Shown in pieces: positions 1 through 64,000 of a DNA stretch of 64,000 nt. The number at the start of each line of letters is the position of its first letter. Positions within the stretch are counted from its first letter, which is position 1. The position numbers and the translations under genes were made by a program. The stretch spans positions 133,378 to 197,377 of the forward strand of contig CAYZTD010000002.1 in NCBI GenBank assembly GCA_964481275.1, given 5' to 3'. This stretch comes from an uncultured Thermoplasmatales archaeon. GTDB taxonomy: Archaea; Thermoplasmatota; E2; DHVEG-1. The notes under the pieces are model-generated. The model was not told where the DNA came from. It saw nothing but the letters and a program-made list of their open reading frames with translations, and did no database searches.

Positions 1-2
1 AT

Positions 3-791
3 TTAGATATAAAAGAAATATCGATTGATAAAACAGGTAACCAGGTATATCTGAATCTGGAATTGGTTGAAGACGGTAAAATTTTAGATTCAGGCTTTAT
101 TGTTGCTTATTCTATTTATTTGACTACAAATAAGAATATGTATGAAGCAATGTACTCTTATTCTGAAGCAGATCTTGAAGAGTTAGGTTTAGAGGGAAAC
201 GGAGTAATTGTAACTGCATATGAAAATCAAGCTTCTATTGAAGATGGTGTTGAAGTTAATGTAAAATCTTATTCTGGAATCGGTACTAATAAATTAACTA
301 TATCATTTGATCTGTTAAATAGTTATGAGAGATGTTTGAGTATAGATGCTGTAACTATGTTTATGAGCGATATGGCGGGTACTAAAACTTATATCGATGA
401 ATTAGTAGCCGACAATTCTGATTTCCCTTCAATAGATGCTGGTGGAAAATATTATGGAGATGCAGGAGAAAAAATTACTTTTGAAGGGTCAATTGATGAA
501 GGAAGTGCTAGTTCATATAATTGGCTTTGGACAATAGATGGTACCAGTATCACTAAAGAAGGACAGACAGCTCAGCATACCTTTGTAACTCCGGGTACAT
601 ATACTGGAACTTTATATGTATATGATGGTCAGGGTCATTATTCAGATAAATCATTTACTGTACAAGTAAATGGTACTTCTAGTAATGGTGGTAATACTAA
701 CGGTGGTAGTAACAATCAACCAGGTTTTGAAATTCTTGCAATGTTTGCGGCAATTGCAATAGCTTTAATAATTCTTAAAAAGAAAAAATAA
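3..791 (+). CDS. C-terminal part of a secreted surface protein whose 5' end lies outside the window; PKD-like domain plus PGF-CTERM archaeosortase sorting signal
   Basis: The frame is open from the window edge, and the ORF-track start at 63 is an internal TTG. A PKD-type beta-sandwich motif (NWLWTIDGTS...GTYTGTLYVYDGQGHYSDKSFTVQV) is present. The tail PGFEILAMFAAIAIALIILKKKK is Pro-Gly-Phe, then a hydrophobic helix, then a Lys cluster. Confidence 0.75.
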   Translation, partial: LDIKEISIDKTGNQVYLNLELVEDGKILDSGFIVAYSIYLTTNKNMYEAMYSYSEADLEELGLEGNGVIVTAYENQASIEDGVEVNVKSYSGIGTNKLTISFDLLNSYERCLSIDAVTMFMSDMAGTKTYIDELVADNSDFPSIDAGGKYYGDAGEKITFEGSIDEGSASSYNWLWTIDGTSITKEGQTAQHTFVTPGTYTGTLYVYDGQGHYSDKSFTVQVNGTSSNGGNTNGGSNNQPGFEILAMFAAIAIALIILKKKK

Positions 792-862
792 TTTTTTTCT
801 TTTAGTTATCTTTTTATTCCTTTATACCATGACAGTATTAGATCAATAGAGGAGAATTGTTT

Positions 863-2224
863 ATGTCTGCTAAGAAAAATAATGACAAAAAGAAGAGTAA
901 ATATGCATATAAAAAAAAGACAGCATATGAGATTTTTAGTAAAACTCAAATTGAAAAAGCATTTAGTTTTTGTAATGATTATAAAATTTTTTTAGATTCT
1001 TCTAAGACAGAAAGAGAAGCAATTTTTAATATAGATGTGCAAGCTAAACAATCAGGTAAAAAAATTATTATTAATCATGGTAAATCAGCAGCAATACTAG
1101 TTAAAGGAAAAAAACCAATTAAAGATGGTCTAAAAATTGTTATTTCTCATATTGATTCACCAAGACTTGATCTAAAACAAATTCCACTTTATGAAGAATC
1201 AAATAGTAATGTAGCATTACTAGAGACTCATTATTATGGCGGTATCAAAAAATTTCATTGGGTTGTAATACCACTTTCTCTTCATGGTGTAATATATACA
1301 AAAGATGGTAAAAAAATAGATTTTAATATCGGTGAAAATGAAAAAGATCCTGTTTTTTCTGTACCTGATTTGTTGCCTCATCTCTCTCATGAAGTACAAG
1401 ATAATAAAAAAATTGCAAAAGCAATATCTGGCGAGAGTTTAGATATAATTGTGGGAAACAAACCTGAAGATGGAAATTTTGATGATAAAATAAAGACTGC
1501 GATAATTGAAAAACTTCACAAAGATTATGGTATTTCTGAAGAAGATTTTATATCTGCAGAGCTTGAAGCAGTACCATCCTTTAAAGCAAGAGATGTTGGT
1601 TTTGACCGCTCTCTTATTGGATCTTATGGTCAAGATGATAGAGCTTGTGCTTATTCTTCTTTAAAAGCAGTTCTTGATATTAAAAATCCAAACTATTCTG
1701 TAATTTCATTATTTGTAGATAAAGAAGAAGTTGGAAGTGAAGGAAATAGTGCTGCACAAGTAACAACATTTCTAAGAAGTGTAATAAAAGAGTTTGATCC
1801 AAAAGTAGATGTTGATTCAGTTATGCTTAAATCAAAAGTTATTTCTGCTGATGTTAACGCAGCTGTGACACCAAATTATACTGATGTTTTTGAATTAAAA
1901 AACGCTTCAACTCTTGGTCATGGTGTTGTGATGAGTAAGTTTACAGGCCATGGTGGTAAATACTCTGCAAATGATGCATCAGCAGAATTTGTATCCGAAA
2001 TTAGAAATCTTTTAAACAAAGAAAAAATACCCTGGCAGACTGCTGAACTTGGAAAAGTAGATAAAGGCGGTGGTGGGACAGTTGCAAAATATTTTTCTAG
2101 ACTTGGCATGGATGTAGTAGATTTAGGTCCTGCTGTTATGAGTATGCACAGTCCATATGAAATTACAAGTAAAGTAGATATATATTCAACTTACTTAGCG
2201 TATCTTTCTTTTATGAAATCATAA
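863..2224 (+). CDS. M18-family (aspartyl/ApeA-like) aminopeptidase, cytoplasmic
   Basis: 455 aa. Motifs VISHIDSPRLDLK, FVDKEEVGSEG and SMHSPYE fit the M18/M42 metallo-aminopeptidase fold. No signal peptide. The likely ATG is at 863; the track start at 857 is TTG. Confidence 0.7.
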   Translation: MSAKKNNDKKKSKYAYKKKTAYEIFSKTQIEKAFSFCNDYKIFLDSSKTEREAIFNIDVQAKQSGKKIIINHGKSAAILVKGKKPIKDGLKIVISHIDSPRLDLKQIPLYEESNSNVALLETHYYGGIKKFHWVVIPLSLHGVIYTKDGKKIDFNIGENEKDPVFSVPDLLPHLSHEVQDNKKIAKAISGESLDIIVGNKPEDGNFDDKIKTAIIEKLHKDYGISEEDFISAELEAVPSFKARDVGFDRSLIGSYGQDDRACAYSSLKAVLDIKNPNYSVISLFVDKEEVGSEGNSAAQVTTFLRSVIKEFDPKVDVDSVMLKSKVISADVNAAVTPNYTDVFELKNASTLGHGVVMSKFTGHGGKYSANDASAEFVSEIRNLLNKEKIPWQTAELGKVDKGGGGTVAKYFSRLGMDVVDLGPAVMSMHSPYEITSKVDIYSTYLAYLSFMKS

Positions 2225-3856
2225 AAATCTATTTTTTACTTGATCTATCATATTTTTAATGCTATTTCCATTACAATATTCGGGATTACATTTTTTATCT
2301 ATTTTTTGTGACACTGGAAACCCAGCAAGTCTCATTACAGGCCTTGTTGATTTTTTACCATGTTTCCAACGAGAATAAAACCAGTGTCCAAAGAAAAATA
2401 TTGGTCCTACAATTTTTTTCATATCTGGAGCCCAGAAATCAATATTATTTTTCCAGCATTTTGATAAAACTTCCCATTGAAGTTCTGTTAGATTATCAAG
2501 TTTTGTTCTTCTAGCATTTTTAAGTAATGCTTCTTTTAAAGGTATAAAAAGAACTGGTGTGTAAAACATTTTAGCGTTTTGAGAACGCAGTTTATCAATA
2601 AGATTTATTGTTTCTATTACATCTTCTTCTGTTTCTTCAGGTTGTCCAGTCATTATAGTACATAGTGGATACCAATCATGATCATTTAATTTTCCTATTG
2701 CTTGACTTACTATTTCAGGCCAGTTATCAACACTGTATGGTAGTGCTTTTCCTTTCATATATTTGTTCATTAATCTTATGCTACCTGTTTCAATACCCAT
2801 TTCAACTGAGACGAATGGTTTTTTATAGCTATTGTGTTCACTTGGTCTCCACTTTGTTTTTTCAATTAAAATAGGAGTAAGTTCATCTAAAAGTTTATCG
2901 TCATATAATACTGGTGCAAATGATCCATGTGAAAGAAGTATATATTCTACACCAGGATAGTTAGCAATTTTTTTATAAAGCTTGACAACCTCGGAAGTAT
3001 TTGGAATAAAGTTTTTTTTACATTTATATAAAAATATGTCTTCAGTGACAGTAAAAATAGATTTTGAGCCACCTTTTATGTTTACTTCTACTTCTTTCAT
3101 AATTTGATCTATTGGAAAACTATGTCTATTTCTCATAGTAGGGCTACAAAATGCACAGCCTCTCCCGCAACCTCGCATTATTTCTACCATGCCATAACTT
3201 GCAGCGTTTTTTATAATTGGTATATTTGCTCTGTTTGTTTTTTTTGCTTGAAATGATTTGGTAACCTCTTTATCGTCTAATATTTGTTTAAATAGTTCTA
3301 TTAGATTGTTTTCTCCTTCTCCATGAAATAAAACATCTATTCCTAAAAAATCCTGCATTTTTGCTTCTGCAATCTGCCATGAACCTTGACCTCCAACTAC
3401 GACTTTTGGCTTGTATTTAATTATAGATGGATGGGTTACTAGCTTTTCAAACTCAAAAGCATTTAATGATTCTCCACCAAAACCAATAAGTGAGTTATAT
3501 GTTGTTGAAACATATGCAAGACCCATTGGATCCATTGTTGATATTCCTACAATTTTTGTGTTTTTTCCAACGAATTTAGAAAGATTTTTGTAATGTGTGC
3601 AGACAACATTTTTCTCTCCAAATTCATCTACAAGCATTGATTCTACTTTTCTAAGACCATATATTGTCCTTTTTGCAGAACCATCCAGGTTTGTTGGAAG
3701 ATTATTTAGGTGTTCTCTTAGAGCAAATCCTGAGAGTTTCTTTGGAAAAGTACATATAAATGCTGCAAAAGGATTGTTATCATATTCGTTTGCCTCAACT
3801 CTAGATGCGGCAAGAACTATTGGAATGCCAACTGTCTCTTTTCCCATATCTATCAT
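2219..3856 (-). CDS. B12-binding-domain radical SAM protein
   Basis: 545 aa. It has an N-terminal cobalamin-binding-like region and the CxxxCxxC cluster motif (GCGRGCAFCSPTM). Confidence 0.75.
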   Translation of the reverse strand: MIDMGKETVGIPIVLAASRVEANEYDNNPFAAFICTFPKKLSGFALREHLNNLPTNLDGSAKRTIYGLRKVESMLVDEFGEKNVVCTHYKNLSKFVGKNTKIVGISTMDPMGLAYVSTTYNSLIGFGGESLNAFEFEKLVTHPSIIKYKPKVVVGGQGSWQIAEAKMQDFLGIDVLFHGEGENNLIELFKQILDDKEVTKSFQAKKTNRANIPIIKNAASYGMVEIMRGCGRGCAFCSPTMRNRHSFPIDQIMKEVEVNIKGGSKSIFTVTEDIFLYKCKKNFIPNTSEVVKLYKKIANYPGVEYILLSHGSFAPVLYDDKLLDELTPILIEKTKWRPSEHNSYKKPFVSVEMGIETGSIRLMNKYMKGKALPYSVDNWPEIVSQAIGKLNDHDWYPLCTIMTGQPEETEEDVIETINLIDKLRSQNAKMFYTPVLFIPLKEALLKNARRTKLDNLTELQWEVLSKCWKNNIDFWAPDMKKIVGPIFFFGHWFYSRWKHGKKSTRPVMRLAGFPVSQKIDKKCNPEYCNGNSIKNMIDQVKNRFL

Positions 3857-4182
3857 ATGCCTTTTTTTGATAGCAGTATTTTCTTGAAAACAGGGTCTTT
3901 TATTGTATCTTGTATCTTAAGTAGAAAATCTTTCCATGAAAGTGTATCCCATGACCATTTAATCATGTCTTTTTTGTGTAAGGCTAGTATTCTTAGAAAA
4001 ATCTGCCAGTTATACCCTTCTTTTTTAAGATGTTTTCCCCAACCTGCTTCTTTCCATAGGTAACTTGGAAGTCTGTTTCCAAGCCACATGGTTAGTGATT
4101 CTATTTTAAGTTCAAGTGTTTTTCTTTTTGAGCTTAATTGTTTTTTCAATATTTTTGGTTCAGGTGGTATTTCTAATTTCAT
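3853..4182 (-). CDS. hypothetical protein, Trp/Lys-rich, co-transcribed upstream of the radical SAM gene
   Basis: 109-aa ORF on the same strand, overlapping the downstream gene by 4 nt. No recognisable family. Confidence 0.4.
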   Translation of the reverse strand: MKLEIPPEPKILKKQLSSKRKTLELKIESLTMWLGNRLPSYLWKEAGWGKHLKKEGYNWQIFLRILALHKKDMIKWSWDTLSWKDFLLKIQDTIKDPVFKKILLSKKGI

Positions 4183-4342
4183 TTTATATAACCCCTATGT
4201 ACTATGTACATGGGGCATAACGTAAAGCAGGTATTTATATTTTTATAAGTATAACAAATGTAACACATTCATTACAAAAGTTTTAAATTAATATAACACA
4301 TCGCTCTTTTATAAAATCTTATTTTCAGAGGGAGGAAAAAAA

Positions 4343-5647
4343 ATGAATAGGAAAATAATTGGTATTTTAGTATGTATGCTTTTGATTGCAACTGCACTTC
4401 CTGTTTTTGGATTTGCAGAAAAAAATGAACAAAACAAATCATCTTTTACAATTGTTGAAAAGCAATCAGTTACAACATCAATGGGGGATGCCGTAGATCA
4501 ACAACAAACAACATATACTGGATCTGAAAGAATCCAGCTTTTATCTGGAGGACTTGCTCAATCTTTTCAACCTGCTACTTCACCATTAACAAAAGTAGCA
4601 ATTTTGTTGACAAAAACTTCGGGGGTTCCAGAATATGCAAATTATTATATTGAAATTAGACCAGATATTAACAGTCCGACATATTATAGGAAAATCAGCA
4701 TTCCTGGATCTGAATTTACATCTTATACCTTATTCTGGCTTATTTATGATATCTCTGATTTATCTGTTGTACCTGGAAATGACTATTGGATTGTTTGTTA
4801 TGCCGATACTCCAACAATATATTCAACGCAAGTTAAATGGTGTTATGGAAGCCCTGGTTATGATCCTTATCCAAATGGAAATTCTATGATAAATGGAACT
4901 CTTGGATGGAGCCCATATGATCTATTAGGTGATTTTTGTTTTGTATCATTTAAACCAGGAGGATCTTCAAATAATCCACCCAATACACCTACTACTCCAT
5001 TTGGACCAACAATTGGGACTGTCGGAGTATCCTATACATATACTACCATAGCAACGGATCCTGATGGAGATGATATAAAATACGGATGGGATTGGAATGG
5101 TGATAGCATAATAGATGAATATAGTAGCTTTTATTCCTCTGGGGAGACATGTACAATGACACATACCTGGGAAAGTCCTGGGATTTATAATGTAAAAGTA
5201 AAAGCAAAGGATGAACATAATGCTTTTAGTGGTTTTTCACCTGCTCTGACAGTTACCATATCTGTTGCAAATAATCCACCGAATAAACCAAGTACACCTT
5301 CTGGTCCTACATCAGGAAAAGCTGGTATTTCTTATACATATTCAACATCAGCAATTGATTCTGAGGGTGATCAAGTTTATTATCAATGGGATTGGGGCGA
5401 CGAAGTAAGTACTTGGGATGGCCCATATAACTCGGGAGATGCAGCTGTAGCTTCACATATATGGAATAATGATGGAACATTTCCAGTTAAAGTAAAAGCT
5501 AAAGATGCAAGTGATGCTGAAAGTGTATGGTCTGATCCATTGTCTGTAAGTATGCCAAAAAATAAAGGTATTAAAAATACATTTTTTGATTTCTTACAGC
5601 AATACCCAGGGATATTTGAATTTATTCAACGTATTCTAAAATTTTAA
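4343..5647 (+). CDS. secreted protein with two PKD domains and a conserved C-terminal amphipathic tail
   Basis: N-terminal signal peptide (MNRKIIGILVCMLLIATALPVFGFA). Two repeats (NNPPN[TK]P..P.GPT.G..G.SYTY.T.A.D.[DE]GD...Y.WDW...KVKAKD) match PKD-type domains. The tail KNKGIKNTFFDFLQQYPGIFEFIQRILKF is shared with other secreted proteins in the window. Confidence 0.8.
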   Translation: MNRKIIGILVCMLLIATALPVFGFAEKNEQNKSSFTIVEKQSVTTSMGDAVDQQQTTYTGSERIQLLSGGLAQSFQPATSPLTKVAILLTKTSGVPEYANYYIEIRPDINSPTYYRKISIPGSEFTSYTLFWLIYDISDLSVVPGNDYWIVCYADTPTIYSTQVKWCYGSPGYDPYPNGNSMINGTLGWSPYDLLGDFCFVSFKPGGSSNNPPNTPTTPFGPTIGTVGVSYTYTTIATDPDGDDIKYGWDWNGDSIIDEYSSFYSSGETCTMTHTWESPGIYNVKVKAKDEHNAFSGFSPALTVTISVANNPPNKPSTPSGPTSGKAGISYTYSTSAIDSEGDQVYYQWDWGDEVSTWDGPYNSGDAAVASHIWNNDGTFPVKVKAKDASDAESVWSDPLSVSMPKNKGIKNTFFDFLQQYPGIFEFIQRILKF

Positions 5648-5832
5648 ACTTTTTTCTTTTATTCTGTTTTTTTAAATTTACACTTTTAACTCTATACTAT
5701 TTACTTCTTCAGTTTATATTTAATAAATCTTGTTCATTAAGATAATTTTTAAAATTGGATCATTTTTATTTTTTTATATTGGTAACAATCGTTCAATATC
5801 ATAAAACTATTTTTATAAAATTATAATGGGGA

Positions 5833-7206
5833 TCAATATTTTAATAGGTATTCTATTATACTTGATATCATTGGATAATTTCTTAAAATTTTATTCGGTC
5901 CGATTTTGTGTAATGATTTCTGTTTTGCTGTACTTGCTACAACATTTATTGTACAAAAGTCATTTTCATTGTCTTTGTTAATGATTTTTATTTTTCCTTC
6001 AAATGAACTACTTTTTTTATTTGGCATTACAACATTTACTTCCACTTTTTTTCTCCCATCTTCAGGTTTTAAATTACTGCCATTTATAGGGGTAAAAATC
6101 CAGTTCCCCCAATCGGGATAATTAGATATTTCCCAATTCAGATTGGTATTTGGATCTCCAATGTTTTCTATTATAAATCTTCCTGATACATTAGAACCAG
6201 GTTTTTTTTCTTCCCATTTTATAGATCCTGAACAATCCAGATTAGAAAATTCGAAAGTATTGGTATGAAAAAAAGATAAAAATTTATCTCCGCCAAAACC
6301 AAAATATGATAATATTTCACCTTCTTTACTTGTATCAAAAGTTATTCCTTCATATGGGCCATTTTCCTGATTTGATAATATTTGAAGATTTTGCTTACCT
6401 AGTTTATTTGTATCCCAAGTATTTGTGTCTATCCAGTATACATTTGGATCACTACCATGAGCGCGAATAAAATAGCATTTTTCATCTAATATTTCTATTC
6501 CTTGGACTTCTGTTTTTCCTAAACTATGAGTTTCTTCGTAACTAAATCCAATATCTGGATTAAAGGAAAATTTGTATATTTGTGATTCTTTCCCAATTCC
6601 TTCATTATAAGTTGAAAAATAATAATATCCGTCATAATAGGCACCTGAACTGGCACCTGGTATATATTTACCATATTTTTTTAAACCATATGGACTGCGT
6701 GGTAATTCTGATAAATTATCAAGATAAAACACACGACACTCTGCTTTATCGGGAACTGGATTGTGTATGTTCCAATCACTTTTTGGAACTATCAAATAAT
6801 TATCATCACAAAATGGATCACCAATATGCCATCCAATATTAAGTTCACTAATTCCGTTAATATCTATTTCAACAAAAGAATTCCAAGTTTTTCTTTCTGC
6901 AACTGTTATTTTTCCTTTATTTGGCCACCTTGCTGTACTAATAAAAAAAGTTCCTTTGTCATTGCTTGCAATACCTTCTTGAGTTATCATTCCAAAGAAA
7001 TACCTTATACTTGTCTCATATTCAAAGGGGCCAAATATATTGTCATTATTTCCATTTGATAGATAATTTTGTTCTATATTGGGATTTATCTGTTTATCGA
7101 TAGATTTTGCTTTAGTTATATTATCTTCTATTACAATTGTTGATGTAGCACATAATAAAACTAAAATTATAAGAGTTATTTCTTTTCTTATTAATCTATT
7201 ATTCAT
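5833..7206 (-). CDS. secreted hypothetical protein (457 aa)
   Basis: Signal peptide (MNNRLIRKEITLIILVLLCATSTIV). Trp/Tyr/Asn-rich, possibly beta-propeller-like. The C-terminal tail KSLHKIGPNKILRNYPMISSIIEYLLKY loosely resembles the shared tail. Confidence 0.6.
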   Translation of the reverse strand: MNNRLIRKEITLIILVLLCATSTIVIEDNITKAKSIDKQINPNIEQNYLSNGNNDNIFGPFEYETSIRYFFGMITQEGIASNDKGTFFISTARWPNKGKITVAERKTWNSFVEIDINGISELNIGWHIGDPFCDDNYLIVPKSDWNIHNPVPDKAECRVFYLDNLSELPRSPYGLKKYGKYIPGASSGAYYDGYYYFSTYNEGIGKESQIYKFSFNPDIGFSYEETHSLGKTEVQGIEILDEKCYFIRAHGSDPNVYWIDTNTWDTNKLGKQNLQILSNQENGPYEGITFDTSKEGEILSYFGFGGDKFLSFFHTNTFEFSNLDCSGSIKWEEKKPGSNVSGRFIIENIGDPNTNLNWEISNYPDWGNWIFTPINGSNLKPEDGRKKVEVNVVMPNKKSSSFEGKIKIINKDNENDFCTINVVASTAKQKSLHKIGPNKILRNYPMISSIIEYLLKY

Positions 7207-7607
7207 TATTTGTCACATCATTTTTTATATTTAATTATATTTATAAATAAAAATATATAAAGTTTGTGGAACTTTGATACTTGAAAAGAACGTTTTGCAA
7301 AATAATTAGATTAACTTATCACTAATAACTTTGTATAGTAATAAGTATATGAGTTATTATTAACAATCTATTTAGCTGATAAGTCGTCTACAAAAAGACC
7401 TACTGACTTTCTACCAGAATTCTTATAGATTATTTTTCGATTCTTTCTTAGTTTAACCATTTCTTTAAGTTCTTGAGTTATATCTTTCATTGTATATCAC
7501 CTCCGGTATATATAACAATTATTTTTCTTATACTATAGTAAGAAATCATTGTTGTTTAGTTATTGCATGTATTGAATCAATGCAAATTTATTTTTAAACA
7601 ACCAATT

Positions 7608-7808
7608 TTATGCGTTTTCTAATTTCTTTACGTTTGCAGCTCTCTGACCTTTGTCTGATTCTTCGAGCTCGTATTCAACTGGATCTCCTTCATTGAGATT
7701 TATTTCTATTGGTATGGCTGTTCTGTGGACAAAGACTTCTTTTCCATCTTCGCCTTCTATAAAGCCGTAACCTTTCATAGCGTTGTACCATTTTACATTT
7801 CCTTTCAT
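7608..7808 (-). CDS. cspA: cold-shock protein (CspA family, OB-fold)
   Basis: 66 aa. MKGNVKWYNAMKGYGFIEGEDGKEVFVH carries the canonical RNP1/RNP2 cold-shock-domain motifs. Confidence 0.9.
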   Translation of the reverse strand: MKGNVKWYNAMKGYGFIEGEDGKEVFVHRTAIPIEINLNEGDPVEYELEESDKGQRAANVKKLENA

Positions 7809-8096
7809 TTTTTTGTCACCTCCTCAGACTGTTATGTCTAAAGTGATAAAAAGAGCAAATAATAAAAAAATTCCAAAAAATTCGCAAAAAACGAAATTGT
7901 AATACTTTTATCTTTATTCTTTTCTATGCCTATATACACTCTACTTTCTTAAATAGTTATGCATTATAGAGTTATTGTGCAAAACTGAATAAACGTGCAA
8001 AGCCCCACACTACGGCTTTGCCCTAAAAGTCGATTTTGACTCAAAAGTCTAAGATTTGACCTAAAAGCAAAATAATTTAAAAAAAGAAGAAAGTTT

Positions 8097-8660
8097 TTAG
8101 AGATTTAATAATCTACTAAAAATTGGTCGTTGTAAAATTCTTTGTAAGAGCACAAATATTGGATGTGTAAACATTTGTTTGGAATGAGAATCTGGTATTG
8201 GTTCTGGAGATGTAATTAAAATCTCACCAGCATATCCATCTATTTTTGTTATACGAGAGTATAATATTTTATCAGTTCCACTATATGAAATATCTCCTCC
8301 AATCATTGTGAAATCAAAAGAAACTGAACATCCAGGACCAAGTTCTATTTCACCATATTGTTTTGTATTAAGAATTAACTTACCTTGTTGTATACCTGTT
8401 TTTGTTGCGCCTTCAAATTCAAGACCATCTTGTATCCAGATAGCTAGTGTGTTAATAACTTCGGTCTTTATCATTCCTATTGCTTCAAAATCTTCACTTG
8501 TGTAAATTTCTGCAAAGACAATATAATACATATATGGGTCATCAGTAGGTTCTACATCAACTTGTTCCTCAATTTTTTTTGTTATGCCAAGACCACTTGA
8601 GACAAAACTTGCGCCAACTAACAATAGGACTAGTCCAAAAATTACTATAATTTTTCTCAT
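8097..8660 (-). CDS. small secreted protein with the shared C-terminal amphipathic tail
   Basis: Signal peptide (MRKIIVIFGLVLLLVGASFVSSG). The C-terminus is KQMFTHPIFVLLQRILQRPIFSRLLNL. Confidence 0.6.
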   Translation of the reverse strand: MRKIIVIFGLVLLLVGASFVSSGLGITKKIEEQVDVEPTDDPYMYYIVFAEIYTSEDFEAIGMIKTEVINTLAIWIQDGLEFEGATKTGIQQGKLILNTKQYGEIELGPGCSVSFDFTMIGGDISYSGTDKILYSRITKIDGYAGEILITSPEPIPDSHSKQMFTHPIFVLLQRILQRPIFSRLLNL

Positions 8661-8782
8661 AATTTTACCTCGCTCTAATATTAGAATACCCCCCCCCTAT
8701 TTAAAAGTTTTAGTGCAACATTCGAACAAAAAAAACAAGATATATTGCAACTTATCAGACATTTTTTAAAAATCTATTGGAA

Positions 8783-8971
8783 TTATTTTTTTATATGCCG
8801 TAATTTAAGAATAAGATCGTCCGCCTCTTTGTCTATCTCCCAACGTAGGATATCGCCTTTCTTAAGACCGAGCTGACTTATTGCAAAAGCTGGAACAGTA
8901 GTTCGTAAAGATGATCCTGTTGAAGTAGCTGCATGAAGTACTGTTTCATCTGCACGTGAATTCTTTGACAT
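8783..8971 (-). CDS. small AbrB/SpoVT-like (swapped-hairpin) DNA-binding protein
   Basis: 62 aa. The segment PAFAISQLGLKKGDILRWEIDKEADDLILKL resembles AbrB/MazE-type domains. Confidence 0.4.
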   Translation of the reverse strand: MSKNSRADETVLHAATSTGSSLRTTVPAFAISQLGLKKGDILRWEIDKEADDLILKLRHIKK

Positions 8972-9086
8972 AATTCAAATAATACACTTTGTTATATATA
9001 ACATTTTTTACCTATAGAATTACCTTATTATTTACCGTTATATTTATATATTAATACTATTTATAGGTAAATAAATAGGTAATAAA

Positions 9087-10286
9087 ATGTTAAATTCAGA
9101 AGAAAACAGACTTCAAAAAGCCCTTGCAATTCTATCACAAAAAGACGCTATACAGAGGATAGAAAACGGATTATACACAGTTAGATCACAGTCTGGAGTT
9201 GGAGTTTATAGACTTGAGGGACATGGACGAATTTGGTCATGTAATTGTCCAGATTTTATTAAAAATGGAAACATGAGACCATGTAAACATATCCTTGCAT
9301 TAAGACTTCATCTTGACATCGATTTCAAAGTTGAAAAAGGAGAAGAAAAACAACTTATTCCAATAACTTATTCACAAAATTGGACAGAATATAACAAAGC
9401 ACAATGTAACGAAATTGAACTGTTCGATAAACTATTATATGAATTAGTAGGAAGTTTGCCTGAATCTTTACAATCTTTAGGTCGACCAAGACATCAAATA
9501 AGAGACATTATTTTTTGTTCAATTCTTAAAGTATATAGCCAACTCAGTAGTCGTAGAGCGCAATGCTTGTTCAAACAAGCAGTTGAAGACAATCATATTT
9601 CTAAAAATATCCATTATAATGCAATTTCTCGAACTCTCTTAAAAAAAGAAATAACACCACTACTTTATGATTTGGTTAGATATTCTGCTAGACCTCTTGC
9701 TAGTGTTGAAACTGATTTTGCAATAGATAGCAGTGGTTTTAGATGTTCAACATTTGGAGAATATTGTAACTATGCACATGGAACTGCAAAGACTCATAAT
9801 TGGTTAAAAGTCCATATTTGCACAGGTGTAAAAACAAATATTATTGCAGATGTTGTAATAACAGATGAACATGGAGCTGACAGCCCACAGTTTAAAAAAT
9901 TAGTCCAGAGAACTGCTGACAATTTCCAAGTTAAAAAAATCGTTGCTGATGCTGCATATTCATCAAGCCTGAATCATGAAATTGTTGATAGACTTGGAGC
10001 AAAAGCATACATTCCTTTTAAAAAGAATGCAACAGGTGAATCCAAAGATTCAAAGATATGGACACATGCATATCATTATTTCCAGCTTAAAAGAGAAGAA
10101 TTTCTAGAGCATTATCATAAAAGAAGTAATGCAGAAACAACATTTTCTGCAATAAAAGCAAAATTTGGAGAGACAATAAAATCTAAAAATAGAACAGCAC
10201 AAATCAATGAGATGCTTTGTAAAATCATTGCATACAATATTACTGTTGTTATCCGGGAAATGATTGAATTTGGTTTTTATCTCTAA
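9087..10286 (+). CDS. DDE transposase (IS4/IS5-like DDE_Tnp_1) with an N-terminal SWIM zinc finger
   Basis: A SWIM-type CxCx(n)CxH motif is present (WSCNCPDF...RPCKHIL). The C-terminal DDE region (AIDSSGF..., IADVVITDEHGADS, YHKRSNAETTFSAIK) is typical of IS4/IS5 transposases. Confidence 0.75.
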   Translation: MLNSEENRLQKALAILSQKDAIQRIENGLYTVRSQSGVGVYRLEGHGRIWSCNCPDFIKNGNMRPCKHILALRLHLDIDFKVEKGEEKQLIPITYSQNWTEYNKAQCNEIELFDKLLYELVGSLPESLQSLGRPRHQIRDIIFCSILKVYSQLSSRRAQCLFKQAVEDNHISKNIHYNAISRTLLKKEITPLLYDLVRYSARPLASVETDFAIDSSGFRCSTFGEYCNYAHGTAKTHNWLKVHICTGVKTNIIADVVITDEHGADSPQFKKLVQRTADNFQVKKIVADAAYSSSLNHEIVDRLGAKAYIPFKKNATGESKDSKIWTHAYHYFQLKREEFLEHYHKRSNAETTFSAIKAKFGETIKSKNRTAQINEMLCKIIAYNITVVIREMIEFGFYL

Positions 10287-10517
10287 AAGAAATTAATGAA
10301 GGAAAGTATAGTTCTTCTTTATATTTTACAATCTTTTGACTTAAAAAGTTCTATTTTGACCTAAAAGTCTGACTTATAAGTTAGTTTTGAGGCAAAGCCC
10401 CACACTACCCTTAGACCCCTAGGTTTATACCTAATAACAGCAGAAATATTTATATATAAGTTCTTTAATCACATTTAAAAGCATATCGCAAACTATAAAA
10501 AACTTTTTGGGGAATAA

Positions 10518-11468
10518 TTGATGATAAAAAAAGCTAAGAAAAAAGAAAAACCAAATATTGAAGAGATAACTAGATGTCCTTCTTGTGGAAGCACACATCT
10601 TACAAAAGACTATTCTCGCGCTGAACTTGTATGTGAGGACTGTGGACTTGTAATAGATGAAGATTTCATAGATCATGGACCAGAATGGCGAGCATTTGAC
10701 TCTGAGCAACGTGAAAAACGTGCTCGTGTGGGTGCTCCTATGACATATACAATTCATGATAAAGGTCTTTCAACTATGATTGGTTGGAAAAACCGTGATT
10801 CATATGGAAAAAGCATCCCAACTAGAAACAGGGCTCAATTATATCGATTGAGAAAATGGCAAAGACGTATCAGAATTTCAGATGCAACCGAAAGAAACCT
10901 TGCTTTTGCATTATCAGAATTAGATCGTATGGCCTCTGGAATGGGTCTACCAAGAAACGTTAGAGAAACAGCTGCTATGATTTATCGTAAAGCTGTTCTT
11001 AAAAATCTTATACGTGGAAGAAGTATAGAAGGAGTTTCAGCAGCAGCATTATATGCAGCATGTAGACAATGTAACGTTCCAAGAACTCTTGATGAAATAG
11101 CAAATGCGAGTAGAGTTTCAAGAAAAGAAATAGGAAGAACATATAGATTTATAGCTAGAGAACTTGGATTAAAATTGATGCCTACATCACCACAGGATTA
11201 TATATCTCGTTTCTGCAGTATGTTAAAACTATCTGGAGATGTACAATCAAAAGCAATAGAAATTCTAAAAGATGCAGCAGACAAAGAACTTACAAGTGGT
11301 AGAGGACCTACTGGTGTTGCTGCAGCAAGTATCTATATTGCATCAATTCTTTGTGGAGAAAGAAGAACACAAAGAGAAGTAGCAGATGTCGCAGGTGTTA
11401 CTGAAGTTACAATCCGTAATCGTTACAAGGAACTTGCTGAAAGATTGGATATAGATATAATTCTATAA
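10518..11468 (+). CDS. tfb: transcription initiation factor IIB (TFB)
   Basis: N-terminal Zn ribbon (CPSCGS...CEDCG) followed by two cyclin-fold repeats. 316 aa, typical for archaeal TFB. Confidence 0.9.
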
Positions 11469-11489
11469 TCCATAATTTTTTTATTTTTT

Positions 11490-12098
11490 ATGACTCGCTG
11501 GTATTCTGAAAAAAAACGTGAACATTTTTACAAACAAGCAAAAAAAGAAGGATATCGTGCAAGATCAGCATATAAACTTAAACAGATCCAAAAAAAATTT
11601 AATATAATAAAAACTGGTGATTTAGTACTAGATCTAGGCTGTGCACCCGGCGGATGGAGTCAGGTTGCAAAAGAACTTGTTGGAAAAAATGGTAAAGTTA
11701 TCGGTGTTGATATTTTACCTGTTAAAAAAATAGATGATATCACTTTTATCAAAGGTGATATGACTAAAGATAACACAATAAATAATATCAAAGAAATTAT
11801 TTGTGAAAATAAAGTTGATACTGTTCTTTCTGATATGAGCCCTGACATATCTGGTAACTATGATATGGATCAAGCTCGTAGTATATATCTATGTACTAAA
11901 GCATTAGAAACTGCTGAAATTTTTTTAAAAAAAGATGGTATTTTTGTTTGTAAAGCGTTTGAAGGAAGAGACATTAATGACTTTATCGAAAAGTTAAAAA
12001 CTAAATTTAAATCAATTAAAAGATTTAGTCCTAAAGCATCTCGAAAAAGTAGTAGTGAAATATATATAATAGCTAAAGATAGATTGTATCAAAAGTAA
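11490..12098 (+). CDS. rlmE: 23S rRNA (uridine-2'-O)-methyltransferase RlmE/FtsJ
   Basis: RARSAYKL...DLGCAPGGWSQV is the FtsJ/RrmJ SAM-binding signature. 202 aa. Confidence 0.85.
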   Translation: MTRWYSEKKREHFYKQAKKEGYRARSAYKLKQIQKKFNIIKTGDLVLDLGCAPGGWSQVAKELVGKNGKVIGVDILPVKKIDDITFIKGDMTKDNTINNIKEIICENKVDTVLSDMSPDISGNYDMDQARSIYLCTKALETAEIFLKKDGIFVCKAFEGRDINDFIEKLKTKFKSIKRFSPKASRKSSSEIYIIAKDRLYQK

Positions 12099-12270
12099 TA
12101 TAAATTAAGAACCTATTAACGCCCATTAATATCAAAAAATTCGACAATATGTAAAAAAACAACCGAAAGTAATATGAAGTATTGTCTATAGATATTATAG
12201 ATAGAATTAAATATTACATACCAATTAAAATTTTATCTCGCCTGAAAAATTATGGAGGGAGGCATAAAAG

Positions 12271-13227
12271 ATGAAAGAAAATTCAAATCAATTAGAAAAT
12301 TTCTTCGATTTGTCCTACAATGATGTAGAAAATAAGATCACCACAATGATTGATGATGATGAAATGAGAACAATTCTTCAAGGTGGTAAACGCCTTCGTT
12401 CAGTATTAGGTCATTTGTCCTTTAAAGCTTGTACAAAAGGAAAAGAAGATGAAGGTCATTATGAAAAAATGCTTGAAGGTGCAGTAAGTATTGAACTGGC
12501 ACATGGGGCATCTCTTGTGCATGATGATATAATAGATAAAGATGCGGAACGAAGAGGAAAACCAGCATTTCATATTAAAGAAGGATTAGGAAATGCTATT
12601 CTTATGGGGCATAAGATGCTTACTAAAGGCTTCGATATAGCTTTATCACATGGGCAAGAAGTAGCAAAACTATATGTTGATTCGTGGAATGAAGTAGTAA
12701 ATGGTGAAATTGACGAAGTAAATTTTAATAAAAAAGATTCAAATGAAAATCTATCAAAAGATAAATTATTTGATTCATATAACAAGATAATTGATTTAAA
12801 AACAGCTGCTCTTTTTGCATCTGCCTGTAAAGCAGGTGTACTTGAAGCAAATATGAGTGGTGATATACTAAAAGTTTTTAGTAACTACGGAAGAGAAATT
12901 GGTCTTGCATATCAACTTGCAGATGATTTAGTAGATCTTGTAAAAGGAGAAATGCTTGATAGTGTTATACTTCCATTGTTAAATCAAATTCAAACAAAAA
13001 AATCAAAAATAGGTTTTCTTAAAAAAAGAGAAACTAAAAAGATATTTGAAAAAAATAAAGACAAAATACAGAAATTTTATTTTGAAGAAATTAAAAAACA
13101 TATCAAAAATGCAGAGGAACTTAGTAAATCAAAAGATATACCTGATTCAGAATATAAGATACTATTAAACGAAGCACCATCTTATATTATAGATAGAATG
13201 CTTAAAGAAATCAACCTTACAATATAA
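12271..13227 (+). CDS. short-chain polyprenyl diphosphate synthase (GGPP/FPP synthase family)
   Basis: First Asp-rich motif LVHDDIIDKDAERRGKP and second motif YQLADDLVD of the trans-isoprenyl diphosphate synthase family. Confidence 0.75.
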   Translation: MKENSNQLENFFDLSYNDVENKITTMIDDDEMRTILQGGKRLRSVLGHLSFKACTKGKEDEGHYEKMLEGAVSIELAHGASLVHDDIIDKDAERRGKPAFHIKEGLGNAILMGHKMLTKGFDIALSHGQEVAKLYVDSWNEVVNGEIDEVNFNKKDSNENLSKDKLFDSYNKIIDLKTAALFASACKAGVLEANMSGDILKVFSNYGREIGLAYQLADDLVDLVKGEMLDSVILPLLNQIQTKKSKIGFLKKRETKKIFEKNKDKIQKFYFEEIKKHIKNAEELSKSKDIPDSEYKILLNEAPSYIIDRMLKEINLTI

Positions 13228-13243
13228 TCTAAATAATTTTTTG

Positions 13244-13711
13244 TTAGGGAAAATATAGCTTATTTTTAGGTCTAGTAAGAAAGAATATTATTCCTAAATC
13301 AATTAAGAAGGTAACAATTGTTGTAACGAGACCCAAAACTGAAAATCTACTAAAATAAGTTAGTACATTTATTATAAAAGAAGCTAACATTAATCCAAAG
13401 ATTGCAAGAAAAATTGTGGAGATAATAAGGCTTGTAGTCCAGACCCATCTATCAGGTTTAAGTGTACCATACGCGATAATAACAAAGATAGACGAAAAGA
13501 CAAGCCAAACAATAGCAGACATAGTATAACCAAAATGAATCATAGGTATTATTGTTTCAACATAGTCAGGATATGTCCACTCAGACATATTAATTAAGAC
13601 ACCAAGAGAATACCCGCCCCAAACAAGAAACATAGCACTCATCATAGCCCAAAGTATTACTAATATGATTATTTGTTTAGGCCTTTCTGTCAATTTTATT
13701 CCCCCGGACAT
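13244..13711 (-). CDS. integral membrane protein (4 TM), unknown function
   Basis: 155 aa, highly hydrophobic with four predicted helices. Confidence 0.5.
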   Translation of the reverse strand: MSGGIKLTERPKQIIILVILWAMMSAMFLVWGGYSLGVLINMSEWTYPDYVETIIPMIHFGYTMSAIVWLVFSSIFVIIAYGTLKPDRWVWTTSLIISTIFLAIFGLMLASFIINVLTYFSRFSVLGLVTTIVTFLIDLGIIFFLTRPKNKLYFP

Positions 13712-13739
13712 AGATTAATGGTAAAACAAGTTTATAATT

Positions 13740-16700
13740 TTATTGTTTTATATAAACCACTTTTAATCTTTTCTCTAAAAATGTTTTTAGTCTGTATACA
13801 AAAATAAATAATAATATTAAAGTACTTATTACCATCAGATAAAATCCTGAATTTAAACCCCAACTTCCATTAATAAAATTACAACTGTTATTTCCCGGAT
13901 CATTAACACAAATATCGCCAGAACCAATTAAACTTCCAATAAACACCTGGGAGAAATTTGACATAGAAATAAAAAATGTAAATAATGATGCAATAAACAT
14001 AAACAAACTCAAGATTAAAAATAAAGAAGATAACTTTTTGTAATATTTATTTCTAAATAAAATGTTCAAAAATAAAAACAAAACGCCAAGAGAAATTAAA
14101 ATAGGAATTAGGTTTATAACAAAATCAAATGTTTCATCAAGAGATGCAAATTCGCCATAAAACATTTCATCAGAACTTGTAAATATAATCAGATCTGATG
14201 GAGCCAGATACATATTTGATGAATTTTCAACTATTTTATTGGGGTCATCTGTGTTAAGTGACCACCAGGGTAAAACGATACTAGAGATCGCAATAAAAAC
14301 AATTAAAATTTTTATAAAAAAGAGTGTTTTTCTTTTTTTGTAACTATAAAGGCCAAGTACAAAAATCATAGAGATACAGGCTACTAGAACAATAAATTGA
14401 ATCCTAGATTCTTCTTTTGTAACAATAGATAACTTTTTATCTGATAAAACATCCACTTCTTTTTTTGCAATTAATTCATTATCTTTAGATATATTAATTT
14501 TATATTTTCCTGGTGGTACCATAAAAAAACTTTTTCCATTTTCATCTGTTTTTTTTATTTTTCTGATGTTATCTCTAGAAATTACTATTTCTGCGTTTGC
14601 TAAAGGATAACCTTGTATATCGTAAATCTTTGAAGATAGATTAAATAGGGTTTGGAAATTAAAAGTTATATCATTATCATCAGTTGGAATTTCTATTATT
14701 TCATTATTGATGATTGTTTTATAAGCTACCTTAAGATTATAGGTTCCAGGGAAAAGCTCTTCAAATAAATATTTTTGATCATCTATTTTTGATCCATATA
14801 GTAATATCTCTTCTTTGAAATCTAAACTTGTAAGAGTAACATCTAATGTTGCTTCTGATGTAAGATTCCATTTATCTAAAATTTTTACTTTTAAATCATA
14901 AAAATCCAAAGATAATGATTTATTTTCAGATATTTCAATTGGTTTTTCTATTCTAAAACTGTTATATCTTAAATTTATTAAGTAATCTGACGGAATCAGA
15001 TTTACAAACCTAAAATTATTTTCAGATTTTTCATTTGGTTCTATTCTTTTTTCTTCTTTCATATTGGGGCTTTTTAGATATAATTCTGGTTTGAAAATAG
15101 AAGAAAAACCATTATTTTTTTCAAGTTTTATATCTAAATTATATAGATCTATTTCAACCTCTTTTTTATAAGGAATGATACTTCTTATATCCATTAGTTT
15201 AATTTGATCTTTTTCAACTAAAAATCCTTTATAAAATATCTCAAGATTATATTTTTTTTCAAAACTACAAGGTAGACCAATTCTTGTTTCCTCTTCTTTA
15301 GTACTTTTCTTACTTTCAATTATGGTATCGTCTTCTATAATTCTTGTTTCTACATCTCCTATTGTATTGTTATTTTGGTCTTTAAAATATAGTAAGATAT
15401 ATCCTTCTCTTTTACATTCGATAATAGTACTCATGTCTTCATTTAAATCGACTATTTCATATCCAACAAATTCTTTATTGTTTTTTTTAAGCACATTATT
15501 TATACAAATCTTTACTAGATATTTTCCTTGTTCTAGATTTTTAAAAATTACTTTGCTAAAAAGCGATGTGTTTTTCCAGTCTATACGAAAATCTTCGTTT
15601 AATTTTATCCACCCTACTCTACCTACCGCTATCAAATTGTTTTTATGATATAACTCAGCATAGACATATGGTCTTTTAAAAAGAAAAAGTGACAGATATA
15701 TTTTTGAATAAATTGAGCTAGGTATATATGGGTATACCTTAAGAGAATAGGTTGTTTTCTCCTTCTCGTTATCCTTATATTCTTCTTCATATTCTGCTTG
15801 GTAATCTATTAAATTTTTATACATGGAAGCCTCTTTTTCAACTTGTTTATATCCTCCATTTCTAGTGGAAAAAAAGTTAGCATTGTATTCAACAGCAAAG
15901 TCCTGTGGTATTTTTTCATTATATCCTTTATCTGGTTCAAATCTATTTCTCATAAGATAGATATACGAAAATTTCGCGTTAAGATTAGGTAGATTTACAA
16001 GATTTGATTCTAATAAACCAATTTGTATTCCATTGTATTCATCTAAACCTTGTTTTACTACCTGGTTTGTATCAAAAATTATAGCTTGGGCTTCCCCTTT
16101 TTCCCCATGATCTGCAGAAAGCCAACTAAAATCCCCTAAATCATAATCATCTTCAGCTCCAATAATTTCCTGCCATTCAATATTTTCTGGATTGGTATCA
16201 AGGGCATAGGTGACAACACGATTTTTTTCACTATAAAAATGAAGATAAGGTGGTATATCTCCTGAGTTTAGTTCATCTATAGGGCTTTTAATTTCTATAT
16301 TACTCATTAAACCAAAACTAGCCGGGATTTCATCTCCATCTGGTAATTCTTTTACAAGTTCATGTTTAACATTAACATAAATTCTTTTATGCTCTGTTGG
16401 GCAATAATAGTATTTATAGATGTTAGTAGATCTTATTTCACCATTTTCTGATTCGCTTATTATTACAAATTTTAACATTAAATTACCATTAACTAAAATC
16501 TCTTTTGAAACTAGTTTTTGACTTGTGGAAAGAAATGTTTGTTTATCTCCTTTATTTATCCAAATATTAAAATTAAAACATGATACATGCTCAGTATTTT
16601 CTGGATAAAAATCTTTTGAATCTTTTTTAAACTTGGTTACCTGCTGACTTATAGGAATGTTAAGCGCCTTTCCCTTTTGAGAAACAGCATATTGAATACA

Positions 16701-17201
16701 TTCATCCTGAATTATTTTGTAAAACCATGATTCAAAATAGAAACCACGTATTGGTTCGTATCTATAATATGAATCTTCGATATCTACATGATCTTTATAA
16801 TCGGGATTATTTTTCTTTTGATCATCATAATAAATATAATATTTTTCACTACCATCTGCATCTTCTGGTACTAAAAAAACTATATTACAACTATCAATAA
16901 AATTATTTTTTGTGAAATTAAGATTATATATCTGGGATTCAATTTCTATAAAACGTCCACCTTTTTGATAAATTAATCTTAAGGAATGTTCATTTTCATT
17001 TTTTGCCCAGCACGGATTTTCAAAATTTACTTTTATATCAACTGGCTGAAACTCAGCTTGGTCTTTACTTGTATCTATTGGAAGTATTATCTGTTTATCA
17101 AAAGAATAACCTTTATTCCATCTGGGTTTTTCATTTTCTGATGATATATTGGGGGTTAATATTGTAAAAGATAAACTTAAGATTATAAGAATTGTAACCA
17201 T
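13740..17201 (-). CDS. very large envelope protein: signal peptide, ~900-aa extracellular region, C-terminal polytopic membrane domain
   Basis: 1153-aa uninterrupted ORF. N-terminal signal (MVTILIILSLSFTILTPNISS). The C-terminal ~250 aa holds at least six hydrophobic helices. No enzymatic motif recognised. Confidence 0.65.
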   Translation of the reverse strand: MVTILIILSLSFTILTPNISSENEKPRWNKGYSFDKQIILPIDTSKDQAEFQPVDIKVNFENPCWAKNENEHSLRLIYQKGGRFIEIESQIYNLNFTKNNFIDSCNIVFLVPEDADGSEKYYIYYDDQKKNNPDYKDHVDIEDSYYRYEPIRGFYFESWFYKIIQDECIQYAVSQKGKALNIPISQQVTKFKKDSKDFYPENTEHVSCFNFNIWINKGDKQTFLSTSQKLVSKEILVNGNLMLKFVIISESENGEIRSTNIYKYYYCPTEHKRIYVNVKHELVKELPDGDEIPASFGLMSNIEIKSPIDELNSGDIPPYLHFYSEKNRVVTYALDTNPENIEWQEIIGAEDDYDLGDFSWLSADHGEKGEAQAIIFDTNQVVKQGLDEYNGIQIGLLESNLVNLPNLNAKFSYIYLMRNRFEPDKGYNEKIPQDFAVEYNANFFSTRNGGYKQVEKEASMYKNLIDYQAEYEEEYKDNEKEKTTYSLKVYPYIPSSIYSKIYLSLFLFKRPYVYAELYHKNNLIAVGRVGWIKLNEDFRIDWKNTSLFSKVIFKNLEQGKYLVKICINNVLKKNNKEFVGYEIVDLNEDMSTIIECKREGYILLYFKDQNNNTIGDVETRIIEDDTIIESKKSTKEEETRIGLPCSFEKKYNLEIFYKGFLVEKDQIKLMDIRSIIPYKKEVEIDLYNLDIKLEKNNGFSSIFKPELYLKSPNMKEEKRIEPNEKSENNFRFVNLIPSDYLINLRYNSFRIEKPIEISENKSLSLDFYDLKVKILDKWNLTSEATLDVTLTSLDFKEEILLYGSKIDDQKYLFEELFPGTYNLKVAYKTIINNEIIEIPTDDNDITFNFQTLFNLSSKIYDIQGYPLANAEIVISRDNIRKIKKTDENGKSFFMVPPGKYKINISKDNELIAKKEVDVLSDKKLSIVTKEESRIQFIVLVACISMIFVLGLYSYKKRKTLFFIKILIVFIAISSIVLPWWSLNTDDPNKIVENSSNMYLAPSDLIIFTSSDEMFYGEFASLDETFDFVINLIPILISLGVLFLFLNILFRNKYYKKLSSLFLILSLFMFIASLFTFFISMSNFSQVFIGSLIGSGDICVNDPGNNSCNFINGSWGLNSGFYLMVISTLILLFIFVYRLKTFLEKRLKVVYIKQ

Positions 17202-17299
17202 TCTTTTTTTAATATGAATCTAAAATCCCCCAATAATATTTACTCGTACAGTAAAAACAGTATTATAAATTAAAGATATATAAATATATTGATAAAAAA

Positions 17300-17965
17300 T
17301 TATTTCATTCTTTTTTTCCTATATGCATAAACCATTATACCAATTATAATAATTACTACAATAATTAACAAGCCATAGAGAAAGTTTTTTACAACTACAT
17401 TAAGAATAGCATTTGCAAAATATGCAATTAATAAACAGCCAGTTATCGAACCAATTGAGATAGCAAGAACAGTATTCATAGGTTTCATACCAATCAAACG
17501 CCCAAGTATTGATCCAACAAGACCTCCAGATCCCTGAAATGGAACCATAACAAACAAAACAATACCTATAAAACGAAGTGGTTTAATCCAACTATATTTT
17601 TTAGAACTACTTTTTCCAATGTTTTCTACTTTTTCCATAAAGTTTCCAATAAAAGGTATTTTTTTTGCAAGATCATAATTCCAAACAAGAAACAAAGCAA
17701 CAATAATATCAACAAAAGCAATAGATAAAGCAATTACTAATGGATTAATTCCAGCTAAAACACCTGTTGGAATAACAGATTCTTTACCAAGTGGTGGAAA
17801 AAAATATGCAGTTATGAGTGGAAAATATGTTAATCTTAAAGTTTCATCCATAAGAAAACCGACTGTACCAATTACAACTAAACCTACTATAACTGGTATA
17901 ATAAATTTTAAGAATCTTTCCATGTATTTTGAATTGATTTTAAATTCCATAATTTTTTTGTCCAT
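17300..17965 (-). CDS. polytopic membrane protein, unknown function
   Basis: 221 aa with multiple TM helices. The protein ends in a basic tail (YRKKRMK). Confidence 0.5.
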   Translation of the reverse strand: MDKKIMEFKINSKYMERFLKFIIPVIVGLVVIGTVGFLMDETLRLTYFPLITAYFFPPLGKESVIPTGVLAGINPLVIALSIAFVDIIVALFLVWNYDLAKKIPFIGNFMEKVENIGKSSSKKYSWIKPLRFIGIVLFVMVPFQGSGGLVGSILGRLIGMKPMNTVLAISIGSITGCLLIAYFANAILNVVVKNFLYGLLIIVVIIIIGIMVYAYRKKRMK

Positions 17966-17999
17966 AACAAATTTTAGTATAATTACTATTTCTTTTAAA

Positions 18000-18659
18000 T
18001 CAATTTTTTACAATAATTGCCGCATGATCTTTTTCAAAGGGCGACAAATCAACTATATCAAGGATTTCTAAACCTGAATCTTTAAGATTAGAACTAACTT
18101 TTTCATATACTTTTTTTGGTTTCATTGATACATCTATACTTCTTGATTTAACCATTATGATTGCTTTCTTATTTTTCTTTAGATATCTTTCTACATTTTC
18201 TATAAAAATTTTAGATTGATTTCTTTGAGATATATCTTGATATAAAAAATCAACCTTTGGAACAATTGATTGATATCTATCCGAATGAAAAGCATCCTCT
18301 AAAATAGGTATAACATTTTTTCTTTTTTTGCATAATTCCAATAATTTTTTCATTGAGACAGCTGAGTTTTCCACGGCATAAATTGTTCCATTTACTAAAA
18401 TATCTGATATATGACTGACAGTTGTACCTGTTGCTGCACCAAGGTATAAACTATTAAAATCTGGTTTGATTTCTAGATCTATTTTTTTTAATAACAGGGC
18501 AGATAGTTTACTTCTATATGGATTCCACGATCTGAATTGTTTATCTTTTATTTTTACTAATTTTTCTCCATATATTTTTTTGTTTTTACAATTATTTGGA
18601 TTTATTGTAAACAGCTGATTTCTATTTCTATAAATTCCCTTTATTTTTGTTTCTTTCAT
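18000..18659 (-). CDS. flpA: fibrillarin-like rRNA/tRNA 2'-O-methyltransferase
   Basis: The fibrillarin signature FRSWNPYRSKLSA is present, with a SAM-binding fold (LYLGAATGTTVSHISD). 219 aa. Confidence 0.9.
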   Translation of the reverse strand: MKETKIKGIYRNRNQLFTINPNNCKNKKIYGEKLVKIKDKQFRSWNPYRSKLSALLLKKIDLEIKPDFNSLYLGAATGTTVSHISDILVNGTIYAVENSAVSMKKLLELCKKRKNVIPILEDAFHSDRYQSIVPKVDFLYQDISQRNQSKIFIENVERYLKKNKKAIIMVKSRSIDVSMKPKKVYEKVSSNLKDSGLEILDIVDLSPFEKDHAAIIVKN

Positions 18660-18789
18660 ATATCACTATCGTATATAACTTCTTTTTATATTCATCTTTT
18701 TGTTTTTTGTATTTTCTATTCATAAATTTTTTAATTTTTGTCGAAACGTTTTACTATAGCAATTTGTATTCACGGTGGGGTTTTATTAT

Positions 18790-19896
18790 ATGGCTTTGAA
18801 TTCACCATTGAATGAAATACATAAAAAACTTGGAGCAAAATTTACACAATTTGCAGGTTTTGAAATGCCACTTCAATTCAGCTCTATTAAAGATGAACAT
18901 ATCACTGTTAGAAAAAAATTAGGTATTTTTGATGTTTCACATATGGGAAACGTATGGATTACTGGAAAAGACACTGAAAAGTTATTAACACTTACAACAA
19001 TGGAAGATGCATCCAACATTGGTGTTGGAAGAAGTCAATATACAGCAATACTTCGTGAAAATGGTACAATAATTGATGATACTATTTTTATGCATGTAGA
19101 TGAAAGATTTATGTTAATTCCGAATGCAGGCCAATCTAAAATTGTAGTTGATTGGCTTAATAAACAAGCTGAAAAACATAACCTTGATGTTAAAGCAGAA
19201 AATGTTTCACGTGAATATGTAATACTTGCTGTGCAAGGACCAAAATCTCGTGAAACACTTCAAAAACTTACAGATGAAGATTTAAGTAAAATTGGTTTTT
19301 TTGGATGTAAAAAAATAAAGTTTGCAGGAAATGATGTCATAATTTCTTTTACAGGGTATACTGGAGAACTTGGATATGAATTTCAAATTAATGATTTTGA
19401 TGTAGCAAAAAATCTATTCAATGAAATTCTTAAAGCAGGAAAAGAATTTGGAATAAAACCAATTGGTCTTGGCGCTCGTGATACACTTCGCCTGGAAAAG
19501 TTTTTTCTTCTTGCAGGAAATGAATTTGAGGGGGGTAGAACCCCTCTTGAAGCAAATATTTCTTTTTTTCTTAACTGGGATCATGATTTTATCGGTAAAA
19601 AGGCACTTGAAGAACAAAAAGAAAAAGGTGATTATGAACGTTTGACTGCTTTAGTCTGTACTGAAAAGGGTATTCCTCGCCATGGTTGTAGAGTTGAAAA
19701 AGACGGTAAGAATATAGGGGTTGTATCAAGTGGTACAATGTCCCCGTGTCTAAAAAAGGGTATTGCTATTTCATACATAAAACCAGATTATATAAAAATT
19801 GATAATGAAGTAGATATACTAATCAGGGAGAAAAAAGTTAAAGCAAAAATGATTAAACCTCCTTTTGTTTCAAAAGATTGGGCACAAAAAAATTAG
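18790..19896 (+). CDS. gcvT: glycine cleavage system T protein (aminomethyltransferase)
   Basis: N-terminus (PL...H..LGAK...FAGFEMPLQF) and overall length match the GcvT family. ATG at 18790 is preferred over the GTG at 18775. Confidence 0.85.
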   Translation: MALNSPLNEIHKKLGAKFTQFAGFEMPLQFSSIKDEHITVRKKLGIFDVSHMGNVWITGKDTEKLLTLTTMEDASNIGVGRSQYTAILRENGTIIDDTIFMHVDERFMLIPNAGQSKIVVDWLNKQAEKHNLDVKAENVSREYVILAVQGPKSRETLQKLTDEDLSKIGFFGCKKIKFAGNDVIISFTGYTGELGYEFQINDFDVAKNLFNEILKAGKEFGIKPIGLGARDTLRLEKFFLLAGNEFEGGRTPLEANISFFLNWDHDFIGKKALEEQKEKGDYERLTALVCTEKGIPRHGCRVEKDGKNIGVVSSGTMSPCLKKGIAISYIKPDYIKIDNEVDILIREKKVKAKMIKPPFVSKDWAQKN

Positions 19897-19968
19897 ATCT
19901 TTTTTCATTTTTTTTTAATCCTTGCAAAATGTTTATAATAGATTTGAAAATACTGATTCTTGATTTAT

Positions 19969-20349
19969 ATGAGTGATGAAGTAAGAGAGGATTTAAAATA
20001 TACAGATACACATGAGTGGTTGAAAATAGAAGGGGATAAAGCAAAAGTTGGAATAACAGATCATGCTCAAGAAGAACTTACAGATATTGTATTTGTTGAA
20101 TTACCTGAAGTCGGTAAAGAAGTTGGAAAAGGCGAAGAACTTTGTGTTGTTGAATCAGTAAAATCAGTATCTGAAATTTATTCACCTATTTCTGGAAAAA
20201 TTACAAATGTAAACCAGGATCTCGAAGACTCACCAGAAACTGTAAATGAAAGTCCTTATGATGACGGCTGGCTTGTAGAAATTCAGATATCTAATAAGTC
20301 AGAGATAGATGGTTTGTTAAGCTCAGAAGATTACAAAAAAAATATTTAA
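19969..20349 (+). CDS. gcvH: glycine cleavage system H protein (lipoyl carrier)
   Basis: Lipoyl-lysine motif ESVKSVSEIYSPISG. About 127 aa, adjacent to gcvT. Confidence 0.9.
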   Translation: MSDEVREDLKYTDTHEWLKIEGDKAKVGITDHAQEELTDIVFVELPEVGKEVGKGEELCVVESVKSVSEIYSPISGKITNVNQDLEDSPETVNESPYDDGWLVEIQISNKSEIDGLLSSEDYKKNI

Positions 20350-20572
20350 AAATCTATTTTCACTCCTTATTTTATTGGAGAATTTTTTTTCCGAAAATTT
20401 CTTATATTGTTTAACACATTCAAAGTATAGGCGGAGAGATGGGATTGCAAGTTAGTTCAATTTAGTTTTTTTTAAAGCGGTGTTAAACACCTCCGCCGCC
20501 TCCCCCATTTACTATTTTTTACTAATCACTATATTTAATAATAATTACTTGGTTTACAGGGTTTGATTCTGT

Positions 20573-22447
20573 ATGAAATTACTATTGATTCATAGCGACT
20601 TTATAGAATACGAAGTAAAAAATAAAGCAATAAAAAATCCAGAAGATACAGATAAAAAGAAAGATCGTTTTGATGAAGCATTAACATCTTTTACTGCCGT
20701 TGAAAAAATAGATGAAAAATCACCAAAAAAAGCAGTAAAACAAACAGTTAATGAAATAGTAAAGACAGCTGAGCGACTAAATGTCAAAAATATTATGTTG
20801 TATCCTTATGCTCATTTATCTTCTAATCTTGCAAGTCCAAAAAAAGCCCAAGAAATTTTAATTGAAATTGAATATGAACTTGCTCAAAAGAATTTTAATG
20901 TAAAGCGTTCGCCATTTGGTTGGTACAAAGCATTTAAAATTTCTTGTAAAGGGCATCCATTATCTGAACTTTCACGTGAAATTATTCCTGGTAAAGAAGA
21001 AACAGAGTCTTTGAAAAAGGAAAGAAAACTAAGCTCCTACTGGTACATACTTTCCGAAGATGGAAAATTACATGATGTCGGAAAATTTAATTTCAAGGGA
21101 TATGATAATTTAAAGAAATTTTCTTTTTATGAAAAAGAAAAATCAAGAGAGGTAAAAGGTGAACCTGCACATGTAAAACTCATGCAAAAACTAGAGATTG
21201 CTGATTATGAACCTGCATCTGATGTCGGAAATATGAGGTATTATCCCAAGGGAAGATTTATTAAAAAGTTAATTGAAGAATATGTGACAGATAGGGTAAT
21301 TGAATATGGTGGTTTGGAAGTAGAAACCCCAATTATGTATGATATGGAACATCCAACGTTATCAAAATATCTGGAGAGATTTCCAGCAAGACAATATCAA
21401 ATAGAATCAGATAAAAGAAATTTTTTCCTACGTTTTGCAGCATGTTTCGGGCAATTTTTAATGGCTCATGATGCAACTATAAGCTATAAAGCTCTACCGT
21501 TGAAGCTCTATGAACTTACTAAATATTCTTTTAGAAGAGAGCAATCTGGTGAACTTACTGGTCTCCGAAGACTTCGTGCTTTTACAATGCCTGATGTCCA
21601 TGCAATGGTTTCAGATATGGATATGGCAATAAATGAATTTAAGAAAAGATTTGATCTTAGTCTTTCAGTTCTAAAAAATATTGGAATTGAAAATTCTGAT
21701 ATAGAAATGGCTCTTAGAACAACTAAAGATTTCTATGAAAAAAATAAAGATTTTATACTTGATCTAGTAAAAAAACTTGGAAAACCAATTCTTGTTGAGA
21801 TGTGGGATGAAAGAATATTTTATTTTATTTTAAAATTTGAGTTTAACTTTGTTGATAACTCAGATAAAGCATCGGCATTAAGTACTGATCAGATTGATAT
21901 TGAAAATGGTGAAAGATATGATATTAATTTTACTGATAAAAATGGAGAACAAAAAAATCCTCTGATTCTTCATTGCAGTCCTTCTGGTGCTATTGAAAGA
22001 GTTATTTATGCACTTTTGGAAAAAGAAGCAATTAAAATGAATAAAGGAAAAAAACCAATGCTTCCAATTTGGCTTTCACCTACACAAATTCGTTTTATTC
22101 CTGTTGGTGATGACTTTGTATCTGATTGTGAGAAATTAGTTAATAAATTAAACATTTTGTCTGAATATCATATTGTTCGTTCAGATATAGATGATAGAGA
22201 AGAAAGCGTAGGAAGAAAAATACGAGATGCAGAAAAAGAATGGATTCCAATAATAATTGTTTTTGGAGATAATGAAAAACAAAGTAAAAAATTCAAACCA
22301 CGTTTTAGAAATAAAGATGTTGGAGAAGAAAAAGAATACAAAATTGAAGACATTCATAAAATTATACTTGAGAAAACAAGAAATTATCCACAGAAAAATC
22401 TACCTTTACCACTTTATCTATCAAAACGTCCAAAATTTAAAGGATAA
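20573..22447 (+). CDS. thrS: threonyl-tRNA synthetase, archaeal type
   Basis: 624 aa. It has an N-terminal archaeal-type editing domain and a class II core (motif 2/3 region FRREQSGELTGLRRLRAF...). The C-terminal anticodon-binding domain is present. Confidence 0.85.
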   Translation: MKLLLIHSDFIEYEVKNKAIKNPEDTDKKKDRFDEALTSFTAVEKIDEKSPKKAVKQTVNEIVKTAERLNVKNIMLYPYAHLSSNLASPKKAQEILIEIEYELAQKNFNVKRSPFGWYKAFKISCKGHPLSELSREIIPGKEETESLKKERKLSSYWYILSEDGKLHDVGKFNFKGYDNLKKFSFYEKEKSREVKGEPAHVKLMQKLEIADYEPASDVGNMRYYPKGRFIKKLIEEYVTDRVIEYGGLEVETPIMYDMEHPTLSKYLERFPARQYQIESDKRNFFLRFAACFGQFLMAHDATISYKALPLKLYELTKYSFRREQSGELTGLRRLRAFTMPDVHAMVSDMDMAINEFKKRFDLSLSVLKNIGIENSDIEMALRTTKDFYEKNKDFILDLVKKLGKPILVEMWDERIFYFILKFEFNFVDNSDKASALSTDQIDIENGERYDINFTDKNGEQKNPLILHCSPSGAIERVIYALLEKEAIKMNKGKKPMLPIWLSPTQIRFIPVGDDFVSDCEKLVNKLNILSEYHIVRSDIDDREESVGRKIRDAEKEWIPIIIVFGDNEKQSKKFKPRFRNKDVGEEKEYKIEDIHKIILEKTRNYPQKNLPLPLYLSKRPKFKG

Positions 22448-22533
22448 TTATTTTATCTCAATTTTATACCAAAAATTTTATATATAACTAGATATATCTT
22501 TATAGAAAACAATATTAATGGATGTGATAAAAT

Positions 22534-23310
22534 ATGAAAAAAATAATATGTCTGTTATTAGTAGGAACTCTGTTACTAATAGGTTTTTCCTCTGTTTTAG
22601 TAACAGGTTTAGAAGCAAGAAATGAAACAGATGATAAAACTGTTGAACCATCTGATTTTGAAATATCGGAAGTTAAATTAACCGAAGAAGAATTTGATGG
22701 AATATATAATTGGTGTGAAGATATTGAAGATGTTAATTTGAAAGAAGAAGTAAGACAAGCTTTGGACGACACAATCTCATCAGAACGTGTTTTATATGTA
22801 CAAAAATTGGAACAAAAATTGTCACAATTAGAATATAATCCATATACTGAAGAGGATTTAAGTACTCTAGGAATTCTTCCAGCTTTTACAATTATAAGGT
22901 GTGAATGGACAGTTTATGATGAAGGAGAAGCGGAAAGAACTATACATTTTTGGATTTTTGGTTGGGGTAGACATGAAATAACGTGGGATACTCTAGATGA
23001 TCATGATGGAGATGGAACATGGGATCTTGGTCCAGGAACTCCTTGGCGTTATGAATGGACTGCATTATTATTTCCACTAAGACACTATGATGATTGGTGT
23101 TATTGGAAGGGCTATCCTGCTGGTCAGGCAAGAGTTAAAGTAATGTATAGTGTGGATGGTGATTCAGATGAAAAAATATTTACAGAACCTGAAGATGAAA
23201 GCGATACAGTTTCAAAAGCACCACATATGCTTTTTAACCAACTAAAAACAATTCTATATAAATTGGAAAAATTTGCAAAAGTTTTGAAGATATTTGAAAA
23301 TATTTGGTAA
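22534..23310 (+). CDS. secreted hypothetical protein with the shared C-terminal tail
   Basis: Signal peptide (MKKIICLLLVGTLLLIGFSSVLV). Trp-rich. The tail is HMLFNQLKTILYKLEKFAKVLKIFENIW. Confidence 0.6.
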   Translation: MKKIICLLLVGTLLLIGFSSVLVTGLEARNETDDKTVEPSDFEISEVKLTEEEFDGIYNWCEDIEDVNLKEEVRQALDDTISSERVLYVQKLEQKLSQLEYNPYTEEDLSTLGILPAFTIIRCEWTVYDEGEAERTIHFWIFGWGRHEITWDTLDDHDGDGTWDLGPGTPWRYEWTALLFPLRHYDDWCYWKGYPAGQARVKVMYSVDGDSDEKIFTEPEDESDTVSKAPHMLFNQLKTILYKLEKFAKVLKIFENIW

Positions 23311-23850
23311 ATTTTTACCATTTTTTTTAATTAAATATAAGGATGTTTATAATTATTAGACTTTTAATTTATAATAAAACATGATTAAACATTTACAAAA
23401 ATGCATCTAATCCAAAGGATGCAAGTAGTTTTGTGTATTATTATGATTTGGTTCAGTTAGCTTTCTTTTTACATTTGATATATGCGGTAACATCGGATAT
23501 TATGTTGAAACTTATCTGGTCGATAATTGGAATTTTGGTATGTATATCTTAAAATTTGCAACAATGAAAATTCTCGTGCTTCAACTGACTATTTCTTAAA
23601 CGAAGTAACACCATAAGTAGGTATTATTAGTTTTAGAGCTGATAACTCTTATGATATTTCTCATAAGTAAACTCTACATAGATTATATAATCCTGGTTAA
23701 GTGATATATATAGAACAGATGAAAATAGCTATGTGACAATTAAAACAGATAAGTTATCGGAAATGAATACTATTTTGAGCTTTCTTCTAACAATCAAACT
23801 AAAGATTAGTTGTTGTACCATACAGATTGGCGGGGCTGTAATAACACAGG

Positions 23851-24011
23851 TTGGCTTGGTCCTTATCAATCAGGCGAAAATAAAACTACAAATCATACAT
23901 GTATTCGAGATGGAATATATAATAAAGGCAAAATCAACAGACGTATATGAGTATGAAAGTGATTGGAATCAATTAAATGTTGGAATGCCAAAAAAACAAA
24001 GATATATATGA
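23851..24011 (+). pseudogene. remnant of the 3' end of a PKD-domain protease gene (frameshifted fragment)
   Basis: A 37-nt exact match to 37299..37335 (encoding SDWNQLNVGMP) is present. Flanking similarity to the 3' end of the 35834..37429 gene is broken by frameshifts. The fragment lies in an 800-bp region with no other gene. Confidence 0.55.
23953..23989 (+). repeat. 37-nt exact repeat shared with 37299..37335
   Basis: atgaaagtgattggaatcaattaaatgttggaatgcc is identical at both loci. Confidence 0.85.
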
Positions 24012-24154
24012 TATCTTCAAAACTTTGCAAAATAATTATAAAAACATTTTTTTTATATTTCAATAGTTAATGAAACTATAAGATATTTTATCATGTTACC
24101 AATAGACATAAAAAAGATTTAATTATTTACCAAAACTAGGGGAAGTAACAATTT

Positions 24155-25285
24155 ATGATAAAAAGAGGAGAAATCCAAAAAATAGTGGATAATTACGATA
24201 AAAAAAATATTACTATTGGAGTTTTAGGTGGGCACTCAGGGCTTGATGTATCTCGCGGTGCAAAAAAACATGGGTTTAAAACTATAGCAGTATGTCAAAA
24301 AGGAAGAGAAAAAACCTATACTAACTACTATAAAACTAGAAAAGATGGTAGAGGATGTATTGATGAGACAATTGTATTGGATAAATTTTCAGATATTACA
24401 AAAAGAGAAGTTCAAGAAAAACTAAGGAAAAAAAATACAATATTTGTTCACAGTAGATATTTCTGGGTTTATTTTGATTTTAAAGATATTGAAAATAATT
24501 TCAAGGTCCCAATTTATGGTACACGTGGCATGGTAAAACTTGAAGAAAGAGATGTTCCTAAAAACCAGTATTATCTTCTTAAAAAAGCAGGGATAAGATA
24601 TCCAAAAATATACAAAAAACCAGAAGATATTGACAAACTTGTAATTGTAAAAGTAAATGAGGCAATGCGTGGATATGAAAGAGCTTTTTTCTTTGCAGCA
24701 AGTTTTGATGAATATACAAAAAAATCAGATGATATGCTTAAAAAGAAATTGATTACAAAAGAAGCACTTGAAAAAAGTGTTATAGAAGAATATATTGTAG
24801 GAGCTCAAATAAATTTTAATTATTTTTATAGTGTTATTGATGATGAACTAGAAATTATGGGTACAGATACACGTCGTCAGACTAATTTAGATGGTCTTTT
24901 AAGACTTCCAGCAAATGAACAACTTGAGGTTTTAAAATATCTTAAACCTAAAATGATTGAAACAGGACATATTGCAGCAACAACAAAAGAAAGCATTATT
25001 GAAAAAATCTTTAATCTTGGTGAAAAATTTGTAAGAGCAACTAAAAAAGAGGTTCCACCAGGAATAATTGGGCCTTTTGCCCTACAAGGTAGTATAGCTG
25101 CAGATAGAGGTAAAGAAGAGATGGTGGTATTTGATGTATCGATGCGCATTCCTGGAAGTCCTCTGACTCGTTTTACACCTCACAGCGGTTATCTTTACTG
25201 TGATAGCATTAGTTATGGTGAAAGAGTTGCAATGGAGATCAAAAAAGCAATTGAAACAGATAGATTAAAAGAAGTTGTTACATAA
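24155..25285 (+). CDS. purP: 5-formaminoimidazole-4-carboxamide ribonucleotide (FAICAR) synthetase PurP, ATP-grasp
   Basis: N-terminus NITIGVLGGHSGLDVSRGAKKHGFKT and a length of about 376 aa match archaeal PurP. Confidence 0.8.
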   Translation: MIKRGEIQKIVDNYDKKNITIGVLGGHSGLDVSRGAKKHGFKTIAVCQKGREKTYTNYYKTRKDGRGCIDETIVLDKFSDITKREVQEKLRKKNTIFVHSRYFWVYFDFKDIENNFKVPIYGTRGMVKLEERDVPKNQYYLLKKAGIRYPKIYKKPEDIDKLVIVKVNEAMRGYERAFFFAASFDEYTKKSDDMLKKKLITKEALEKSVIEEYIVGAQINFNYFYSVIDDELEIMGTDTRRQTNLDGLLRLPANEQLEVLKYLKPKMIETGHIAATTKESIIEKIFNLGEKFVRATKKEVPPGIIGPFALQGSIAADRGKEEMVVFDVSMRIPGSPLTRFTPHSGYLYCDSISYGERVAMEIKKAIETDRLKEVVT

Positions 25286-25332
25286 ATAACATTGACAAAA
25301 TTTATTTATATTTATAATATTATTCGATATTA

Positions 25333-26703
25333 ATGAAAAATAAGATACTAGTTGTTATTTTAGCATTGATAATATCTTTTTCTACAATTTCAATTGGAAA
25401 AACTATTGTAACAGAAAAGGAAAATAAAAAAAAATTTTTGAAACAAAATAATACTGTTAATTGGACTGTAATGTATTATTTATGTTGCGATTCTAATATG
25501 TATGATTATGGAGATATGATATTAGAAAATTTATCAAAATTCGGTTCAAAAGATGATTTCAATTTAGTAGCACTATATGATGGAATATACTATGGTGATT
25601 CAAAAGTAATATATTTTAATTATAAAGGTGAAAAAGTCATTTTAAATGATGTTATAGGATGGCCAGATGAAGTTGATTATAGTAACCCCATAGTTTTTGA
25701 AGAATACTGTAAAAAAGTAATCGAGCTTTACCCAGCAGAACATTATGCATTTATAACCTATGGTTCTGCTGGAACTGGATGGCAAATATATTGTGTTCAT
25801 GACAGAACTGATGGTAAAACTGGTTTTTCTATACCACGTCTTGGAAAGGCTTTTAAAAATATAACAAAAAATGGAGAAGAAAAAATAGATGTTATATTTA
25901 CCTCATGTGCAATGAATGCAATAGAACTTGCATATGAAATATCTTCATATGTGGATTACATTGTTGGAACTCAGGATTGTTTATCAAAAGATTTTCCCTA
26001 TAGATTCTATAAACCAATATGGTCTTTATATAATAATACAAGTTTAAACCCAGAAGAATTCGCAAAAATTGTACCAGAACAACTTAGACCCCTTTCATTT
26101 TTTTATAGAGAGTCATATGAAGGAAAATTACCTTTAATTAGTAAAATACTAAATAAATTACCATTTAAAGGACTTCATACAGTAATGCATCATGATAATA
26201 CCGGTGTTGTAAATAACTCGAATATTAATAGACTTATTCAATCTGTTGATGACTTATCAAGATATTTGGCTTTGGAAATTAAAGATAAAGAAATAATAAA
26301 TAATATAAAAACAGCAAGAGATAAAGTAAGAGAAAGCGGTAAATGTAATGTTAAATATAATTTTCTTCCAATTGTTTTAATTCAAAAAAATCTTTGTTTG
26401 GAATTTTTATCATATGATGCCTTTATTGATCTATATGATTTTTGTGAAATATTAAAAAATACAACAGAAAATGATTTTTTAAAAATATACTGTGGATATG
26501 TTATGAAAAACATGAATTTAACAGTTCCATATATTAAAACTACAGAAAATGATCCTTTACATGGATTAAATATTTATTTTCCAGAAAATAAAAGAATGTA
26601 TAATATGGATCTTTTAAATGGTCCACTTCCTTGTTTATATGAAGAATTATTTTTTTCAAAAGATACGTGTTGGGATGAATTTCTAAAAGCCTATTACAAC
26701 TAA
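25333..26703 (+). CDS. secreted clostripain-like (peptidase C11 family) protein, possibly lacking the catalytic His
   Basis: Signal peptide present. It aligns to the 35834..37429 C11 paralog. Catalytic-Cys context TSCAM matches DACLM, but the WDHGSGW His motif is replaced by YGSAGTGW. Confidence 0.65.
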   Translation: MKNKILVVILALIISFSTISIGKTIVTEKENKKKFLKQNNTVNWTVMYYLCCDSNMYDYGDMILENLSKFGSKDDFNLVALYDGIYYGDSKVIYFNYKGEKVILNDVIGWPDEVDYSNPIVFEEYCKKVIELYPAEHYAFITYGSAGTGWQIYCVHDRTDGKTGFSIPRLGKAFKNITKNGEEKIDVIFTSCAMNAIELAYEISSYVDYIVGTQDCLSKDFPYRFYKPIWSLYNNTSLNPEEFAKIVPEQLRPLSFFYRESYEGKLPLISKILNKLPFKGLHTVMHHDNTGVVNNSNINRLIQSVDDLSRYLALEIKDKEIINNIKTARDKVRESGKCNVKYNFLPIVLIQKNLCLEFLSYDAFIDLYDFCEILKNTTENDFLKIYCGYVMKNMNLTVPYIKTTENDPLHGLNIYFPENKRMYNMDLLNGPLPCLYEELFFSKDTCWDEFLKAYYN

Positions 26704-26830
26704 TTTTTTTTATCTCCAATCTTTTTTTCCATTTTAACTTAAACATAATTGTTTTTATAATAATGTTATAAAAATGCCAAAAGATTTATATATATTATAA
26801 ACTCTTTTTATAATTCTGATGTGATATAAT

Positions 26831-28687
26831 ATGGGGAATAAAGAAAGGGTATTTAGAACTATTTTAGTTGCATTTTTTATGCTGTCTATAGGAACAAGTA
26901 GTTTTTTTATAGAAAATAATGTTAAAGCCGATGAGGAAACAGATTTTCTATCCGGAAGAGATATAGAACTTCTTTGTGGATTTGTTCCACCAGATAACTG
27001 GTGGAAGGATGCAAATTTTTATTTTATGAAATCATCAGGGGGTCAACCATCAAGTTTTGACTGGCGTGATAAAGGGGGAGTAACCCCTGTTAAAGATCAG
27101 GGAAATTGCGGCAGTTGCTGGGCTTTTGGAACTGTGGCACCACTGGAAAGCGCTATAAAAATACGTGAAGGAATAACTGTTGATCTGTCAGAACAATGGC
27201 TTGTTAGCTGCAATCGTGATGGATGGGGTTGTGGTGGTGGCTGGTGGGCTCATAACTATCATCAATGGAAAACAGGTAAATGCGGAGGATTTGGAGCAGT
27301 ACTTGAGGATGATTTTCCATATAGCGCTTCAGATGAATCCTGTGGTGGTCCATATGATCATCCATATATAGTTGAGGATTGGGCTTTTATAGGTGGAGAA
27401 GGAAGTGTTCCTCCAACAGAGGATATAAAACAAGCAATAATTGACTATGGTCCAGTTTCAGCAGCCGTGCGGGTTACAAATGACTGGAATGGTTATGATG
27501 GAAGTTATGTTTATGACAATGACGCCTCTGGAAATGTAAATCATGCAATAACTATTGTTGGATGGGATGACAACATGGGATCTGACGGTGCGTGGATTAT
27601 CAAAAATAGCTGGGGTCCTAGATGGGGGGACAACGGTTACATGTACATCGAATATGAATGTAGCCGTGTTGGATATTCAGCTTGTTTCGTAAATGGCTAT
27701 CACGGACCTCCAATTGAAAGCAAGGAAAAAATAACATTTACTGTAGAAGAAATAACAAACGATCCAAATAGAGGAAATTTTGATCCCATCGAACCACCTT
27801 TTAATAAACCAGAATGGTATTATCGAGTCGGAACTGCAGTATCAGGTGAGACCAAACAGCAATTTAACTATAACATGTGGACTGAAAATCTTGGAAATTT
27901 TGGATATAATTCAGAATATACTTGGAAACCACAAGAAAATCATGTTTTTTATACAGGTGAACCAACAATTGATGTAACATTTAAGCTAATGGAAAATGAT
28001 AAATTTTTTGAAGAGGGAATAATTTTTAAAGATGATCTTGCTGATGTAAGTGCTTTTCCTGGTGGAGGAAAAGATAATGATATATCTGATTATAGACCTG
28101 CAATTTATCATGGAACATACAACCTTGTCACAGGTGAACTAACAGGTGATGATACATCTGGTCCTGACTCCCAAGGAAATTATATAACTTTGGGTGATGG
28201 AATCAATAATGCAAAGGTATGGTTTAAGATAACAGATAGTTACAATGAGGATTTGTATGAGCCAGATATCCATGTTTCACCATCAAAATTAAGTTTTGGA
28301 GAAGTGAATCAGGGTGAAAATCCATCAAAAACATTCTCGATTGAAAACCTAGCTAATTTTGATGAAAACGAATGGCAAAAGCTAGATTGGACTGCATCTG
28401 ATAACAAAAATTGGATAAGTCTTAGTAAAACATCTGGTTCTTTAAATGGTGGACAGAGTGACATAGTTGCAGTTACATTAGATACAGATCAACTTCAAAA
28501 AGGAAATGATTACTCTGGAACAATAACAGTAGATTCAAATGATGAAACAAAAACAATAAGCGTCAGTGTGACAATCAAAAAATCATCATCAATAGAAAAT
28601 CCATTTTACATCTTTTTACAGAATCTTTACCAAAAAGTCATTGAATTCTTACAGAGATTAATGCCAAACAACATTCTAAATCTGTAA
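26831..28687 (+). CDS. secreted papain-family (C1A) cysteine peptidase with C-terminal extension domains and the shared tail
   Basis: Catalytic triad contexts are present: QGNCGSCWAFG (Cys), NHAITIVGWDD (His) and IIKNSWGPRWG (Asn). Signal peptide present. A C-terminal ~160-aa domain is shared with 34039.. and 37419.. proteins. The tail is ENPFYIFLQNLYQKVIEFLQRLMPNNILNL. Confidence 0.85.
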   Translation: MGNKERVFRTILVAFFMLSIGTSSFFIENNVKADEETDFLSGRDIELLCGFVPPDNWWKDANFYFMKSSGGQPSSFDWRDKGGVTPVKDQGNCGSCWAFGTVAPLESAIKIREGITVDLSEQWLVSCNRDGWGCGGGWWAHNYHQWKTGKCGGFGAVLEDDFPYSASDESCGGPYDHPYIVEDWAFIGGEGSVPPTEDIKQAIIDYGPVSAAVRVTNDWNGYDGSYVYDNDASGNVNHAITIVGWDDNMGSDGAWIIKNSWGPRWGDNGYMYIEYECSRVGYSACFVNGYHGPPIESKEKITFTVEEITNDPNRGNFDPIEPPFNKPEWYYRVGTAVSGETKQQFNYNMWTENLGNFGYNSEYTWKPQENHVFYTGEPTIDVTFKLMENDKFFEEGIIFKDDLADVSAFPGGGKDNDISDYRPAIYHGTYNLVTGELTGDDTSGPDSQGNYITLGDGINNAKVWFKITDSYNEDLYEPDIHVSPSKLSFGEVNQGENPSKTFSIENLANFDENEWQKLDWTASDNKNWISLSKTSGSLNGGQSDIVAVTLDTDQLQKGNDYSGTITVDSNDETKTISVSVTIKKSSSIENPFYIFLQNLYQKVIEFLQRLMPNNILNL

Positions 28688-28702
28688 AACAAAAAATCTA
28701 AT

Positions 28703-29422
28703 TTATCTATTTTTTTTCTTAATTTCCTTAGCTGGAATCCCACCATATATCTTGCCCTTTTTTAGAATCTGGTCTTTTCTAACTACTGCTCCTGACGCCA
28801 ATTTAACATTATCTTGTATTATTGCACCAGGCATAATAACTGCACCTGCACCTATTACAACATTATTTCCAATTTTTACAGATTTCATAGTTATAGTTCC
28901 TTTTTCATAATCGTGAATATGACCATAAATTACAGAAAATAAACCCATAGTACAATTATCTCCAATCTCTGTTAAACAAGGATCCATAATTGTTCCACCA
29001 ACAAGACTGTTTTTACCGATTTTCATGCCAAGTAATCTATAATATCTATCTTTCATACCTCCCATAGAAAAAATTTCAAGTATTTTTCTCATAGGAGTAT
29101 ATAAAACACATATAATAATCCATTTTAGACTGTTTTTATTTTTATAGTTGTATTCATAAACACCTGGTTTGTACTTGATATTAAAAAGATGAATAAACAA
29201 TCCCGATATTAATAACTGAAAAAATAAAGTTATAAATATTCCTATATATATTAAAAAAGGAATTAAAAATAGTTGCCAATTTTTTGTAAATGTAAGAAAT
29301 AAAAATATAAATTTAACATATAAAACAAGAGGTGAAAATCCCATAGAAAAAATTACAAGCGCTATTATTGAAATTAATATTGGGCCAGTAATTTTACCTG
29401 ATTTTTTTTTCTTTTTAACCAT
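28703..29422 (-). CDS. membrane-anchored hexapeptide-repeat (LbH) acyl/acetyltransferase
   Basis: N-terminal TM helices. C-terminal left-handed beta-helix repeats (IGNNVVIGAGAVIMPGAIIQDNVKLASGAVV). Confidence 0.7.
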   Translation of the reverse strand: MVKKKKKSGKITGPILISIIALVIFSMGFSPLVLYVKFIFLFLTFTKNWQLFLIPFLIYIGIFITLFFQLLISGLFIHLFNIKYKPGVYEYNYKNKNSLKWIIICVLYTPMRKILEIFSMGGMKDRYYRLLGMKIGKNSLVGGTIMDPCLTEIGDNCTMGLFSVIYGHIHDYEKGTITMKSVKIGNNVVIGAGAVIMPGAIIQDNVKLASGAVVRKDQILKKGKIYGGIPAKEIKKKNR

Positions 29423-29431
29423 AAAAACCTC

Positions 29432-30700
29432 TTATAATTCTATTTTTTCGTATTCTTCATTTGCCATTTTAATAAAATTGTAATATTTTTCTGGGTTATT
29501 TCTGTTTAGATTATTTATAGCTTTTTTTTGAAAATTTATGGCATTTTTAAAAAAGATTTGATTTTTACAACTTAAATTCATTCCTAAATATCTTTGATAT
29601 TTATTAAAAGTAATTTTAGTATAGTTAAAACATCTGTCAGATAGATTTTTTTCAACTAATTTTTTTTCTTCAGTAAACATCTGTGATTTACTACCTTCTT
29701 TACAATCTATGTAATAAGGTCTGACATTGTTGTTTTCTATCCATATCCATCTTTCTTCTCCTTTCATTAATGGGAAAATATAATCTGTTTTTGTATCATT
29801 TTCGTCTTGTGGATAACATATACGATTAATTATCTGTCTTTTAGTTTCGTATGGAGTTTCACCTTTGGTTGTATCAAGTAAGACCCAGCCATAGTCTGGA
29901 ACATAGTATTCAACCATATAATGCATCTGAGTCCAAAAACCTTGATCATTATTTACAAGTAAAACTCTTGATGGAATGTTTTTGTTTCTTAAAAGTGCAC
30001 AGGCCAGATGAGACCTACCTACATTCTCTCCATTAATAAAAAGAGTAGTTAATGCATCTTGTGAAAAAAAGAGTCCTGTTCTTAATTGTATTAAAAACAA
30101 TATGGATCTATGGTTTTTAATAAAAGAAGAAACCCGATCTGCGTAACTAATCAGATTGTTATGAAATAATTTTATTTGCATAGCTTTTAATTTTATGAAG
30201 ATATTGTTAGTTTGAACTACATCTGTTTCAGATAGCCATTTCTTTGTGTTTTTTGGGAGGTTTTCTTTTTCTTGAAATTCAACTGTTTCAGGTAATTCAT
30301 TGAATTCCTTATTTTCAACTAATACCCATACTGTAAAATGAATAAGTTTTTTTTCATCTTTATACATTTTATTTACTGTAAAATTTACAAATTTATTAGG
30401 TTCTAAAGTGTCATTTATTATTCTATAATTTATTATATCTGCTGTACTGTCATTATATATTTCTAGCAGTATTGGTACTTGATAATTATAGATTGGTGGA
30501 AATGCATAGCTAATGTTAAAGACGTCTGTGTTTTCTTCGGCTAAAAGATCAAGATAGTGTTCAACTCTTAATAAAAATATTTCAGATTTAGTATTGATGT
30601 TTTTCTTTATATCTATTGAAGCAACTTTAGCATTATAAAAAAAACTAAGCGAGATAAGAAAAATAGTTATCAATATAACTAATTTTTTTTTCTTCGACAT
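29432..30700 (-). CDS. secreted transglutaminase-like cysteine protease-fold protein
   Basis: Signal peptide present. The transglutaminase-core Cys/His/Asp contexts are present (GRSHLACALL, QMHYMVEYYVPDYGWV, LLDTT). Confidence 0.6.
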   Translation of the reverse strand: MSKKKKLVILITIFLISLSFFYNAKVASIDIKKNINTKSEIFLLRVEHYLDLLAEENTDVFNISYAFPPIYNYQVPILLEIYNDSTADIINYRIINDTLEPNKFVNFTVNKMYKDEKKLIHFTVWVLVENKEFNELPETVEFQEKENLPKNTKKWLSETDVVQTNNIFIKLKAMQIKLFHNNLISYADRVSSFIKNHRSILFLIQLRTGLFFSQDALTTLFINGENVGRSHLACALLRNKNIPSRVLLVNNDQGFWTQMHYMVEYYVPDYGWVLLDTTKGETPYETKRQIINRICYPQDENDTKTDYIFPLMKGEERWIWIENNNVRPYYIDCKEGSKSQMFTEEKKLVEKNLSDRCFNYTKITFNKYQRYLGMNLSCKNQIFFKNAINFQKKAINNLNRNNPEKYYNFIKMANEEYEKIEL

Positions 30701-30765
30701 ATACTTTTATCATTCCATTTATTTAATTTTATAAAAAATTATATATATCATAGTATTTAAAAGGT

Positions 30766-32346
30766 TTATGTTGATTTTTTAGCAACTATAACAAATTTCC
30801 AATCTTCTTTACTAACTTGTTTATAAATTATCTCAAAATTTGATTTTTCAACTAATCTAGATGCATTATCAATTGTAAAGGCGGTTTTATAAGCATCAGT
30901 AAAATAACTAACAGTTTTAAAATCAGTTGTTTTAAAAATCCATTTCAATCTTAAAATAAATAACTTCCATTGCGGAAAATTTTTATTTAAAGCTTCAATT
31001 ATAAGCTTTCCTCCTGGTTTTAATATTCTATTAATTTCTTTTATGCTTGCAAGTGGTTTTTTCCAGTAAGAAAGACTAAAGCGACTTACCACAATATCTG
31101 CAAAATTGTTTTCGAATGGCATATTTTCAGAAGAAGCTAAAATTGTTTCTATATTAGCGTTTTTTCTTGCAAGTTCAAGCATATATTCTGATTTATCAAC
31201 ACCAACGACTTTTGCTTTAGGAATCAATTTATTAATTTCTTTAGCTAAAAGACCGGGACCTGTACCTAAATCAACAATGGTAGCTTGTTTAATCTTTTTA
31301 TCGATATTTTTTTTAACAATTTTTGCAAGATTTTGATAAAGATTAGAATATTTCATCATGTATTTTTCGAAACGATTACAAATTTTTTTATCTAATATTT
31401 TTTTTTCTTCTAATCTTTTTGTTTCATAAAATGTTACAAAAGATCCTATAACGCTAGGTGTAATCCATAATATTACATAACAAAACAAAGAAAAACTAAT
31501 CACTTGTTCTACTGAAATACTTGAATCATAAAAATTAAACATAGTAATAAGTGCTACTTCTCTTGTTCCTATACCATATATCGAAACTGGAATAGATGCA
31601 ATAACATCACTTACAGCTATAATCATAATAAAATAAAAAATAGGAATATTTATCAAAAATAATTTAGCAATAAAAAACAAAAGAATATACTTCAAAAACC
31701 AGTTAAATAGTGAAATTCCAAAAGGATATAGAACATCTCTAAATTTGGGTAGATCCTCATAAAAACTATCTACAGATTTCTCTAAACGATTTTTTATTGT
31801 ATTAAAAATTTGAGACTTTATTAATTTTGAAAATAAATTTTTAGATCTTTCTTTTTTAAAAAAAAACATGTATAATAGTATAATTATGACAAAAATAGCT
31901 AGAATTATAAGCAATAAATATGGATAAATGCTGCTAAGAACTATGGCACCAAGAGCACCAAAGACAAGCATGGCTGTGAATTCAACTGTATTAAATATTA
32001 TGATATTCGAAAGGCATTTTGGAAGCGGGGCACGACTTTCGTCTGATAGATATATAGATTTTGTATATGCACCAAATCCACCTGGTGTTATAAAACCATA
32101 AAAATATCCTATAAAAAAATTTTTTAGAGAATACCAAAAACTAACCTTAATCTTTTGTCTTTTTAAAAGAATCTGCCATTCAACATTTGCAATTAAAACC
32201 AAAGGAATTAAAACAAAAAAAGAAAAAAACGAATAAAATGGATTGATTTTTTGAAAAATTTCTAAAATCCTATTAAAATTCAATTGACTTAAAATTAATA
32301 TAAATATGATAATACCAATTAGAGGTAATAATTTTTTAATTTTCAT
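30766..32346 (-). CDS. fusion of a lysylphosphatidylglycerol-synthase-like/flippase-like TM domain with a class I SAM methyltransferase
   Basis: The N-terminal ~320 aa is polytopic, in the UPF0104/LPG_synthase_TM style. The C-terminus has SAM motif I (VDLGTGPGLLAKEI) and post-I (VVGVDKSEYMLELARKN). Confidence 0.65.
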   Translation of the reverse strand: MKIKKLLPLIGIIIFILILSQLNFNRILEIFQKINPFYSFFSFFVLIPLVLIANVEWQILLKRQKIKVSFWYSLKNFFIGYFYGFITPGGFGAYTKSIYLSDESRAPLPKCLSNIIIFNTVEFTAMLVFGALGAIVLSSIYPYLLLIILAIFVIIILLYMFFFKKERSKNLFSKLIKSQIFNTIKNRLEKSVDSFYEDLPKFRDVLYPFGISLFNWFLKYILLFFIAKLFLINIPIFYFIMIIAVSDVIASIPVSIYGIGTREVALITMFNFYDSSISVEQVISFSLFCYVILWITPSVIGSFVTFYETKRLEEKKILDKKICNRFEKYMMKYSNLYQNLAKIVKKNIDKKIKQATIVDLGTGPGLLAKEINKLIPKAKVVGVDKSEYMLELARKNANIETILASSENMPFENNFADIVVSRFSLSYWKKPLASIKEINRILKPGGKLIIEALNKNFPQWKLFILRLKWIFKTTDFKTVSYFTDAYKTAFTIDNASRLVEKSNFEIIYKQVSKEDWKFVIVAKKST

Positions 32347-32404
32347 TTTTTAAACAAATAAAATATACTATTTACATTAAAAACTTCTTTGAATTTTTAA
32401 AAAT

Positions 32405-33031
32405 CTACTTTTTCAAAAAATAATATGATATCCAAGAGGATGTAGGAAAGGGTTTATTTCCCATCTTTTTTATAATTTTTATGTCTTTATACTCTTCAGC
32501 GATTTTTAAAATTATTTTACTGATATCATCCTGTTCTCTAACAATTATTTTTGTATCTTTCTTAGATTTTTCAAAAATATTTTTTAATATCTTTGTTTTT
32601 GGTATCGAACAACCTGAAACAATTATCGTATCAAATTCTTCAATAGAAAAACTTGCGCCGTCTCCTTCTTTAATCACTATATTGTTATCAAGTTTTTTTT
32701 CAAAAATTATTTTTCTTGCTTTTTTTACAGCTTTTTTATTATTGTCAATTGCCACTATATTACTATCTTTTATTCTAGAAAAGGCAATAGCTGATATCGG
32801 ATAAGAACCACAGCCTATATGTAAAATATTCTTTGAATTATTTAAACCAAAATTATTTATTTCTTTTTCATATTCTTTAGAGATAGTTTTTTCATAAATT
32901 TTTCCAATTTTCTCATTCATAAAAGATAAATTATCAACAACTTTCCAGAATAAATTTGATTTTTTTATTCTATATCTATCTATAAAAGAATAAGTATTTT
33001 TTAAATTAACATTTTTTTTATCATTTGTCAT
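32405..33031 (-). CDS. class I SAM-dependent methyltransferase
   Basis: Gly-rich SAM motif ILHIGCGSYPISAIAF and an acidic loop VAIDNNKKAV. Confidence 0.55.
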   Translation of the reverse strand: MTNDKKNVNLKNTYSFIDRYRIKKSNLFWKVVDNLSFMNEKIGKIYEKTISKEYEKEINNFGLNNSKNILHIGCGSYPISAIAFSRIKDSNIVAIDNNKKAVKKARKIIFEKKLDNNIVIKEGDGASFSIEEFDTIIVSGCSIPKTKILKNIFEKSKKDTKIIVREQDDISKIILKIAEEYKDIKIIKKMGNKPFPTSSWISYYFLKK

Positions 33032-33110
33032 TATAGATTTTCTTCCGATTTTTTATGATAATATATTCTTTTAATACTAAATAAATTTCTCAAAAATGTA
33101 AATATCTATC

Positions 33111-33665
33111 TTAACAATTTATTATTCTTTTTTCAGTGACAATTATCTCAACTGGTTTGTCATGTTTATTTATTGGTATTTTATTTATTATCTGAAATTC
33201 AAAAGTAAGACCTATAGTTTTTGCATTTGTTTTTTTAAGTAATCTATCATAGTAACCTTTTCCGTGTCCAAGTCTATTTCCTTTTTTGTCAAATGCTAAT
33301 CCTGGAACTATTATTAAATCAATTTCATCAATTGATATTTCTTTTATACATTCTTTTTTTGGCTCTAAAATATTATGTGAACCAAGACATAGTTCTTCCC
33401 AACTTTTAAGATTTGATAAAGTAAGAGAACGGTCATTTTTGTTACTAACTGGTACAACAATATTTTTTTTATAAAGCAGTTCACAAATCATATCGTGAGT
33501 AAAAACCTCAGCGTCATAAGAAATATAAAAAAGAATAGTATCTGCATCCCTGAATTCTGTTAATCCAAACAATCTTTCTTTTATTTCTTTGCTTTTTTTT
33601 CTATTTTCTTCTTTTGAAAGTCCTCTTCTTTTTTCTTTTATTTCTTTTCTTATCTTTTCTTTCAT
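33111..33665 (-). CDS. 5-formyltetrahydrofolate cyclo-ligase (MTHFS) family protein
   Basis: C-terminal GLAFDKKGNRLGHGKGYYDR is the 5-FTHF cyclo-ligase signature. Confidence 0.75.
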   Translation of the reverse strand: MKEKIRKEIKEKRRGLSKEENRKKSKEIKERLFGLTEFRDADTILFYISYDAEVFTHDMICELLYKKNIVVPVSNKNDRSLTLSNLKSWEELCLGSHNILEPKKECIKEISIDEIDLIIVPGLAFDKKGNRLGHGKGYYDRLLKKTNAKTIGLTFEFQIINKIPINKHDKPVEIIVTEKRIINC

Positions 33666-34038
33666 TTATAAAAAAATTATCATGTCTTTGTCTTTTAATT
33701 TTTTTGATTTGGGCAAGAATTGTACAAAAGATTTTATATATCAGTAATAACAAAATGTTATATTGAGTAAGGAAAAAAAAGTTTCATATTTATCACATCC
33801 ATTTCGAAATCTTTTTTTATTTTTCCTTACTCTTTTATTTTTGTTAGTTTCTAATTTAATTGTTTTATTTATATGCCCTACTTTCTTTTTATATATGTCT
33901 CTGAAAAATATCTAAATGTTATATTATTCCTAAAAAAATAACTAATAAGTTATATATTTAGATAAATAAAATAATAAATTTAAAATATTAAAACTATATA
34001 TCATATATATAAAAATTACTGCTTTTAGGGGGAAAAAG

Positions 34039-35802
34039 ATGAGTTCAAATAAAAATACTAATAATCTTTTTGTAAAAAAGTTGATAGTAAAGAAAATATC
34101 TATATTAACTATAATTTTTTGTTTATTAACAATTTCATTTTTTAACCCTCTTACTATGGCATTACAATCAAAAAGTGAAATTTTAGAAAAAAATAGGGAA
34201 TTATCATTGGGAGATGGAATAGATTTTTCAATTGTTATACATAGGATAGAACAAATTGACGAAATAGATCCTTCTATACATGGTGAAGCTGATTGGACCT
34301 TAAGGATGTATGTAAACAACCAAAAACAAACTTTTGAATGTGAGGGGGATTCAGTTGTAGTTGATAAATGTTTTACTTGGGAAAAAATAATACAAGATGA
34401 CACAGAAGAATTAGATATAAAAATGGAACTAAAAGATAGAGATCCTTGGCCTGATGTTGATGATATAGCAGATATAAGTGCTTATCCTGATCTTTCTTAT
34501 GAAGATAAAGATTATGATGATACAACCGATTTTGAAAATAATAGACCTGCAGTTTTCAAAAGAACATATAATATACTAAATAAAACCTGGAAAGATGAAG
34601 ACGAAGAAAACGATTATTTAAAATGGGATGATGATTCAATTTTAGGGTGGTGGATTACTTCAGGTATTTTTGATGGGAGTACTAATAGAGACGAAAATGA
34701 TGCTCAGATATGGTTTAATATTTCTATAGAAAATAAACCTCCTTATCCACCAGAAAAACCTTCAGGTCCTACAATAGGATGGGAAAATACGGTATATGAA
34801 TTTAGCACAAAATCTCACGATCCAAATGGAGAAAAAATCCAATTTGGGTGGGATTGGGATTTTGATGGTGAAGTTGATGAAATAACTGGATTCTATGAAT
34901 CATGGGAAACCGCCAGTATTTATCATAGTTGGTCTAAAGCAAAAATTTACCATATACGTGTTTTAGCCATAGACTCACATGGTTTAACTAGTGAATGGTC
35001 TGAACCACTTAAAATTGAGATAAACGGCATTAATGGCAAATCAGGAATGGATATTCAAGATTGGAGTATGGGCCATGTTTATTCAATTTATTTTAATCAT
35101 CATGAAACCCAGGAAATAATAAGATCCCTAAGAAGTGGGGGAAATATTGTAGCAGCTGTTGCGACAATAATCACAACAATTGCAGCGATGAGTGGTGTAC
35201 CACTTGATATAAGCGCGGCGACAGCACTTGCTGGAGCTATAATACGTTTAGGAGTAGAAGTTATAAATTTAATGGATCATGGAATGGGAATATATGTCCG
35301 AATATATTTGGTTGAGATTGAAGGAGTGCCTATTGCATATTTTGCATATATATGGTCTCAATCTATGACTGCTAACGAGGGTGAATCTCCTGAAGGAAAT
35401 AAATCACCAGATGTCCCTTCTAAACCAGAATGCGATTCAAACTTTTTCTTAGTAGAAAATGAATATACTTTTACATGCCAAGCTACTGATCCAGATGGAG
35501 ATAAAGTTAATCTTCTTATTAGTTGGGGGGACGAAAATTACACTTGGACTGATTTAGTAAATTCAAATACTGAAATAACTGTTCACCATAAATGGAATAA
35601 AAAAGGATCCTATAATGTTAAAGTAAAAGCATTTGATGAATATGGAAATGAAAGCAGTTGGTCTGAATCTCTAACACTGAAAGTAAGTAAGGCTAAATCA
35701 AAATCAACAATTAATCTTAGTTTAAGAGAAAATTTATTTCTTACAATTTACAAAATATTAAATTTATTTGAGAAAAATTTTACAGATTTAATACCAAAAT
35801 AA
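34039..35802 (+). CDS. secreted PKD-domain protein carrying a shared ~160-aa unknown domain and the shared C-terminal tail; first gene of a three-gene secreted operon
   Basis: Signal/anchor sequence present. Unknown domain (ADWTLRMYVNN...DDIADISAYPD...NRDENDAQIWFNI). PKD domains (PPEKPSGPTIGWENTVYEF...FGWDWDFDG; LISWGDENYTW...VKVKAFDEYG). The tail is NLFLTIYKILNLFEKNFTDLIPK. Confidence 0.8.
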   Translation: MSSNKNTNNLFVKKLIVKKISILTIIFCLLTISFFNPLTMALQSKSEILEKNRELSLGDGIDFSIVIHRIEQIDEIDPSIHGEADWTLRMYVNNQKQTFECEGDSVVVDKCFTWEKIIQDDTEELDIKMELKDRDPWPDVDDIADISAYPDLSYEDKDYDDTTDFENNRPAVFKRTYNILNKTWKDEDEENDYLKWDDDSILGWWITSGIFDGSTNRDENDAQIWFNISIENKPPYPPEKPSGPTIGWENTVYEFSTKSHDPNGEKIQFGWDWDFDGEVDEITGFYESWETASIYHSWSKAKIYHIRVLAIDSHGLTSEWSEPLKIEINGINGKSGMDIQDWSMGHVYSIYFNHHETQEIIRSLRSGGNIVAAVATIITTIAAMSGVPLDISAATALAGAIIRLGVEVINLMDHGMGIYVRIYLVEIEGVPIAYFAYIWSQSMTANEGESPEGNKSPDVPSKPECDSNFFLVENEYTFTCQATDPDGDKVNLLISWGDENYTWTDLVNSNTEITVHHKWNKKGSYNVKVKAFDEYGNESSWSESLTLKVSKAKSKSTINLSLRENLFLTIYKILNLFEKNFTDLIPK

Positions 35803-35833
35803 ATAAAGCGGTGATGAAAGGAGATTAAAAGAT

Positions 35834-37429
35834 ATGAAAACTAATAAATTACTTTTAATAGCAATTTTTTTTATGCTGTTAAACACGTTAATAGCTAATG
35901 CAGGTTATGTACGAATTGGAGGAAATGAAAACAAATTTTTTGATAATTTAAAACTAGAGACTTCTTCTAATTCTAAATGGACTGTCATGGTTTATATGGA
36001 TGCAGATAATGATCTTGAACAATTTGCAATATATAATTTCTTACAGATGTCTGAAATAGGATCAACAGATGAAGTAAATATTGTTGTTCAACTTGATAGG
36101 ATTCCTGGCTATGATAACAGTTATGATGATTGGACCTCGGCTAAACGTTATTACATTCAGAAGAATATGGTACCAAACTCCAACAGTGCTTTAATGGATA
36201 TTGGGGAAGTAGATATGGGGGATTGGAATACATTAAAAGATTTTTACAATTGGGCTGTTTATAATTATCCTGCAGAAAAATATTGTCTCATTCTCTGGGA
36301 TCATGGTTCAGGCTGGAAAATGGGTGGAGAAACGACTTCTCCCTTTAAATGTATCTGTTCAGATTTTACAAATGGTGGAGTTATGTCTCTTCAGGATTTA
36401 AAAAATGGTTTAGATTCGATAACCCAACAAGGTAGAAATCCAATAGATTTAATATGTTTTGATGCTTGTTTAATGCAGATGATTGAAGTAGGATATGAAA
36501 TTAGATATTGTGCAGATTATATGACTGCCTCAGAGGAAGTTGAAACTGCTTATGGTTTAACCTATGATGATGCACTTTATCTATTAACTGAAGATGCTAA
36601 TGTTTCAGCTGATATCCTTGGAAGTTATTTTGTTAATTCTTATAAATATGAAACAATGTCAACAGTAGATCTACAAACTTTTGATTATCTAAAAGATGCG
36701 GTTAATAATTTAGGTAGCCACTTACAAGCTGAGGAATATAAGAGTTATATCAAGAATGCTATAAGGGATGTTGAGACCTATTACGATTATGATTTTGTGG
36801 ATTTATATGATTTTGCAAATCTATTAAAAAATTATATAGATGATTCAAATATCGATTATAAAGCAGATATGGTCATGGCTGGAGTAAATCAAGCTGTGCT
36901 TTATGAAAAACATGATTATAATCATCAAAGATCTCATGGTATCTCAATATATATGCCCTATAGAGAGTATGATTTTGCTTATGGTGATATTAGTTTTGCT
37001 ATGGATTCTTCATGGGATGAGTTTGTTATGTGGTATTTTGGCGGTAGTACAGGTAACGAACCAGAGATTCCTGAGATTGATGGTCCCGGATCTGGTAGTG
37101 TAGGGGTAGAATACGGCTATAGATTTCTTTCATCCGATCCTGATGATGACGATATATATTATTATGTTGAATGGAGTGATGGACAGAGTAGTGGTTTAAT
37201 TGGTCCTTATCCTTCAGGACAAGAAATTGTTTTATATCACAGCTGGGAAAATGAAGGATGGTATTTAGTTAGGGCAAAGGCAGTAGACGAGCATGGCCAT
37301 GAAAGTGATTGGAATCAATTAAATGTTGGAATGCCTAAGAAAAAATGTGTTTTTAAACAAAATACTATTCTGTTTTATTTATTTGAAAAATTTTTTGAAA
37401 AAATAACTGATTTATATTTTGGAGTGTGA
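35834..37429 (+). CDS. secreted clostripain-family (C11) cysteine peptidase with a C-terminal PKD domain and the shared tail
   Basis: Signal peptide present. Catalytic-dyad contexts LILWDHGSGW (His) and LICFDACLMQ (Cys). PKD domain (EIDGPGSGSVGVEYGYRF...YYYVEWSDG...RAKAVDEHG). The tail is NTILFYLFEKFFEKITDLYFGV. Confidence 0.85.
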   Translation: MKTNKLLLIAIFFMLLNTLIANAGYVRIGGNENKFFDNLKLETSSNSKWTVMVYMDADNDLEQFAIYNFLQMSEIGSTDEVNIVVQLDRIPGYDNSYDDWTSAKRYYIQKNMVPNSNSALMDIGEVDMGDWNTLKDFYNWAVYNYPAEKYCLILWDHGSGWKMGGETTSPFKCICSDFTNGGVMSLQDLKNGLDSITQQGRNPIDLICFDACLMQMIEVGYEIRYCADYMTASEEVETAYGLTYDDALYLLTEDANVSADILGSYFVNSYKYETMSTVDLQTFDYLKDAVNNLGSHLQAEEYKSYIKNAIRDVETYYDYDFVDLYDFANLLKNYIDDSNIDYKADMVMAGVNQAVLYEKHDYNHQRSHGISIYMPYREYDFAYGDISFAMDSSWDEFVMWYFGGSTGNEPEIPEIDGPGSGSVGVEYGYRFLSSDPDDDDIYYYVEWSDGQSSGLIGPYPSGQEIVLYHSWENEGWYLVRAKAVDEHGHESDWNQLNVGMPKKKCVFKQNTILFYLFEKFFEKITDLYFGV

Positions 37430-39803
37430 TTTATTGAAACTTGTAAAAATTTTGTTTGTAGTAGTTCTGTTGTTAACATGCAGTTCTTCAGTGGTATCAA
37501 TATATAACAAAAAAAATTTAGAAACAAACGACGTAGGATATGATACTTCAGCTGAATTACCTACATGGAATAAGGGTAACTATTGGAAATATGATATGGA
37601 TTTTGGTTTTATAGTTCGCAATAATGGTTTTAAAGAATTTTCTGTAGTTGCATCAATTAATAATATGAATGCTAGAGTAACAAATACCATTAATTACGAA
37701 GATGATGAAGTTTATGTTTTGTTGCTAGATGGTGATATTTCAGGTAAGATTTTTATTCTTGGCGAGATTGATTTAGCAGATATCGATGCAGACTTAGATG
37801 GAGTTGCATATATTTCTACTTCAACACTTGGCATTAAATATTTTAATTTCGATGTTGAAGGCAAAGTTAATTTGGTTGGTTGGCGGGATATAGATTTTGA
37901 TATGGTTATGAATTTTGTTCCTGAGTTTAACTTCTTTGATTTTCCTATAAATGTAAAAGAGGATCCATGGGAGGTTTATATTGATGAAGCATCTCTTTCT
38001 GCAGATGTTTATGTTGATCTTCCAGGGCCTTTTGATTTTAGAGATAGTTATTCCTCCTCGATGGTTTTTAATGATAACATGTCGATTAATAGAACTGAAA
38101 CTATAGATATTCCTGCAGGTATTTTCGAAACCATTGTCATAGATGGAAGTTGGGGTTATTATTCTAACCTTTATTATTCTGATTGTGTTGGTTATTTGGC
38201 AAAAATTGTAGAAAGATTATATTGGCCAGAAAATGAAGGGCAAATCGAATCGATTTTTAATTTAGAATTAATTGAAACAAATTTTGATGGAGGTAATATT
38301 CCTCCTAATAAACCAGATCGACCCTATGGGCAAACTGATGGTATAGCTGAAGAAGAATATCAATACAGAAGTGAGACTACTGATCCTGAAAATGAAAAAA
38401 TATATTACCTTTTTGATTGGGGTGATGGTACAGATAGTGGATGGGTTGGCCCTTACAATTCGGGGGATCAAGTTATAGTCTCTAATAGATGGTATAATAA
38501 AGGCATTTATTCAGTAATTGTTAAAGCAAAAGACGAAACGGGTATCGAAAGTTTATGGTCTGATCCCTTAATTGTAAAAATAATGGGGGATCCAAATGTA
38601 GATGTATTTGTTTGTAATGTAACAAATTCTGGAATGGATGATATTGATGTGGGATCAGATCCTGAATGGTATTATATGGTTCATGCAGAAAGTAGTGGTT
38701 TAAGTTCTCCTCCTGAATTTAATTATAATACAGATGATGGAACTGAAAATGGGAACTGGATTAGTGAAAAAACTTGGGAGGCCAAAAAGAACCATAGATT
38801 TAAAGGTTACAGTCGTAATGTTACAATAAAGCTAAAGCTTATGGATCATGATGACAGATGGGAAGATCCTATCTATGCAGCAGATGATCTTGCAGATGTA
38901 AGTGGATGTATTGGAGGTGGGGTTGATCAAGATACTCCCAATAAACGTGGAGCTATGTATTATGGGACATATGATTTGGTTGAAAATAAATTAAAAGATT
39001 TTCAGACTGGAGATCCTTTGGAAAATGCAGATTACGTTTACAAAAAAAATGATTATTACATTACAGCTGGAGATCATATACCAGATGAAAGTTATAACGA
39101 GGATGAAAATGATGCTAAGATTTGCTTTAAGCTTTTTAACGATTATGAAAAACCAATTGTGAATGCTAGAATTTTAAATGAACCTGAAAGAATCAGACCA
39201 ATGCAAAATCTTCAATTTGTAGGATCAGTTCAAAATGGTGCTCCTGAGTATAAATGGTCCTGGGATTTTGATGATGGAACAATTTTAAAAGATGATCAAA
39301 AACCAGAACATAGTTTCCAAAATAAAGGAACTTATGATGTAACATTAACATTGACAGATGGATTCAATATAGATAGCATTTTTAAGCTAAATGTAAAAGT
39401 AGAAAACTATGATCCAGTTCTTACAGATGACAAAGTAAAATTTGATGGAAAAGGAGATTTAGACGATACATTTACTTTTTCGGTGAATTACCAAGATTTG
39501 GATGGAGATGATCCTGATGTAAAAACAGTTGTTATAAATGGGAAATCATGGAATCTAAATGGTTTTGGAGCAAATTCTGAATATAGTTTGGCCCTAAAAG
39601 GTAGAGACATTGGTCAGGGTAGTCATGAATTTTATTTTTATTTTGAGGATGGTCATGGTGGTAGTGCACAAACTGAACCTAAAAACTTAGAGGTAAGTAA
39701 AACAAAAGTAAAAACAGATACTTTCTTTCTGAAATTAATGACTTTCTTCAAAGAAAACATTCTTTCTAAAATTGTGAATCTCAATCATATCACATTAGGT
39801 TGA
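37419..39803 (+). CDS. large secreted multi-domain protein (PKD domains, shared ~160-aa unknown domain, shared tail)
   Basis: The ORF overlaps the upstream gene, and the track start is TTG. Signal peptide-like N-terminus. PKD domains (PPNKPDRPYGQTDGIAEEEY...LFDWGDGTDSGW...VKAKDETG; a second near SWDFDDGT). Unknown domain (PEWYYMVHAE...DDLADVSGCIGGG...NEDENDAKICFKLF). The tail is TFFLKLMTFFKENILSKIVNL. Confidence 0.8.
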   Translation: MECDLLKLVKILFVVVLLLTCSSSVVSIYNKKNLETNDVGYDTSAELPTWNKGNYWKYDMDFGFIVRNNGFKEFSVVASINNMNARVTNTINYEDDEVYVLLLDGDISGKIFILGEIDLADIDADLDGVAYISTSTLGIKYFNFDVEGKVNLVGWRDIDFDMVMNFVPEFNFFDFPINVKEDPWEVYIDEASLSADVYVDLPGPFDFRDSYSSSMVFNDNMSINRTETIDIPAGIFETIVIDGSWGYYSNLYYSDCVGYLAKIVERLYWPENEGQIESIFNLELIETNFDGGNIPPNKPDRPYGQTDGIAEEEYQYRSETTDPENEKIYYLFDWGDGTDSGWVGPYNSGDQVIVSNRWYNKGIYSVIVKAKDETGIESLWSDPLIVKIMGDPNVDVFVCNVTNSGMDDIDVGSDPEWYYMVHAESSGLSSPPEFNYNTDDGTENGNWISEKTWEAKKNHRFKGYSRNVTIKLKLMDHDDRWEDPIYAADDLADVSGCIGGGVDQDTPNKRGAMYYGTYDLVENKLKDFQTGDPLENADYVYKKNDYYITAGDHIPDESYNEDENDAKICFKLFNDYEKPIVNARILNEPERIRPMQNLQFVGSVQNGAPEYKWSWDFDDGTILKDDQKPEHSFQNKGTYDVTLTLTDGFNIDSIFKLNVKVENYDPVLTDDKVKFDGKGDLDDTFTFSVNYQDLDGDDPDVKTVVINGKSWNLNGFGANSEYSLALKGRDIGQGSHEFYFYFEDGHGGSAQTEPKNLEVSKTKVKTDTFFLKLMTFFKENILSKIVNLNHITLG

Positions 39804-39948
39804 TCTTAACATTTTTTTCTTTTGTTTACGATTATAGCAAATAGTTTTACCAATAATCATAAAAAAGATAAACATGTTATTGTATTCCAGTATAAAAAAA
39901 CAAAGGAATTTTAAAAAACATGAATCAAAGAATCTTTAAGTGATATAA

Positions 39949-40896
39949 ATGTCGGGCGAGGGCATAGGTTTTGGGAAAGCTATTTTGTTTAATGAACACT
40001 TTGTTGTGTATGGAGTACCTGCAATAGTATCTGCAATTGGAAATTATACTGTTGCAAAAGTAGAATCAAAAGATACACCGGGATGGAAAATAAATGATCA
40101 ACGAAGAGCAACTCCAAACTATAAGGAAGATAAAACAGATCAACAAAAAGACTCAATAAATTATATGATTAAAAGACTAGGTTTAAATCTATCAAAACAG
40201 GGAATAGAAATCACTCTTAATGGTAATCTATATGCAGCAAGTGGGATTGGAGCTAGCGCAGCATCTTGCGTTTCAATTGCTAGAGCACTATCAAAACACT
40301 TTAATCTAAATCTCTCTGATGAAGAGATAAATGAAGTTGGATATGAAGGAGAAAAAGGATATCATGGAACGCCTTCAGGTATAGATAACACAGCATCTAC
40401 ATATGGTGGGCTATTATGGTTTCAAAAAGGTGAAGAAAAAGTAATTGATATGATCGATATACAAAATCCTATAGGTATTGTTATGGGTAACACAGGAAAA
40501 GTAGCAGATACTACAAAAGCTGTTGAAGGTGTAAGACAGAGAAAAGAAAAAAATCCTGAAAAATATCAACAAATTTTTAATCGTGCAGAAAACATAGCCT
40601 ATTTAGCAAAAGATGCATTGCAAGATGAAGATTATCGCGAACTTGGGAAACTTATGGATGAAAACCATAGATTATTGCAACAAATAGAGGTTTCAAGTAG
40701 AGAACTTGATTTTCTTGTAAAACTTGCCCGTAATCAAGGAGCAATTGGTGCAAAACTTACTGGCGGCGGTCTTGGTGGAAATATGATAGCTTTAACACCA
40801 AAAAAAGAAATTCAGGAAAGAGTTGCAACTGCAATTGAAAAAGAAGGATTTCAAACAGTAAGAACAGTTATAGGTGCAAAAAGAATTGGGGAGTAA
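39949..40896 (+). CDS. mvk: mevalonate kinase (GHMP kinase)
   Basis: GHMP motifs LYAASGIGASAASCVSIARAL and KLTGGGLGGNMIAL. 315 aa. It is the first gene of the isoprenoid operon. Confidence 0.85.
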   Translation: MSGEGIGFGKAILFNEHFVVYGVPAIVSAIGNYTVAKVESKDTPGWKINDQRRATPNYKEDKTDQQKDSINYMIKRLGLNLSKQGIEITLNGNLYAASGIGASAASCVSIARALSKHFNLNLSDEEINEVGYEGEKGYHGTPSGIDNTASTYGGLLWFQKGEEKVIDMIDIQNPIGIVMGNTGKVADTTKAVEGVRQRKEKNPEKYQQIFNRAENIAYLAKDALQDEDYRELGKLMDENHRLLQQIEVSSRELDFLVKLARNQGAIGAKLTGGGLGGNMIALTPKKEIQERVATAIEKEGFQTVRTVIGAKRIGE

Positions 40897-40902
40897 TATT
40901 TT

Positions 40903-42213
40903 ATGAATCTTAGAAACTTTCTTTCTAAACTAGAAAAAGAAGGTAAACTTAAAAGAATAAAAAAACAAGTATCAATAGATAAAGAGATAGCAAATATTAT
41001 TTATACTCTAAACGAACAACCAGTTATTTTTGAAAATGTAAAAGATTACAATATTTCTGTATTTGCAGGTATAACATCAAATCGTGATATAATAGCAGAA
41101 GGACTTGAAACAACTAAAGAAAAACTTTTATTTAAATTAGTTGAAGCTCTCTCTAATCCAAAAGAGCCAAAAATAGTAAAAAACGCTCCATGTCAAGAAG
41201 TAATAATGAAAGATGTTGATCTTAAAAAAATACCAATACTTTTTCATCTTGATGGTGATGGTGGAAGATATGGCTCTGCTACAGTTGCAACTATTAAAGA
41301 CCCGGAAACAGGAAGAAATGTATCCTATCATAGAATAATGGAGATTGGTAAAAATAAATTTACAGCACGTCTTATTAAAAAAAGACAGACGAGAACAACC
41401 TATGATAAAATTGATGAGGATTTGGAAATGGCTGTATGTATTGGAAGTTCAGTAGCTGTTATGGTTGCTGCATCTCTTGGTCCTCCCTCAGGTGTTGATG
41501 AGTTTTCTATTGCAAATGCACTTGATAAAACAGATTTAGTAAAATGTGTCACAAAAGATTTAGAAGTACCTGCTGAATCAGAATTTGTAATAGAGGGAAG
41601 GCTTACTAGAGATCTTGATCGCGAAGGACCTTTTGTAGATCTGACTGAAACTCGTGATTTTGAAAGACAAGAACCTGTTTTTGTTGTTGATTGTATTACA
41701 CATAGAAAAGATGCTATGTATCAAGCTCTTATCCCTGGTAGACTTGAACATAAGACACTTATGGGTATGCCAAAGGAACCAACAATATATAGTGAAGTAT
41801 CTAAAGTTGTAGATTGCAAAAATGTCTATGTAACAATGGGTGGCGGTTCTTGGCTTCATGGTATTGTTCAAATAAAAAAGAAACATCCTGATGATGGTAA
41901 AAAAGCAATAGAAGCAGCGTTTAATGGACATAAAAGCATGAAACATGTAATCGTTGTAGATGAGGATGTAGATATCTATAATCCTCTCTCTGTTGAATGG
42001 GCAATTGCCACTAGATTTCAAGGTGATAAAAATCTAGTTATAAACCATAATCAACCTGGTAGCAGTCTTGATCCGTCTGGAAAACATATACCTGGTCAAA
42101 AAACACGTACAACAAAAGTAGGTGTTGATGCAACAATCCCATCTGATGTAAGTAAAGAAAAATATGAAACTGTAACTTATAAAAAAGTTGATTTAGATGA
42201 TTATCTCAGGTAA
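40903..42213 (+). CDS. UbiD-family prFMN-dependent decarboxylase, likely trans-anhydromevalonate-5-phosphate decarboxylase of the archaeal mevalonate pathway
   Basis: 436 aa with the UbiD fold. The gene sits between mvk and the AcnX-type dehydratase genes. Confidence 0.7.
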   Translation: MNLRNFLSKLEKEGKLKRIKKQVSIDKEIANIIYTLNEQPVIFENVKDYNISVFAGITSNRDIIAEGLETTKEKLLFKLVEALSNPKEPKIVKNAPCQEVIMKDVDLKKIPILFHLDGDGGRYGSATVATIKDPETGRNVSYHRIMEIGKNKFTARLIKKRQTRTTYDKIDEDLEMAVCIGSSVAVMVAASLGPPSGVDEFSIANALDKTDLVKCVTKDLEVPAESEFVIEGRLTRDLDREGPFVDLTETRDFERQEPVFVVDCITHRKDAMYQALIPGRLEHKTLMGMPKEPTIYSEVSKVVDCKNVYVTMGGGSWLHGIVQIKKKHPDDGKKAIEAAFNGHKSMKHVIVVDEDVDIYNPLSVEWAIATRFQGDKNLVINHNQPGSSLDPSGKHIPGQKTRTTKVGVDATIPSDVSKEKYETVTYKKVDLDDYLR

Positions 42214-42514
42214 AGGAAAATATAAGGTTTTTTTAGAAAAAAAAGAACTTGATGATGATTTAGTTTTTATTTTAGGTGGCGGTGAAAAATCCCATGTTGG
42301 TGGAGTAGTTATTTGTGAACCAGAAAAAAAACCAACTGTAATAAAGTTAGGTACTCACCATGATTATATTGTTTTAACGCCGATTGCCGAAAGAGCATGT
42401 GAAAAATATAATAAAACTGTAGCTGTAATTGGTGGTATACATATAGATAATGCAACCAAGGAAGAAATCAGTATAATTGTTAAAAATTGTACGGAGTTAT
42501 TAAAATGCATTTAA
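42197..42514 (+). CDS. small conserved hypothetical protein embedded in the mevalonate operon
   Basis: 105-aa ORF overlapping both neighbours in an operon-like arrangement. No recognisable family. Confidence 0.45.
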   Translation: MIISGKGKYKVFLEKKELDDDLVFILGGGEKSHVGGVVICEPEKKPTVIKLGTHHDYIVLTPIAERACEKYNKTVAVIGGIHIDNATKEEISIIVKNCTELLKCI

Positions 42515-43689
42515 CAAGAAAAGAGGAAAAAATCTTAGATGGGGAGAAAGGAGAAGTTGCAGAAAGACTTTTTAGGTTACTTGTAAGACTTGGTGATATA
42601 TATGGTGCAGATAAAATGATTCCTGTAGGATCAGTACAGGTTGCAGGTGTGTCATATAAATCAATTAGTGAACCTGGAACCGCTTTTCTTGAAGATATGG
42701 CAAATAAAGGAGCAAAAGTACAGGTTTTAACCTATTTAAATCCTGCTGGAATGGATCTAGAAAATTGGAAAAGTTTGGGTTTTCCAAAAGATTTTGCTAA
42801 AAATCAACTTAGAATTATGGATGCTTTTAAAAAAATGGGTATAGTTGTAACAAGTACTTGCACACCTTACTTAGCAGGAAATCTTCCTAGGTTTAGAGAA
42901 CATATTGCTTGGTCTGAATCTTCTGCTGTGTCTTTTTCTAATAGTGTTATAGGTGCTAGAACCAACCGTGAGGGAGGCCCTTCTGCACTTGCTGCTGCTA
43001 TATGTGGTGTTACACCAAATTATGGTCTTCATCTCTGGGGAAACCGTCAGCCTGGTTATGAGATTAAAGTAAATGCAGACCTAAATTTTAATTCAGATTT
43101 TGGTGCACTTGGTCATATTGTTGGAAAGATAGTGAAAAATAAAATACCATATTTTTCTGGTATAAAAAATGCCGATATTGATCAACTAAAAAGCCTTGGT
43201 GCTGCAATGGCTGCAAGTGGTGCTGTAGCAATATATCATGTAGAAAACTTAACACCAGAAGCAGATAGTGTCGAAAAGAATAATTTAGAAAAAGTAACTA
43301 TTAATCAAAGTGATATTGATAATGCGTATAAGGAACTTAGCACTGGTAAAGAACCTGATATTGTTATACTTGGTTGTCCTCATGCGTCTCTAAAAGAGAT
43401 ATCTAAATTATCAGATAAAGTTGAAGGTAAAAAACTAAGAAAACCAGTATGGATATGCACATCTCGTATGGTTAAAGAGGCTGCAGAACGTATGGGTTAT
43501 AATGAAATAATTGCAAAAGCAGGTGGATCTGTTGTTGCAGATACATGTATGGTGGTAAGTCCAATTGAAAATATGGGATATAAGACAACTGGTGTAAATT
43601 CTGGTAAAGCTGCTAATTATCTACCTGGTTTTTGTAAACAAAAAGTATGTTTTGCAAATATTGATGATCTTGTGGAGGGTCAACTATGA
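42505..43689 (+). CDS. aconitase X (AcnX) large subunit-type phosphomevalonate dehydratase
   Basis: About 395 aa, AcnX/DUF521-like (TSTCTPYLAGN..., GCPHASLKEI). It is immediately followed by the DUF126-type small subunit. ATG at 42505 is preferred over the TTG at 42487. Confidence 0.7.
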   Translation: MHLTRKEEKILDGEKGEVAERLFRLLVRLGDIYGADKMIPVGSVQVAGVSYKSISEPGTAFLEDMANKGAKVQVLTYLNPAGMDLENWKSLGFPKDFAKNQLRIMDAFKKMGIVVTSTCTPYLAGNLPRFREHIAWSESSAVSFSNSVIGARTNREGGPSALAAAICGVTPNYGLHLWGNRQPGYEIKVNADLNFNSDFGALGHIVGKIVKNKIPYFSGIKNADIDQLKSLGAAMAASGAVAIYHVENLTPEADSVEKNNLEKVTINQSDIDNAYKELSTGKEPDIVILGCPHASLKEISKLSDKVEGKKLRKPVWICTSRMVKEAAERMGYNEIIAKAGGSVVADTCMVVSPIENMGYKTTGVNSGKAANYLPGFCKQKVCFANIDDLVEGQL

Positions 43690-44069
43690 AAGGAAGAATG
43701 ATTTCTCCTGGAAAAGCAAAAGGGAAAGCTCTTGTGTCATCTGAACCAATTGGTTTTTATGGTAATGTAGATATCAACACAGGTAAAGTTATTGAGAAAG
43801 GTCATCCCTTGGAAGGGAAAAAAGTTACAGATAAGATACTTGTTTTTCCATGTGGTAAGGGTTCTACTGTAGGATCTTATGTTATATATGGCCTTAAGAA
43901 AAATAATGTTGCTCCTGCTGGAATTATTAATAAAGAAACAGAAACAATTGTTGCAACAGGTGTTATACTTGCTGGTATTCCATGTGTTGATAAAATAGAT
44001 ATAAGTAAAATAAAAGATGGAGATACAATTGAAATCGATGCAGATAACTCTATAGTTAGTATAAAATAA
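43686..44069 (+). CDS. AcnX small subunit (DUF126)-type phosphomevalonate dehydratase small subunit
   Basis: 127 aa. It overlaps the large-subunit stop, and the motif FPCGKGSTVGSYVIYGL is present. Confidence 0.65.
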   Translation: MKGRMISPGKAKGKALVSSEPIGFYGNVDINTGKVIEKGHPLEGKKVTDKILVFPCGKGSTVGSYVIYGLKKNNVAPAGIINKETETIVATGVILAGIPCVDKIDISKIKDGDTIEIDADNSIVSIK

Positions 44070-44074
44070 TTTTT

Positions 44075-45523
44075 TTAGTGTCTCATATTCCAGATGGTTC
44101 CAACACCTTTTAGATTTATTTCATGGTTTACATTATTATCTTCCCATGTAATTTTACCATTTATATTAGACATACCTATCTTCATTCCTACATGAGCAAA
44201 ACGTTTCCATGTTTGATCTAAAGTGTTTTGTGATTCAATATCTAAGTTTAGTTGTATGTTATTTTCTGAAAGTAAAATTTGAGTTACAGCAGTTTTTGAG
44301 GATATACTAATTTTATTAGGCATATTTAAAAGTAAAAATATTTTTTCTGAATCAGTTATTTTTACTTCTGTTTTTTGTAAAAGAGTTATTGTTTCTCCTT
44401 GATCTGATGTTATAATTATATTAGCAAATGGATTTATTTTGTATGTTTTTGTTGATTTAAACTCTGGAGTAAAATAATAATTGCTATAGTAAATATTCCA
44501 GCCGTTTTCAAGAGTCATGTGGCACCAATCCCATCCTCTTAATAATCCCGATGTTAGAAGACCTGATATCCATGTATGTTCATGATGTCCTATTCCCTTT
44601 ACTTCGGCTTCCATGCCATTAAGTTTTACTTTTCCTTTTACATTACATCCCATAAAAACATAACTTGCGATATTTCCTTTTGATTTATCAATTGGTCTAC
44701 TGCTATATGTCCAAATTGGAGGAGACTCAGCTTCATATGTCAAATCCATTTCTATGTCATCTTCACCTATTTTACCATCTATATGTATGTACCAGTTTGG
44801 AGCTCTACCTTGTACATATGAATCTTCAAATGAGACCTTAAACATTTTTTCAGATGATGAGGTTTGAAGGGTTGGTTCTGAAAGAAAACTATAATCTCCA
44901 AGAAGTGGTCTTTTTCTTTCTTCTATACCGCCGTATTCTTTTCCATCTGGGCTGTGTAGTGTTACAATTAATAAATCTGGTTTTGTGACAAATAAATCTC
45001 CTCTTGCCATATGATTAAAACTTATTGTCGCTGTCCAACCTGCAAGAGCGCTGTTTTTGCTAAAAACAACTGTATAATACCACCATTCTCTATTTATTAA
45101 AATTTGGCTTTTATAATGAGCTCCTTCGTTTTCTGGTGATACAACTCTTTGTTCTGGTAACATTATTGATGTAGGTAGTTTTTTTTCTTTTGTAAAAATC
45201 CATGAGCCATAATCAATACCTGTTTTTATATGAGTTATTGTAATTGTACCATAACAACCTGTTATTTCATCTCCTTCTACAACATTTTTTCCAAGTTTTG
45301 ATGTATCACAATTACCTGTTATTATTAGTTCATCCCATCTAACTTCTTTAGATACATATGTCACCTCAAGTTTTTTGTTTGCATCATCTTGTATAAAATG
45401 AATCTCCGGTGGTTTAGGTGCTCTTGGGTCTTCTATAATTTTTGCTCTAAATAAAACTATTGTGGATACAATTAATAGTATTACTATGATCACGACATCG
45501 ATTTTTTTAAGCTTTTTTTTCAT
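44075..45523 (-). CDS. membrane-anchored extracytoplasmic protein, unknown function (possibly lipocalin/AttH-CrtC-like hydrolase fold)
   Basis: 482 aa with an N-terminal signal-anchor (KIDVVIIVILLIVSTIVLF). Trp-rich. It converges on the mevalonate operon. The family assignment is uncertain. Confidence 0.55.
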   Translation of the reverse strand: MKKKLKKIDVVIIVILLIVSTIVLFRAKIIEDPRAPKPPEIHFIQDDANKKLEVTYVSKEVRWDELIITGNCDTSKLGKNVVEGDEITGCYGTITITHIKTGIDYGSWIFTKEKKLPTSIMLPEQRVVSPENEGAHYKSQILINREWWYYTVVFSKNSALAGWTATISFNHMARGDLFVTKPDLLIVTLHSPDGKEYGGIEERKRPLLGDYSFLSEPTLQTSSSEKMFKVSFEDSYVQGRAPNWYIHIDGKIGEDDIEMDLTYEAESPPIWTYSSRPIDKSKGNIASYVFMGCNVKGKVKLNGMEAEVKGIGHHEHTWISGLLTSGLLRGWDWCHMTLENGWNIYYSNYYFTPEFKSTKTYKINPFANIIITSDQGETITLLQKTEVKITDSEKIFLLLNMPNKISISSKTAVTQILLSENNIQLNLDIESQNTLDQTWKRFAHVGMKIGMSNINGKITWEDNNVNHEINLKGVGTIWNMRH

Positions 45524-46134
45524 TTCTCACCAGCCTACATAAGCACTTATTTTATACAGCTAATTAAATATTTACTGTTATTATTATTAAATCTTCTTTT
45601 ACAATTATTATCAAAAATTGAAAATTTTACAAAAAATTTCGAATTTGGACTTTTTAGTGTATATAGTCTGTGAAGTGCACACATATATACATATACAGCT
45701 GCGAAAAAGGCACTTAAAAGGGATAATAATTCTTAAGGTTAAGGTTAGATGGAAAGGGATTGAGCCAATTTTTCGGTTGAAAAATACCCATCCAATTACC
45801 CCTCTAAATCACCTCTTTACCCTTTCCATTGCTTTTCTTCCATTTCTAAATTTTAGTTGTTTATCTTACAGTCTGTAATACTTACACAAAACATTTAAAT
45901 AATATTATTTACAAAGTATAACATGAAGGTTGGTGAATTAAAAAATGAGAATTGTAAGTGATTTAAACTCCAAACAAGAACTCAAGGAAATGAAATCTGT
46001 AATGGAAATTTTTGTTGTAAACACCAGAATAAAACAATTAGCAGTAAATGCATAGATAACAACCTTCTTATTATCAATATATAGCCTCTAATTCCTCCTT
46101 TTTACTCTATACCTTTATTCTTACCTATAGGGGA

Positions 46135-46710
46135 ATGTTAATAACAGAGTTTTTTATTACAAAAGAACATTGGGGGCAATTTATGGTAGATAGAAAAGAT
46201 ATCCAAAACATTTTTTCAGAAGAATTAGAATGGATAGAAGACAAAGATTTAAGAGAAAAAGTAATAGATGTATGGCATAAAGCATCTCAACTAGGAAAAT
46301 GGGATGATCTAAAAAAGATACCATTTACCCTTCTTTTTGAAGGTTCAGGATTGTTAGTAGATCATACCAAAAGAGTAACTCATCTTGCAAAAGCAGTATA
46401 TGACAATAGAGATGAAAAATTAAACAAAGATTATCTAATAGCAGGAATCCTTTTACATGATGTAGGTAAACTTTTAGAATATGATGAAGTAAATGGAAAA
46501 ATTATAAAAGGAGAATACGGAAAAAAATTTAGACACCCAGTGTCTGGATCTATGCTTGCAAAAAATCTTGCCCTTCCAGATGAAATAGTACATATTATTT
46601 TTGCTCATTCACATGAGGGGGACAAAACAGAAAGATCACCTGAAGCTGTAATAGTACATCACGTCGATTTTATAGATTTTCATATTAAGAAAGGTTTGGT
46701 GAAAAGTTGA
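46135..46710 (+). CDS. HD-domain phosphohydrolase
   Basis: Metal-binding His/Asp motifs LLHDVGK and AHSHEGD. It is the first gene of a six-gene operon. Confidence 0.7.
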   Translation: MLITEFFITKEHWGQFMVDRKDIQNIFSEELEWIEDKDLREKVIDVWHKASQLGKWDDLKKIPFTLLFEGSGLLVDHTKRVTHLAKAVYDNRDEKLNKDYLIAGILLHDVGKLLEYDEVNGKIIKGEYGKKFRHPVSGSMLAKNLALPDEIVHIIFAHSHEGDKTERSPEAVIVHHVDFIDFHIKKGLVKS

Positions 46711-48203
46711 AAGTAACAAACGCTGCAGGAAAAAAAATTGAAACAAAAATTAATAACAGAATTTTTAAACCATATGCTGGAGGAAAAAAACATAGCGGAA
46801 AATCAAAAGTTGAAAAAGATATACCTACTGCTCTTAAAAAAGCAGGTATAACAAATGGTATGACACTTTCTTTTCATCATCAACTGCGTAATGGTGACTT
46901 TGTAATAAACAACACACTAGAATCAGTAAAAGATTTAGGTGTTAAAGATATTAGACTAGCACAAACAGCTCTTTTTGATGTACATGACCCAGTTATAGAT
47001 TTTATAAAAGATGGCATTGTAACAAGTATTGAGGGTAGTGTAAACGGAGCTGTTGGAGATTTTATATCAAAGAATAATCCATTAAAATCACCAGTAATAC
47101 TTCGTTCCCATGGGGGACGCTGGGCTGCAGTAAAATCAGGTGAACTTCATCCAGATATTGCAATAATTGCTGCATCTGGAGCAGATATAAGAGGAAATGC
47201 AACGGGCCTTCTAGGCGAAAGTGCTTTTGGGAATATAGCATATTCACAGGTTGATGCCTGGCATGCAGATAAAGTAATAATTGTTACAGATAATCTAACA
47301 GATTATCCCTGCCCATATAGAGAAATATATGAAGGACTTGTAGACTATGTAGTTAACATAGATAGAATTGGTAATCCAGATAAAATCGTCAGCGGTTCAC
47401 TTAAAATAACTAAAAATCCTATGAAACTTGAAATAGGTAAAAAATGTGTAGATCTTATGGATGCAACAGGGATTATAAAAAATGATATGATTTTCCAGGG
47501 GGGCGCAGGAGGTATATCGCTTGCCGCATTAAAATATCTGGGAGAAAGATTAAAAGAAAAAAATATGGTTGCAGCTTGTTCCACAGGTGGTCTTACAGAA
47601 TTCATAGTTAATATGTACAAATCTGGTGTTTTAAAACAAGTAAACACCTGTCAGTGCTTTGATACAACAGCAGTAGATTTTGTAAGAAAGCATTTAGAAT
47701 CTGCATCAACAATTGGTGAATATTCAGATCATACAATGAAAGGAAGAAATACAGATCGTTTGGATACCGTAGTTCTTGGTGCAACAGAAGTTGATACAGA
47801 TTTTAATGTAAATGTAAACACACATAGTGATGGAAGAATGCTTCATGGTATAGGTGGACACCAAGATGTGTCTTCTACTGCAAATCTAACAATAATTACT
47901 GTTCCGATTTTTAGAGGTAAAAACCCAATTGTTCGTGATGTTGTTACAACTATTACAACCCCTGGAGATATTATAGATGCAATTGTCACTAATGAAGGAA
48001 TAGCTATAAATCCAAAACGAAAAGATTTAATAGATTCATGTAAGGGGAAAATTGATTTAATAGATATAGAAGAACTCAAAAATATGGCATATGATGAAAC
48101 AGGAGGGCCTGTTGAACCAAAATCAGGAGAAGAAATAATTGGTATGACCAAATATTTTGATGGTACAGTACTTGATAACATTTATCAAGTTTTGGAGGAT
48201 TAA
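46707..48203 (+). CDS. citF: citrate lyase alpha-subunit homologue (CitF-type citrate CoA-transferase)
   Basis: Conserved blocks GMTLSFHH, LRSHGGRWAAVKSGEL and DRIGNPDKI align with CitF (for example E. coli GMTVSFHH / IHSHGGR / VQSGEL). 498 aa. Confidence 0.75.
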   Translation: MKVTNAAGKKIETKINNRIFKPYAGGKKHSGKSKVEKDIPTALKKAGITNGMTLSFHHQLRNGDFVINNTLESVKDLGVKDIRLAQTALFDVHDPVIDFIKDGIVTSIEGSVNGAVGDFISKNNPLKSPVILRSHGGRWAAVKSGELHPDIAIIAASGADIRGNATGLLGESAFGNIAYSQVDAWHADKVIIVTDNLTDYPCPYREIYEGLVDYVVNIDRIGNPDKIVSGSLKITKNPMKLEIGKKCVDLMDATGIIKNDMIFQGGAGGISLAALKYLGERLKEKNMVAACSTGGLTEFIVNMYKSGVLKQVNTCQCFDTTAVDFVRKHLESASTIGEYSDHTMKGRNTDRLDTVVLGATEVDTDFNVNVNTHSDGRMLHGIGGHQDVSSTANLTIITVPIFRGKNPIVRDVVTTITTPGDIIDAIVTNEGIAINPKRKDLIDSCKGKIDLIDIEELKNMAYDETGGPVEPKSGEEIIGMTKYFDGTVLDNIYQVLED

Positions 48204-48206
48204 AAA

Positions 48207-48977
48207 ATGAATTGGAAAACAAAAATTACAAAAGTAGAGCCAAATCATCTTATAACACGTGGTTATAGGCAGGAAGATCTTATTGGAAATATACCTTTTT
48301 CACATGTAGTATATCTTTTATTAAAAGGAGAGCTTCCAACAAAAGAACATGGAAAAATGGTGGATGCGATACTTACAGCATGTATGGACCATGGTGTTAC
48401 ACCACCTTCGTCAATGGCATCAAGAATTGTAGCATCAGGAGAAGTACCTCTTCCTACTGCAGTTGCTGCAGGAATACTTTCTATTGGAGATTCACATGGA
48501 GGAGCAATAGAAAAAGGTGCAAAGTTTTTACAAGATGGAATTAAAAAAATGAAAGATGAAAATATGGATATTCAAAAAATAGCAGAAACTTTAGTTTCAG
48601 AATCAAGAGAAAAAAAGAGGCGCATACTTGGTTTTGGACACAGAGTTCATACCTCTGATCCTCGTACTAAAAGATTATTCAAACTTTCTGATGAGTTAAA
48701 TATCTCTGGTGATCATATAGATTTATCAAAAAAAATTGAAAAAGAACTTGAAACAAATATTGGGAAAAAACTTCCAATAAATGTTGATGGTGCAATCGCA
48801 GCAATTATTTCTGATATGAATTTTGATTGGAGGCTTGGAAAAGCTTTCTTTTTACTTGGAAGAGTAGCAGGTATTACTGCTCATGTATATGAAGAACAAA
48901 CTGAATTTAAACCAATGAGAAAAATTTTTGATACAGATGTAGAATATGATGGAGAAAAAGAAAAAGATTTACCATAA
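48207..48977 (+). CDS. citrate-synthase-family short protein, citryl-CoA lyase (CCL)-like
   Basis: 256 aa with the citrate synthase catalytic signature GFGHRVHTSDPR. The length matches CCL rather than full-length citrate synthase. Confidence 0.7.
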   Translation: MNWKTKITKVEPNHLITRGYRQEDLIGNIPFSHVVYLLLKGELPTKEHGKMVDAILTACMDHGVTPPSSMASRIVASGEVPLPTAVAAGILSIGDSHGGAIEKGAKFLQDGIKKMKDENMDIQKIAETLVSESREKKRRILGFGHRVHTSDPRTKRLFKLSDELNISGDHIDLSKKIEKELETNIGKKLPINVDGAIAAIISDMNFDWRLGKAFFLLGRVAGITAHVYEEQTEFKPMRKIFDTDVEYDGEKEKDLP

Positions 48978-48996
48978 CATTTTGAGGTGAATTATT

Positions 48997-50751
48997 TTGG
49001 GAAAAACAATTATTCAAAAAATTTTTGAGAGTCATTCAAAGCAAGTTGCAAATGTTGGAGATATAATTGATATAGATATAGATGTTAGAGTAGCTCGTGA
49101 TTTTGGTGGAGCAAACGTTGTAAAAAACCTTGAAGAAAACAATCTATCAATTGATGATCCAAAAAAAACTTTTTTTACATTTGACTGTAATCCTGGAGGA
49201 TGTGATCAGAAATATGCAGCAAATCAACATATCTGCAGGCAGTTTGCAAGAAAAAATGGAATAAAAGTTTTTGATATAGACCAAGGTATTGGAACACATA
49301 TTGTAATAGATAAGGATATTGTAAAACCAGGTGGGACTATAGTTTCAACAGATTCACATGCAAATATACTTGGTGCTTATGGAGCATTTGGCCAGGGTAT
49401 GGGTGATAAAGATATGGCTCATGCATGGGCATATGGTAAAATATGGTTCAAGGTTCCACCTACAATAAAAATAGTTTTAAAGGGAATGCCTGGAAAAAAT
49501 GCTACACCTAAAGATGTCGTTTTGAAAATGTTACAAGATCTTGGTGCTAATGGCCTACTTGGTTATGCCTCTGAAATATATGGAACATATGTTGATCAGT
49601 TGTCTATCGATGGGAGAATCACTATTGCATCTATGGCAACTGAGATGGGCGGAATAATACTTCTATTTCCAAACAAAGATGGGTTTTCTGCTGATCCTGA
49701 TTGTACATATGAAAAAACAATAGAAGTAGATATATCTGGTATTGAACCAATGATCTCTAAACCTGGTCACCCTGAAGATGTAGTCAAAGTATCTAGTTTA
49801 AAAGACGTAAAAGTTGATTCTGGGATTATTGCATCTTGTACTAATGGTAGAATGGATGACATGAGAGCTGCTGCAAGAATACTTAAAGGTAAAAAAATAG
49901 CTCCCGGGAGGGTTTTAAAGATAGTTCCATCTACTAATAAGATATGGAAACAATGCCTCGATGAAGGGCTTATTAAAATCTTTAAAGATGCAGGAGCACT
50001 TGTTGGGAGTGCAGGCTGTGCTAGTTGTGCTGCAGGGCAAATCGGTCAAACAGGTAAAGAAGAAGTAGAAGTTTCAACTGGTAACAGAAATTATGTTGGA
50101 AAACAAGGCAAAGGTGATGTTTACCTGACTAGCCCTGAAACGGTTGCTGCAAGTCTAGTAGCTGGATATATTACAAAAAAAGATAGTATTCCTAAAAATC
50201 CTATTGAACTACAAATAAAAAAAGAAAAAAACTTTGAAAGTAAAAAAGAAGAAACTAATAAAGAATCTCCTTTAAAACTTGAGGGCCGTGCATGGGTTAT
50301 TAAAAAAGATAATATTGATACAGATATGATATATCACAATAGATATCTATCTATCACTGATATTTCAGAGATGGGGCAATACGCATTTGATAATCTAAAA
50401 GGCTATGAAGACTTTGCTAAAAAGGCAAAACCTGGAGACATTGTTGTTACTGGTAAAAACTTTGGCTGTGGAAGTAGCAGACAGCAGGCAGTTGATTGCT
50501 TCAAAAGCCTTGGAATAAGCTTGATTATTGCTGAATCCTTTGGTTCGATTTATGAAAGAAACGCAATCAATAATGCAATGCCTATAATGATTGCAGAAGA
50601 TATTACTGATAAGATAGATGATAAGGATATAATTACTGTTGATTTAAAAAATGGTAAAATTTTTGATAAATCCAAAAATAAAGAAATCAAAGGCAAACCT
50701 TTTTCAAAATCTCAACTTGAAATCTATAAACGTGGTGGTCTTTTAGCATAA
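48997..50751 (+). CDS. fused large+small subunit aconitase-family dehydratase (LeuC-LeuD type)
   Basis: The LeuC-like N-terminal part has DSHANILGAY, ASCTNGRMDD and GCASCAAGQIG. The LeuD-like C-terminal part has GKNFGCGSSRQQA. 584 aa. Confidence 0.75.
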   Translation: MGKTIIQKIFESHSKQVANVGDIIDIDIDVRVARDFGGANVVKNLEENNLSIDDPKKTFFTFDCNPGGCDQKYAANQHICRQFARKNGIKVFDIDQGIGTHIVIDKDIVKPGGTIVSTDSHANILGAYGAFGQGMGDKDMAHAWAYGKIWFKVPPTIKIVLKGMPGKNATPKDVVLKMLQDLGANGLLGYASEIYGTYVDQLSIDGRITIASMATEMGGIILLFPNKDGFSADPDCTYEKTIEVDISGIEPMISKPGHPEDVVKVSSLKDVKVDSGIIASCTNGRMDDMRAAARILKGKKIAPGRVLKIVPSTNKIWKQCLDEGLIKIFKDAGALVGSAGCASCAAGQIGQTGKEEVEVSTGNRNYVGKQGKGDVYLTSPETVAASLVAGYITKKDSIPKNPIELQIKKEKNFESKKEETNKESPLKLEGRAWVIKKDNIDTDMIYHNRYLSITDISEMGQYAFDNLKGYEDFAKKAKPGDIVVTGKNFGCGSSRQQAVDCFKSLGISLIIAESFGSIYERNAINNAMPIMIAEDITDKIDDKDIITVDLKNGKIFDKSKNKEIKGKPFSKSQLEIYKRGGLLA

Positions 50752-50823
50752 AAGTTTTATTATTTTAGTAAAACTCTTTTAACCTCTTTTTACATTTCAT
50801 AAAATGCATTTGGGGGTTTTTGG

Positions 50824-52053
50824 ATGATTGTAAATGCTGATCTTCATATACATTCGCGTTTTTCTGGTGCTACAAGTAATAAGATGAATATCAAAACTAT
50901 TTCAAAAGAAGCTCCTAGAAAAGGTATTGATATTGTAGGAACCGGTGATTGCCTTCATAGTGGTTGGCTAAAAGAGATTAAACAATGTAATCTTGTTGAG
51001 GAAGGAACATTTGAATTAAACAACACTCGTTTTATTCTTAGTACTGAAATTGAAGCTATACAACGTGTTCATCATTTAGTTTATTTTCCAAGTTTTCCAT
51101 CTGTATTGGATTTCAAAGAACGTATAAAATCAAAATCCAAGAATCTGGAATCTGATGGTAGACCAAATGTTAAAATGTCTGGTGAAGAACTAGCTGAAAT
51201 CGCTAGAGATGTCGATGCATTAATTGGTCCTGCTCATGCTTTTACTCCTTATACTGCAATTTATGCTCATTATGATTCATTAAAAGATTGTTATGGTGAT
51301 ATGGCTGATTATGTAAGTTTTGTCGAGCTTGGTCTTAGTGCTGATAGTTATTTTGCTGATAAAATAAGAGAACTTCATAGACTTACTTTTCTTACAAACT
51401 CTGATTGTCATAGCCCACATCCAGTTCGTCTCGGTCGTGAATTTAATCGTTTTAAAGTAAAAGATGCAACTTTTAATGAAATTAAAAAAGCAATTCTTAG
51501 AGAAGACGGTAATAAATCTATTCTAAATGTAGGTCTTCCACCTCAAGAAGGAAAGTATCACGAAACAGCTTGTCGTAAATGTTTCACTCATTATGATATA
51601 GAGGAGGCAAAAAGAAGACGTTTTAAATGTAGTTGTGGTGGAAGAATAAAGAAAGGTGTAAAAGATAATATAAATGAAAAAGCTGATTTTTCAGAACCTC
51701 AGCACCCTGATCATAGACCAGAATATGTGCATCTTATTCCCATGGCTGAAATTATTACAAAGGCAATCGGTCAGAGAAATCCTTTTACTAATACTGTTAC
51801 AAAACGTTTTGATGAACTTATAGATGTATTTGGTAGTGAAATAAATGTTTTACTTGAGGCTGATATACGCAAGATTGCAAAGGTTACAGCTCCTGTAATA
51901 ACAGAGGCTATTCAATCATTCAGGGATAAAAAAGTTGTGATTATTCCTGGTGGAGGCGGAGAATATGGTAAAATTGAACTTCCAAAAGAAGATATAGTTA
52001 CTATCCCTAATCTTGGTCCAAAAGATAGACAAACTATTCTTACTGATTATTAA
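50824..52053 (+). CDS. PHP-domain (polymerase/histidinol phosphatase-like) metal-dependent hydrolase with a C-terminal Cys-rich region
   Basis: The N-terminal ADLHIHSRFSGATS motif is typical of PHP domains. A CxxC...CxC cluster is present (CRKCF...CSCGG). Confidence 0.65.
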   Translation: MIVNADLHIHSRFSGATSNKMNIKTISKEAPRKGIDIVGTGDCLHSGWLKEIKQCNLVEEGTFELNNTRFILSTEIEAIQRVHHLVYFPSFPSVLDFKERIKSKSKNLESDGRPNVKMSGEELAEIARDVDALIGPAHAFTPYTAIYAHYDSLKDCYGDMADYVSFVELGLSADSYFADKIRELHRLTFLTNSDCHSPHPVRLGREFNRFKVKDATFNEIKKAILREDGNKSILNVGLPPQEGKYHETACRKCFTHYDIEEAKRRRFKCSCGGRIKKGVKDNINEKADFSEPQHPDHRPEYVHLIPMAEIITKAIGQRNPFTNTVTKRFDELIDVFGSEINVLLEADIRKIAKVTAPVITEAIQSFRDKKVVIIPGGGGEYGKIELPKEDIVTIPNLGPKDRQTILTDY

Positions 52054-52055
52054 AA

Positions 52056-52508
52056 TTGGTGATAATTTTGAACTATGATATAGCACTTAAAAAGATAAAA
52101 AATATGATTGTTTCTTCAAATAATGTTTTAGATGAAGTTGTATTGTTTCTTTATGAAAACTTTGATCACTATACTTGGATTGGAGTCTATTTAGTTGAGG
52201 GAGAACATCTAATTTTAGGTCCATGGAAAGGTCCAAATGCTACAGAACATACTAAAATCCCAATAGGACAAGGTGTGTGTGGTGCTGCAGCAGAAAGTGG
52301 AAAAACAGAGATTGTTGATGATGTAAGAAAGGACGATAGATATTTGGCTTGTTTTTTATCAACTAAATCTGAAATTGTTGTTCCAATAAAAAAAGAAGAT
52401 AAAATTATTGGTGAAATAGATATAGATTCAGATAAACCCGCTGCTTTTACAAAAAATGATAAACTATTTTTAGAAAAAGTTGCAGATATGCTCTCCAAGC
52501 ATATCTAA
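52056..52508 (+). CDS. GAF-domain protein (free Met-R-sulfoxide reductase-like)
   Basis: About 150 aa with GAF-like conserved blocks WIGVYLVEGEHLILGPWKG and GQGVCGAAAESG. The start is uncertain (TTG at 52056). Confidence 0.6.
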   Translation: MVIILNYDIALKKIKNMIVSSNNVLDEVVLFLYENFDHYTWIGVYLVEGEHLILGPWKGPNATEHTKIPIGQGVCGAAAESGKTEIVDDVRKDDRYLACFLSTKSEIVVPIKKEDKIIGEIDIDSDKPAAFTKNDKLFLEKVADMLSKHI

Positions 52509-52537
52509 AAAATATTTTCTGTGTTCAAGACTCTTGT

Positions 52538-53566
52538 TCATAATCCAAATAAATTTTTAATGTTTTTCAGATAAGGTGATGATGCTAGATTAATATTGCT
52601 AAGTATATTTTCTAATGTAAAAATTTTAGATTTAGCGTTACTAATTTTAAATTCATATGTTATTTTATCTGATTTACAATAATCATCTGTATTTTCACAG
52701 GTTATTTCAACATAAATCCCATCACCTTTTGCTGCCGGGGTTGTATCTATTTCAACATCTATATCTATTTTTCCATCTTCTGGAATTAAGTCTTCACCAT
52801 TCTTTGGTCTTATTTCTATATCCAGACTCGGTAAATCATTCCCAATTCTTGTACTTCTCACTTCAGCAATCCCTTTTAATCGCCAATCTAGTTTTGAACC
52901 GTCTTGACCTATATTTTCTAAACTAACTGTTCCTTGAATAATAGATCCTACTTTTACATTATCCCAGTCTAAATTACTTGTTAATCTAATTTCAGGTTCA
53001 TAAGAAAACTCAAAATCGATATGAACTGTTTTCCATTTATAATCTGTTTGACACCAGACCCATGTAAAGTTTTCGCCTATAGGTTTATATTCTGAATGTT
53101 CTCCTTGTAAGTAAATTTCTACAGGATTATAAAATAATTCTTCTGCCTTGACTTCTACATATAGCGTTCTGCTATCTTCATCTATGCTCCAATCATTATC
53201 ACTAAAGCTTTTAGAATCATTTCCTTTGATATCTGTATCAGATACATCTTTATCTATACTAAATTCCCATTTCTCTTCCCATGTGTTTAATGCCCCTTCT
53301 TTAAAATCACAATCAACAGTTAACTTATATAAATCATCTATGTCATAACTTACAATACTGATTGGATTTTCTTTGAGATTAATTTTAACTATACCATCAT
53401 AGATTGTTATTTTACCTAAATTTATAGTATCGGTATATTCTTCGTAGCTTAATTTGTTATTTTTAATTTTATTTACCTTTTTATTTATTGAAATTCCATT
53501 TATTGATGGTATCAATATCACTAATGCTATAACTAATATTAAGGTTATATTTACTATTTTATTCAT
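52538..53566 (-). CDS. secreted hypothetical protein with the shared C-terminal tail
   Basis: Signal peptide (MNKIVNITLILVIALVILIPSING). The tail is KSKIFTLENILSNINLASSPYLKNIKNLFGL. Confidence 0.6.
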   Translation of the reverse strand: MNKIVNITLILVIALVILIPSINGISINKKVNKIKNNKLSYEEYTDTINLGKITIYDGIVKINLKENPISIVSYDIDDLYKLTVDCDFKEGALNTWEEKWEFSIDKDVSDTDIKGNDSKSFSDNDWSIDEDSRTLYVEVKAEELFYNPVEIYLQGEHSEYKPIGENFTWVWCQTDYKWKTVHIDFEFSYEPEIRLTSNLDWDNVKVGSIIQGTVSLENIGQDGSKLDWRLKGIAEVRSTRIGNDLPSLDIEIRPKNGEDLIPEDGKIDIDVEIDTTPAAKGDGIYVEITCENTDDYCKSDKITYEFKISNAKSKIFTLENILSNINLASSPYLKNIKNLFGL

Positions 53567-53816
53567 AATTATTGCCGTTTAATTTAGAACATCTTATCTA
53601 AGATAAAATATTTAAACTTTTTTATTTATATATTAGTATAGATTTAATGTAAAAATGATTTTTTCATTTAAATTTTATTAATTAAAAAATAATAGATATG
53701 CTCAGTGAGCATATCTGATCAGCACTCAAGATCTTCATCACAGGCTAGAAAGCCTCAGAAAGGGTTCGTTCATCACTGTTTAATGAAATATATCTTCAAA
53801 GATTTAATAGTTATGA

Positions 53817-54035
53817 TTATATCATTTCTCCAATTTCTACTTCGTCATCTTCTGAAAGAAAATAATCGTCTATTTCTTCCGAGATATCATCTTCAGAGAT
53901 TTCTTCGTCTGAATTATAACCGTATTGATCTTCACTAGTATCAAATTGATTAAATGTAACAAAAACAACAGTTGCAGATATTACTACCATCAAAAGAATA
54001 AAAGTTGATATAATTTTTTTATTCATTCTTGTCAT
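53817..54035 (-). CDS. small single-pass membrane protein with a highly acidic C-terminal region
   Basis: 72 aa. A TM helix (IISTFILLMVVISATVVFVTF) is followed by a D/E/S-rich tail. Confidence 0.45.
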   Translation of the reverse strand: MTRMNKKIISTFILLMVVISATVVFVTFNQFDTSEDQYGYNSDEEISEDDISEEIDDYFLSEDDEVEIGEMI

Positions 54036-54045
54036 CTCCTCAATT

Positions 54046-54990
54046 TTAGTTACTATTTCCTTTCCTGTTTCCTTGTCCTAATCCTGGGTTATTATTCCAT
54101 GGTTCGTTTGGTATATCCTGATTATTAGTAATTTTGTTTTGAATAAATTCTTTTAATTTCTCATTACTGGTATTATTTATCTTTTCTAGTCGATCTTGCA
54201 ATCTTTCTTGTTTACTTTGTATAAAATTATTTGTTACTTTATTTGCAATTGAATTCGCGTTTGCTTTAGTATGGATTTTTTCCTTTCTTAACTGTGAAAA
54301 TATTTCGTTTTTCTTTTCCTTTGCTTTCATGCTTATAATTTTACCTAATTGTAACTTAACTTGATTTATAGACATAGTTCCATTCATATATTGGTTTACT
54401 AATGAGTTATTTCCTTGTCCAACCATTTCATATAGTTTGTAAATTTGGTTTCTATTAAACTGTTTAATACGATTTCTTATTTTTTTACTATAGTTTTGTA
54501 GGTCGCTAGCATTTTCTCTTATTTGTTCTCTTATTTGATTATATTTTGAATCACTAAGTAAATCCTTTATTGTATCTCTAAATTGTGTTGTAAGATTCTT
54601 TGCATCGCTTTTAAGTCCAACAAAAATTTCAACTGAATCATTTGATCCCGGATCTGTGGAATTAACTTCTTCTAAAATAAGTCTCATTTCATCTATTATT
54701 AGTTCTAAGTCTGATGTATTATAATCCAATCCTTGTAAAACATCGAGTATCATTTCACCTTTCAAAATATTTTTTGTAATTGCTTTTTCAAGTTGTAAGA
54801 GTCTTATTTCAGAACCAAGAGAATAATTCATTATTTCTATTTCTTCTATTGTTTCATTATCAACAGGATCTTCTGTTTCATTTTCTACTTCTTGGTTAGA
54901 AGAACCATTTTCAGCTTCATCTGCTAATGCTAAAGAAGTAACAGAAATCGTTAGCATTAGCACCATTATTATACTCATCATTTTTTTCAT
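54046..54990 (-). CDS. secreted coiled-coil / low-complexity protein
   Basis: Signal peptide (MKKMMSIIMVLMLTISVTSLALA). It is Asn/Glu/Lys/Gln-rich with heptad-like repeats. ATG at 54990 is preferred over the upstream start. Confidence 0.55.
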   Translation of the reverse strand: MKKMMSIIMVLMLTISVTSLALADEAENGSSNQEVENETEDPVDNETIEEIEIMNYSLGSEIRLLQLEKAITKNILKGEMILDVLQGLDYNTSDLELIIDEMRLILEEVNSTDPGSNDSVEIFVGLKSDAKNLTTQFRDTIKDLLSDSKYNQIREQIRENASDLQNYSKKIRNRIKQFNRNQIYKLYEMVGQGNNSLVNQYMNGTMSINQVKLQLGKIISMKAKEKKNEIFSQLRKEKIHTKANANSIANKVTNNFIQSKQERLQDRLEKINNTSNEKLKEFIQNKITNNQDIPNEPWNNNPGLGQGNRKGNSN

Positions 54991-55094
54991 ATTAAATACA
55001 CCTCGGATTTTTCCGATTACAATCAACTATTGGATGAAACAACATATATAATCTAACCGGAACAAAGCGGAACAAGCTGGAAAAAACACAAAAA

Positions 55095-55913
55095 TTATTG
55101 TTTTTTTAAACGAATAAGATTTGACATACCTATTTTTTCAATTTCAATTAAGTCTTTAATTTCTAATGAATGTATATTTCTTGATACGGCTGCCTTAGGA
55201 ATATCCAACTCTTTTTGAATCTCAGTTTGTGTTAAAGGCCTTTTTTTATTATCTAAAAGTCTAATTATGTCTTTCTGCCTACTATTAAGTCCTCTTAAGT
55301 CGTATTCTATTTTTGAAGCTTTTTTCTTTTCAGATTTAGTATTATCTCTTTTATCTTGATATATAAAATATGTCAACAAAATTGTTAGAACTATTATTAG
55401 TAATAAAAGCAATCCTAAAATAATAGTATTTATTGAAAACTCTTCCAAAGTTTTGTTTAATTGATATTGAACAATTATTGATAATTTTTCATTATTTCCA
55501 GAACCTATAATAATTAATCTTCCAGATTCTTCTTCAATTCCGTTAAAACCAGATGCATTAATATAATTTATTTTAGCCCCATCTGGAAGATTTAAAACAT
55601 AGATATAATCTGAAAAAACTTCTTCTTTTGTTATATTAAGTAGCCAAAAACTTTGTTTTTTATAAGTATATCTCTCAGTATTTTGAACTAATAGATCAGG
55701 ATGATTTGATATACCTTCTATATCAACAACACCTGCTTCATTTACAGTTATTTCTATATCGGCATAGTAGCTTTCTGCACAACTTAAAGGAGTAAAAAAC
55801 ATTAAAAATATGAAAAGAACTACTACAACTATATGTATTTTTTTGTTCTTTACTATCATTTTTTCTCCTATAATAGTAGTTATCCCATTAAATCCCAAAT
55901 AGTATTCTTCCAA
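55095..55913 (-). CDS. membrane-anchored winged-helix (MarR/TrmB-like) transcription regulator with an extracytoplasmic N-terminal domain
   Basis: Domain order is N-terminal hydrophobic segment, a ~150-aa domain, a TM helix (IILGLLLLLIIVLTILLTYFIY), then a C-terminal wHTH (LNSRQKDIIRLLDNKKRPLTQTEIQKELDIPKAAVSRNIHSLEIKDLIEI). Confidence 0.6.
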   Translation of the reverse strand: MEEYYLGFNGITTIIGEKMIVKNKKIHIVVVVLFIFLMFFTPLSCAESYYADIEITVNEAGVVDIEGISNHPDLLVQNTERYTYKKQSFWLLNITKEEVFSDYIYVLNLPDGAKINYINASGFNGIEEESGRLIIIGSGNNEKLSIIVQYQLNKTLEEFSINTIILGLLLLLIIVLTILLTYFIYQDKRDNTKSEKKKASKIEYDLRGLNSRQKDIIRLLDNKKRPLTQTEIQKELDIPKAAVSRNIHSLEIKDLIEIEKIGMSNLIRLKKQ

Positions 55914-58234
55914 ATTTTACATAACTTATTGATTTTTTGATCTATTAACTTACAATCCTTATCTTTTATTATTAACTTATCTTTTATAATTTTTCCAATC
56001 CTTAAATAAGGAGTTTTTAAATTAGTTAGCTTTTTTTCAAATTCTTTTACTTTATCTTTTTTTACTTCTACAATCCATCTTGTGTTTGATTCTGAGAAAA
56101 GTTTGAAATCAGATCTTAAATCTGTTGAAGTTTTAGATATATCAATCTCTGCACCAATGTTTCCTCCAATAGCCATCTCAGAAAGACAGACTGCAATTCC
56201 TCCTTCACTAACATCATGGCAGGATTCAATTAGATTTTTATCAATTGCCGAGAGAATTCCTTTCATACAATTTTTTAAAATTTTAGGATCAGATCTAGGA
56301 ACAATGCCCCCTTCAGCATTCATAACGTTATAATACTCAGATCCACTCATCTCTTTTTCAGTTTTTTTACCAATAAGATAAACATAATTTCCTTCTGATT
56401 TAAAATCAGAAGTAACACATTTATGGATATCATCTACAAGTCCAATACCCATAATCTCAGGGGTAGGTGGAACAGATGTTTTAATTGATTCATTGTAAAA
56501 ACTAACGTTACCTGACATAAAAGGAAGTTTTAATTCTCTTGCAATATTTCCAAGACCACGACATGCTTCATAAAACTCTCCCATTCTCTCTGGTTTTTCA
56601 GGGTTACCAAAATTAAGACAATCACAAACAGAATCTGGTTTCGCGCCAACAGAAACAAGATTTCTACATGTTTCATCTATTGCAGAGCATGCTCCGTTAT
56701 ATGGATCTCTTTCCATAAAACGCGGGTTAATATTTGCTGTGACTGCAAGACCTCTAAATGAGTTTTCCAATGGTTTTAAAACAGTTGCATCGCCATGTCC
56801 TTCAAAGTTTATTTTTCCCTGAAGAGGTTTAATTACTGTATTTCCACGTACTTCATGGTCATATTGACGAATGACCCATTCTTTTGATGCTATATTATGG
56901 CTCTTTAGAAGTTTCTTTAAAGTATTATTTAGATCAGGTAATTCAAAATCAGGATCTTTTTTATCATATTTTTTAGGTTTTACAAACGGTCTTTCACATG
57001 TATCATAAACAGGTCCACCTGTAAAAAAATCCATATCCATTTCAAGGATTTTTTCTCCTTTATAAAATACTCTTGTTATTTTTTCAGGAATAACTTTTCC
57101 TACAACAACTGCTGTGACATCCCATTGTTTACAGATGTGGAGTACCTTATCAACATTTTCAGGAGAAACAAGAAACATCATACGTTCCTGGCTTTCTGAT
57201 ACCCATATCTCCCATGGTTTAAGTCCTTCTTCTTTTAATGGAACATTGTCCAAATGTATTTCAGCGCCAAAACCTGCATCATATGCAAGTTCACCGCATA
57301 CACAAGATAGTCCTCCTCCTCCAAAATCTTTTAATCCTTCAAGGAGCCTTTTTCTGTTACATTCAAGTGTTACATGAATAACAGGTTCTTTTGTAATAGG
57401 ATCTCCTACTTGTACTGCAGAGCGGCTACTTTCTTCACTATCATCAGTTAGTTCTGCACTTGCAAATGTTACACCATGTATACCATCTCGACCTGTTTTT
57501 CCACCCACATATATGTAGACATTACCTGGTGCTTTTGCGCGACTGTGTATCATTTCTTCTTTTTTCATTACACCAATGCAGCCAACATTTACAAGGCAAT
57601 TTCCAGTATATCCTTTATGAAAATATACTTGACCAGATAGAGTAGGTATTCCTATTCTATTTCCATAATCTCGTATTCCATCTACTACTCCTTTAAATAA
57701 AAAGCGAGGGTGTTTTGTTCCTTTTGGAACATCTTTTTGTGGTAAATCAAGTGGTCCAAAAAATAAAGGATCAACATATGCAATAGGTTGAGAACCCATG
57801 CAAACGATATCTCTCACGATACCTCCAACACCTGTTGCAGCACCACCATACGGCTCGACTGCTGATGGATGATTATGTGATTCAAGTGCTGCACAGTAAT
57901 AATGATCTTTATCAAACTCTACAACACCTGCATCTTCACGTGCGATAATTTTATCTTCTTCTATTCCAAAAACATGTTGTTTTAATGGAACTTTACTTGA
58001 TTTATAACAGCAATGTTCACTCCAGGCTTGACCAAGAGCTTCAAGCTCAATATCTGTTGGATTTCTGTTTTTTTCTTTAAAATATTTTTTTATTCTTTTC
58101 ATTTCAGATAAATTTAGTGCTATACCCATTTTTTCTGAAATTGAAACTAGTTCTTCATCTGATGCATAAAGAATATTTATTTCATAACAATCAAATTTAT
58201 CTGTCTTTTTTTTAAACAGTTTTTCTAATTCCAC
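55880..58234 (-). CDS. purL: phosphoribosylformylglycinamidine synthase II (FGAM synthase large subunit)
   Basis: 784 aa with PurL-type duplicated AIRS-like domains. It is adjacent to purS. Confidence 0.85.
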   Translation of the reverse strand: MELEKLFKKKTDKFDCYEINILYASDEELVSISEKMGIALNLSEMKRIKKYFKEKNRNPTDIELEALGQAWSEHCCYKSSKVPLKQHVFGIEEDKIIAREDAGVVEFDKDHYYCAALESHNHPSAVEPYGGAATGVGGIVRDIVCMGSQPIAYVDPLFFGPLDLPQKDVPKGTKHPRFLFKGVVDGIRDYGNRIGIPTLSGQVYFHKGYTGNCLVNVGCIGVMKKEEMIHSRAKAPGNVYIYVGGKTGRDGIHGVTFASAELTDDSEESSRSAVQVGDPITKEPVIHVTLECNRKRLLEGLKDFGGGGLSCVCGELAYDAGFGAEIHLDNVPLKEEGLKPWEIWVSESQERMMFLVSPENVDKVLHICKQWDVTAVVVGKVIPEKITRVFYKGEKILEMDMDFFTGGPVYDTCERPFVKPKKYDKKDPDFELPDLNNTLKKLLKSHNIASKEWVIRQYDHEVRGNTVIKPLQGKINFEGHGDATVLKPLENSFRGLAVTANINPRFMERDPYNGACSAIDETCRNLVSVGAKPDSVCDCLNFGNPEKPERMGEFYEACRGLGNIARELKLPFMSGNVSFYNESIKTSVPPTPEIMGIGLVDDIHKCVTSDFKSEGNYVYLIGKKTEKEMSGSEYYNVMNAEGGIVPRSDPKILKNCMKGILSAIDKNLIESCHDVSEGGIAVCLSEMAIGGNIGAEIDISKTSTDLRSDFKLFSESNTRWIVEVKKDKVKEFEKKLTNLKTPYLRIGKIIKDKLIIKDKDCKLIDQKINKLCKIWKNTIWDLMG

Positions 58235-58247
58235 TAAAACTCCCCAA

Positions 58248-58496
58248 CTATTTTTTGTTTATTTGAATTTCATATTTATGAATAACTGGATTGATAAGAA
58301 GTCTTTGACACATTTGTTCTACTTCTTTTCTTACTTTTTTTTCATTATTCGAATCAATTAAAAGATCAAAAGTACGTGTAGTTTTTGCATCTTTTACATT
58401 TTCAAAACCAAGTAATTTTAATGCTTTTAAGGTATTAACACCTTCTGGGTCAGACACTCCTTTTTTTAATCCAACTTTTACTTTTGCTTCAAACAT
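58248..58496 (-). CDS. purS: phosphoribosylformylglycinamidine synthase PurS subunit
   Basis: 82 aa, immediately upstream of purL. The GVSDPEGVNTLKAL motif is PurS-like. Confidence 0.8.
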   Translation of the reverse strand: MFEAKVKVGLKKGVSDPEGVNTLKALKLLGFENVKDAKTTRTFDLLIDSNNEKKVRKEVEQMCQRLLINPVIHKYEIQINKK

Positions 58497-58557
58497 AATA
58501 TATCAGCAGGCGGACATAAGAAATTATATAGATAAGATTATCGTTTTCAGAAAAATT

Positions 58558-59100
58558 TTATATTTTATTAAAAATCTTTTTTATTTCTTCTCTAAAACTA
58601 TTTATGTCTTTTTCATTTGAAATAATAATATCTGAGGAAGCAATTACACTTCCAAGTCCCCAACCTAGCTCACGTTTATCTCTTTTTTTTATTTTTTCCA
58701 AATCTTTACTATCATCTTCTCTATTTCTATTCATAGCTCTCTTATATCTTGTTTTATCAGATACTTCAATACCTATTAAAATAAAATCAGCGTTTAGTTT
58801 TTCTTTGAAAGTTTCAACTTCTTCTAAGTTTCTAATCCCATCTACTACAAGATATCTTGTGTCTTTTATATCTTTTATTTTATCAATTGTTTTTTTTGCC
58901 CAGATGTCTTTTCCGTGTTTTTTTCTCATTTCATTTGCTACATATCCTACGTTTTTATCATTTATTTCTAAATCTCTTTTTTTTACTTCTTGCCAAACCA
59001 TATCTCCCATTCTTATAACTGGAATTTTCATTTCTTTTGCTATTTTTACTGCTTCACTTTTTCCTGAAAAAGGCATTCCTGCAAATGCTAAAATTTTCAC
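58558..59100 (-). CDS. P-loop nucleotide kinase (UPF0200 / adenylate-kinase-like family)
   Basis: Walker A motif FAGMPFSGKSEA. About 180 aa. Confidence 0.6.
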   Translation of the reverse strand: MKILAFAGMPFSGKSEAVKIAKEMKIPVIRMGDMVWQEVKKRDLEINDKNVGYVANEMRKKHGKDIWAKKTIDKIKDIKDTRYLVVDGIRNLEEVETFKEKLNADFILIGIEVSDKTRYKRAMNRNREDDSKDLEKIKKRDKRELGWGLGSVIASSDIIISNEKDINSFREEIKKIFNKI

Positions 59101-59115
59101 TTATTCACCATATTT

Positions 59116-59343
59116 TTATTTTTTTGATTTTTTATATCTTGATTTATAAAGTGAGAATGTTGCAATAGGAAATACAATTATAAAAAAGACTATCCAGACC
59201 CAAATTGATATCTCTTCTTCATAGTAACCTAATAGTAAAATTATTGGAACTTCAATTAAGAGAGTTATTGCAAGTCCCCAAACTATCGAACCTATTAGTG
59301 ATGTATCTTTTCCTTTCCAAATTAAACCCCATGCATAAGACAT
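59116..59343 (-). CDS. small 2-TM membrane protein
   Basis: 75-aa hydrophobic ORF just upstream of the kinase gene on the same strand. Confidence 0.4.
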   Translation of the reverse strand: MSYAWGLIWKGKDTSLIGSIVWGLAITLLIEVPIILLLGYYEEEISIWVWIVFFIIVFPIATFSLYKSRYKKSKK

Positions 59344-59406
59344 AATATCATCTTTATAAACATATATTTTGTTTTAATGTTTTTGAAATTACAAAAATTG
59401 TTTTAG

Positions 59407-59508
59407 TGCAGGGGGAGCGATTCGAACGCTCGAAGACCTACGTCACAGGGTATCTTAATGCTTAGGCATTCCTAAGCCCTGCCCCTTTGACCGCTCGGGT
59501 ACCCCTGC
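59407..59508 (-). tRNA. tRNA-Leu (anticodon UAG) with a 19-nt intron at the canonical 37/38 position
   Basis: Reverse-complement reading shows acceptor GCAGGGG/CCCCUGC with discriminator A, a D arm, anticodon stem CAGGG/CCCUG, loop CU-UAG-G, a long variable arm (GAC-GUAG-GUC) and T arm GAGCG-UUCGAAU-CGCUC. The intron AAUGCCUAAGCAUUAAGAU pairs with the anticodon region in a BHB-like helix. Confidence 0.8.
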
Positions 59509-59577
59509 AGAATAGAAACTTCTAATAGAAAAGATACTCAAAAATGTTTTTACGATTTTTTTTGAGAATAAAGATTA

Positions 59578-59781
59578 TCATTTTTCTTTTACTAGTAGTT
59601 TTTTTTCACCATATTTGCCATAACAGTTATAACAAAATTTTCTTGCGATAAGTGAATGAAGATGTTCTTCAACACCCTCTTCTAAATGATATGTTTCTCC
59701 TTTTAAGATTTGTTGATTACAATTTGTGCAAACCTTTGAGCTATTTGCAACTTTCTTAATGAGATGAGTTTGAATATTCAT
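59578..59781 (-). CDS. small zinc-ribbon protein
   Basis: 67 aa with a CxxC...CxxC arrangement (CTNCNQQ...CYNCYG). Confidence 0.4.
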   Translation of the reverse strand: MNIQTHLIKKVANSSKVCTNCNQQILKGETYHLEEGVEEHLHSLIARKFCYNCYGKYGEKKLLVKEK

Positions 59782-59908
59782 AAATCAAAACCCTCTATAT
59801 CAATAAAATATATGGTTAATAAACATTTTTCTTAAAAATCTAAGAATACTTTCGGTTTACTATATACTAATTTATTATATCATCTCATAGTTTTTATATT
59901 AATTCCTT

Positions 59909-60571
59909 ATGAATGCGAAAAAAATAGATTTAGATGCTATAGATATAAAAGAAAAAGCATATCTAATTGGTATCATAGTTGGAGATGGGTATTTATATCA
60001 TGATAATTGGAGGCATTACAAGGTTAATATTTACTTAAATCCAAATAAAGATAAAGACGTAGCTAATTTTGTTCTATTTTTACTAAAGAAAGTAGGTCTT
60101 AATCCATATGAAATGCATCATCATGGATGTTTAGTTATAAGATTTAATTCAAAATCATTTTTTAATTTTATTGAAAAAGAATTAAAAAGAATTAAAAACA
60201 TCGATATTAAAAATAAGGATTTTATGATTGGTTTTATATCAGGATTTATAGATTCTGATGGCTATGTATCTTATGGAGATATTGTTATTTCAAATAAAAA
60301 AAAAGAATTGATAGAAAAGACAAATAATTTTTGTAAAAATTTGAAAATATATTCTAAAATTTGGAGTCAACATAATCTATTCCGTGGTAAAATTTTTGAT
60401 ATATGGAGATTGAGAATAGGTACTAGTTTTAAGTATGAGGAACATTATTCCCAAAAATTAAATCGGATATATGGCGGGGCGCTGCCCATCATAGCGAGTA
60501 TTAATTCAGAAATGGATGATACCTATAAGGGTGGGGTAGCCAGGAAATCCCGACGGGCCCATAACCCGTAG
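59909..60571 (+). CDS. LAGLIDADG-family homing endonuclease (double-motif); 3' end reads into the tRNA-Met 5' exon
   Basis: Two LAGLIDADG-type motifs are present (LIGIIVGDGYL and IGFISGFIDSDGYV). The true stop is uncertain because the reading frame continues through the tRNA gene. Confidence 0.7.
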   Translation: MNAKKIDLDAIDIKEKAYLIGIIVGDGYLYHDNWRHYKVNIYLNPNKDKDVANFVLFLLKKVGLNPYEMHHHGCLVIRFNSKSFFNFIEKELKRIKNIDIKNKDFMIGFISGFIDSDGYVSYGDIVISNKKKELIEKTNNFCKNLKIYSKIWSQHNLFRGKIFDIWRLRIGTSFKYEEHYSQKLNRIYGGALPIIASINSEMDDTYKGGVARKSRRAHNP

Positions 60572-60599
60572 ATCAGTGGTTCAAATCCACTCCCCGCTA
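60473..60599 (+). tRNA. initiator-type tRNA-Met (anticodon CAU) interrupted by a ~52-nt non-canonical intron between the acceptor stem and D arm
   Basis: The contiguous 3' part has D arm GGGG-UAGCCAGGAAA-UCCC, anticodon arm ACGGG-CCCAUAA-CCCGU with three G-C pairs, T arm AGUGG-UUCAAAU-CCACU and 3' acceptor CCCCGCU-A. The only complementary 5' acceptor strand (GGCG/GGG) lies about 52 nt upstream at 60473. Confidence 0.6.
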
Positions 60600-60740
60600 T
60601 CTTTTTTGATTAATTAAAAACCAAATATTTTTAATTGATATTTTGATTTTTATATTGCTTTATTTGGGAGGTAGACTTGTATTTATGGTAAAATCCGTAT
60701 TAATTCTTCAAAATCGCCTCTAAATTTATTAAAAGATAGA

Positions 60741-61085
60741 TTGAAAAAGAATAACATTGAAAAAAAACAAGAAGAAAGATCAAAGAATATAGAAAAAATT
60801 AATGAACAGATTAAGAAAATGAATGATTTATTTGATGACGAAGAGAATGTATCTATAAAATATGAACCAAGTCCTATGCAAAATAGGTTATTGAAAATGA
60901 TTTATCTTGATGATGTAGATGCAGATCATGTTAAAAAGAATCTTAAAATTTCTAATAATGAATTAGAAAATCTTGTAAATCAATTAGTAGAAGTTGGTTT
61001 AGTTGAATATACATCAGATAATGAAGTGGAATTAACAAATGAAGGTATTTATTATATCGTCAATAGAAATCTAGATTTATTTTAG
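60741..61085 (+). CDS. small hypothetical protein, possible winged-helix fold
   Basis: 114 aa. The C-terminal LENLVNQLVEVGLVEYTSDNEVELTNEG resembles a wHTH recognition helix and wing. Confidence 0.4.
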   Translation: MKKNNIEKKQEERSKNIEKINEQIKKMNDLFDDEENVSIKYEPSPMQNRLLKMIYLDDVDADHVKKNLKISNNELENLVNQLVEVGLVEYTSDNEVELTNEGIYYIVNRNLDLF

Positions 61086-61144
61086 TTGATTAATTTTTAA
61101 ACAATCTTTTTAAAAGAAAACATTTTGTTTACTATTGAATTTAT

Positions 61145-61888
61145 GTGTTAGAACATCATCATAGATATTGGGAGATAGATCTTTTACGTGGTATAGCAAT
61201 TATTATGATGATAATATATCATATATTTTATGATATCAATTTTTTAAATGTCTATAATTTTGATTTTCAATTTTTTTCTTTTAAACTTTTTTTGTATCCT
61301 ATTGGTACAATTTTTCTTTTACTTGTTGGTATTTCTTTAACTTTGAGTTATAATAAATCTAAAAAAGATTTAACCAAAAATAGCTTGATTAAAAAATTTG
61401 TTTTTAGAGGATTGAAAATCTTTTTTCTAGGTTTGATAATCACTATTGTAACTTTTTTGTGTTTAGGTCAAGGTTTTGTAATTTTTGGGGTTTTACATTG
61501 TATAGGGATTTCGATTATTTTATCAATTATATTTCTTAGGTTTCGTTTTCTAAATTTGTTTCTTGGCATAATTTTTGTTATTTTTGGTATTGTTTTAAGT
61601 TCTATGACTTTTGATTTTAACTTTCTTTTATTTTTGGGGTTTAGACCTATAGATCTTTACACTGTAGATTATTTTCCTATTTTACCTTGGTTTGGAGTAG
61701 TTCTTTTTGGTATAGGTCTTGGTAATATTTTTTATAAAGATTATAAAAGAAATTTTAATTTACCTGATTTGTCTAAATTAATAATTGTAAAATTTTTGGA
61801 TTTTCTTGGTAGAAATTCACTTATAATTTATTTTCTACATCAACCTATCTTAATTTTTTTAATTCAACTTTTTAGTACTTTAAATTAA
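61145..61888 (+). CDS. polytopic membrane protein, DUF1624/acyltransferase-3-like (heparan-alpha-glucosaminide N-acetyltransferase-like)
   Basis: N-terminus WEIDLLRGIAIIMMIIYHIFYD and eight or more TM helices. Confidence 0.6.
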   Translation: MLEHHHRYWEIDLLRGIAIIMMIIYHIFYDINFLNVYNFDFQFFSFKLFLYPIGTIFLLLVGISLTLSYNKSKKDLTKNSLIKKFVFRGLKIFFLGLIITIVTFLCLGQGFVIFGVLHCIGISIILSIIFLRFRFLNLFLGIIFVIFGIVLSSMTFDFNFLLFLGFRPIDLYTVDYFPILPWFGVVLFGIGLGNIFYKDYKRNFNLPDLSKLIIVKFLDFLGRNSLIIYFLHQPILIFLIQLFSTLN

Positions 61889-62897
61889 GATTCTTAAGTT
61901 CTACTCCTTTTCCTTTAGAAATCTTGCCTACTTTTTTTACTTCTACTTTGGAGTGTTTTTTAAGTATTTTTAATGCTTTTTCTTCATCTTTTTTATCTAA
62001 AATTATTGCAAGACCCATTCCCATGTTAAATGTCTTATACATTTCTTTGTCTTCGATATTTCCTTTTTTTTGTAAAAACTTAAAGATATCTTGCGGTTCA
62101 AAAGGATTATCGATAACATATTTTACATTTTTATTTAATCTTTTAAGATTAAGTAATCCTCCACCTGTTATATGTGCTATTCCATGTGGTGTTATTTTTT
62201 TAAGTAGTTCTATTGTTTCTTTTACATAGATTTGAGTAGGTGTGAGAAGAATCTCTCCTATTTTTTTATTTTTATATACATTTTCTGGAAAAGAATCTGT
62301 ATATGATAATTTTGTTTTCTCTATTACTCTTCTTGCAAGTGTGTATCCATTTGAGTGTATACCACTGCTTTTCAAACCTATTATTACATCTTCTGGTTTT
62401 ATTTTTTCACCTGTTATAATGTCTTTTTTCTTAAGATATGCAAGACACGTTCCAGCAAGATCAAATCCATTTATAATTTCTGGAAGAGATGCAGTTTCAC
62501 CACCTATTATTGAAATGTTTGCTTGTTTTGCGCCTTCTGAGAGTCCTTTTCCTATTTCTTTTGTAATTTTTGGTTTTGGGTCATCTATTGCTAGATAATC
62601 TACAAATGATAATGGCTCTGCACCAACACATATTGCATCGTTTACATTCATAGCAATGCAATCTATTCCTACTGTATCATATTTTTTTAGTTTCTCTGCG
62701 ATTTTTACTTTACTTCCAACTCCGTCTGTACATAGCACTAGTGCATAGTCGCCAAATTCGATCATTCCTGCATAGTGTCCACCTAGAGGTTTTCCTATTC
62801 CTTTTCTTGTTGATTTTATACTTGATAGTATTTCTTTTATTGCTTTTTCTTCTTTTTTTATGTCTACTCCACTTTCTCTATATGTCATTTTCTTCAA
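61872..62897 (-). CDS. purM: phosphoribosylformylglycinamidine cyclo-ligase (AIR synthetase)
   Basis: 341 aa. Motifs SGVDIKKEEKAIKEI, DGVGSKVKIAEKL and the AIRS C-terminal domain are present. Confidence 0.85.
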   Translation of the reverse strand: MKKMTYRESGVDIKKEEKAIKEILSSIKSTRKGIGKPLGGHYAGMIEFGDYALVLCTDGVGSKVKIAEKLKKYDTVGIDCIAMNVNDAICVGAEPLSFVDYLAIDDPKPKITKEIGKGLSEGAKQANISIIGGETASLPEIINGFDLAGTCLAYLKKKDIITGEKIKPEDVIIGLKSSGIHSNGYTLARRVIEKTKLSYTDSFPENVYKNKKIGEILLTPTQIYVKETIELLKKITPHGIAHITGGGLLNLKRLNKNVKYVIDNPFEPQDIFKFLQKKGNIEDKEMYKTFNMGMGLAIILDKKDEEKALKILKKHSKVEVKKVGKISKGKGVELKNLNLKY

Positions 62898-63032
62898 ATT
62901 AATCGCCTTTCAAATCAGGTATATTTAATGTGTATCATAATTGTTTTGATTAAATTTTTTTATAAAATAGGAAATGTTTGTTAAATAACCTTTATAAACA
63001 ATTAGTTATAGAATATTTAGTTGGAAGTGTAT

Positions 63033-64000
63033 ATGAATAAAAAATTATTAACTTTGATAGTATTTATCTTTGTATTAGTTCCGTTTCTATCAGGATGTTT
63101 TGAGGAAGAGAGATCTTTTAATAAAAAACCTGTTGTAAAAATTAATCATCCTAAAAATTATGATACTGTTTCTAAGATTGTTACTATTTCAGGTGAAGCT
63201 TCTGATCCTAATGGTGTTCAAACAATTAAATCTGTGGAGATTATGATTAATGACAGCTGGATTGCTGTCGATGGTACTGATAAGTGGATTTATAGTTGGA
63301 ATGTCTATGATTTGGAGGATGGATCTTATATTATTCATGCTCGTGCTTGGGATGGAGATCTTTATTCTGATATTGATGAAGTTTCTGTAACAGTTAATAA
63401 TCCTGAGGTAGTTGAATCCGATGAGCATAAATGGGCTGTTTTTAGTTTTGTTGGTAATTTTCCAGAGGATAATGAAAGCAAGCTTGGTAATGGTGGTTTG
63501 TATCTGGCTGAAGAAATGGCTTCTTATCTTATTGAAGAAAAAAATTATCCTACTTCTAATGTTTATATTCTCTTTGACGATGGTTATATAAGAAAGGATA
63601 ACGGTCTTGGAAAAAGACTTTTGTCTCTTCAAGAACGCATTCATGAATATGATGTTTTTTATGCTGCTGCAACTAAAGATAATTTTAATTCTGTTATAGA
63701 TGATGTAGTACAATCTTCAAATAAGTTTGATGATAGTGAGGTTTTTTTGTGGTTTTCAGGTCATGGAGTTGGTGATAGTGGAAATCCTATAACTGGTGGT
63801 AAACTATTTGAAAGGAGTGCTTTGTATCTGTGGGATAATATGATTAATGATAATGAATTAGGTGTTCTTCTTCAGAATTTAAAATCTAAAAAGACTTGTA
63901 TTATTATTGATGCTTGTTATAGTGGTGGTTTTGTAGATAAAACAATTTTTAATCTTCCTGAATTGTTTTTGTTTAATTCAAAGATTCCTGCTAATGGTAG
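63033..64000 (+). CDS. secreted (lipobox-like Cys) caspase-fold clan-CD cysteine peptidase, legumain (C13)-like; 3' end outside window
   Basis: The frame is open from ATG 63033 to the window end and is not in the ORF track because it lacks a stop. Signal ending LSGC is present. An Ig-like domain precedes His context LWFSGHGVGD and Cys context IIIDACYSGGF, arranged as in clan-CD peptidases. Confidence 0.7.
   Translation, partial: MNKKLLTLIVFIFVLVPFLSGCFEEERSFNKKPVVKINHPKNYDTVSKIVTISGEASDPNGVQTIKSVEIMINDSWIAVDGTDKWIYSWNVYDLEDGSYIIHARAWDGDLYSDIDEVSVTVNNPEVVESDEHKWAVFSFVGNFPEDNESKLGNGGLYLAEEMASYLIEEKNYPTSNVYILFDDGYIRKDNGLGKRLLSLQERIHEYDVFYAAATKDNFNSVIDDVVQSSNKFDDSEVFLWFSGHGVGDSGNPITGGKLFERSALYLWDNMINDNELGVLLQNLKSKKTCIIIDACYSGGFVDKTIFNLPELFLFNSKIPANG

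What the first reader, a model, noticed from the sequence alone, without database searches (positions are those of the whole stretch)
25333..28687. Tandem secreted cysteine peptidases: a C11-like paralog possibly lacking the catalytic His, next to a papain-like C1 enzyme
25333..26703 aligns along its length with the active-looking clostripain-like protein at 35834..37429. It keeps the Cys context (TSCAM vs FDACLM). In place of WDHGSGW it has YGSAGTGW, so the His of the His-Gly motif appears to be lost. It may be a pseudo-protease such as an inhibitor, chaperone or binding module. It sits directly upstream of a papain-family peptidase with an intact Cys/His/Asn triad. The window encodes four different cysteine-peptidase folds (C1, two C11, one C13-like at 63033) plus a transglutaminase-like protein, all secreted. 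That is a striking density for a small AT-rich archaeal genome and suggests dependence on host or prey protein degradation.
Basis: partly seen in the sequence, partly recalled or inferred. Interest (0 to 1): 0.55.

Follow-up and report, generated by a model that had tools for sequence, protein, structure and literature searches.

The report
Clostripain-like protein missing its catalytic histidine
A secreted archaeal protein with the clostripain (C11) protease fold has lost the catalytic histidine but keeps the catalytic cysteine, and it belongs to a large group in sediment Thermoplasmata where this is the rule, so many genes counted as "clostripains" in these archaea may not be ordinary proteases.

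Summary
ORF 25333..26703 is a Peptidase_C11 homologue in which the catalytic His is Ala146 (YGSAGTGWQ vs DHGSGW), the S1 Asp is Thr190 and the nucleophile Cys192 is kept. ORF 26831..28687 is an intact papain-type C1 peptidase.

The His loss is not a one-off. In about 200 unique Thermoplasmata sequences (the "G-x-G-W-Q superclade") Cys192 is invariant. The His site takes 15 different residues, keeps His in only 15%, and evolves like an unconstrained position. An S1-pocket position (216) is Cys or His in 91%. The window protein lies in the most derived clade (Gly/Ala146, Cys216+Cys338). The gene is under purifying selection (dN/dS about 0.15).

Adjacency to the C1 gene is not conserved. The conserved slot is ThrRS–PurP–[this gene]–FTHF ligase.

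"Four folds" is really two, and the "C13-like" ORF is Pfam C14. Dense secreted cysteine peptidases are already documented for MBG-D/Thermoprofundales, so no host or prey need be invoked.

Best reading: a secreted non-canonical C11 homologue, most likely not a His/Cys peptidase, that keeps a remodelled thiol pocket.

The parts
25333..26703 (+). His-less C11 (clostripain-family) homologue, 456 aa, 'crown' clade of the Thermoplasmata G-x-G-W-Q superclade
   Evidence: ORF. Pfam PF03415 E 1.1e-18. AF2 model pLDDT 93.1, with the best PDB fold matches all C11 enzymes (9CIP, 6N9J, 6MZO, 6NAG; Foldseek E about 1e-15). 43 homologues at 35-71% identity.
25333..25398 (+). N-terminal signal peptide or membrane anchor (MKNK + ILVVILALIISFSTISIG)
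   Evidence: Read from the sequence: Kyte-Doolittle maximum 3.0 over the N-terminal 35 residues. A comparable hydrophobic N-terminus is present across the family. No dedicated predictor was available.
25759..25785 (+). Degenerate His-Gly loop Y143-G-S-A146-G-T-G-W-Q151. Ala146 (25768..25770) occupies the catalytic His position.
   Evidence: Pairwise and profile alignments. His site defined as Trp150 minus 4. Gly147, Trp150 and Gln151 are nearly frozen, while position 146 shows 34 parsimony changes.
25798..25800 (+).
   Evidence: His in only 15 of 40 family members. The following Asp157 is conserved, also in canonical C11.
25897..25914 (+). Nucleophile motif F-T190-S-C192-A-M. Cys192 is at 25906..25908. 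Thr190 (25900..25902) replaces the S1 Asp.
   Evidence: Cys invariant in 196 of 197 superclade sequences, with zero parsimony changes. Role of the Cys-2 Asp: PmC11 Asp177 and clostripain Asp229 (PMC4850288; PMC11296011).
25975..25980 (+). Asp215-Cys216 at the C-terminal end of the strand next to the Cys strand. By homology this is an S1-pocket wall position (about PmC11 residue 203/204).
   Evidence: Position 216 is Cys (99) or His (80) in 197 superclade sequences, against T/V/Y/L in canonical C11. The mapping uses chain-index arithmetic on the 3UWS_B/6MZO alignments and the published pocket residues.
26344..26346 (+). Cys338 in a family-specific C-terminal-domain loop (ESGKC), the predicted partner of Cys216
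   Evidence: Cys216 and Cys338 co-occur (38 both, 1 Cys216 only, 0 Cys338 only, 19 neither; phi 0.96). The tree shows a single origin, so this is weak as covariation evidence.
26491..26493 (+). Cys387, near-universal in the superclade except group E
   Evidence: 80-100% per group; Lys/Arg in group E.
26704..26735 (+). Oligo-T tracts just after the stop codon (TTTTTTTTATCTCCAATCTTTTTTTCC), resembling an archaeal terminator. An AT-rich TATA-like stretch follows, upstream of the C1 start.
   Evidence: Read from the sequence. Inference only.
26831..28687 (+). Secreted papain-family (C1A) peptidase with Gln90 (27098..27100), Cys96 (27116..27118), His238 (27542..27544) and Asn259 (27605..27607). It also has an unannotated middle domain of about 150 aa, a BACON/choice-of-anchor-D Ig-like domain and a C-terminal tail. 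Pfam detected no I29 prodomain.
35834..37429 (+). Canonical C11 paralogue with His157 (36302..36304), Asp210 and Cys212 (36467..36469), plus a PKD-like C-terminal region and tail
20573..25285 (+). ThrRS (20573..22447) and PurP (24155..25285), the upstream anchors of the conserved syntenic slot
   Evidence: Pfam. tblastn synteny in 12 loci.
33111..33665 (-). 5-formyltetrahydrofolate cyclo-ligase, the downstream anchor of the slot in related genomes. Here it is displaced by the C1-hexapeptide transferase-TGase-LPG synthase/methyltransferase block.
63033..64000 (+). Partial secreted Big_7 + Peptidase_C14 (caspase-type) protein with SGHG and DACYSG motifs.

Best explanation
ORF 25333..26703 encodes a secreted (or N-terminally anchored) protein with the full clostripain (C11, clan CD) fold. 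It can no longer work as a canonical His/Cys, Arg/Lys-specific peptidase. The general acid/base His is Ala, the acidic S1 determinant is Thr, and no conserved basic autoprocessing site follows the His loop.

It is not a decaying gene. It is the most derived branch of a Thermoplasmata-specific radiation of C11 homologues. In that radiation the His became dispensable early and was then lost repeatedly, the nucleophile Cys stayed under absolute constraint, and the S1-pocket loops acquired new His/Cys residues.

In the window's clade the pocket wall residue is Cys216. It appeared together with Cys338 on a C-terminal-domain loop and probably ties that loop to the pocket through a disulfide or a shared ligand.

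I therefore read the protein as a non-proteolytic (or at most very weakly proteolytic) C11 homologue. It uses a remodelled, thiol-containing former active-site pocket to bind a ligand, probably a peptide or protein, rather than cleave it. It acts independently of the neighbouring C1 peptidase.

Shown: fold, residue replacements, family-wide pattern, purifying selection, synteny. Inferred: loss of peptidase activity, pocket geometry, the Cys216-Cys338 link, a binding role.
For: Fold and family:
- Pfam C11.
- AF2 model pLDDT 93, with C11 structures as top PDB matches.

His and Asp replaced, Cys kept.

Mutational evidence from characterised C11 enzymes:
- Site-directed mutagenesis showed globupain H132 and C185 to be critical for activation and activity (PMC10104074).
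- PmC11 C179A is catalytically inactive (PMC4850288).
- Asp177 (PmC11) and Asp229 (clostripain) are the predicted S1 residues.
- The C11 motif is given as His-Gly...Ala-Cys (PMC12445089).

Family-wide pattern:
- In 197 unique superclade sequences, Cys is present in 196 and His in 29. The His site otherwise holds K, G, A, W, Y, C, M, F, V, R, Q, N, L or P.
- On a 199-taxon NJ tree there are at least 8 His gain/loss events and 34 residue changes at site 146 (39th percentile of column variability), against 0 at Cys192.
- Position 216 is Cys or His in 91% of sequences.

Gene is functional:
- dN/dS is 0.15 in the one unsaturated pair, against 0.05 for PurP.
- The four former active-site loops are more conserved than random segments (2.8 vs 2.3 bits; 1.4% of random placements reach this).

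Independence from the C1 gene: contexts; terminator-like T tracts.
Against: - No activity data exist.
- The absolute conservation of Cys192 and the tight conservation of the pocket loops are also what one would expect of an enzyme that still does chemistry.
- The Cys216-Cys338 pairing arose once, so it is not independent covariation.
- The S1-pocket assignment of position 216 rests on sequence alignment with a one-residue ambiguity.
- The sequences come from the top hits of three searches. They are a biased sample, not a census.
Confidence: 0.55

Rival explanations
1. It is still a hydrolase with a rewired catalytic centre. Cys192 remains the nucleophile and another group supplies the acid/base function or a metal. 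Candidates are His216/His55 in groups A-C, Lys146 in group E, and a Cys192/Cys216/Cys338 cluster or His156/His282 in the window's clade. The loss of the S1 Asp would then reflect a changed specificity.
For: - Cys192 is invariant while His146 is free to vary.
- Group B (25 sequences) keeps the acidic S1 residue and His216 although position 146 is Trp/Tyr/Phe.
- His55 sits next to the equivalent of PmC11 Asn50 in 62-85% of groups A-C.
- Position 216 aligns with the PmC11 S1 wall, near Thr204.
- The pocket loops are conserved above background.
- There is purifying selection.
Against: - The window's own clade has neither His216 nor His55 nor an acidic S1 residue.
- No His is universally conserved in that clade. 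His282 is Gln in the closest relatives P0003-P0006, and His156 is present in 15 of 40.
- To my knowledge no clan CD enzyme with a relocated His or a Cys-Lys dyad has been described.
- The literature search found none.
Confidence: 0.25
2. It is a dedicated partner of the adjacent papain-family C1 peptidase, acting as an inhibitor, chaperone or prodomain substitute.
For: - The two genes are adjacent and co-directional in the window.
- Pfam detects no I29 prodomain in the C1 enzyme.
- A C1-hexapeptide transferase-TGase block lies within 2-4 kb of the orthologous slot in L004 and L029.
Against: - Adjacency is unique to the window. In L004 and L029 a convergent FTHF ligase gene (and an AAA gene in L004) lies between them.
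- L005 has the slot without any C1 gene.
- Family copies in other contexts (L006/L007: HypA | gene | deoxyhypusine synthase) have no C1 gene in the DNA held.
- Oligo-T tracts and a separate AT-rich promoter-like region separate the genes.
- The C1 protein carries the shared C-terminal tail and the His-less C11 does not, which suggests different destinations.
Confidence: 0.07
3. It is a structural or decaying relic with no selected function tied to the former active site, i.e. a neutral pseudoenzyme on its way to loss.
For: - It evolves faster than its neighbours: 31-56% identity in the syntenic slot against 80-87% for PurP.
- The His site shows many different replacements.
Against: - The ORF is intact in more than 40 clusters and about 28 GTDB species.
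- dN/dS is about 0.15.
- Cys192, Gly147, Trp150, Gln151 and Asp157 are almost invariant.
- The AF2 model is high-confidence.
Confidence: 0.03

Closest known systems
Family C11 (clostripain family, clan CD): clostripain (9CIP), PmC11 (3UWS), the B. thetaiotaomicron C11 enzymes (6N9J, 6NAG), globupain
   Same: Same domain (Pfam PF03415 over nearly the full length). Same predicted fold, including the C11-specific C-terminal domain. Same position and sequence context of the nucleophile Cys. Secreted, with an N-terminal signal. Conserved Asp157 after the former cleavage loop, and the conserved HGLxIYFP and WDEF motifs.
   Different: Catalytic His replaced (Ala here). Ser-Cys instead of Ala-Cys. S1 Asp replaced by Thr. 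No conserved Lys/Arg autoprocessing site. Invariant Gln after Gly-x-Gly-Trp. Cys/His at pocket position 216. Family-specific insertions (residues about 268-290 and 332-342).
Inactive zymogen C11 protease of Parabacteroides distasonis (6MZO)
   Same: One of the closest solved structures (Foldseek E 6.9e-15, TM 0.70 on the target). An uncleaved C11 with the loop after the His strand intact is an inactive state, and the window protein, lacking a cleavage site, may resemble it permanently.
   Different: 6MZO keeps the His/Cys dyad and the S1 Asp.
Clan CD pseudoenzymes (c-FLIP, pseudo-orthocaspases of cyanobacteria). From my own knowledge; not tested here.
   Same: Caspase-fold homologues that have lost dyad residues yet are conserved and functional as regulators.
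   Different: As I recall, those generally lose the Cys or both dyad residues and are intracellular. Here the Cys is the most conserved residue of the protein, only the His is lost, and the protein is secreted.
Genes annotated as 'clostripain (C11)' in MBG-D/Thermoprofundales genomes (e.g. Thermoplasmatales archaeon SCGC AB-539-N05, SG8-52-1)
   Same: Members of the same G-x-G-W-Q superclade. P0226 (AB-539-N05) has TDCGSGWQ / MTC / SEEH. P0289 (SG8-52-1) has SSNKGSGWQ / ETC / PEC.
   Different: They belong to other groups (C and E) than the window protein (crown). In the literature they are counted as extracellular peptidases (PMC6461988) without comment on the missing His.

Membership tests
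MEROPS family C11 / Pfam Peptidase_C11 (homology) | Significant match to the family model over the catalytic and C-terminal domains | tested here: met
   PF03415 E 1.1e-18, 68.4 bits against a cut-off of 25.8, residues 49-452 on profile positions 2-357 of 359. The profile hits clostripain at E 7.6e-21.
MEROPS family C11 / Pfam Peptidase_C11 (homology) | [quoted passage not shown] | tested here: met
   AF2 pLDDT 93.1, pTM 0.89. The top 12 PDB matches are all C11 chains.
Active C11 peptidase | Catalytic His in the His-Gly motif at the end of the strand preceding the Cys strand | tested here: not met
   Ala146 in YGSAGTGW. Absent in all 43 close homologues. The motif definition comes from PMC12445089 and PMC4357240.
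Active C11 peptidase | Nucleophile Cys in the Ala-Cys motif | tested here: met
   Cys192 is present and invariant. The preceding residue is Ser rather than Ala.
Active C11 peptidase | Acidic S1 residue two positions before the Cys (PmC11 Asp177, clostripain Asp229), giving Arg/Lys specificity | tested here: not met
   Thr190 here, and non-acidic in all 46 crown sequences classified (Thr/Val/Gly in the sequences listed).
Active C11 peptidase | Autoprocessing at a Lys/Arg in the loop after the His strand | tested here: inconclusive
   The loop 152-168 is the least conserved of the segments scored (1.65 bits). Lys162 is present in the window protein but is not conserved. Cleavage itself cannot be tested here.
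Active C11 peptidase | Peptidase activity | not testable with these tools
   Needs recombinant protein.
Papain family C1A (neighbour 26831..28687) | Gln-Cys-His-Asn catalytic residues in their conserved motifs | tested here: met
   QGNCGSCW, NHAI and NSWG align with cathepsin H (E 1.6e-37). Residues are Gln90, Cys96, His238 and Asn259.
Papain family C1A (neighbour 26831..28687) | I29-type inhibitory prodomain | tested here: not met
   No Inhibitor_I29 hit in Pfam. Only about 40 residues lie between the signal peptide and the mature domain. A partial alignment to the end of the procathepsin K propeptide starts at residue 40.
Pseudoenzyme (conserved catalytically impaired homologue) | At least one essential catalytic residue lost, with the gene kept under purifying selection | tested here: met
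   His loss. dN/dS 0.15. Orthologues in about 28 GTDB species.

The most novel reading that the evidence does not exclude
The window protein is the end-point of an active-site migration on the caspase/clostripain fold.
- At the base of the Thermoplasmata G-x-G-W-Q superclade, new His residues (216 and 55) entered the S1 pocket and took over or changed the chemistry. They could act as a relocated acid/base or as ligands of a Cys-His-His type metal site.
- This freed the canonical His to drift (W/Y/F/C/M/K...).
- In the crown clade the His ligands were swapped for a Cys216-Cys338 pair around the invariant Cys192.

If so, these are not dead proteases. They would be a new catalytic or redox/metal-binding variant of clan CD. 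Part of the 'clostripain' inventory used to infer protein degradation by sediment archaea would then do something else.
Probability: 0.15. Interest if true: 0.8.

Novelty: new variant of a known kind. Interest (0 to 1): 0.55.

Why it matters
C11 peptidases are described as having a universally conserved His/Cys dyad (PMC10104074; PMC12445089).

Here a radiation of about 200 unique sequences in sediment Thermoplasmata breaks that rule in an unusual way. The nucleophile Cys is the most conserved residue, while the His site evolves neutrally.

This matters in two ways.
1. Enzymology. The group is either a large natural set of Cys-retaining pseudo-proteases or a rewired clan CD active site. Both are directly testable with a few recombinant proteins.
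2. Microbial ecology. Genes of this group include the one named clostripain in the MBG-D single-cell genome SCGC AB-539-N05. They are counted as extracellular peptidases when protein degradation by benthic archaea is inferred from genomes (PMC6461988). Those counts should be checked for catalytic residues.

Tried and rejected
1. Measuring distances around Cys192 in the AF2 model. The model is good (pLDDT 93), but its coordinates are not exposed (/data holds only FASTA).

2. His156 as a substitute His. Rejected as a family-wide feature (15 of 40). It cannot be excluded for this single protein.

3. His282 (LHTV, in a family-specific insertion) as a substitute His. Present in 34 of 40, but Gln in the window's closest relatives P0003-P0006 and rare in groups A and B.

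4. A Cys192-Cys216 disulfide. Cys216 tracks Cys338 instead.

5. A Cys192-Cys387 structural disulfide as the reason for Cys192 invariance. Group E lacks Cys387 but keeps Cys192.

6. A conserved operon with the C1 peptidase. Not found.

7. A first tabulation of the S1 position by HMM column was off by one residue and was redone from raw-sequence offsets.

8. An all-against-all dN/dS run timed out. It was redone on 8 pre-selected pairs, and only one pair has unsaturated dS.

9. AF2 of the C1 protein's unannotated middle domain from a 3-sequence alignment failed (pLDDT 36), so no fold search was run on it.

10. A PDB sequence search for the TGase-like neighbour found nothing.

11. NCBIfam gave no hit for the His-less C11 and no model for the shared C-terminal tail.

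12. Literature searches for a described His-less C11 clade found none. The library does not cover subscription journals.


Full report
**1. What is there**

ORF 25333..26703 (+, 456 aa) and ORF 26831..28687 (+, 618 aa) exist as described.
- The first matches Pfam Peptidase_C11 over almost its whole length (E 1.1e-18).
- The second matches Peptidase_C1 (E 7.7e-49), followed by an Ig-like BACON_2/choice-of-anchor-D domain.
- ORF 35834..37429 is a stronger C11 match (E 8.5e-43).

BLASTP between the two C11 proteins aligns residues 1-216 (26% identity, E 6e-16) and 364-455 (33%, E 6e-10).
- ITYGSAGTGW pairs with ILW-DHGSGW.
- FTSCAM pairs with FDACLM.

So the catalytic His is Ala146, the S1 Asp is Thr190, and the nucleophile Cys192 is kept.

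A profile of the family against all PDB sequences places the same position on the His of SHGDGW (6N9J) and SHGTGW (6MZO), and on the limanHGG segment of clostripain (9CIP).

An AlphaFold2 model built on 46 sequences is confident (pLDDT 93.1, pTM 0.89). Its 12 best PDB matches are all C11 enzymes (Foldseek E down to 1e-15).

The C1 neighbour aligns with cathepsins H and K with Gln90, Cys96, His238 and Asn259 in place.

**2. The His loss is a family trait**

The first homologue search found 43 proteins at 35-71% identity, one of them named as a Thermoplasmata archaeon.
- None has His in the motif. The replacements are A, G, C, Q and Y.
- All have the Cys.
- His282, in a family-specific insertion, is His in 34 of 40 but Gln in the window's nearest relatives.

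A scan of one genome per GTDB species found the family (31% identity or more) almost only in Thermoplasmata/Thermoplasmatota MAGs from sediments and vents. Some genomes hold two copies.

**3. A larger superclade with a free-running His site**

Sampling the basal branches (second homologue search with P0042), together with the 50%-identity representatives and the GTDB loci, gave 197 unique sequences that share the motif G-x-G-W-Q. I located the sites by raw offsets, taking the His site as Trp150 minus 4 and the S1 site as Cys192 minus 2.

| Site | Superclade (197 sequences) | Canonical C11 domains in the same sample (174) |
|---|---|---|
| Cys192 | 196 (the one exception is a one-residue alignment offset, GFDTCR) | 168 |
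| His site | His 29; otherwise K47, G44, A18, W17, Y9, C7, M6, F5, V5, R4, Q2, N2, L1, P1 | His 156 |
| Cys-2 acidic | 103 | 148 |
| Position 216 | Cys 99, His 80 (91% together) | Mostly T/V/Y/L; His 6; Cys not among the ten commonest residues |

On an NJ tree of 199 sequences, Fitch parsimony needs at least 8 changes of His presence/absence and 34 residue changes at site 146.
- That puts site 146 at the 39th percentile of column variability, i.e. an average, unconstrained site.
- Its neighbours Gly147 (3 changes), Trp150 (2) and Gln151 (4) are almost frozen.
- Cys192 has no change at all.

Six groups can be told apart.

| Group | n | Site 146 | Cys-2 | Position 216 | Other features |
|---|---|---|---|---|---|
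| A | 21 | His | mostly acidic | His | His55 common |
| B | 29 | Trp/Tyr/Phe | mostly acidic | His | His55 common |
| C | 31 | Cys/Met/Gln/Arg/Tyr/Gly (grouped as non-His) | mostly non-acidic | His | |
| D | 8 | Val | non-acidic | Asp | |
| E | 48 | Lys/Arg | Glu | Cys | about 580 aa; most with a PKD domain |
| Crown | 46 | Gly/Ala | Thr/Val/Gly | Cys | Cys338, Cys387, Cys51 |

The window protein is in the crown group (A-T-C-A-C-C at positions 146/190/192/193/216/338).

Cys216 and Cys338 co-occur almost perfectly (phi 0.96). The pair arose only once, so this is a shared derived pair rather than repeated covariation.

Cys387 is near-universal except in group E, which still keeps Cys192. So Cys192 is not conserved merely as a disulfide partner of Cys387.

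**4. Where these positions lie**

In all clan CD enzymes the dyad sits at the C-terminal ends of two adjacent strands (PMC4357240).

In PmC11 the S1 pocket is lined by Asn50, Asp177 and Thr204, with Gly134, Met205 and Asp207 contributing (PMC4850288).

By alignment:
- family position 54 corresponds to Asn50;
- position 190 corresponds to Asp177;
- position 147 corresponds to Gly134;
- position 216 (always Cys192 + 24) corresponds to residue 203 or 204 of PmC11, with a one-residue ambiguity.

So the new His/Cys residues at 55 and 216 are in loops that wall the S1 pocket next to the Cys. This is inference from homology.

In clostripain a C-terminal-domain loop projects toward the active site (PMC11296011). 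That makes a tether between position 216 and a C-terminal-domain loop (Cys338) plausible.

**5. Is the gene functional?**

Yes.
- In the only pair with unsaturated synonymous divergence (L009/L010), dN/dS is 0.15, against 0.05 for the adjacent PurP. More distant pairs give 0.10-0.20 with dS near saturation.
- The four former active-site loops are more conserved than random segments of the same lengths (2.8 vs 2.3 bits; 1.4% of random placements reach this). Strand ends are often conserved for structural reasons, so this is weak evidence.

**6. Genomic context**

A conserved slot, ThrRS - PurP - [C11 homologue] - FTHF cyclo-ligase (reverse strand), is found in 12 loci.
- In that slot PurP is 80-87% identical to the window's and ThrRS 60-84%. 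The C11 homologue is only 31-56% identical.
- The slot holds different groups in different genomes:
  - crown: window, L004/L008, L009, L010;
  - a Gly146/Cys193/His216 form: L015;
  - group C: L025, L028, L029;
  - a sequence that still has His146 (with His216; it branches among group C sequences in the tree): L026;
  - group B: L033.
- So either the active site turned over in place among orthologues, or paralogues replaced each other in the slot.

Other copies lie in unrelated contexts, for example HypA | gene | deoxyhypusine synthase.

The C1 gene is adjacent only in the window. In L004 and L029 a C1 - hexapeptide transferase - TGase block lies beyond the FTHF ligase. L005 has the slot without C1.

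In the window, oligo-T tracts follow the stop codon and an AT-rich TATA-like stretch precedes the C1 start. A dedicated partnership with the C1 enzyme is therefore poorly supported.

**7.

- The ORF at 63033 is Big_7 + Peptidase_C14, with SGHG and DACYSG motifs.
- C11 and C14 belong to clan CD, while C1 and transglutaminase cores share the papain-like fold. The window therefore has two folds.
- The window also carries genes for purine synthesis (PurP, FGAM synthase), glycine cleavage, a GHMP-family kinase, UbiD and aconitase-type enzymes. This does not look like a host-dependent reduced genome.
- Secreted C1A, C10, C11, C13, C14B and C25 peptidases have been reported for MBG-D/Thermoprofundales and interpreted as detrital protein degradation (PMC6461988).
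- The superclade includes P0226, named 'Peptidase C11, clostripain' in Thermoplasmatales archaeon SCGC AB-539-N05. That is one of the Aarhus Bay MBG-D single-cell genomes. It reads TDCGSGWQ / MTC / SEEH.
- It also includes P0289 from SG8-52-1, which reads SSNKGSGWQ / ETC / PEC.

**8. Interpretation**

In characterised C11 enzymes both dyad residues matter.
- Globupain H132 and C185 were shown by mutagenesis to be critical for activation and activity.
- PmC11 C179A is catalytically inactive.
- The Cys-2 Asp is held to set Arg/Lys specificity.

The window protein lacks the His, the Asp and a conserved cleavage site. It is therefore most likely not a canonical peptidase (confidence about 0.55). 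I read it as a secreted C11-fold protein whose remodelled thiol pocket binds rather than cleaves.

The main rival (about 0.25) is a rewired but still catalytic site. What favours it:
- the absolute conservation of Cys192;
- the retention of the acidic S1 residue and His216 in group B despite loss of His146;
- the Cys/His character of position 216.

What weighs against it for this protein: the crown clade has no conserved His at all.

The partner-of-C1 idea (about 0.07) and neutral decay (about 0.03) are weak.

**9. Novelty**

- Dyad-defective C11 domains are not rare as such. In the sample, tandem-domain proteins have Cys-to-Ser domains.
- A large, secreted, selectively maintained clade with invariant Cys and a drifting His was not found in the literature searched.
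- It also contradicts the statement that all C11 proteases show a conserved dyad.

I classify it as a new variant of a known kind, of moderate interest. It is directly testable, and it is a caution for peptidase inventories of benthic archaea.

Noticed in passing
C-termini of ORFs 4343..5647(+), 5833..7206(-), 8097..8660(-), 22534..23310(+), 26831..28687(+), 34039..35802(+), 35834..37429(+), 37419..39803(+), 52538..53566(-); also L029, L014, L004, L010: Nine signal-peptide proteins in the window end in a shared tail of about 25-30 aa: a Lys/Ser-rich linker followed by an amphipathic hydrophobic segment, for example ...ENPFYIFLQNLYQKVIEFLQRLMPNNILNL and ...NTFFDFLQQYPGIFEFIQRILKF. Similar tails close secreted proteins in related genomes (L014 ...GPFLNYLQNFLTGHPSLFPILQRLILRLGLQ). 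No Pfam or NCBIfam model covers it. The His-less C11 lacks it. It could be an undescribed C-terminal sorting or anchoring signal of this lineage. A tail HMM hit 12 C-termini and 0 internal control segments at E<=0.01, but 10 of the 12 are the training tails themselves (nine, plus L001, a copy of the window's C1 gene); the other two are in L029.
   Followed up: partly
window 63..791 (+): This PKD-domain ORF ends in ...NQPGFEILAMFAAIAIALIILKKKK. That looks like a PGF-CTERM (archaeosortase A) signal, so the organism seems to use at least two different C-terminal tail types for surface or secreted proteins. The PGF-CTERM assignment is from my own knowledge of the motif.
   Followed up: no
window 29432..30700 (-), residues 220-276: The secreted transglutaminase-like neighbour has INGEN226VGRSHLAC234ALLRNKNIPSRV. 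When aligned to the Transglut_core consensus as I remember it (G-x-C-x-x-F-A...L-L-R-x-x-G-I-P-A-R), the nucleophile Cys position is Asn226. Asn226 is invariant in 60 orthologues, and His260 is also invariant. This is possibly a second non-canonical 'cysteine hydrolase' in the neighbourhood. The mapping was not verified against the Pfam model, and there was no PDB sequence match.
   Followed up: partly
window 27794..28270 (C1 protein residues about 322-480); 38646..39185; 34225..34749: An unannotated domain of about 150 aa (PEWYY...KLMDxD...DDLADVS...YxGTYNL...NDAKIWF) is shared by the C1 peptidase and two PKD-domain proteins (36% identity, E 2e-24, and 35%, E 8e-06). There is no Pfam hit. AF2 from the three copies failed (pLDDT 36), with mostly beta-strand predicted.
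   Followed up: partly
window 23909..23999 vs 37257..37345: A 91-nt stretch between ORF 22534..23310 and PurP is 79% identical to the 3' part of the canonical C11 gene. The small ORF 23733..24011 ends ...ESDWNQLNVGMPKKQRYI, against ...ESDWNQLNVGMPKKKCVF in the C11 gene. It is probably a remnant of a duplicated gene end.
   Followed up: partly
P0269-P0314, P0079-P0083, P0103 (group E; e.g. P0289 of Thermoplasmatales archaeon SG8-52-1): A large subgroup of C11 homologues of about 580 aa, most with a PKD domain, has Lys (or Arg) at the catalytic His position (SSNKGSGWQ), Glu at the S1 position (IETCMT) and Cys at position 216 (YPECA). All three are highly conserved. It is unclear whether Lys can replace the His.
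   Followed up: partly
P0064, P0070, P0074, P0085, P0100, P0146, P0172 (representative proteins): Long multi-domain proteins (950-2200 aa) with several C11 domains include domains where the nucleophile Cys is Ser or Asp (DASFM, DADLM) while the His is kept. This is the opposite kind of dyad defect from the window protein.
   Followed up: no
window 60530..60599 (+): The only Rfam match at gathering threshold in the window is a single tRNA gene.
   Followed up: no

Follow-up and report, generated by a model that had tools for sequence, protein, structure and literature searches.

A basic and amphipathic C-terminal module on exported proteins of Thermoplasmatota: a possible tag for non-covalent surface retention

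Closest described systems

Anchors of the Escherichia coli PBP5/PBP6 type are found on proteins which are exported via an N-terminal signal peptide and held non-covalently at the outer face of the cytoplasmic membrane by a C-terminal amphipathic helix. They are single, protein-specific helices which are not known to have a conserved sequence motif. The eukaryotic GPI-attachment signal, which is recognized by a transamidase of peptidase family C13, has no cytoplasmic tail and is constructed by a small residue or Asn, a short spacer, and a hydrophobic stretch running to the C-terminus. In Bacteroidota, secreted proteases and adhesins with an N-terminal Sec signal bear the type IX C-terminal domain, which is a beta-sandwich of 70 to 100 residues, directs outer-membrane translocation, and is removed by a C25-like sortase. 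The tripartite signals (LPXTG, PEP-CTERM, PGF-CTERM, PEF-CTERM, Loki-CTERM, GlyGly-CTERM, and MYXO-CTERM) are short modular tags at the extreme C-terminus of signal-peptide proteins which sortases, exosortases, archaeosortases, or rhombosortases cleave, and the class is defined by a membrane-spanning helix with a terminal basic cluster (PMC6098224).

Herein, a C-terminal tail of about 30 residues is described on exported proteins encoded in the window, i.e., the whole stretch of 64,000 nucleotides that was analysed. Judged by analogy, the PBP5/PBP6-type anchors are probably the closest match for its working mode, both combining signal-peptide export with a terminal short amphipathic helix too polar to span the membrane. 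Unlike them, the tail is a sharp-consensus module with a basic/Asn hinge and a proline-kinked double helix, which is reused on many paralogues throughout the phylum. It resembles the tripartite signals in being multi-copy per genome, lineage-restricted, and joined to unrelated extracytoplasmic domains, whereas it possesses neither a membrane-spanning helix nor a terminal basic cluster, its charges precede the hydrophobic part, and no NCBIfam model matched it. The layout of the GPI signal recurs in the tail, whose genomes are also rich in C13, C11, and C25 peptidases; however, its hydrophobic stretch is broken by conserved E, N, H, R, Q, and P and is sequence-specific, not merely hydrophobic, and neither a transamidase nor a GPI pathway was identified for it. 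The carriers of the tail, like those of the type IX domain, include C25 and C11 peptidases in which Ig/PKD-like domains come next, but the tail is a helical peptide. PF18962, present in the distant bacterial C11 homologues, is absent from these proteins.

The earlier note on this DNA had named a match to a described sorting-signal family as grounds for refutation; no model in Pfam-A or NCBIfam matched even at E<=10, with either a window tail or the canonical form as the query, and searches of the PDB and the literature gave no match to the tag, which is apparently previously undescribed.

The three-gene cluster

Positions 34039..39803 harbor a tight cluster of three co-directional genes on the forward strand, all encoding Sec-type exported proteins. 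Gene 1 (34039..35802, +; an ORF call of 587 aa) has an N-terminal hydrophobic region at residues 20-42, an unassigned N-terminal module, two PKD-like domains (Pfam PF00801 at residues 469-542), and the C-terminal tail. Gene 2 (35834..37429, +; 531 aa) encodes a clostripain-family (C11) cysteine peptidase (Pfam PF03415, E 8.5e-43) with a PKD-like domain and the tail, while gene 3 (37419..39803, +; 794 aa) encodes a multi-PKD protein (Pfam PKD_4 at residues 587-650) with an unassigned N-terminal domain and the tail. Genes 1 and 3 have in common their PKD domains and a second module. The ORF coordinates confirm the linkage described earlier, genes 1 and 2 lying 31 nt apart. The TTG start of gene 3 proposed to overlap the stop of gene 2 holds as to the codon only: the TTG at 37419 is merely the start of the longest ORF, and an alternative TTG at 37434, 5 nt past that stop, yields a typical signal peptide (MKLVKILFVVV...) and is equivalent to the start called on a syntenic contig (L001). 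From this sequence evidence, the TTG at 37434 is likely the true start.

The canonical tag in related genomes

The archetype of the tag was found outside the operon, in related genomes, where its consensus reads P-[KR]-N-[KR]-x-I-N-T-P-F-L-x-F-L-E-N-H-P-x-L-F-P-L-L-R-Q-L-L-G-L-COOH. The module begins with a basic hinge, canonically P-K-N-K, which is followed up to the C-terminus by one or two short amphipathic helices with proline breaks, canonically FLxFLENHPxLFPLLRQLLGL. Of about 128 hinges that could be recognised, about 119 read P-x-N-x, conservation at the polar E, N, H, and R is 73-90%, and 66% of tails stop exactly after ...LLGL, all consensus frequencies being inflated by the retrieval of canonical loci with the pattern FL[EQ][NQ]HP[HNR][LMI]F. 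The hinge Asn is kept even with both lysines gone, e.g., in PMNQ.

At least 1,856 protein cluster representatives (50% identity) match the tag profile at E<=1e-3 and 405 at E<=1e-10, and among the best 150 of the 1,856 clusters the match almost always sits at the very C-terminal end. The genomic matches comprise 126 ORFs in 77 loci, most of which end 0 to 6 residues past the motif, and derive almost exclusively from Thermoplasmatota MAGs, in which one genome holds many copies (at least 13 tag loci in one MAG). The tail endings are genome-specific, their signatures being common to the paralogues of one genome. As 46% of identical tail residues use different codons, the tag is not a DNA repeat. 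Purifying selection acts on its protein sequence. The co-occurrence with N-terminal signal peptides that the earlier note wished to see checked was found: a signal-peptide-like N-terminus, as called by a crude heuristic rather than SignalP, is present in 89 of 98 tail-bearing ORFs vs 180 of 582 others (Fisher p 2.5e-30). The 1,856 clusters, the 77 loci, and this tie to signal-peptide proteins speak against a low-complexity bias confined to one genome and shared with cytoplasmic proteins. The carriers span PKD, NosD/beta-helix, PQQ propeller, C1, C11, C13, C14, C25, S8, FG-GAP, and CBM96 domains, which bears out the modularity over unrelated domains first noticed in the window.

Diverged tails in the window

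The operon trio and at least four other exoproteins of the window end in a lineage-diverged copy of this module. In all nine proteins for which a tail had been claimed, the N-terminus has a hydrophobic, signal-peptide-like segment and the C-terminus none of a membrane-spanning kind, and Pfam confirmed the papain-like C1, clostripain-like C11, and PKD domains assigned among them. The quoted tail strings were all present, several stopping short of the true C-terminus (...KIVNLNHITLG in gene 3, ...NNILNL in 26831..28687, ...ENIW in 22534..23310, and ...LFGL in 52538..53566).

The tail of gene 1 (35680..35799, +; KVSKAKSKSTINLSLRENLFLTIYKILNLFEKNFTDLIPK) reached a non-significant 2.0 bits against the family profile, while the alignment of the C-terminal 140 aa with a canonical-tail protein extended through the tail (E 2.6e-15). 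On contig L080, the gene directly upstream of the C11 orthologue P0006 ends in ...TVSKTKSLVGSPFFNFLEKIIERFPFLGKFLSI and stands where gene 1 does, a position which points to orthology. The tail of gene 2 (37328..37426, +; GMPKKKCVFKQNTILFYLFEKFFEKITDLYFGV) ranked 1/493 with a profile of external orthologues and gave an alignment that runs through the tail (E 6e-35); tails also occupy this position in the orthologues P0001-P0024, which form a series reaching the canonical form in P0020. The tail of gene 3 (39690..39800, +; EVSKTKVKTDTFFLKLMTFFKENILSKIVNLNHITLG) ranked 17/493 with weak positional homology (E 0.04). The operon, which had been proposed to define the tag, is no archetype: its three tails belong to the most degenerate of the family, fail the family profile, and are tied to the family through homologues only, recognisable tails standing at the same position in homologues of genes 1 and 2, and weakly for gene 3.

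The sole near-canonical tail of the window (5549..5644; SMPKNKGIKNTFFDFLQQYPGIFEFIQRILKF) terminates a two-PKD exported protein (4343..5647, +), which scored 51.9 bits against a tail-only profile (E 3.7e-15, residues 404-434 of 434). The exported protein 5833..7206 (-), whose diverged tail lies at 5836..5934 (STAKQKSLHKIGPNKILRNYPMISSIIEYLLKY), aligned over its C-terminal 140 aa with proteins of L072 and L043 (E 5e-44) through their canonical tails (ILRNYPMISSIIEYLL against FLENHPRMFPILRYML). An exported papain-family (C1) peptidase with a BACON/Ig domain (26831..28687, +; PF00112, E 7.7e-49; tail 28571..28684) gave a through-tail alignment with E 2e-7 and a marginal profile match of 7.2 bits, and the exported protein 52538..53566 (-; diverged tail 52541..52642) aligned through the tail to L029 (E 6e-7) and ranked 2/493. 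Two small exported proteins are candidate members whose resemblance to the family is purely physicochemical. The former, 8097..8660 (-; 8100..8192, ...HPIFVLLQRILQRPIFSRLLNL; dGapp +12.1, muH 0.68), showed local similarity over 29 aa only (E 7), and its end resembles those of P0008 and P0016 (...FPIFSKLLNLH); for the latter, 22534..23310 (+; amphipathic end 23206..23307, muH 0.67), no alignment reaching both C-termini was found. The shared tail proposed earlier thus stands directly by profile for 4343..5647 and by positional homology for 5833..7206, gene 2, gene 1, 26831..28687, and 52538..53566, weakly for gene 3, and as resemblance for the last two.

That the likeness arose by accident from the composition of an AT-rich genome, whose F, I, L, K, and N-rich ends share no origin, is highly improbable. 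Single tails are indeed weak, eight of nine being individually non-significant and only 4343..5647 significant against profiles from external tails (25.7 to 51.9 bits); moreover, 5833..7206, 22534..23310, 26831..28687, and 52538..53566 ranked poorly in at least one leave-one-out design. However, with a profile built solely from tails of external C11 orthologues, seven of the nine took ranks 17 or better among 493 six-frame ORF C-termini of the same genome (hypergeometric P 5e-10), and the through-tail alignments and the orthologue series from degenerate to canonical likewise contradict an accident, which is refuted for at least six proteins and possible only for 8097..8660 and 22534..23310.

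Physical character of the tail

As the earlier note had maintained, the tail is no transmembrane helix: the minimum dGapp of the tails is +10 to +16 kcal/mol (+11.7 in gene 1, +10.2 in gene 3) vs -4.4 to +0.8 for true membrane-spanning C-termini of the window. The amphipathicity check it called for gave a median hydrophobic moment of 0.67 vs 0.48 for other C-termini (p 0.0013; muH 0.65 in gene 1). The basic residues stand before the hydrophobic part, not after it. AlphaFold2 models a confident PKD sandwich, a linker, and then helices (pLDDT 53-69), which do not pack on the adjacent domain. In the last 110 aa of 4343..5647, helices were placed at 89-96 and 98-108, while the last 115 aa of gene 2 gave a linker and one helix at 95-113 (pLDDT 53-64). 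The tail is thereby predicted to form one or two flexible helices.

Possible functions

These properties suggest a targeting or anchoring function. The best explanation, to which we assign a probability of roughly 50%, is a non-covalent tag by which exported hydrolases and adhesins are held at the cell surface. Once its carrier has passed through Sec export and lost the signal peptide, the tail would retain it without a covalent link, with the hydrophobic faces of the helices lying in the outer membrane interface or docked on a conserved surface partner, and the hinge lysines would be located at anionic lipid headgroups. The conserved E, N, H, and R together with the genome-specific endings suggest a common partner. 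The hinge (K/R/N) may also be a built-in site at which the cell's own Lys/Arg/Asn-specific cysteine peptidases release the protein. As background, a dependence on extracellular peptidases of families C11, C25, C13, and C1A has been reported for the Thermoprofundales, a lineage of Thermoplasmatota (PMC6461988). In the window lineage, most tails no longer have the hinge Asn and the HP/FP core, yet the tails themselves are kept; this erosion of the sequence-specific core with persistence of hinge and amphipathy suggests that a generic membrane-affinity part of the function may be retained there. It is also noted that window tails are 72-84% identical to those of an 86%-identical relative, slightly below the protein bodies (86-92%), and that, the operon tails failing the profile as well, they could be decaying remnants.

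The conservation of the polar residues and the hinge Asn exceeds the needs of a generic membrane-binding helix, and enzymatic recognition fits it at least as well. The main rival, which we regard as possible but clearly less probable, is a cleaved sorting signal, whereby a dedicated enzyme would recognize the tail, cut at the conserved Asn or Lys of the hinge, and transfer the protein covalently to a lipid, glycan, or S-layer component. Such a sortase-like reaction without a membrane-spanning segment would parallel that of the C13 GPI transamidase or of PorU (family C25) on type IX domains, and the abundant clan-CD peptidases (C11, C13, and C25) of these genomes would be candidate enzymes. A sortase-like role is described for PorU (PMC4560394). 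Specific residues conserved over hundreds of paralogues with genome-specific co-variation, the near-constant P-x-N-x hinge whose Asn survives the loss of both lysines, the strictly C-terminal position, and a copy number like that of PEP-CTERM and PGF-CTERM all agree with cleavage. Against it, all known sortase, exosortase, archaeosortase, and rhombosortase systems have their substrates positioned by a membrane-spanning helix (PMC6098224), which the tail lacks, and the window lineage keeps its tails despite the loss of the hinge Asn and core in most; in the neighbourhoods of the tail genes, no linked processing-enzyme, receptor, scaffold, or cohesin-like partner gene was found, which counts against cleavage and, as regards a receptor, against surface retention.

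A C-terminal propeptide, i.e., an element for latency, folding, or the timing of export that would be cut off at the basic hinge once the protein is outside and would have no anchoring role, appears unlikely. Peptidases, in which removable extensions are common, are numerous among the carriers; the K, R, and N sites of the hinge match the specificities of C11, C25, and C13 peptidases, and the modelled tail is unpacked from its neighbour. Nevertheless, the same tail terminates non-enzymatic PKD, beta-helix, and propeller proteins, and some 25 residues separated from the catalytic domain by at least one PKD domain would hardly serve as an inhibitor or intramolecular chaperone. Still more doubtful is a dockerin-like module, by which helical bundling would gather exoenzymes into multi-enzyme complexes instead of tethering them to the cell: the heptad-like hydrophobic spacing (LLxxLLxL), the two-helix unit, and the presence of one tag on many different hydrolases within a genome invite this reading, whereas the proline breaks and helices of only 8 to 11 residues are ill-suited to a coiled coil, and the neighbourhoods showed no scaffold or cohesin-like gene.

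A second tag in the window

The amphipathic tail coexists in the window with a tag of the classical kind, as the earlier note had recognized. A different PKD protein (3..791) ends in a PGF-type tripartite sorting signal (711..788, +; NNQPGFEILAMFAAIAIALIILKKKK), whose dGapp of +0.8 is membrane-spanning-like. Its designation as a canonical PGF-CTERM holds for the tripartite type, but the only NCBIfam model passed was Loki-CTERM (22.8 bits, cut-off 19.9) and not PGF-CTERM, although the source genome belongs to Thermoplasmatota.

Distribution of the Canonical Tail

The C-terminal module of about 30 residues proved to be a real, conserved, export-linked, modular, helical and non-membrane-spanning tag, which appears to be undescribed. 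Nearly all of the approximately 20 closest full-length homologues of the C11 peptidase encoded by the second operon gene (35834..37429) carry a similar hydrophobic-polar tail after M-P-[KR]-x-K, and these tails grade up to a sharp form, exemplified by the end of the homologue P0020 (...ITIPRNKAVNSPFLRFLEQFPNAFPILRQLLGL), while the more distant bacterial C11 homologues possess type IX secretion, SLH or dockerin-type ends instead. A word-indexed search seeded with the tail alignment yielded only 3 short fragments, and one seeded with a 68-aa stretch of the tail yielded 28; it was in such short metagenome fragments that the canonical consensus, ...WSDPLxVSMPKNKxINTPFLxFLENHPHLFPLLRQLLGL-COOH, was exposed. 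When 1.84 billion cluster representatives were searched with a 44-position profile of this canonical form, termed A3, 1,856 of them matched at E<=1e-3, 405 of these at E<=1e-10, and nearly all of the 150 matches listed were located at the very C-terminal end.

The scan of one genome per species yielded 108 confirmed sites and 77 loci, as many as 13 or more in a single genome, almost all of them in MAGs labelled Thermoplasmatota, Thermoplasmatales or Thermoplasmata. The assignment of two short tail-bearing contigs to Heimdallarchaeota and Altiarchaeota is probably a binning error, since the tail of one is nearly identical to a tail of a Thermoplasmatota MAG from the same series, and no tail-bearing protein was found among the viral contigs searched. 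This breadth of cluster representatives and loci elsewhere excludes a low-complexity bias confined to one genome, one of the outcomes that the earlier note had named as undoing its proposal. Comparison of 62 canonical tails revealed different codons at 46% of identical residues, which indicates conservation at the protein level; this abundant synonymous variation ruled out the tail as a DNA-level repeat.

Two proteins carry the tail internally as well as at the C-terminus, namely P0220 (994 aa, internal copy at 269-312) and P0248 (586 aa, internal copy at 283-323). They resemble fusions of tandem tail-bearing genes, or products of read-through between them, and, if real, would serve as natural test cases for tail cleavage.

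Tails of the Window Proteins

The C-terminal strings quoted in the earlier note are all present in the window, four of them having stopped short of the true end. The proposal that nine proteins share one tail was borne out in part: six belong to the family by profile or positional homology, the evidence for 37419..39803 is weak, and 8097..8660 and 22534..23310 display resemblance only. With A3, 4343..5647 gave a significant match (51.9 bits, E 3.7e-15, residues 404-434 of 434), while neither the three operon proteins nor the other five claimed window proteins matched significantly, 26831..28687 being marginal. In an enrichment test, in which the profile was built from the tails of external C11 orthologues only and the null consisted of the C-termini of 493 six-frame window ORFs, the claimed tails were found at ranks 1, 2, 3, 5, 6, 9 and 17 of 493 (hypergeometric P 5e-10 against this compositional null, drawn from the same AT-rich DNA). 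Positional homology was assessed by aligning the last 140 residues with canonical-tail proteins of other genomes, the alignment reaching both C-termini, and was recorded for 5833..7206 (E 5e-44), 35834..37429 (E 6e-35), 34039..35802 (E 2.6e-15), 26831..28687 (E 2e-7), 52538..53566 (E 6e-7) and, weakly, 37419..39803 (E 0.04). In these alignments the K-x-K hinge of the window proteins stands opposite P-K-N-K, and segments such as ILRNYPMISSIIEYLL align with FLENHPRMFPILRYML.

A further PKD gene, located on contig L080 directly upstream of the C11 orthologue P0006, ends in ...TVSKTKSLVGSPFFNFLEKIIERFPFLGKFLSI; from its position we infer that it is the counterpart of the first operon gene, and its tail bridges the canonical and the window forms. 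Between the window and the related contig L001 the tails are 72-84% identical and the protein bodies 86-92%, which implies that the tail is less constrained in the window lineage. The operon had been regarded as defining the tail; it does not, because the copies that it carries are eroded.

The Operon and Its Source Lineage

The three co-directional ORFs are present as described, genes 1 and 2 being separated by 31 nt. Gene 1 (34039..35802) encodes 587 aa with PKD, gene 2 (35834..37429) encodes 531 aa with a clostripain family C11 domain (E 8.5e-43) and PKD, and gene 3 (37419..39803) encodes 794 aa with PKD, all assigned by Pfam. The TTG start reported for gene 3 at 37419 does overlap the stop of gene 2, but it simply yields the longest ORF: another TTG, at 37434 and 5 nt past that stop, gives MKLVKILFVVV..., a typical signal peptide, and the start called for gene 3 in a syntenic metagenome contig is the TTG equivalent to 37434. 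On L001 the C11 protein is 86% identical to that of gene 2 and the gene order around the operon is identical; the pair of genes 1 and 2 is kept in one related contig, and the C11 gene is solitary in another. The C11 protein itself had no exact entry in the contig index. Scanning of the operon for promoters and terminators gave results at shuffle level with bacterial models, which do not cover archaeal promoters.

Besides PKD, genes 1 and 3 have in common an Asp-rich module (BLASTP E 7e-7) to which no family is assigned; it occupies residues 122-230 of gene 1 (window 34402..34728) and residues 465-575 of gene 3 (window 38811..39143). Between two PKD-like domains of gene 1 lies an Ala/Ile/Thr-rich hydrophobic segment (residues 369-389, window 35143..35205, NIVAAVATIITTIAAMSGVPL), which is borderline membrane-spanning (dGapp +2.3) and is kept in the L001 orthologue.

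The housekeeping genes of the window share 62-93% identity and synteny with those of Thermoplasmatota MAG contigs, which places the window in Thermoplasmatota and rules out the lokiarchaeal or Asgard origin that a Loki-CTERM match had prompted. The TFB gene product shares 93% identity with its match in contig L034, and the blocks 39949 to 44069 and 19960 to 25285 are syntenic with contig L007. Between the TFB gene and the tail-bearing 8097..8660, a DDE transposase with a SWIM zinc finger is encoded at 9087..10286 (+; PF01609, E 1e-22).

Anatomy and Predicted Structure of the Tail

From 264 anchored tails the consensus P-[KRM]-N-[KRQ]-x(1-3)-I-N-[TS]-[PL]-F-L-x-F-L-[EQ]-[NQ]-H-P-x-[LM]-F-P-[LI]-L-[RQ]-x-L-L-G-L was derived, the frequencies of which are biased upward because the loci had been retrieved with the pattern FL[EQ][NQ]HP[HNR][LMI]F. 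Its last Leu is the exact end in 66% of the tails. The canonical hinge P-x-N-x was found in about 119 of about 128 recognisable hinges and is followed after roughly 5 to 8 residues by the hydrophobic part; the hinge Asn is kept even where both lysines are replaced, as in PMNQ, and is absent from most window tails. Since the hinge is also found after non-PKD contexts, for instance TIDVSLTTPKNK and DFCFKTYHTKPKNK, it belongs to the tail module and not to the PKD domain.

The tails terminate in ...LLGL, ...ILKF, ...YFGV or ...LLNL, with the basic residues located 20 to 30 residues upstream and with conserved E, N, H, P, R and Q inside the last 20 residues. The minimum 19-residue summed Hessa dGapp amounted to +10 to +16 kcal/mol. 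On this measure the Loki-CTERM tail scored +0.8, and the window's other membrane-spanning C-termini scored between -4.4 and +0.1. This agrees with the earlier statement that the tail is not a TM helix; likewise, no C-terminal segment hydrophobic enough for a membrane span was detected in the nine window proteins. The hydrophobic moment of the tails was elevated (median 0.67 vs 0.48 for other window C-termini, p 0.0013). AlphaFold2, supplied with alignments, predicted a confident PKD sandwich, a linker and then helices, two in 4343..5647 (89-96 and 98-108) and one in the operon C11 protein (95-113), whose pLDDT of 53-69 indicates, at the level of a model, a flexible appendage rather than a part of the PKD domain.

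Export, Carrier Domains and Genomic Neighbours

The signal peptides ascribed to the tail proteins were recovered as signal-peptide-like N-terminal hydrophobic segments in all nine window proteins by heuristic calls. Among the complete ORFs of the loci, 89 of 98 tail ORFs possess such a start, as compared with 180 of 582 others (Fisher p 2.5e-30; heuristic calls, not SignalP), and several of the remaining nine show one on inspection, which ties the tail to export and not to cytoplasmic proteins. Its attachment to unrelated domains was likewise corroborated, given that the 108 carriers span peptidase, PKD, beta-helix and propeller domains, all of extracytoplasmic type: Pfam assigned PKD to 77, NosD/beta-helix to 6, the PQQ propeller to 4, FG-GAP to 3 and CBM96 to 1, and, for the peptidases, C1, C25 and C13 to 3 each, C14 to 2 and S8 to 1.

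The paralogues of one genome have common tail signatures, such as ...LLQRLGLQ in two MAGs, INRxIxxFLQQHPNLFP...K[LF] in another and NINLLFLRFLExHPxMFPILRHMLGL in a third group, a pattern that co-evolution with a genome-encoded partner would produce. Clustering of the neighbour genes of the 77 tail loci disclosed no recurrent partner beside the tail genes; the neighbour families that do recur comprise an AsnC regulator, an ABC ATPase, FtsZ, an integrase, an IS200 transposase, EarA and a nucleotidyl transferase.

Several neighbouring genes merit description in their own right. A tandem paralogous family of about 200 aa is located near Thermoplasmatota tail genes in L031 (1064-1744, minus strand, and elsewhere on this contig), L060, L067, L072, L073 and L077; its members begin with a signal-peptide-like segment (MNKKILIGSIIAVVILVLVSFTGVVGYQ...), contain a conserved SPLFxVRxxRAI motif, end in a Cys-rich hydrophobic stretch and gave no Pfam match. 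Adjoining the tail-bearing C1 peptidase is a divergent C11 peptidase with a signal peptide and no tail, beside which a conserved divergent block encodes a hexapeptide acyltransferase, an exported transglutaminase-like protein and an LPG_synthase_TM-methyltransferase fusion (25333..26703, 28703..29422, 29432..30700 and 30766..32346 in the window, in the same order in L001). These genes may serve in envelope modification or processing, but nothing ties them to the tail.

Comparison with Known Sorting Signals

No model of Pfam-A or NCBIfam release 20 matched the nine window tails or five canonical and intermediate tails of other genomes, even at E<=10, which accords with the earlier view that the tail is unlike any described sorting-signal family. 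A PDB sequence search with the tail gave chance-level matches only, a PADLOC search, scarcely relevant to it, returned nothing, and full-text literature searches by sequence string and by concept, which included Thermoprofundales genomics and a review of archaeal surface biogenesis, found no description.

The substrates of sortases, exosortases and archaeosortases are characterized by a signature motif, a hydrophobic membrane-spanning domain and a charged end (PMC6098224). Tripartite signals, including PGF-CTERM, PEF-CTERM, PIP-CTERM, Loki-CTERM, LPXTG and PEP-CTERM, are matched by curated models, contain a hydrophobic domain of membrane-spanning length after the motif and carry a basic cluster at the extreme C-terminus, whereas the tail possesses none of these features and consequently falls outside this class, as had been claimed. 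The protein at 3..791, whose tail served as the positive control in the NCBIfam search, had been described as bearing a canonical PGF-CTERM; its tail (711..788, +) is indeed of PGF-type tripartite architecture, but it passes only Loki-CTERM (22.8 bits, cut-off 19.9). It also comes near the Heimdall-CTERM threshold (18.7 vs 24), and such a match in a Thermoplasmatota tail implies that the Loki- and Heimdall-CTERM models are not Asgard-specific.

The type IX C-terminal domain is a beta-sandwich of about 70 to 100 residues, in contrast with the predicted helical tail of about 30, and no Pfam or NCBIfam match to PF18962/TIGR04183 was obtained on the tail proteins. A loose likeness to GPI signals lies in the Asn hinge, the spacer and the hydrophobic end without a cytoplasmic tail, but the C-terminal stretch of a GPI signal is unbroken and hydrophobic, whereas that of the tail is interrupted by polar residues and its dGapp is strongly positive. 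The closest functional likeness is to PBP5-type exported enzymes, which have C-terminal amphipathic-helix anchors and constitute a functional class, not a homology family. Like them, the tail proteins are Sec-type exported and end in a predicted amphipathic, non-membrane-spanning helix; unlike the PBP5 anchors, the tail is a sequence-conserved modular tag that has been reused many times.

Proposed Function and Alternatives

The preferred reading, to which we assign a probability of roughly one half, is that the tail retains exoenzymes and adhesins on the cell surface non-covalently. Retention would be achieved by insertion at the membrane interface or by docking onto a conserved partner, with the basic hinge placed at the lipid headgroups, where it could double as a release site. 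Its main rival, a doubtful yet serious one, is a cleaved sorting signal, for which the candidate enzyme may be a clan-CD peptidase acting as a transamidase. The hinge Asn, the polar core and the genome-specific signatures favour such specific recognition. A generic physicochemical role is favoured by the lack of a membrane-spanning segment, by the absence of any linked enzyme in its neighbourhood, and by the persistence of degenerate tails in the lineage of the window. The fullest version of cleavage, somewhat less probable again, would make the tail the signal of an undescribed, phylum-wide Thermoplasmatota sorting system, in which a dedicated enzyme, conceivably a clan-CD cysteine peptidase/transamidase, cuts at the hinge Asn/Lys and joins exoproteins covalently to a membrane lipid or surface glycan. 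Precedents for transamidation and sorting are Gpi8 in eukaryotes and PorU in Bacteroidota, and, if this version were true, the tail would become the first C-terminal sorting signal in prokaryotes to lack a membrane-spanning helix.

A propeptide is an unlikely explanation, and an oligomerisation module a still less likely one. Chance resemblance, which would be confined to 8097..8660 and 22534..23310, is very improbable; these two proteins gave no positional homology, and their link to the others consists of a physicochemical likeness and one local match, at E 7.

Uncultured sediment Thermoplasmatota have been reported to live on detrital protein by means of extracellular C11, C25, C13 and C1 peptidases (PMC6461988, PMC9585477), and these reports give no account of how a cell without an outer membrane keeps the enzymes and their products close. 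A tag on at least 1,856 protein clusters offers a concrete, testable answer to this question of exoenzyme retention. It also provides a straightforward sequence marker by which the surface proteome of Thermoplasmatota could be predicted and a handle for phylogenetic profiling toward a receptor or processing enzyme, exposes a gap in Pfam and NCBIfam, may represent a sorting signal of a new class that departs from the tripartite sortase paradigm, and could become a surface-display tag for archaea.

Other Features of the Window

On opposite strands, a pair of ORFs of about 180 aa occupy nearly the same interval; the product of 58558..59100 (-) looks like a real P-loop kinase-like protein (MKILAFAGMPFSGKSEA...), and the ORF at 58604..59149 (+) is probably spurious. 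A LAGLIDADG homing-endonuclease-like ORF (59909..60571, +; PF14528, E 5e-14) overlaps by 42 nt the 5' part of tRNA-Met(CAT), located at 60530..60599 (+).

Follow-up and report, generated by a model that had tools for sequence, protein, structure and literature searches.

Three secreted proteins share an unannotated domain

Within the window, a 64,000-nucleotide stretch of DNA from an uncultured Thermoplasmatales archaeon, three genes encode signal-peptide proteins (A, 618 aa; B, 587 aa; C, 794 aa; Table 1) that have one homologous, unannotated domain of 185-195 residues in common. The three open reading frames are as a sequence-only reading of the window had given them, and its proposal that these secreted proteins share a domain was borne out by pairwise and profile comparisons. 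Using BLASTP, the domain of protein C matched that of protein A over 163 aa at 39% identity (E=6e-27) and that of protein B with E=4e-8, and the homology of the three excised regions is far above chance. A six-frame scan of the window with a three-sequence profile recovered exactly these three copies and no further one, the next best match having E=0.9.

Table 1. Positions in the window of the host genes, the C2-like domains and the predicted loops of the focal copy.
Feature	Position	Strand	Description
Host gene A	26831..28687	+	Signal peptide, papain-like C1 peptidase, C2-like domain, BACON-like domain, C-terminal tail
Host gene B	34039..35802	+	Signal peptide, C2-like domain, PKD-like domain, unassigned hydrophobic region, PKD domain, C-terminal tail
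Host gene C	37419..39803	+	Signal peptide, unassigned N-terminal region of ~270 aa, PKD-like domain, C2-like domain, PKD domain, Ig-like region, C-terminal tail
C2-like domain, protein A	27716..28282	+	aa 296-484 of ORF 26831-28687; from translation, BLASTP and Pfam architecture
C2-like domain, protein B	34210..34761	+	aa 58-241 of ORF 34039-35802; from translation, BLASTP (4e-8) and profile match (4.9e-70)
C2-like domain, protein C (focal copy)	38586..39173	+	aa 390-585 of ORF 37419-39803; flanked by two PKD-type domains
Predicted calcium-binding loop 1, copy C	38637..38666	+	DDIDVGSDPE, domain residues 18-27; conserved D18, D21, E27
Predicted calcium-binding loop 3, copy C	38844..38897	+	DHDDRWEDPIYAADDLAD, domain residues 87-104; from alignment and conservation
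Family-specific β7-β8 insertion, copy C	39000..39116	+	Domain residues 139-177; β-hairpin and acidic loop ending DENDA, from the secondary structure of the model

The domain had been noted as about 150-170 aa long, which is too short: its true start lies approximately 20-25 residues earlier and takes in the first β-strand and the first conserved aspartate of loop 1. The conserved blocks described at the same time hold in part. The motif DD[LI]AD[VI]S is present in A, B and C and is the hallmark of the family (D104 100% and S106 99% in 124 domains), whereas three other blocks are each found in two of the copies. Both W-Y-Y-x-V and GTY[ND]L occur in A and C, while B reads W-T-L-R-M and KRTYNI at these sites; DENDA occurs in B and C, while A has a short loop that reads GINNA.

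The domain was also said always to lie upstream of or between PKD domains and the shared C-terminal tail. Copy A has a papain-like peptidase (aa 73-277, Pfam C1) before it, and the domain behind it is not a PKD domain but a BACON/Ig-like one (aa 480-581). Copy B, the most divergent of the three, sits immediately behind the signal peptide. An orthologue of gene A, 83% identical, is present in a metagenome-assembled genome (MAG) labelled 'uncultured Thermoplasmatales archaeon'.

The modelled domain resembles C2 domains

A model of the domain built from a 51-sequence alignment (pLDDT 93.1, pTM 0.89) is an eight-stranded antiparallel β-sandwich with the strand connectivity of C2 domains, in line with the β-sandwich suggested from sequence. 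A Foldseek search with the predicted structure, proposed earlier as a check, returned C2 domains as all of its top 50 matches, with target TM-scores of about 0.6-0.67 against isolated C2 domains, and the top ranks for an earlier low-confidence model had already been mainly C2 domains. Identity to C2 domains is approximately 10% (7-13% in structural alignments). The domain is best read, on this model, as a very divergent type-II C2 β-sandwich that would form, within a known superfamily, a new archaeal family found outside the cell. The confident match to a described domain that the sequence-only reading had set as its own refutation was obtained at the level of fold and superfamily, and none at the level of a Pfam family.

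Neither the three window copies nor 51 diverse members had a significant match in Pfam or NCBIfam, so that the earlier statement that no known family could be assigned is upheld for curated models. The Pfam C2 model (PF00168) did not match the three copies at E<=10 or the 51 members at E<=1, and its gathering threshold was not reached; the sole weak single-member Pfam matches among the 51 were to B9-C2 (0.019) and C2_CAPS (0.14). Since PF00168 does not match, the family should not be filed there and needs a family of its own within the clan. A cadherin-like or other Ca2+-binding Ig-like repeat was considered and rejected: no cadherin family appeared in Pfam (E<=1) or among the top fold matches, and the DENDA motif, which might be given a cadherin reading, sits inside the domain, in the loop that leads into the last strand, and not in a linker.

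When PDB sequences were searched with the family profile (hmmsearch), synaptotagmin-1 and -7 ranked first with borderline E-values (0.003-0.02). Alignment of the family to eight Pfam-validated C2 domains by hhalign gave a probability of 61% (P=8.3e-5) and a score of 32.9, approximately 11 SD above 60 column-shuffled controls (10.0±2.0, maximum 15.2). With a small C2 HMM, 20 of the 124 family domains outscored every one of 248 control sequences, which were reversed or shuffled. The alignments to Syt1 C2B (HMMER) and to cPLA2 (hhalign) have an identical register. Taken as a whole, the profile comparisons agree with one another but are borderline, and they lend C2 kinship weak, register-consistent sequence support.

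Acidic residues are conserved at C2 calcium-ligand positions

The aspartates D303, D309, D363, D365 and D371 of Syt1 C2B are Ca2+ ligands, and residues of this kind are typical of Ca2+-dependent C2 domains, not of all C2 domains. In the HMMER profile alignment they correspond to D21, E27, D87, D89 and D101 of the archaeal domain, and these five positions are acidic in 94-99% of 124 domains. Among the same domains the acidic fraction in loop 1 is 96% at D18, 98% at D21 and 94% at E27. In loop 3, the D-x-D with which β5 ends is followed by a variable hydrophobic or aromatic tip and then by DDLAD; here D87 and D89 are each acidic in 99% of domains and D101 in 97%, while D104 is aspartate in 100%. 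In 84-88% of members the tips of loops 1 and 3, although variable in length, keep hydrophobic or aromatic residues; for the tip of loop 3 the figures are 88% with a hydrophobic residue and 59% with an aromatic one.

The β7-β8 insertion adds further conserved positions, with D149 acidic in 91% and D167 in 86% of the 124 domains and D, E or N at N175 and D176 in 96-98%. From the type-II C2 topology, this insertion should lie at the same tip as the calcium loops. The loop exists in long and short variants in the family; copy A has a short one, and because the acidic loop is missing there, an extra site in it would not be essential.

The domain had been described as acid-rich and possibly Ca2+-binding. 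Its net charge is indeed approximately -20 (family median -24), or -10 to -16 per 100 aa, but almost all extracellular segments of the host proteins have -6 to -16 per 100 aa, the exception being one C11-like peptidase segment with only -2. Because almost all of the extracellular domains are similarly acidic, acid-richness is not specific to this domain and was dropped as a sign of Ca2+ binding. The position-specific argument does hold: acidic residues are conserved at the C2 calcium-ligand positions, and the domain therefore likely binds Ca2+.

A small family found by exhaustive search

In a word-indexed homologue search, a single domain as query gave no match, the three-sequence profile gave 9 fragments and the 51-sequence profile 1 match. 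What brought the family to light was HMMER, run exhaustively on 1.84 billion representatives, which found only 173 clusters. Where a source name or a genome record is available, the member is a 'hypothetical' or 'PKD repeat' protein from a Thermoplasmata/Thermoplasmatales MAG. This taxonomic picture was drawn from 11 loci, a 12-sequence alignment and a scan by one peptide pattern and is a lower bound skewed to close relatives. One 2887-aa repeat protein with 15 short matches (P0064) was taken as a spurious match, and the context of another member, P0004, was uninformative.

Partner domains among 75 family members were PKD (47), peptidase C1 (18), S8 (9) and C14 (5), and the C2-like domain also co-occurs with BACON and ChitinaseA_N-type domains. 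At the C-terminus, 82 of 156 members have an amphipathic tail and 24 have a TM anchor. A role as a protease prodomain or inhibitor was dismissed because most family members have no peptidase domain.

Discussion

We propose, with a probability of roughly 0.55, that the domain is an extracellular divergent type-II C2 domain that binds Ca2+ at one tip and docks peptidase or PKD modules onto a target surface. According to this model, each host protein would be exported through the N-terminal signal peptide seen in its sequence and probably retained at the surface, either by its C-terminal tail, which is basic and amphipathic, or, in other members, by a TM anchor. One tip of the sandwich would gather the near-invariant acidic cluster, contributed by loop 1 (D18, D21, E27), loop 3 (D87, D89, D101, D104) and the β7-β8 insertion (D149, D167, N175, D176), and at least two Ca2+ ions are predicted to bind there. 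The Ca2+-loaded tip, edged by the hydrophobic and aromatic residues of loops 1 and 3, would then attach the peptidase or PKD modules to a target; if we may speculate, this is most likely the head groups of lipids or some other anionic surface, of a cell or of a detrital particle. Both termini of a type-II C2 domain are expected at the opposite end, so that the binding tip would point away from the neighbouring domains of the chain. The strongly negative charge of the domain would work against attachment to an anionic membrane, unless it is screened or bridged by cations.

Calcium-binding β-sandwich domains act as structural stabilisers in secreted subtilases, and the conserved acidic cluster fits purely structural Ca2+ sites equally well. 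The domain could be a spacer with a C2 fold in which the metal only rigidifies and guards the exoprotein against unfolding or autoproteolysis, with no external ligand; its frequent position in mid-chain, between peptidase and Ig-like domains, is consistent with this, as are its strongly negative charge and the lack of a basic patch or other clear ligand signature. However, of the 24 members with a TM anchor, 22 have the domain at the N-terminal, distal end, a placement typical of a recognition module, and exposed hydrophobic or aromatic tips on loops 1 and 3 in most members are unexpected for a purely structural site. We consider the spacer unlikely. Recognition could also be of the kind seen in Ca2+-dependent CBMs: on a C2-like scaffold, tip aromatics and Ca2+ might bind glycans or polymers of detritus or cell envelopes. 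The W, F or Y found at the loop tips in approximately 59% of members would suit such a module, as would the company of BACON, ChitinaseA_N-type and PKD domains and weak partial profile matches to the starch-binding domain of cyclodextrin glycosyltransferase (E=0.03-0.3, ~50 residues). The domain was not accepted as a CBM itself (e.g. CBM20), the similarity being partial and weak, without fold support and with no significant sequence or fold match, and we hold glycan or polymer binding to be highly doubtful.

Orthogonal to function is the question of ancestry, as an acidic β-sandwich might have evolved independently and arrived at the C2 topology without common descent. The silence of the Pfam C2 model, the 7-13% identity in structural alignments and an hhalign probability of only 61% all leave room for convergence. 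Against it, three independent methods give one register, all five Ca2+-ligand positions fall on conserved acidic residues, the hhalign score stands far above its column-shuffled controls and a reciprocal C2 HMM also parts real from control sequences. We judge convergence very unlikely, and we retain the divergent C2 domain as the preferred reading.

C2 domains are a main eukaryotic link of Ca2+ to membranes, a Ca2+-dependent docking module best known intracellularly, and to our knowledge they are rarely discussed outside eukaryotes; a literature search on prokaryotic or archaeal C2 domains found nothing relevant. A C2-folded family with the canonical ligand positions that is archaeal, extracellular and missed by current family models would be a data point on the origin or travel of the module. 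We think it rather improbable that the C2 superfamily has, in this family, a true branch that is prokaryotic and extracellular and has a complete set of Ca2+ ligands. If it were, Ca2+-dependent membrane-docking C2 domains would have existed on archaeal surfaces, where proteases and adhesin-like proteins could latch onto foreign membranes or necromass, and the archaeal family would be either a forerunner of the intracellular C2 domains, which are commonly seen as typical of eukaryotic membrane trafficking, or their partner in an ancient exchange. MBG-D/Thermoprofundales have been reported to carry and express extracellular C11, C25, C1A and S8 peptidases (PMC6461988). For protein-degrading sediment archaea of the Thermoplasmata type, the proposal offers a concrete and testable hypothesis of how surface peptidases are placed on their substrates. 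In addition, ~170 protein clusters can be given an annotation for a block of ~190 residues that so far goes under 'hypothetical' or 'PKD repeat protein'.

Comparison with known systems

The modelled type-II topology is that of eukaryotic C2 domains of the PF00168 family (clan C2), such as those of cPLA2, Munc13-1 (C2B) and PLC-δ/ζ. The Pfam model of that family misses the archaeal domain. The archaeal domain is approximately 60 residues longer, with a long loop 2, a long variable loop 3 and the β7-β8 insertion with its extra acidic loop, and DDLAD[IV]S is an invariant motif of its own. The domain is also extracellular and fused to peptidases and PKD domains, whereas eukaryotic C2 domains are fused to signalling or trafficking modules. 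In perforin the partner of the C2 domain is the pore-forming MACPF, while here the partners are peptidases and PKD modules and membrane docking is predicted only.

In calpains, a papain-fold cysteine peptidase is followed by a C2-type β-sandwich responsive to Ca2+ and lipid, either the C2-like domain III or, in calpain-5/6, the C-terminal C2 domain. The layout of protein A is analogous, but calpains are intracellular and their peptidase belongs to family C2 (calpain), whereas the peptidase here belongs to family C1 (papain). A preprint deals with the C2 domain of calpain-5 (bioRxiv 10.1101/2022.01.25.477766). Among the top fold matches of the archaeal domain there was no specific similarity to calpain domains. 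The C-terminal domain of Clostridium perfringens α-toxin, which is of the PLAT/LH2 type and often called 'C2-like', is a Ca2+-dependent membrane-docking β-sandwich. The likeness to the archaeal proteins is that of a prokaryotic secreted enzyme bearing such a module, with docking in the archaeal case being predicted.

A C2-like domain shared by three exported proteins

Translation confirmed the open reading frames of proteins A, B and C that the sequence-only reading had put forward, each beginning with a signal peptide (a basic n-region, then a hydrophobic stretch); none of their Pfam-assigned domains covers the region that the three have in common. With the excised domain of protein C as query, BLASTP matched protein A at 6e-27 (39% identity) and protein B at 4e-8, and a three-copy profile, run against all six frames of the 64-kb window, matched these copies only. 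By these comparisons the three copies are homologous, as had been claimed; their reported extent did not hold, because the domain takes in a β-strand at its N-terminus as well as the beginning of the first acidic loop, making it somewhat longer.

Features of the window and of a GC-rich metagenome contig, L012 (nucleotide positions unless marked aa; limits of the C2-like domains checked by translation)
Feature	Position	Strand	Remarks
C11 (clostripain-family) peptidase	25333-26703		Pfam C11; signal peptide
Protein A	26831-28687	+	618-aa ORF
Papain-family peptidase in A	aa 73-277		Pfam
C2-like domain of A	27716-28282	+
BACON/Ig-like domain in A	aa 480-581		Pfam
Tail of A	28586-28684
Divergently oriented block	28703-33665	minus
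Protein B	34039-35802	+	587-aa ORF
C2-like domain of B	34210-34761	+
Hydrophobic region of B	aa 331-465 (35029-35433)		Ala/Gly/Ile-rich; no Pfam match
PKD in B	aa 469-549		Pfam
Tail of B	35689-35799
C11 (clostripain-family) peptidase	35834-37429		Pfam C11; signal peptide
Tail of this C11 peptidase	37334-37426
Protein C	37419-39803	+	794-aa ORF
N-terminal region of C	aa 30-300 (37506-38318)		~270 aa; no Pfam match at E≤0.01
C2-like domain of C	38586-39173	+
PKD in C	aa 587-650		Pfam
Tail of C	39699-39800
L012 tandem C2-like protein	2304-7541	minus	1413 aa; two N-terminal C2-like domains, TM anchor
L012 papain-family protein	8001-12242		1745 aa

Pfam gave no match to the three window copies at E≤10 and nothing significant for 51 diverse members (best single-member matches B9-C2, 0.019, and C2_CAPS, 0.14), and NCBIfam gave no match to the domain; the earlier reading, which could assign it to no known family, thus stands at the sequence level. 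Searched exhaustively with HMMER, 1.84 billion cluster representatives yielded 173 proteins at E≤1e-3, of which 95 reached E≤1e-10 and 15 reached E≤1e-30; at sequence level this is a small but genuine family. It is without annotation in public records: those members that carry a name are called "PKD repeat protein" or "hypothetical protein [Thermoplasmata archaeon]". When GTDB species genomes were scanned with a sequence pattern, at least 11 loci were recovered, 10 of the 11 from MAGs labelled as Thermoplasmatales or Thermoplasmata archaeon and one from a "Euryarchaeota archaeon". One of those MAGs (locus L005) encodes an orthologue of protein A that is 83% identical and has the same C-terminal tail, which makes the source of the window a close relative of that lineage. 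GC content is ~30% in the window and 31-35% in 9/11 related loci, and GC-rich genomes also carry the family (L010, 55%; L012, 56%).

The domain is probably related to C2 domains

The structure predicted from the alignment of the 51 members (A3) has a pLDDT of 93.1 and a pTM of 0.89, and all of its top 50 Foldseek matches in the full PDB were C2 domains, with E-values from 7e-5, a probability of 1.00 and, for isolated C2 domains, target TM-scores of ~0.6-0.67. The modelled fold is thus that of a C2 domain. Type-II C2s (cPLA2, Munc13 C2B, PLC) aligned to the model over 121-124 residues, whereas for type-I synaptotagmins the alignment covered 103-105 residues and Z was lower (7.5-8.0). The domain opens directly with the strand ahead of the first acidic loop and closes with an extra strand; from the longer type-II alignments and the strands at its two ends, we infer a type-II topology for the model.

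Against PDB sequences, the A3 profile ranked synaptotagmin-1 and -7 first (E=0.003-0.02), in an alignment spanning β1 to loop 3. Eight C2 domain sequences, each confirmed as PF00168 (E 3.7e-12 to 2.7e-33), were aligned and compared with A3 by hhalign. This gave a probability of 60.7%, P=8.3e-5 and, across 83 columns, a score of 32.9; the register agreed with that of the synaptotagmin alignment. Controls scored 10.0±2.0 (60 column-shuffled C2 alignments, maximum 15.2) and 11.4 (reversed alignment). Reciprocally, when family domains were scored with an HMM of the eight C2 domains, 20 of 124 outscored every one of 248 reversed or shuffled controls. Each of these sequence tests is borderline taken alone; in combination with the fold, common ancestry with C2 is the better reading (probability roughly 0.8-0.85), and convergence is improbable.

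A predicted calcium site at the loop tip

In the synaptotagmin-1 alignment, D21, E27, D87, D89 and D101 of copy C (numbered from aa 390 of protein C) correspond to D303, D309, D363, D365 and D371 of Syt1 C2B, its five Ca2+ ligands. Across 124 domains these positions are acidic in 98, 94, 99, 99 and 97%, respectively, so that C2 ligand positions coincide in the alignment with conserved acidic residues of the family. D18 (96% acidic), D104 (100% Asp), S106 (99% Ser), G162 (100% Gly), D149 (91% acidic), D167 (86% acidic) and N175 and D176 (96-98% D/E/N) are likewise conserved. Of the proposal of a possible Ca-binding β-sandwich, the β-sandwich is borne out by the fold of the model, and the match of ligand positions makes Ca2+ binding likely. 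The acidity previously ascribed to the domain is real (median family net charge −24), but nearly all other extracellular segments of these proteins carry −6 to −16 per 100 aa, so overall acidity marks these exoproteins and not this domain.

Host proteins and genomic neighbourhood

Among 75 full-length members scanned, PKD domains occur in 47, peptidases C1, S8 and C14 in 18, 9 and 5, CarboxypepD_reg in 9, and BACON or other Ig-like domains in a few. Of 156 members, 82 were classed by a simple rule as ending in an F/L-rich, basic-flanked amphipathic tail like that of the window proteins; 24 end in a transmembrane anchor, and the other 50 C-termini are either truncated or belong to a different type. 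At least 106/156 members thus have a candidate surface anchor. In 22 of the 24 TM-anchored members the domain is N-terminal, directly after the signal peptide. The context is thus extracellular and multi-domain, frequently with a candidate C-terminal anchor: the module always lies within exported proteins, frequently alongside a peptidase, and is often membrane-distal. In L012, the tandem C2-like protein and the papain-family protein adjoin, and the C1 association therefore extends to gene neighbours in a distant lineage.

The shared tail (30-37 residues) consists of a basic patch (K/R-x-K) and an F/L/I-rich stretch broken by charged residues, which makes it amphipathic and not a TM helix; its core, '...L-x-R-F-P-x-L-x-x-L-L...', is clearer in relatives. 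It matches no Pfam or NCBIfam model and may serve archaea as a signal, so far undescribed, for surface anchoring or sorting. The N-terminal region of protein C may be another unassigned extracellular domain, and family members such as P0012 and P0014 appear, from length and domain position, to have it too. Two further members, P0017 and P0039, end in sequence similar to the hydrophobic region of B ('...DRGRGIYF..YILEI.G.P...YIWSQ').

Two C11 peptidases flank the C2-like proteins and form, with papain-like A, a cluster of exported cysteine peptidases. Sediment Thermoplasmata, Thermoprofundales/MBG-D among them, are reported to be marked by extracellular C11, C25, C1A and S8 peptidases (PMC6461988). 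Gene C is called from a TTG start and overlaps the preceding C11 gene by 11 nt (37419-37429), an arrangement that suggests co-transcription and possibly translational coupling. Products of the divergent block between the surface-protein genes are a membrane protein that carries hexapeptide acyltransferase repeats, a signal-anchored transglutaminase-core protein, a lysyl-phosphatidylglycerol-synthase-type TM domain fused to a methyltransferase, a second methyltransferase and a 5-formyl-THF cyclo-ligase; these lipid- and envelope-modifying genes may be functionally linked to the adjoining surface-tethered proteins.

Proposed function and departures from canonical C2

In type-II C2 domains both termini lie at the end opposite the Ca2+-binding loops, and the loop tip, which is predicted to bind two or more Ca2+ ions, would therefore point away from the chain of domains. 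A hydrophobic residue is present at the tip of loop 1 in 84% of members and at that of loop 3 in 88%; for an aromatic residue the figures are 58% and 59%. We speculate that the Ca2+-loaded tip, with its hydrophobic residues, docks the protein onto cells or detritus, through lipid head groups or some other anionic surface, and so brings peptidases to their substrate. That the domain is instead a purely structural, Ca2+-stabilised spacer is unlikely. More doubtful still is a C2 scaffold that binds glycans or other polymers, whose support consists of the aromatic tips and weak partial profile matches to the CGTase starch-binding domain.

By fold and ligand pattern the domain is a C2 and hence not a new kind of domain, yet it falls outside the Pfam C2 family and clan models and is ~60 residues longer than canonical C2, through three additions. 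Loop 2 is extended (residues 48-67), loop 3 is long and variable (0-16 residues from D-x-D to DDLAD), and a β7-β8 insertion (residues 139-177) comprises a hairpin and an acidic loop of consensus TSGDYDGSTxxDENDA, the latter lacking in copy A and its relatives (GDGINNA). Type-II C2s have their β7-β8 connection at the end that bears the Ca2+-binding loops, and by this analogy the acidic loop probably extends the predicted metal-binding tip. We found no description of such a family in the available literature, although an earlier one may exist. The insertions are particular to the family, the DDLAD[IV]S motif is invariant, and the niche is unusual: archaeal, extracellular and protease-linked.
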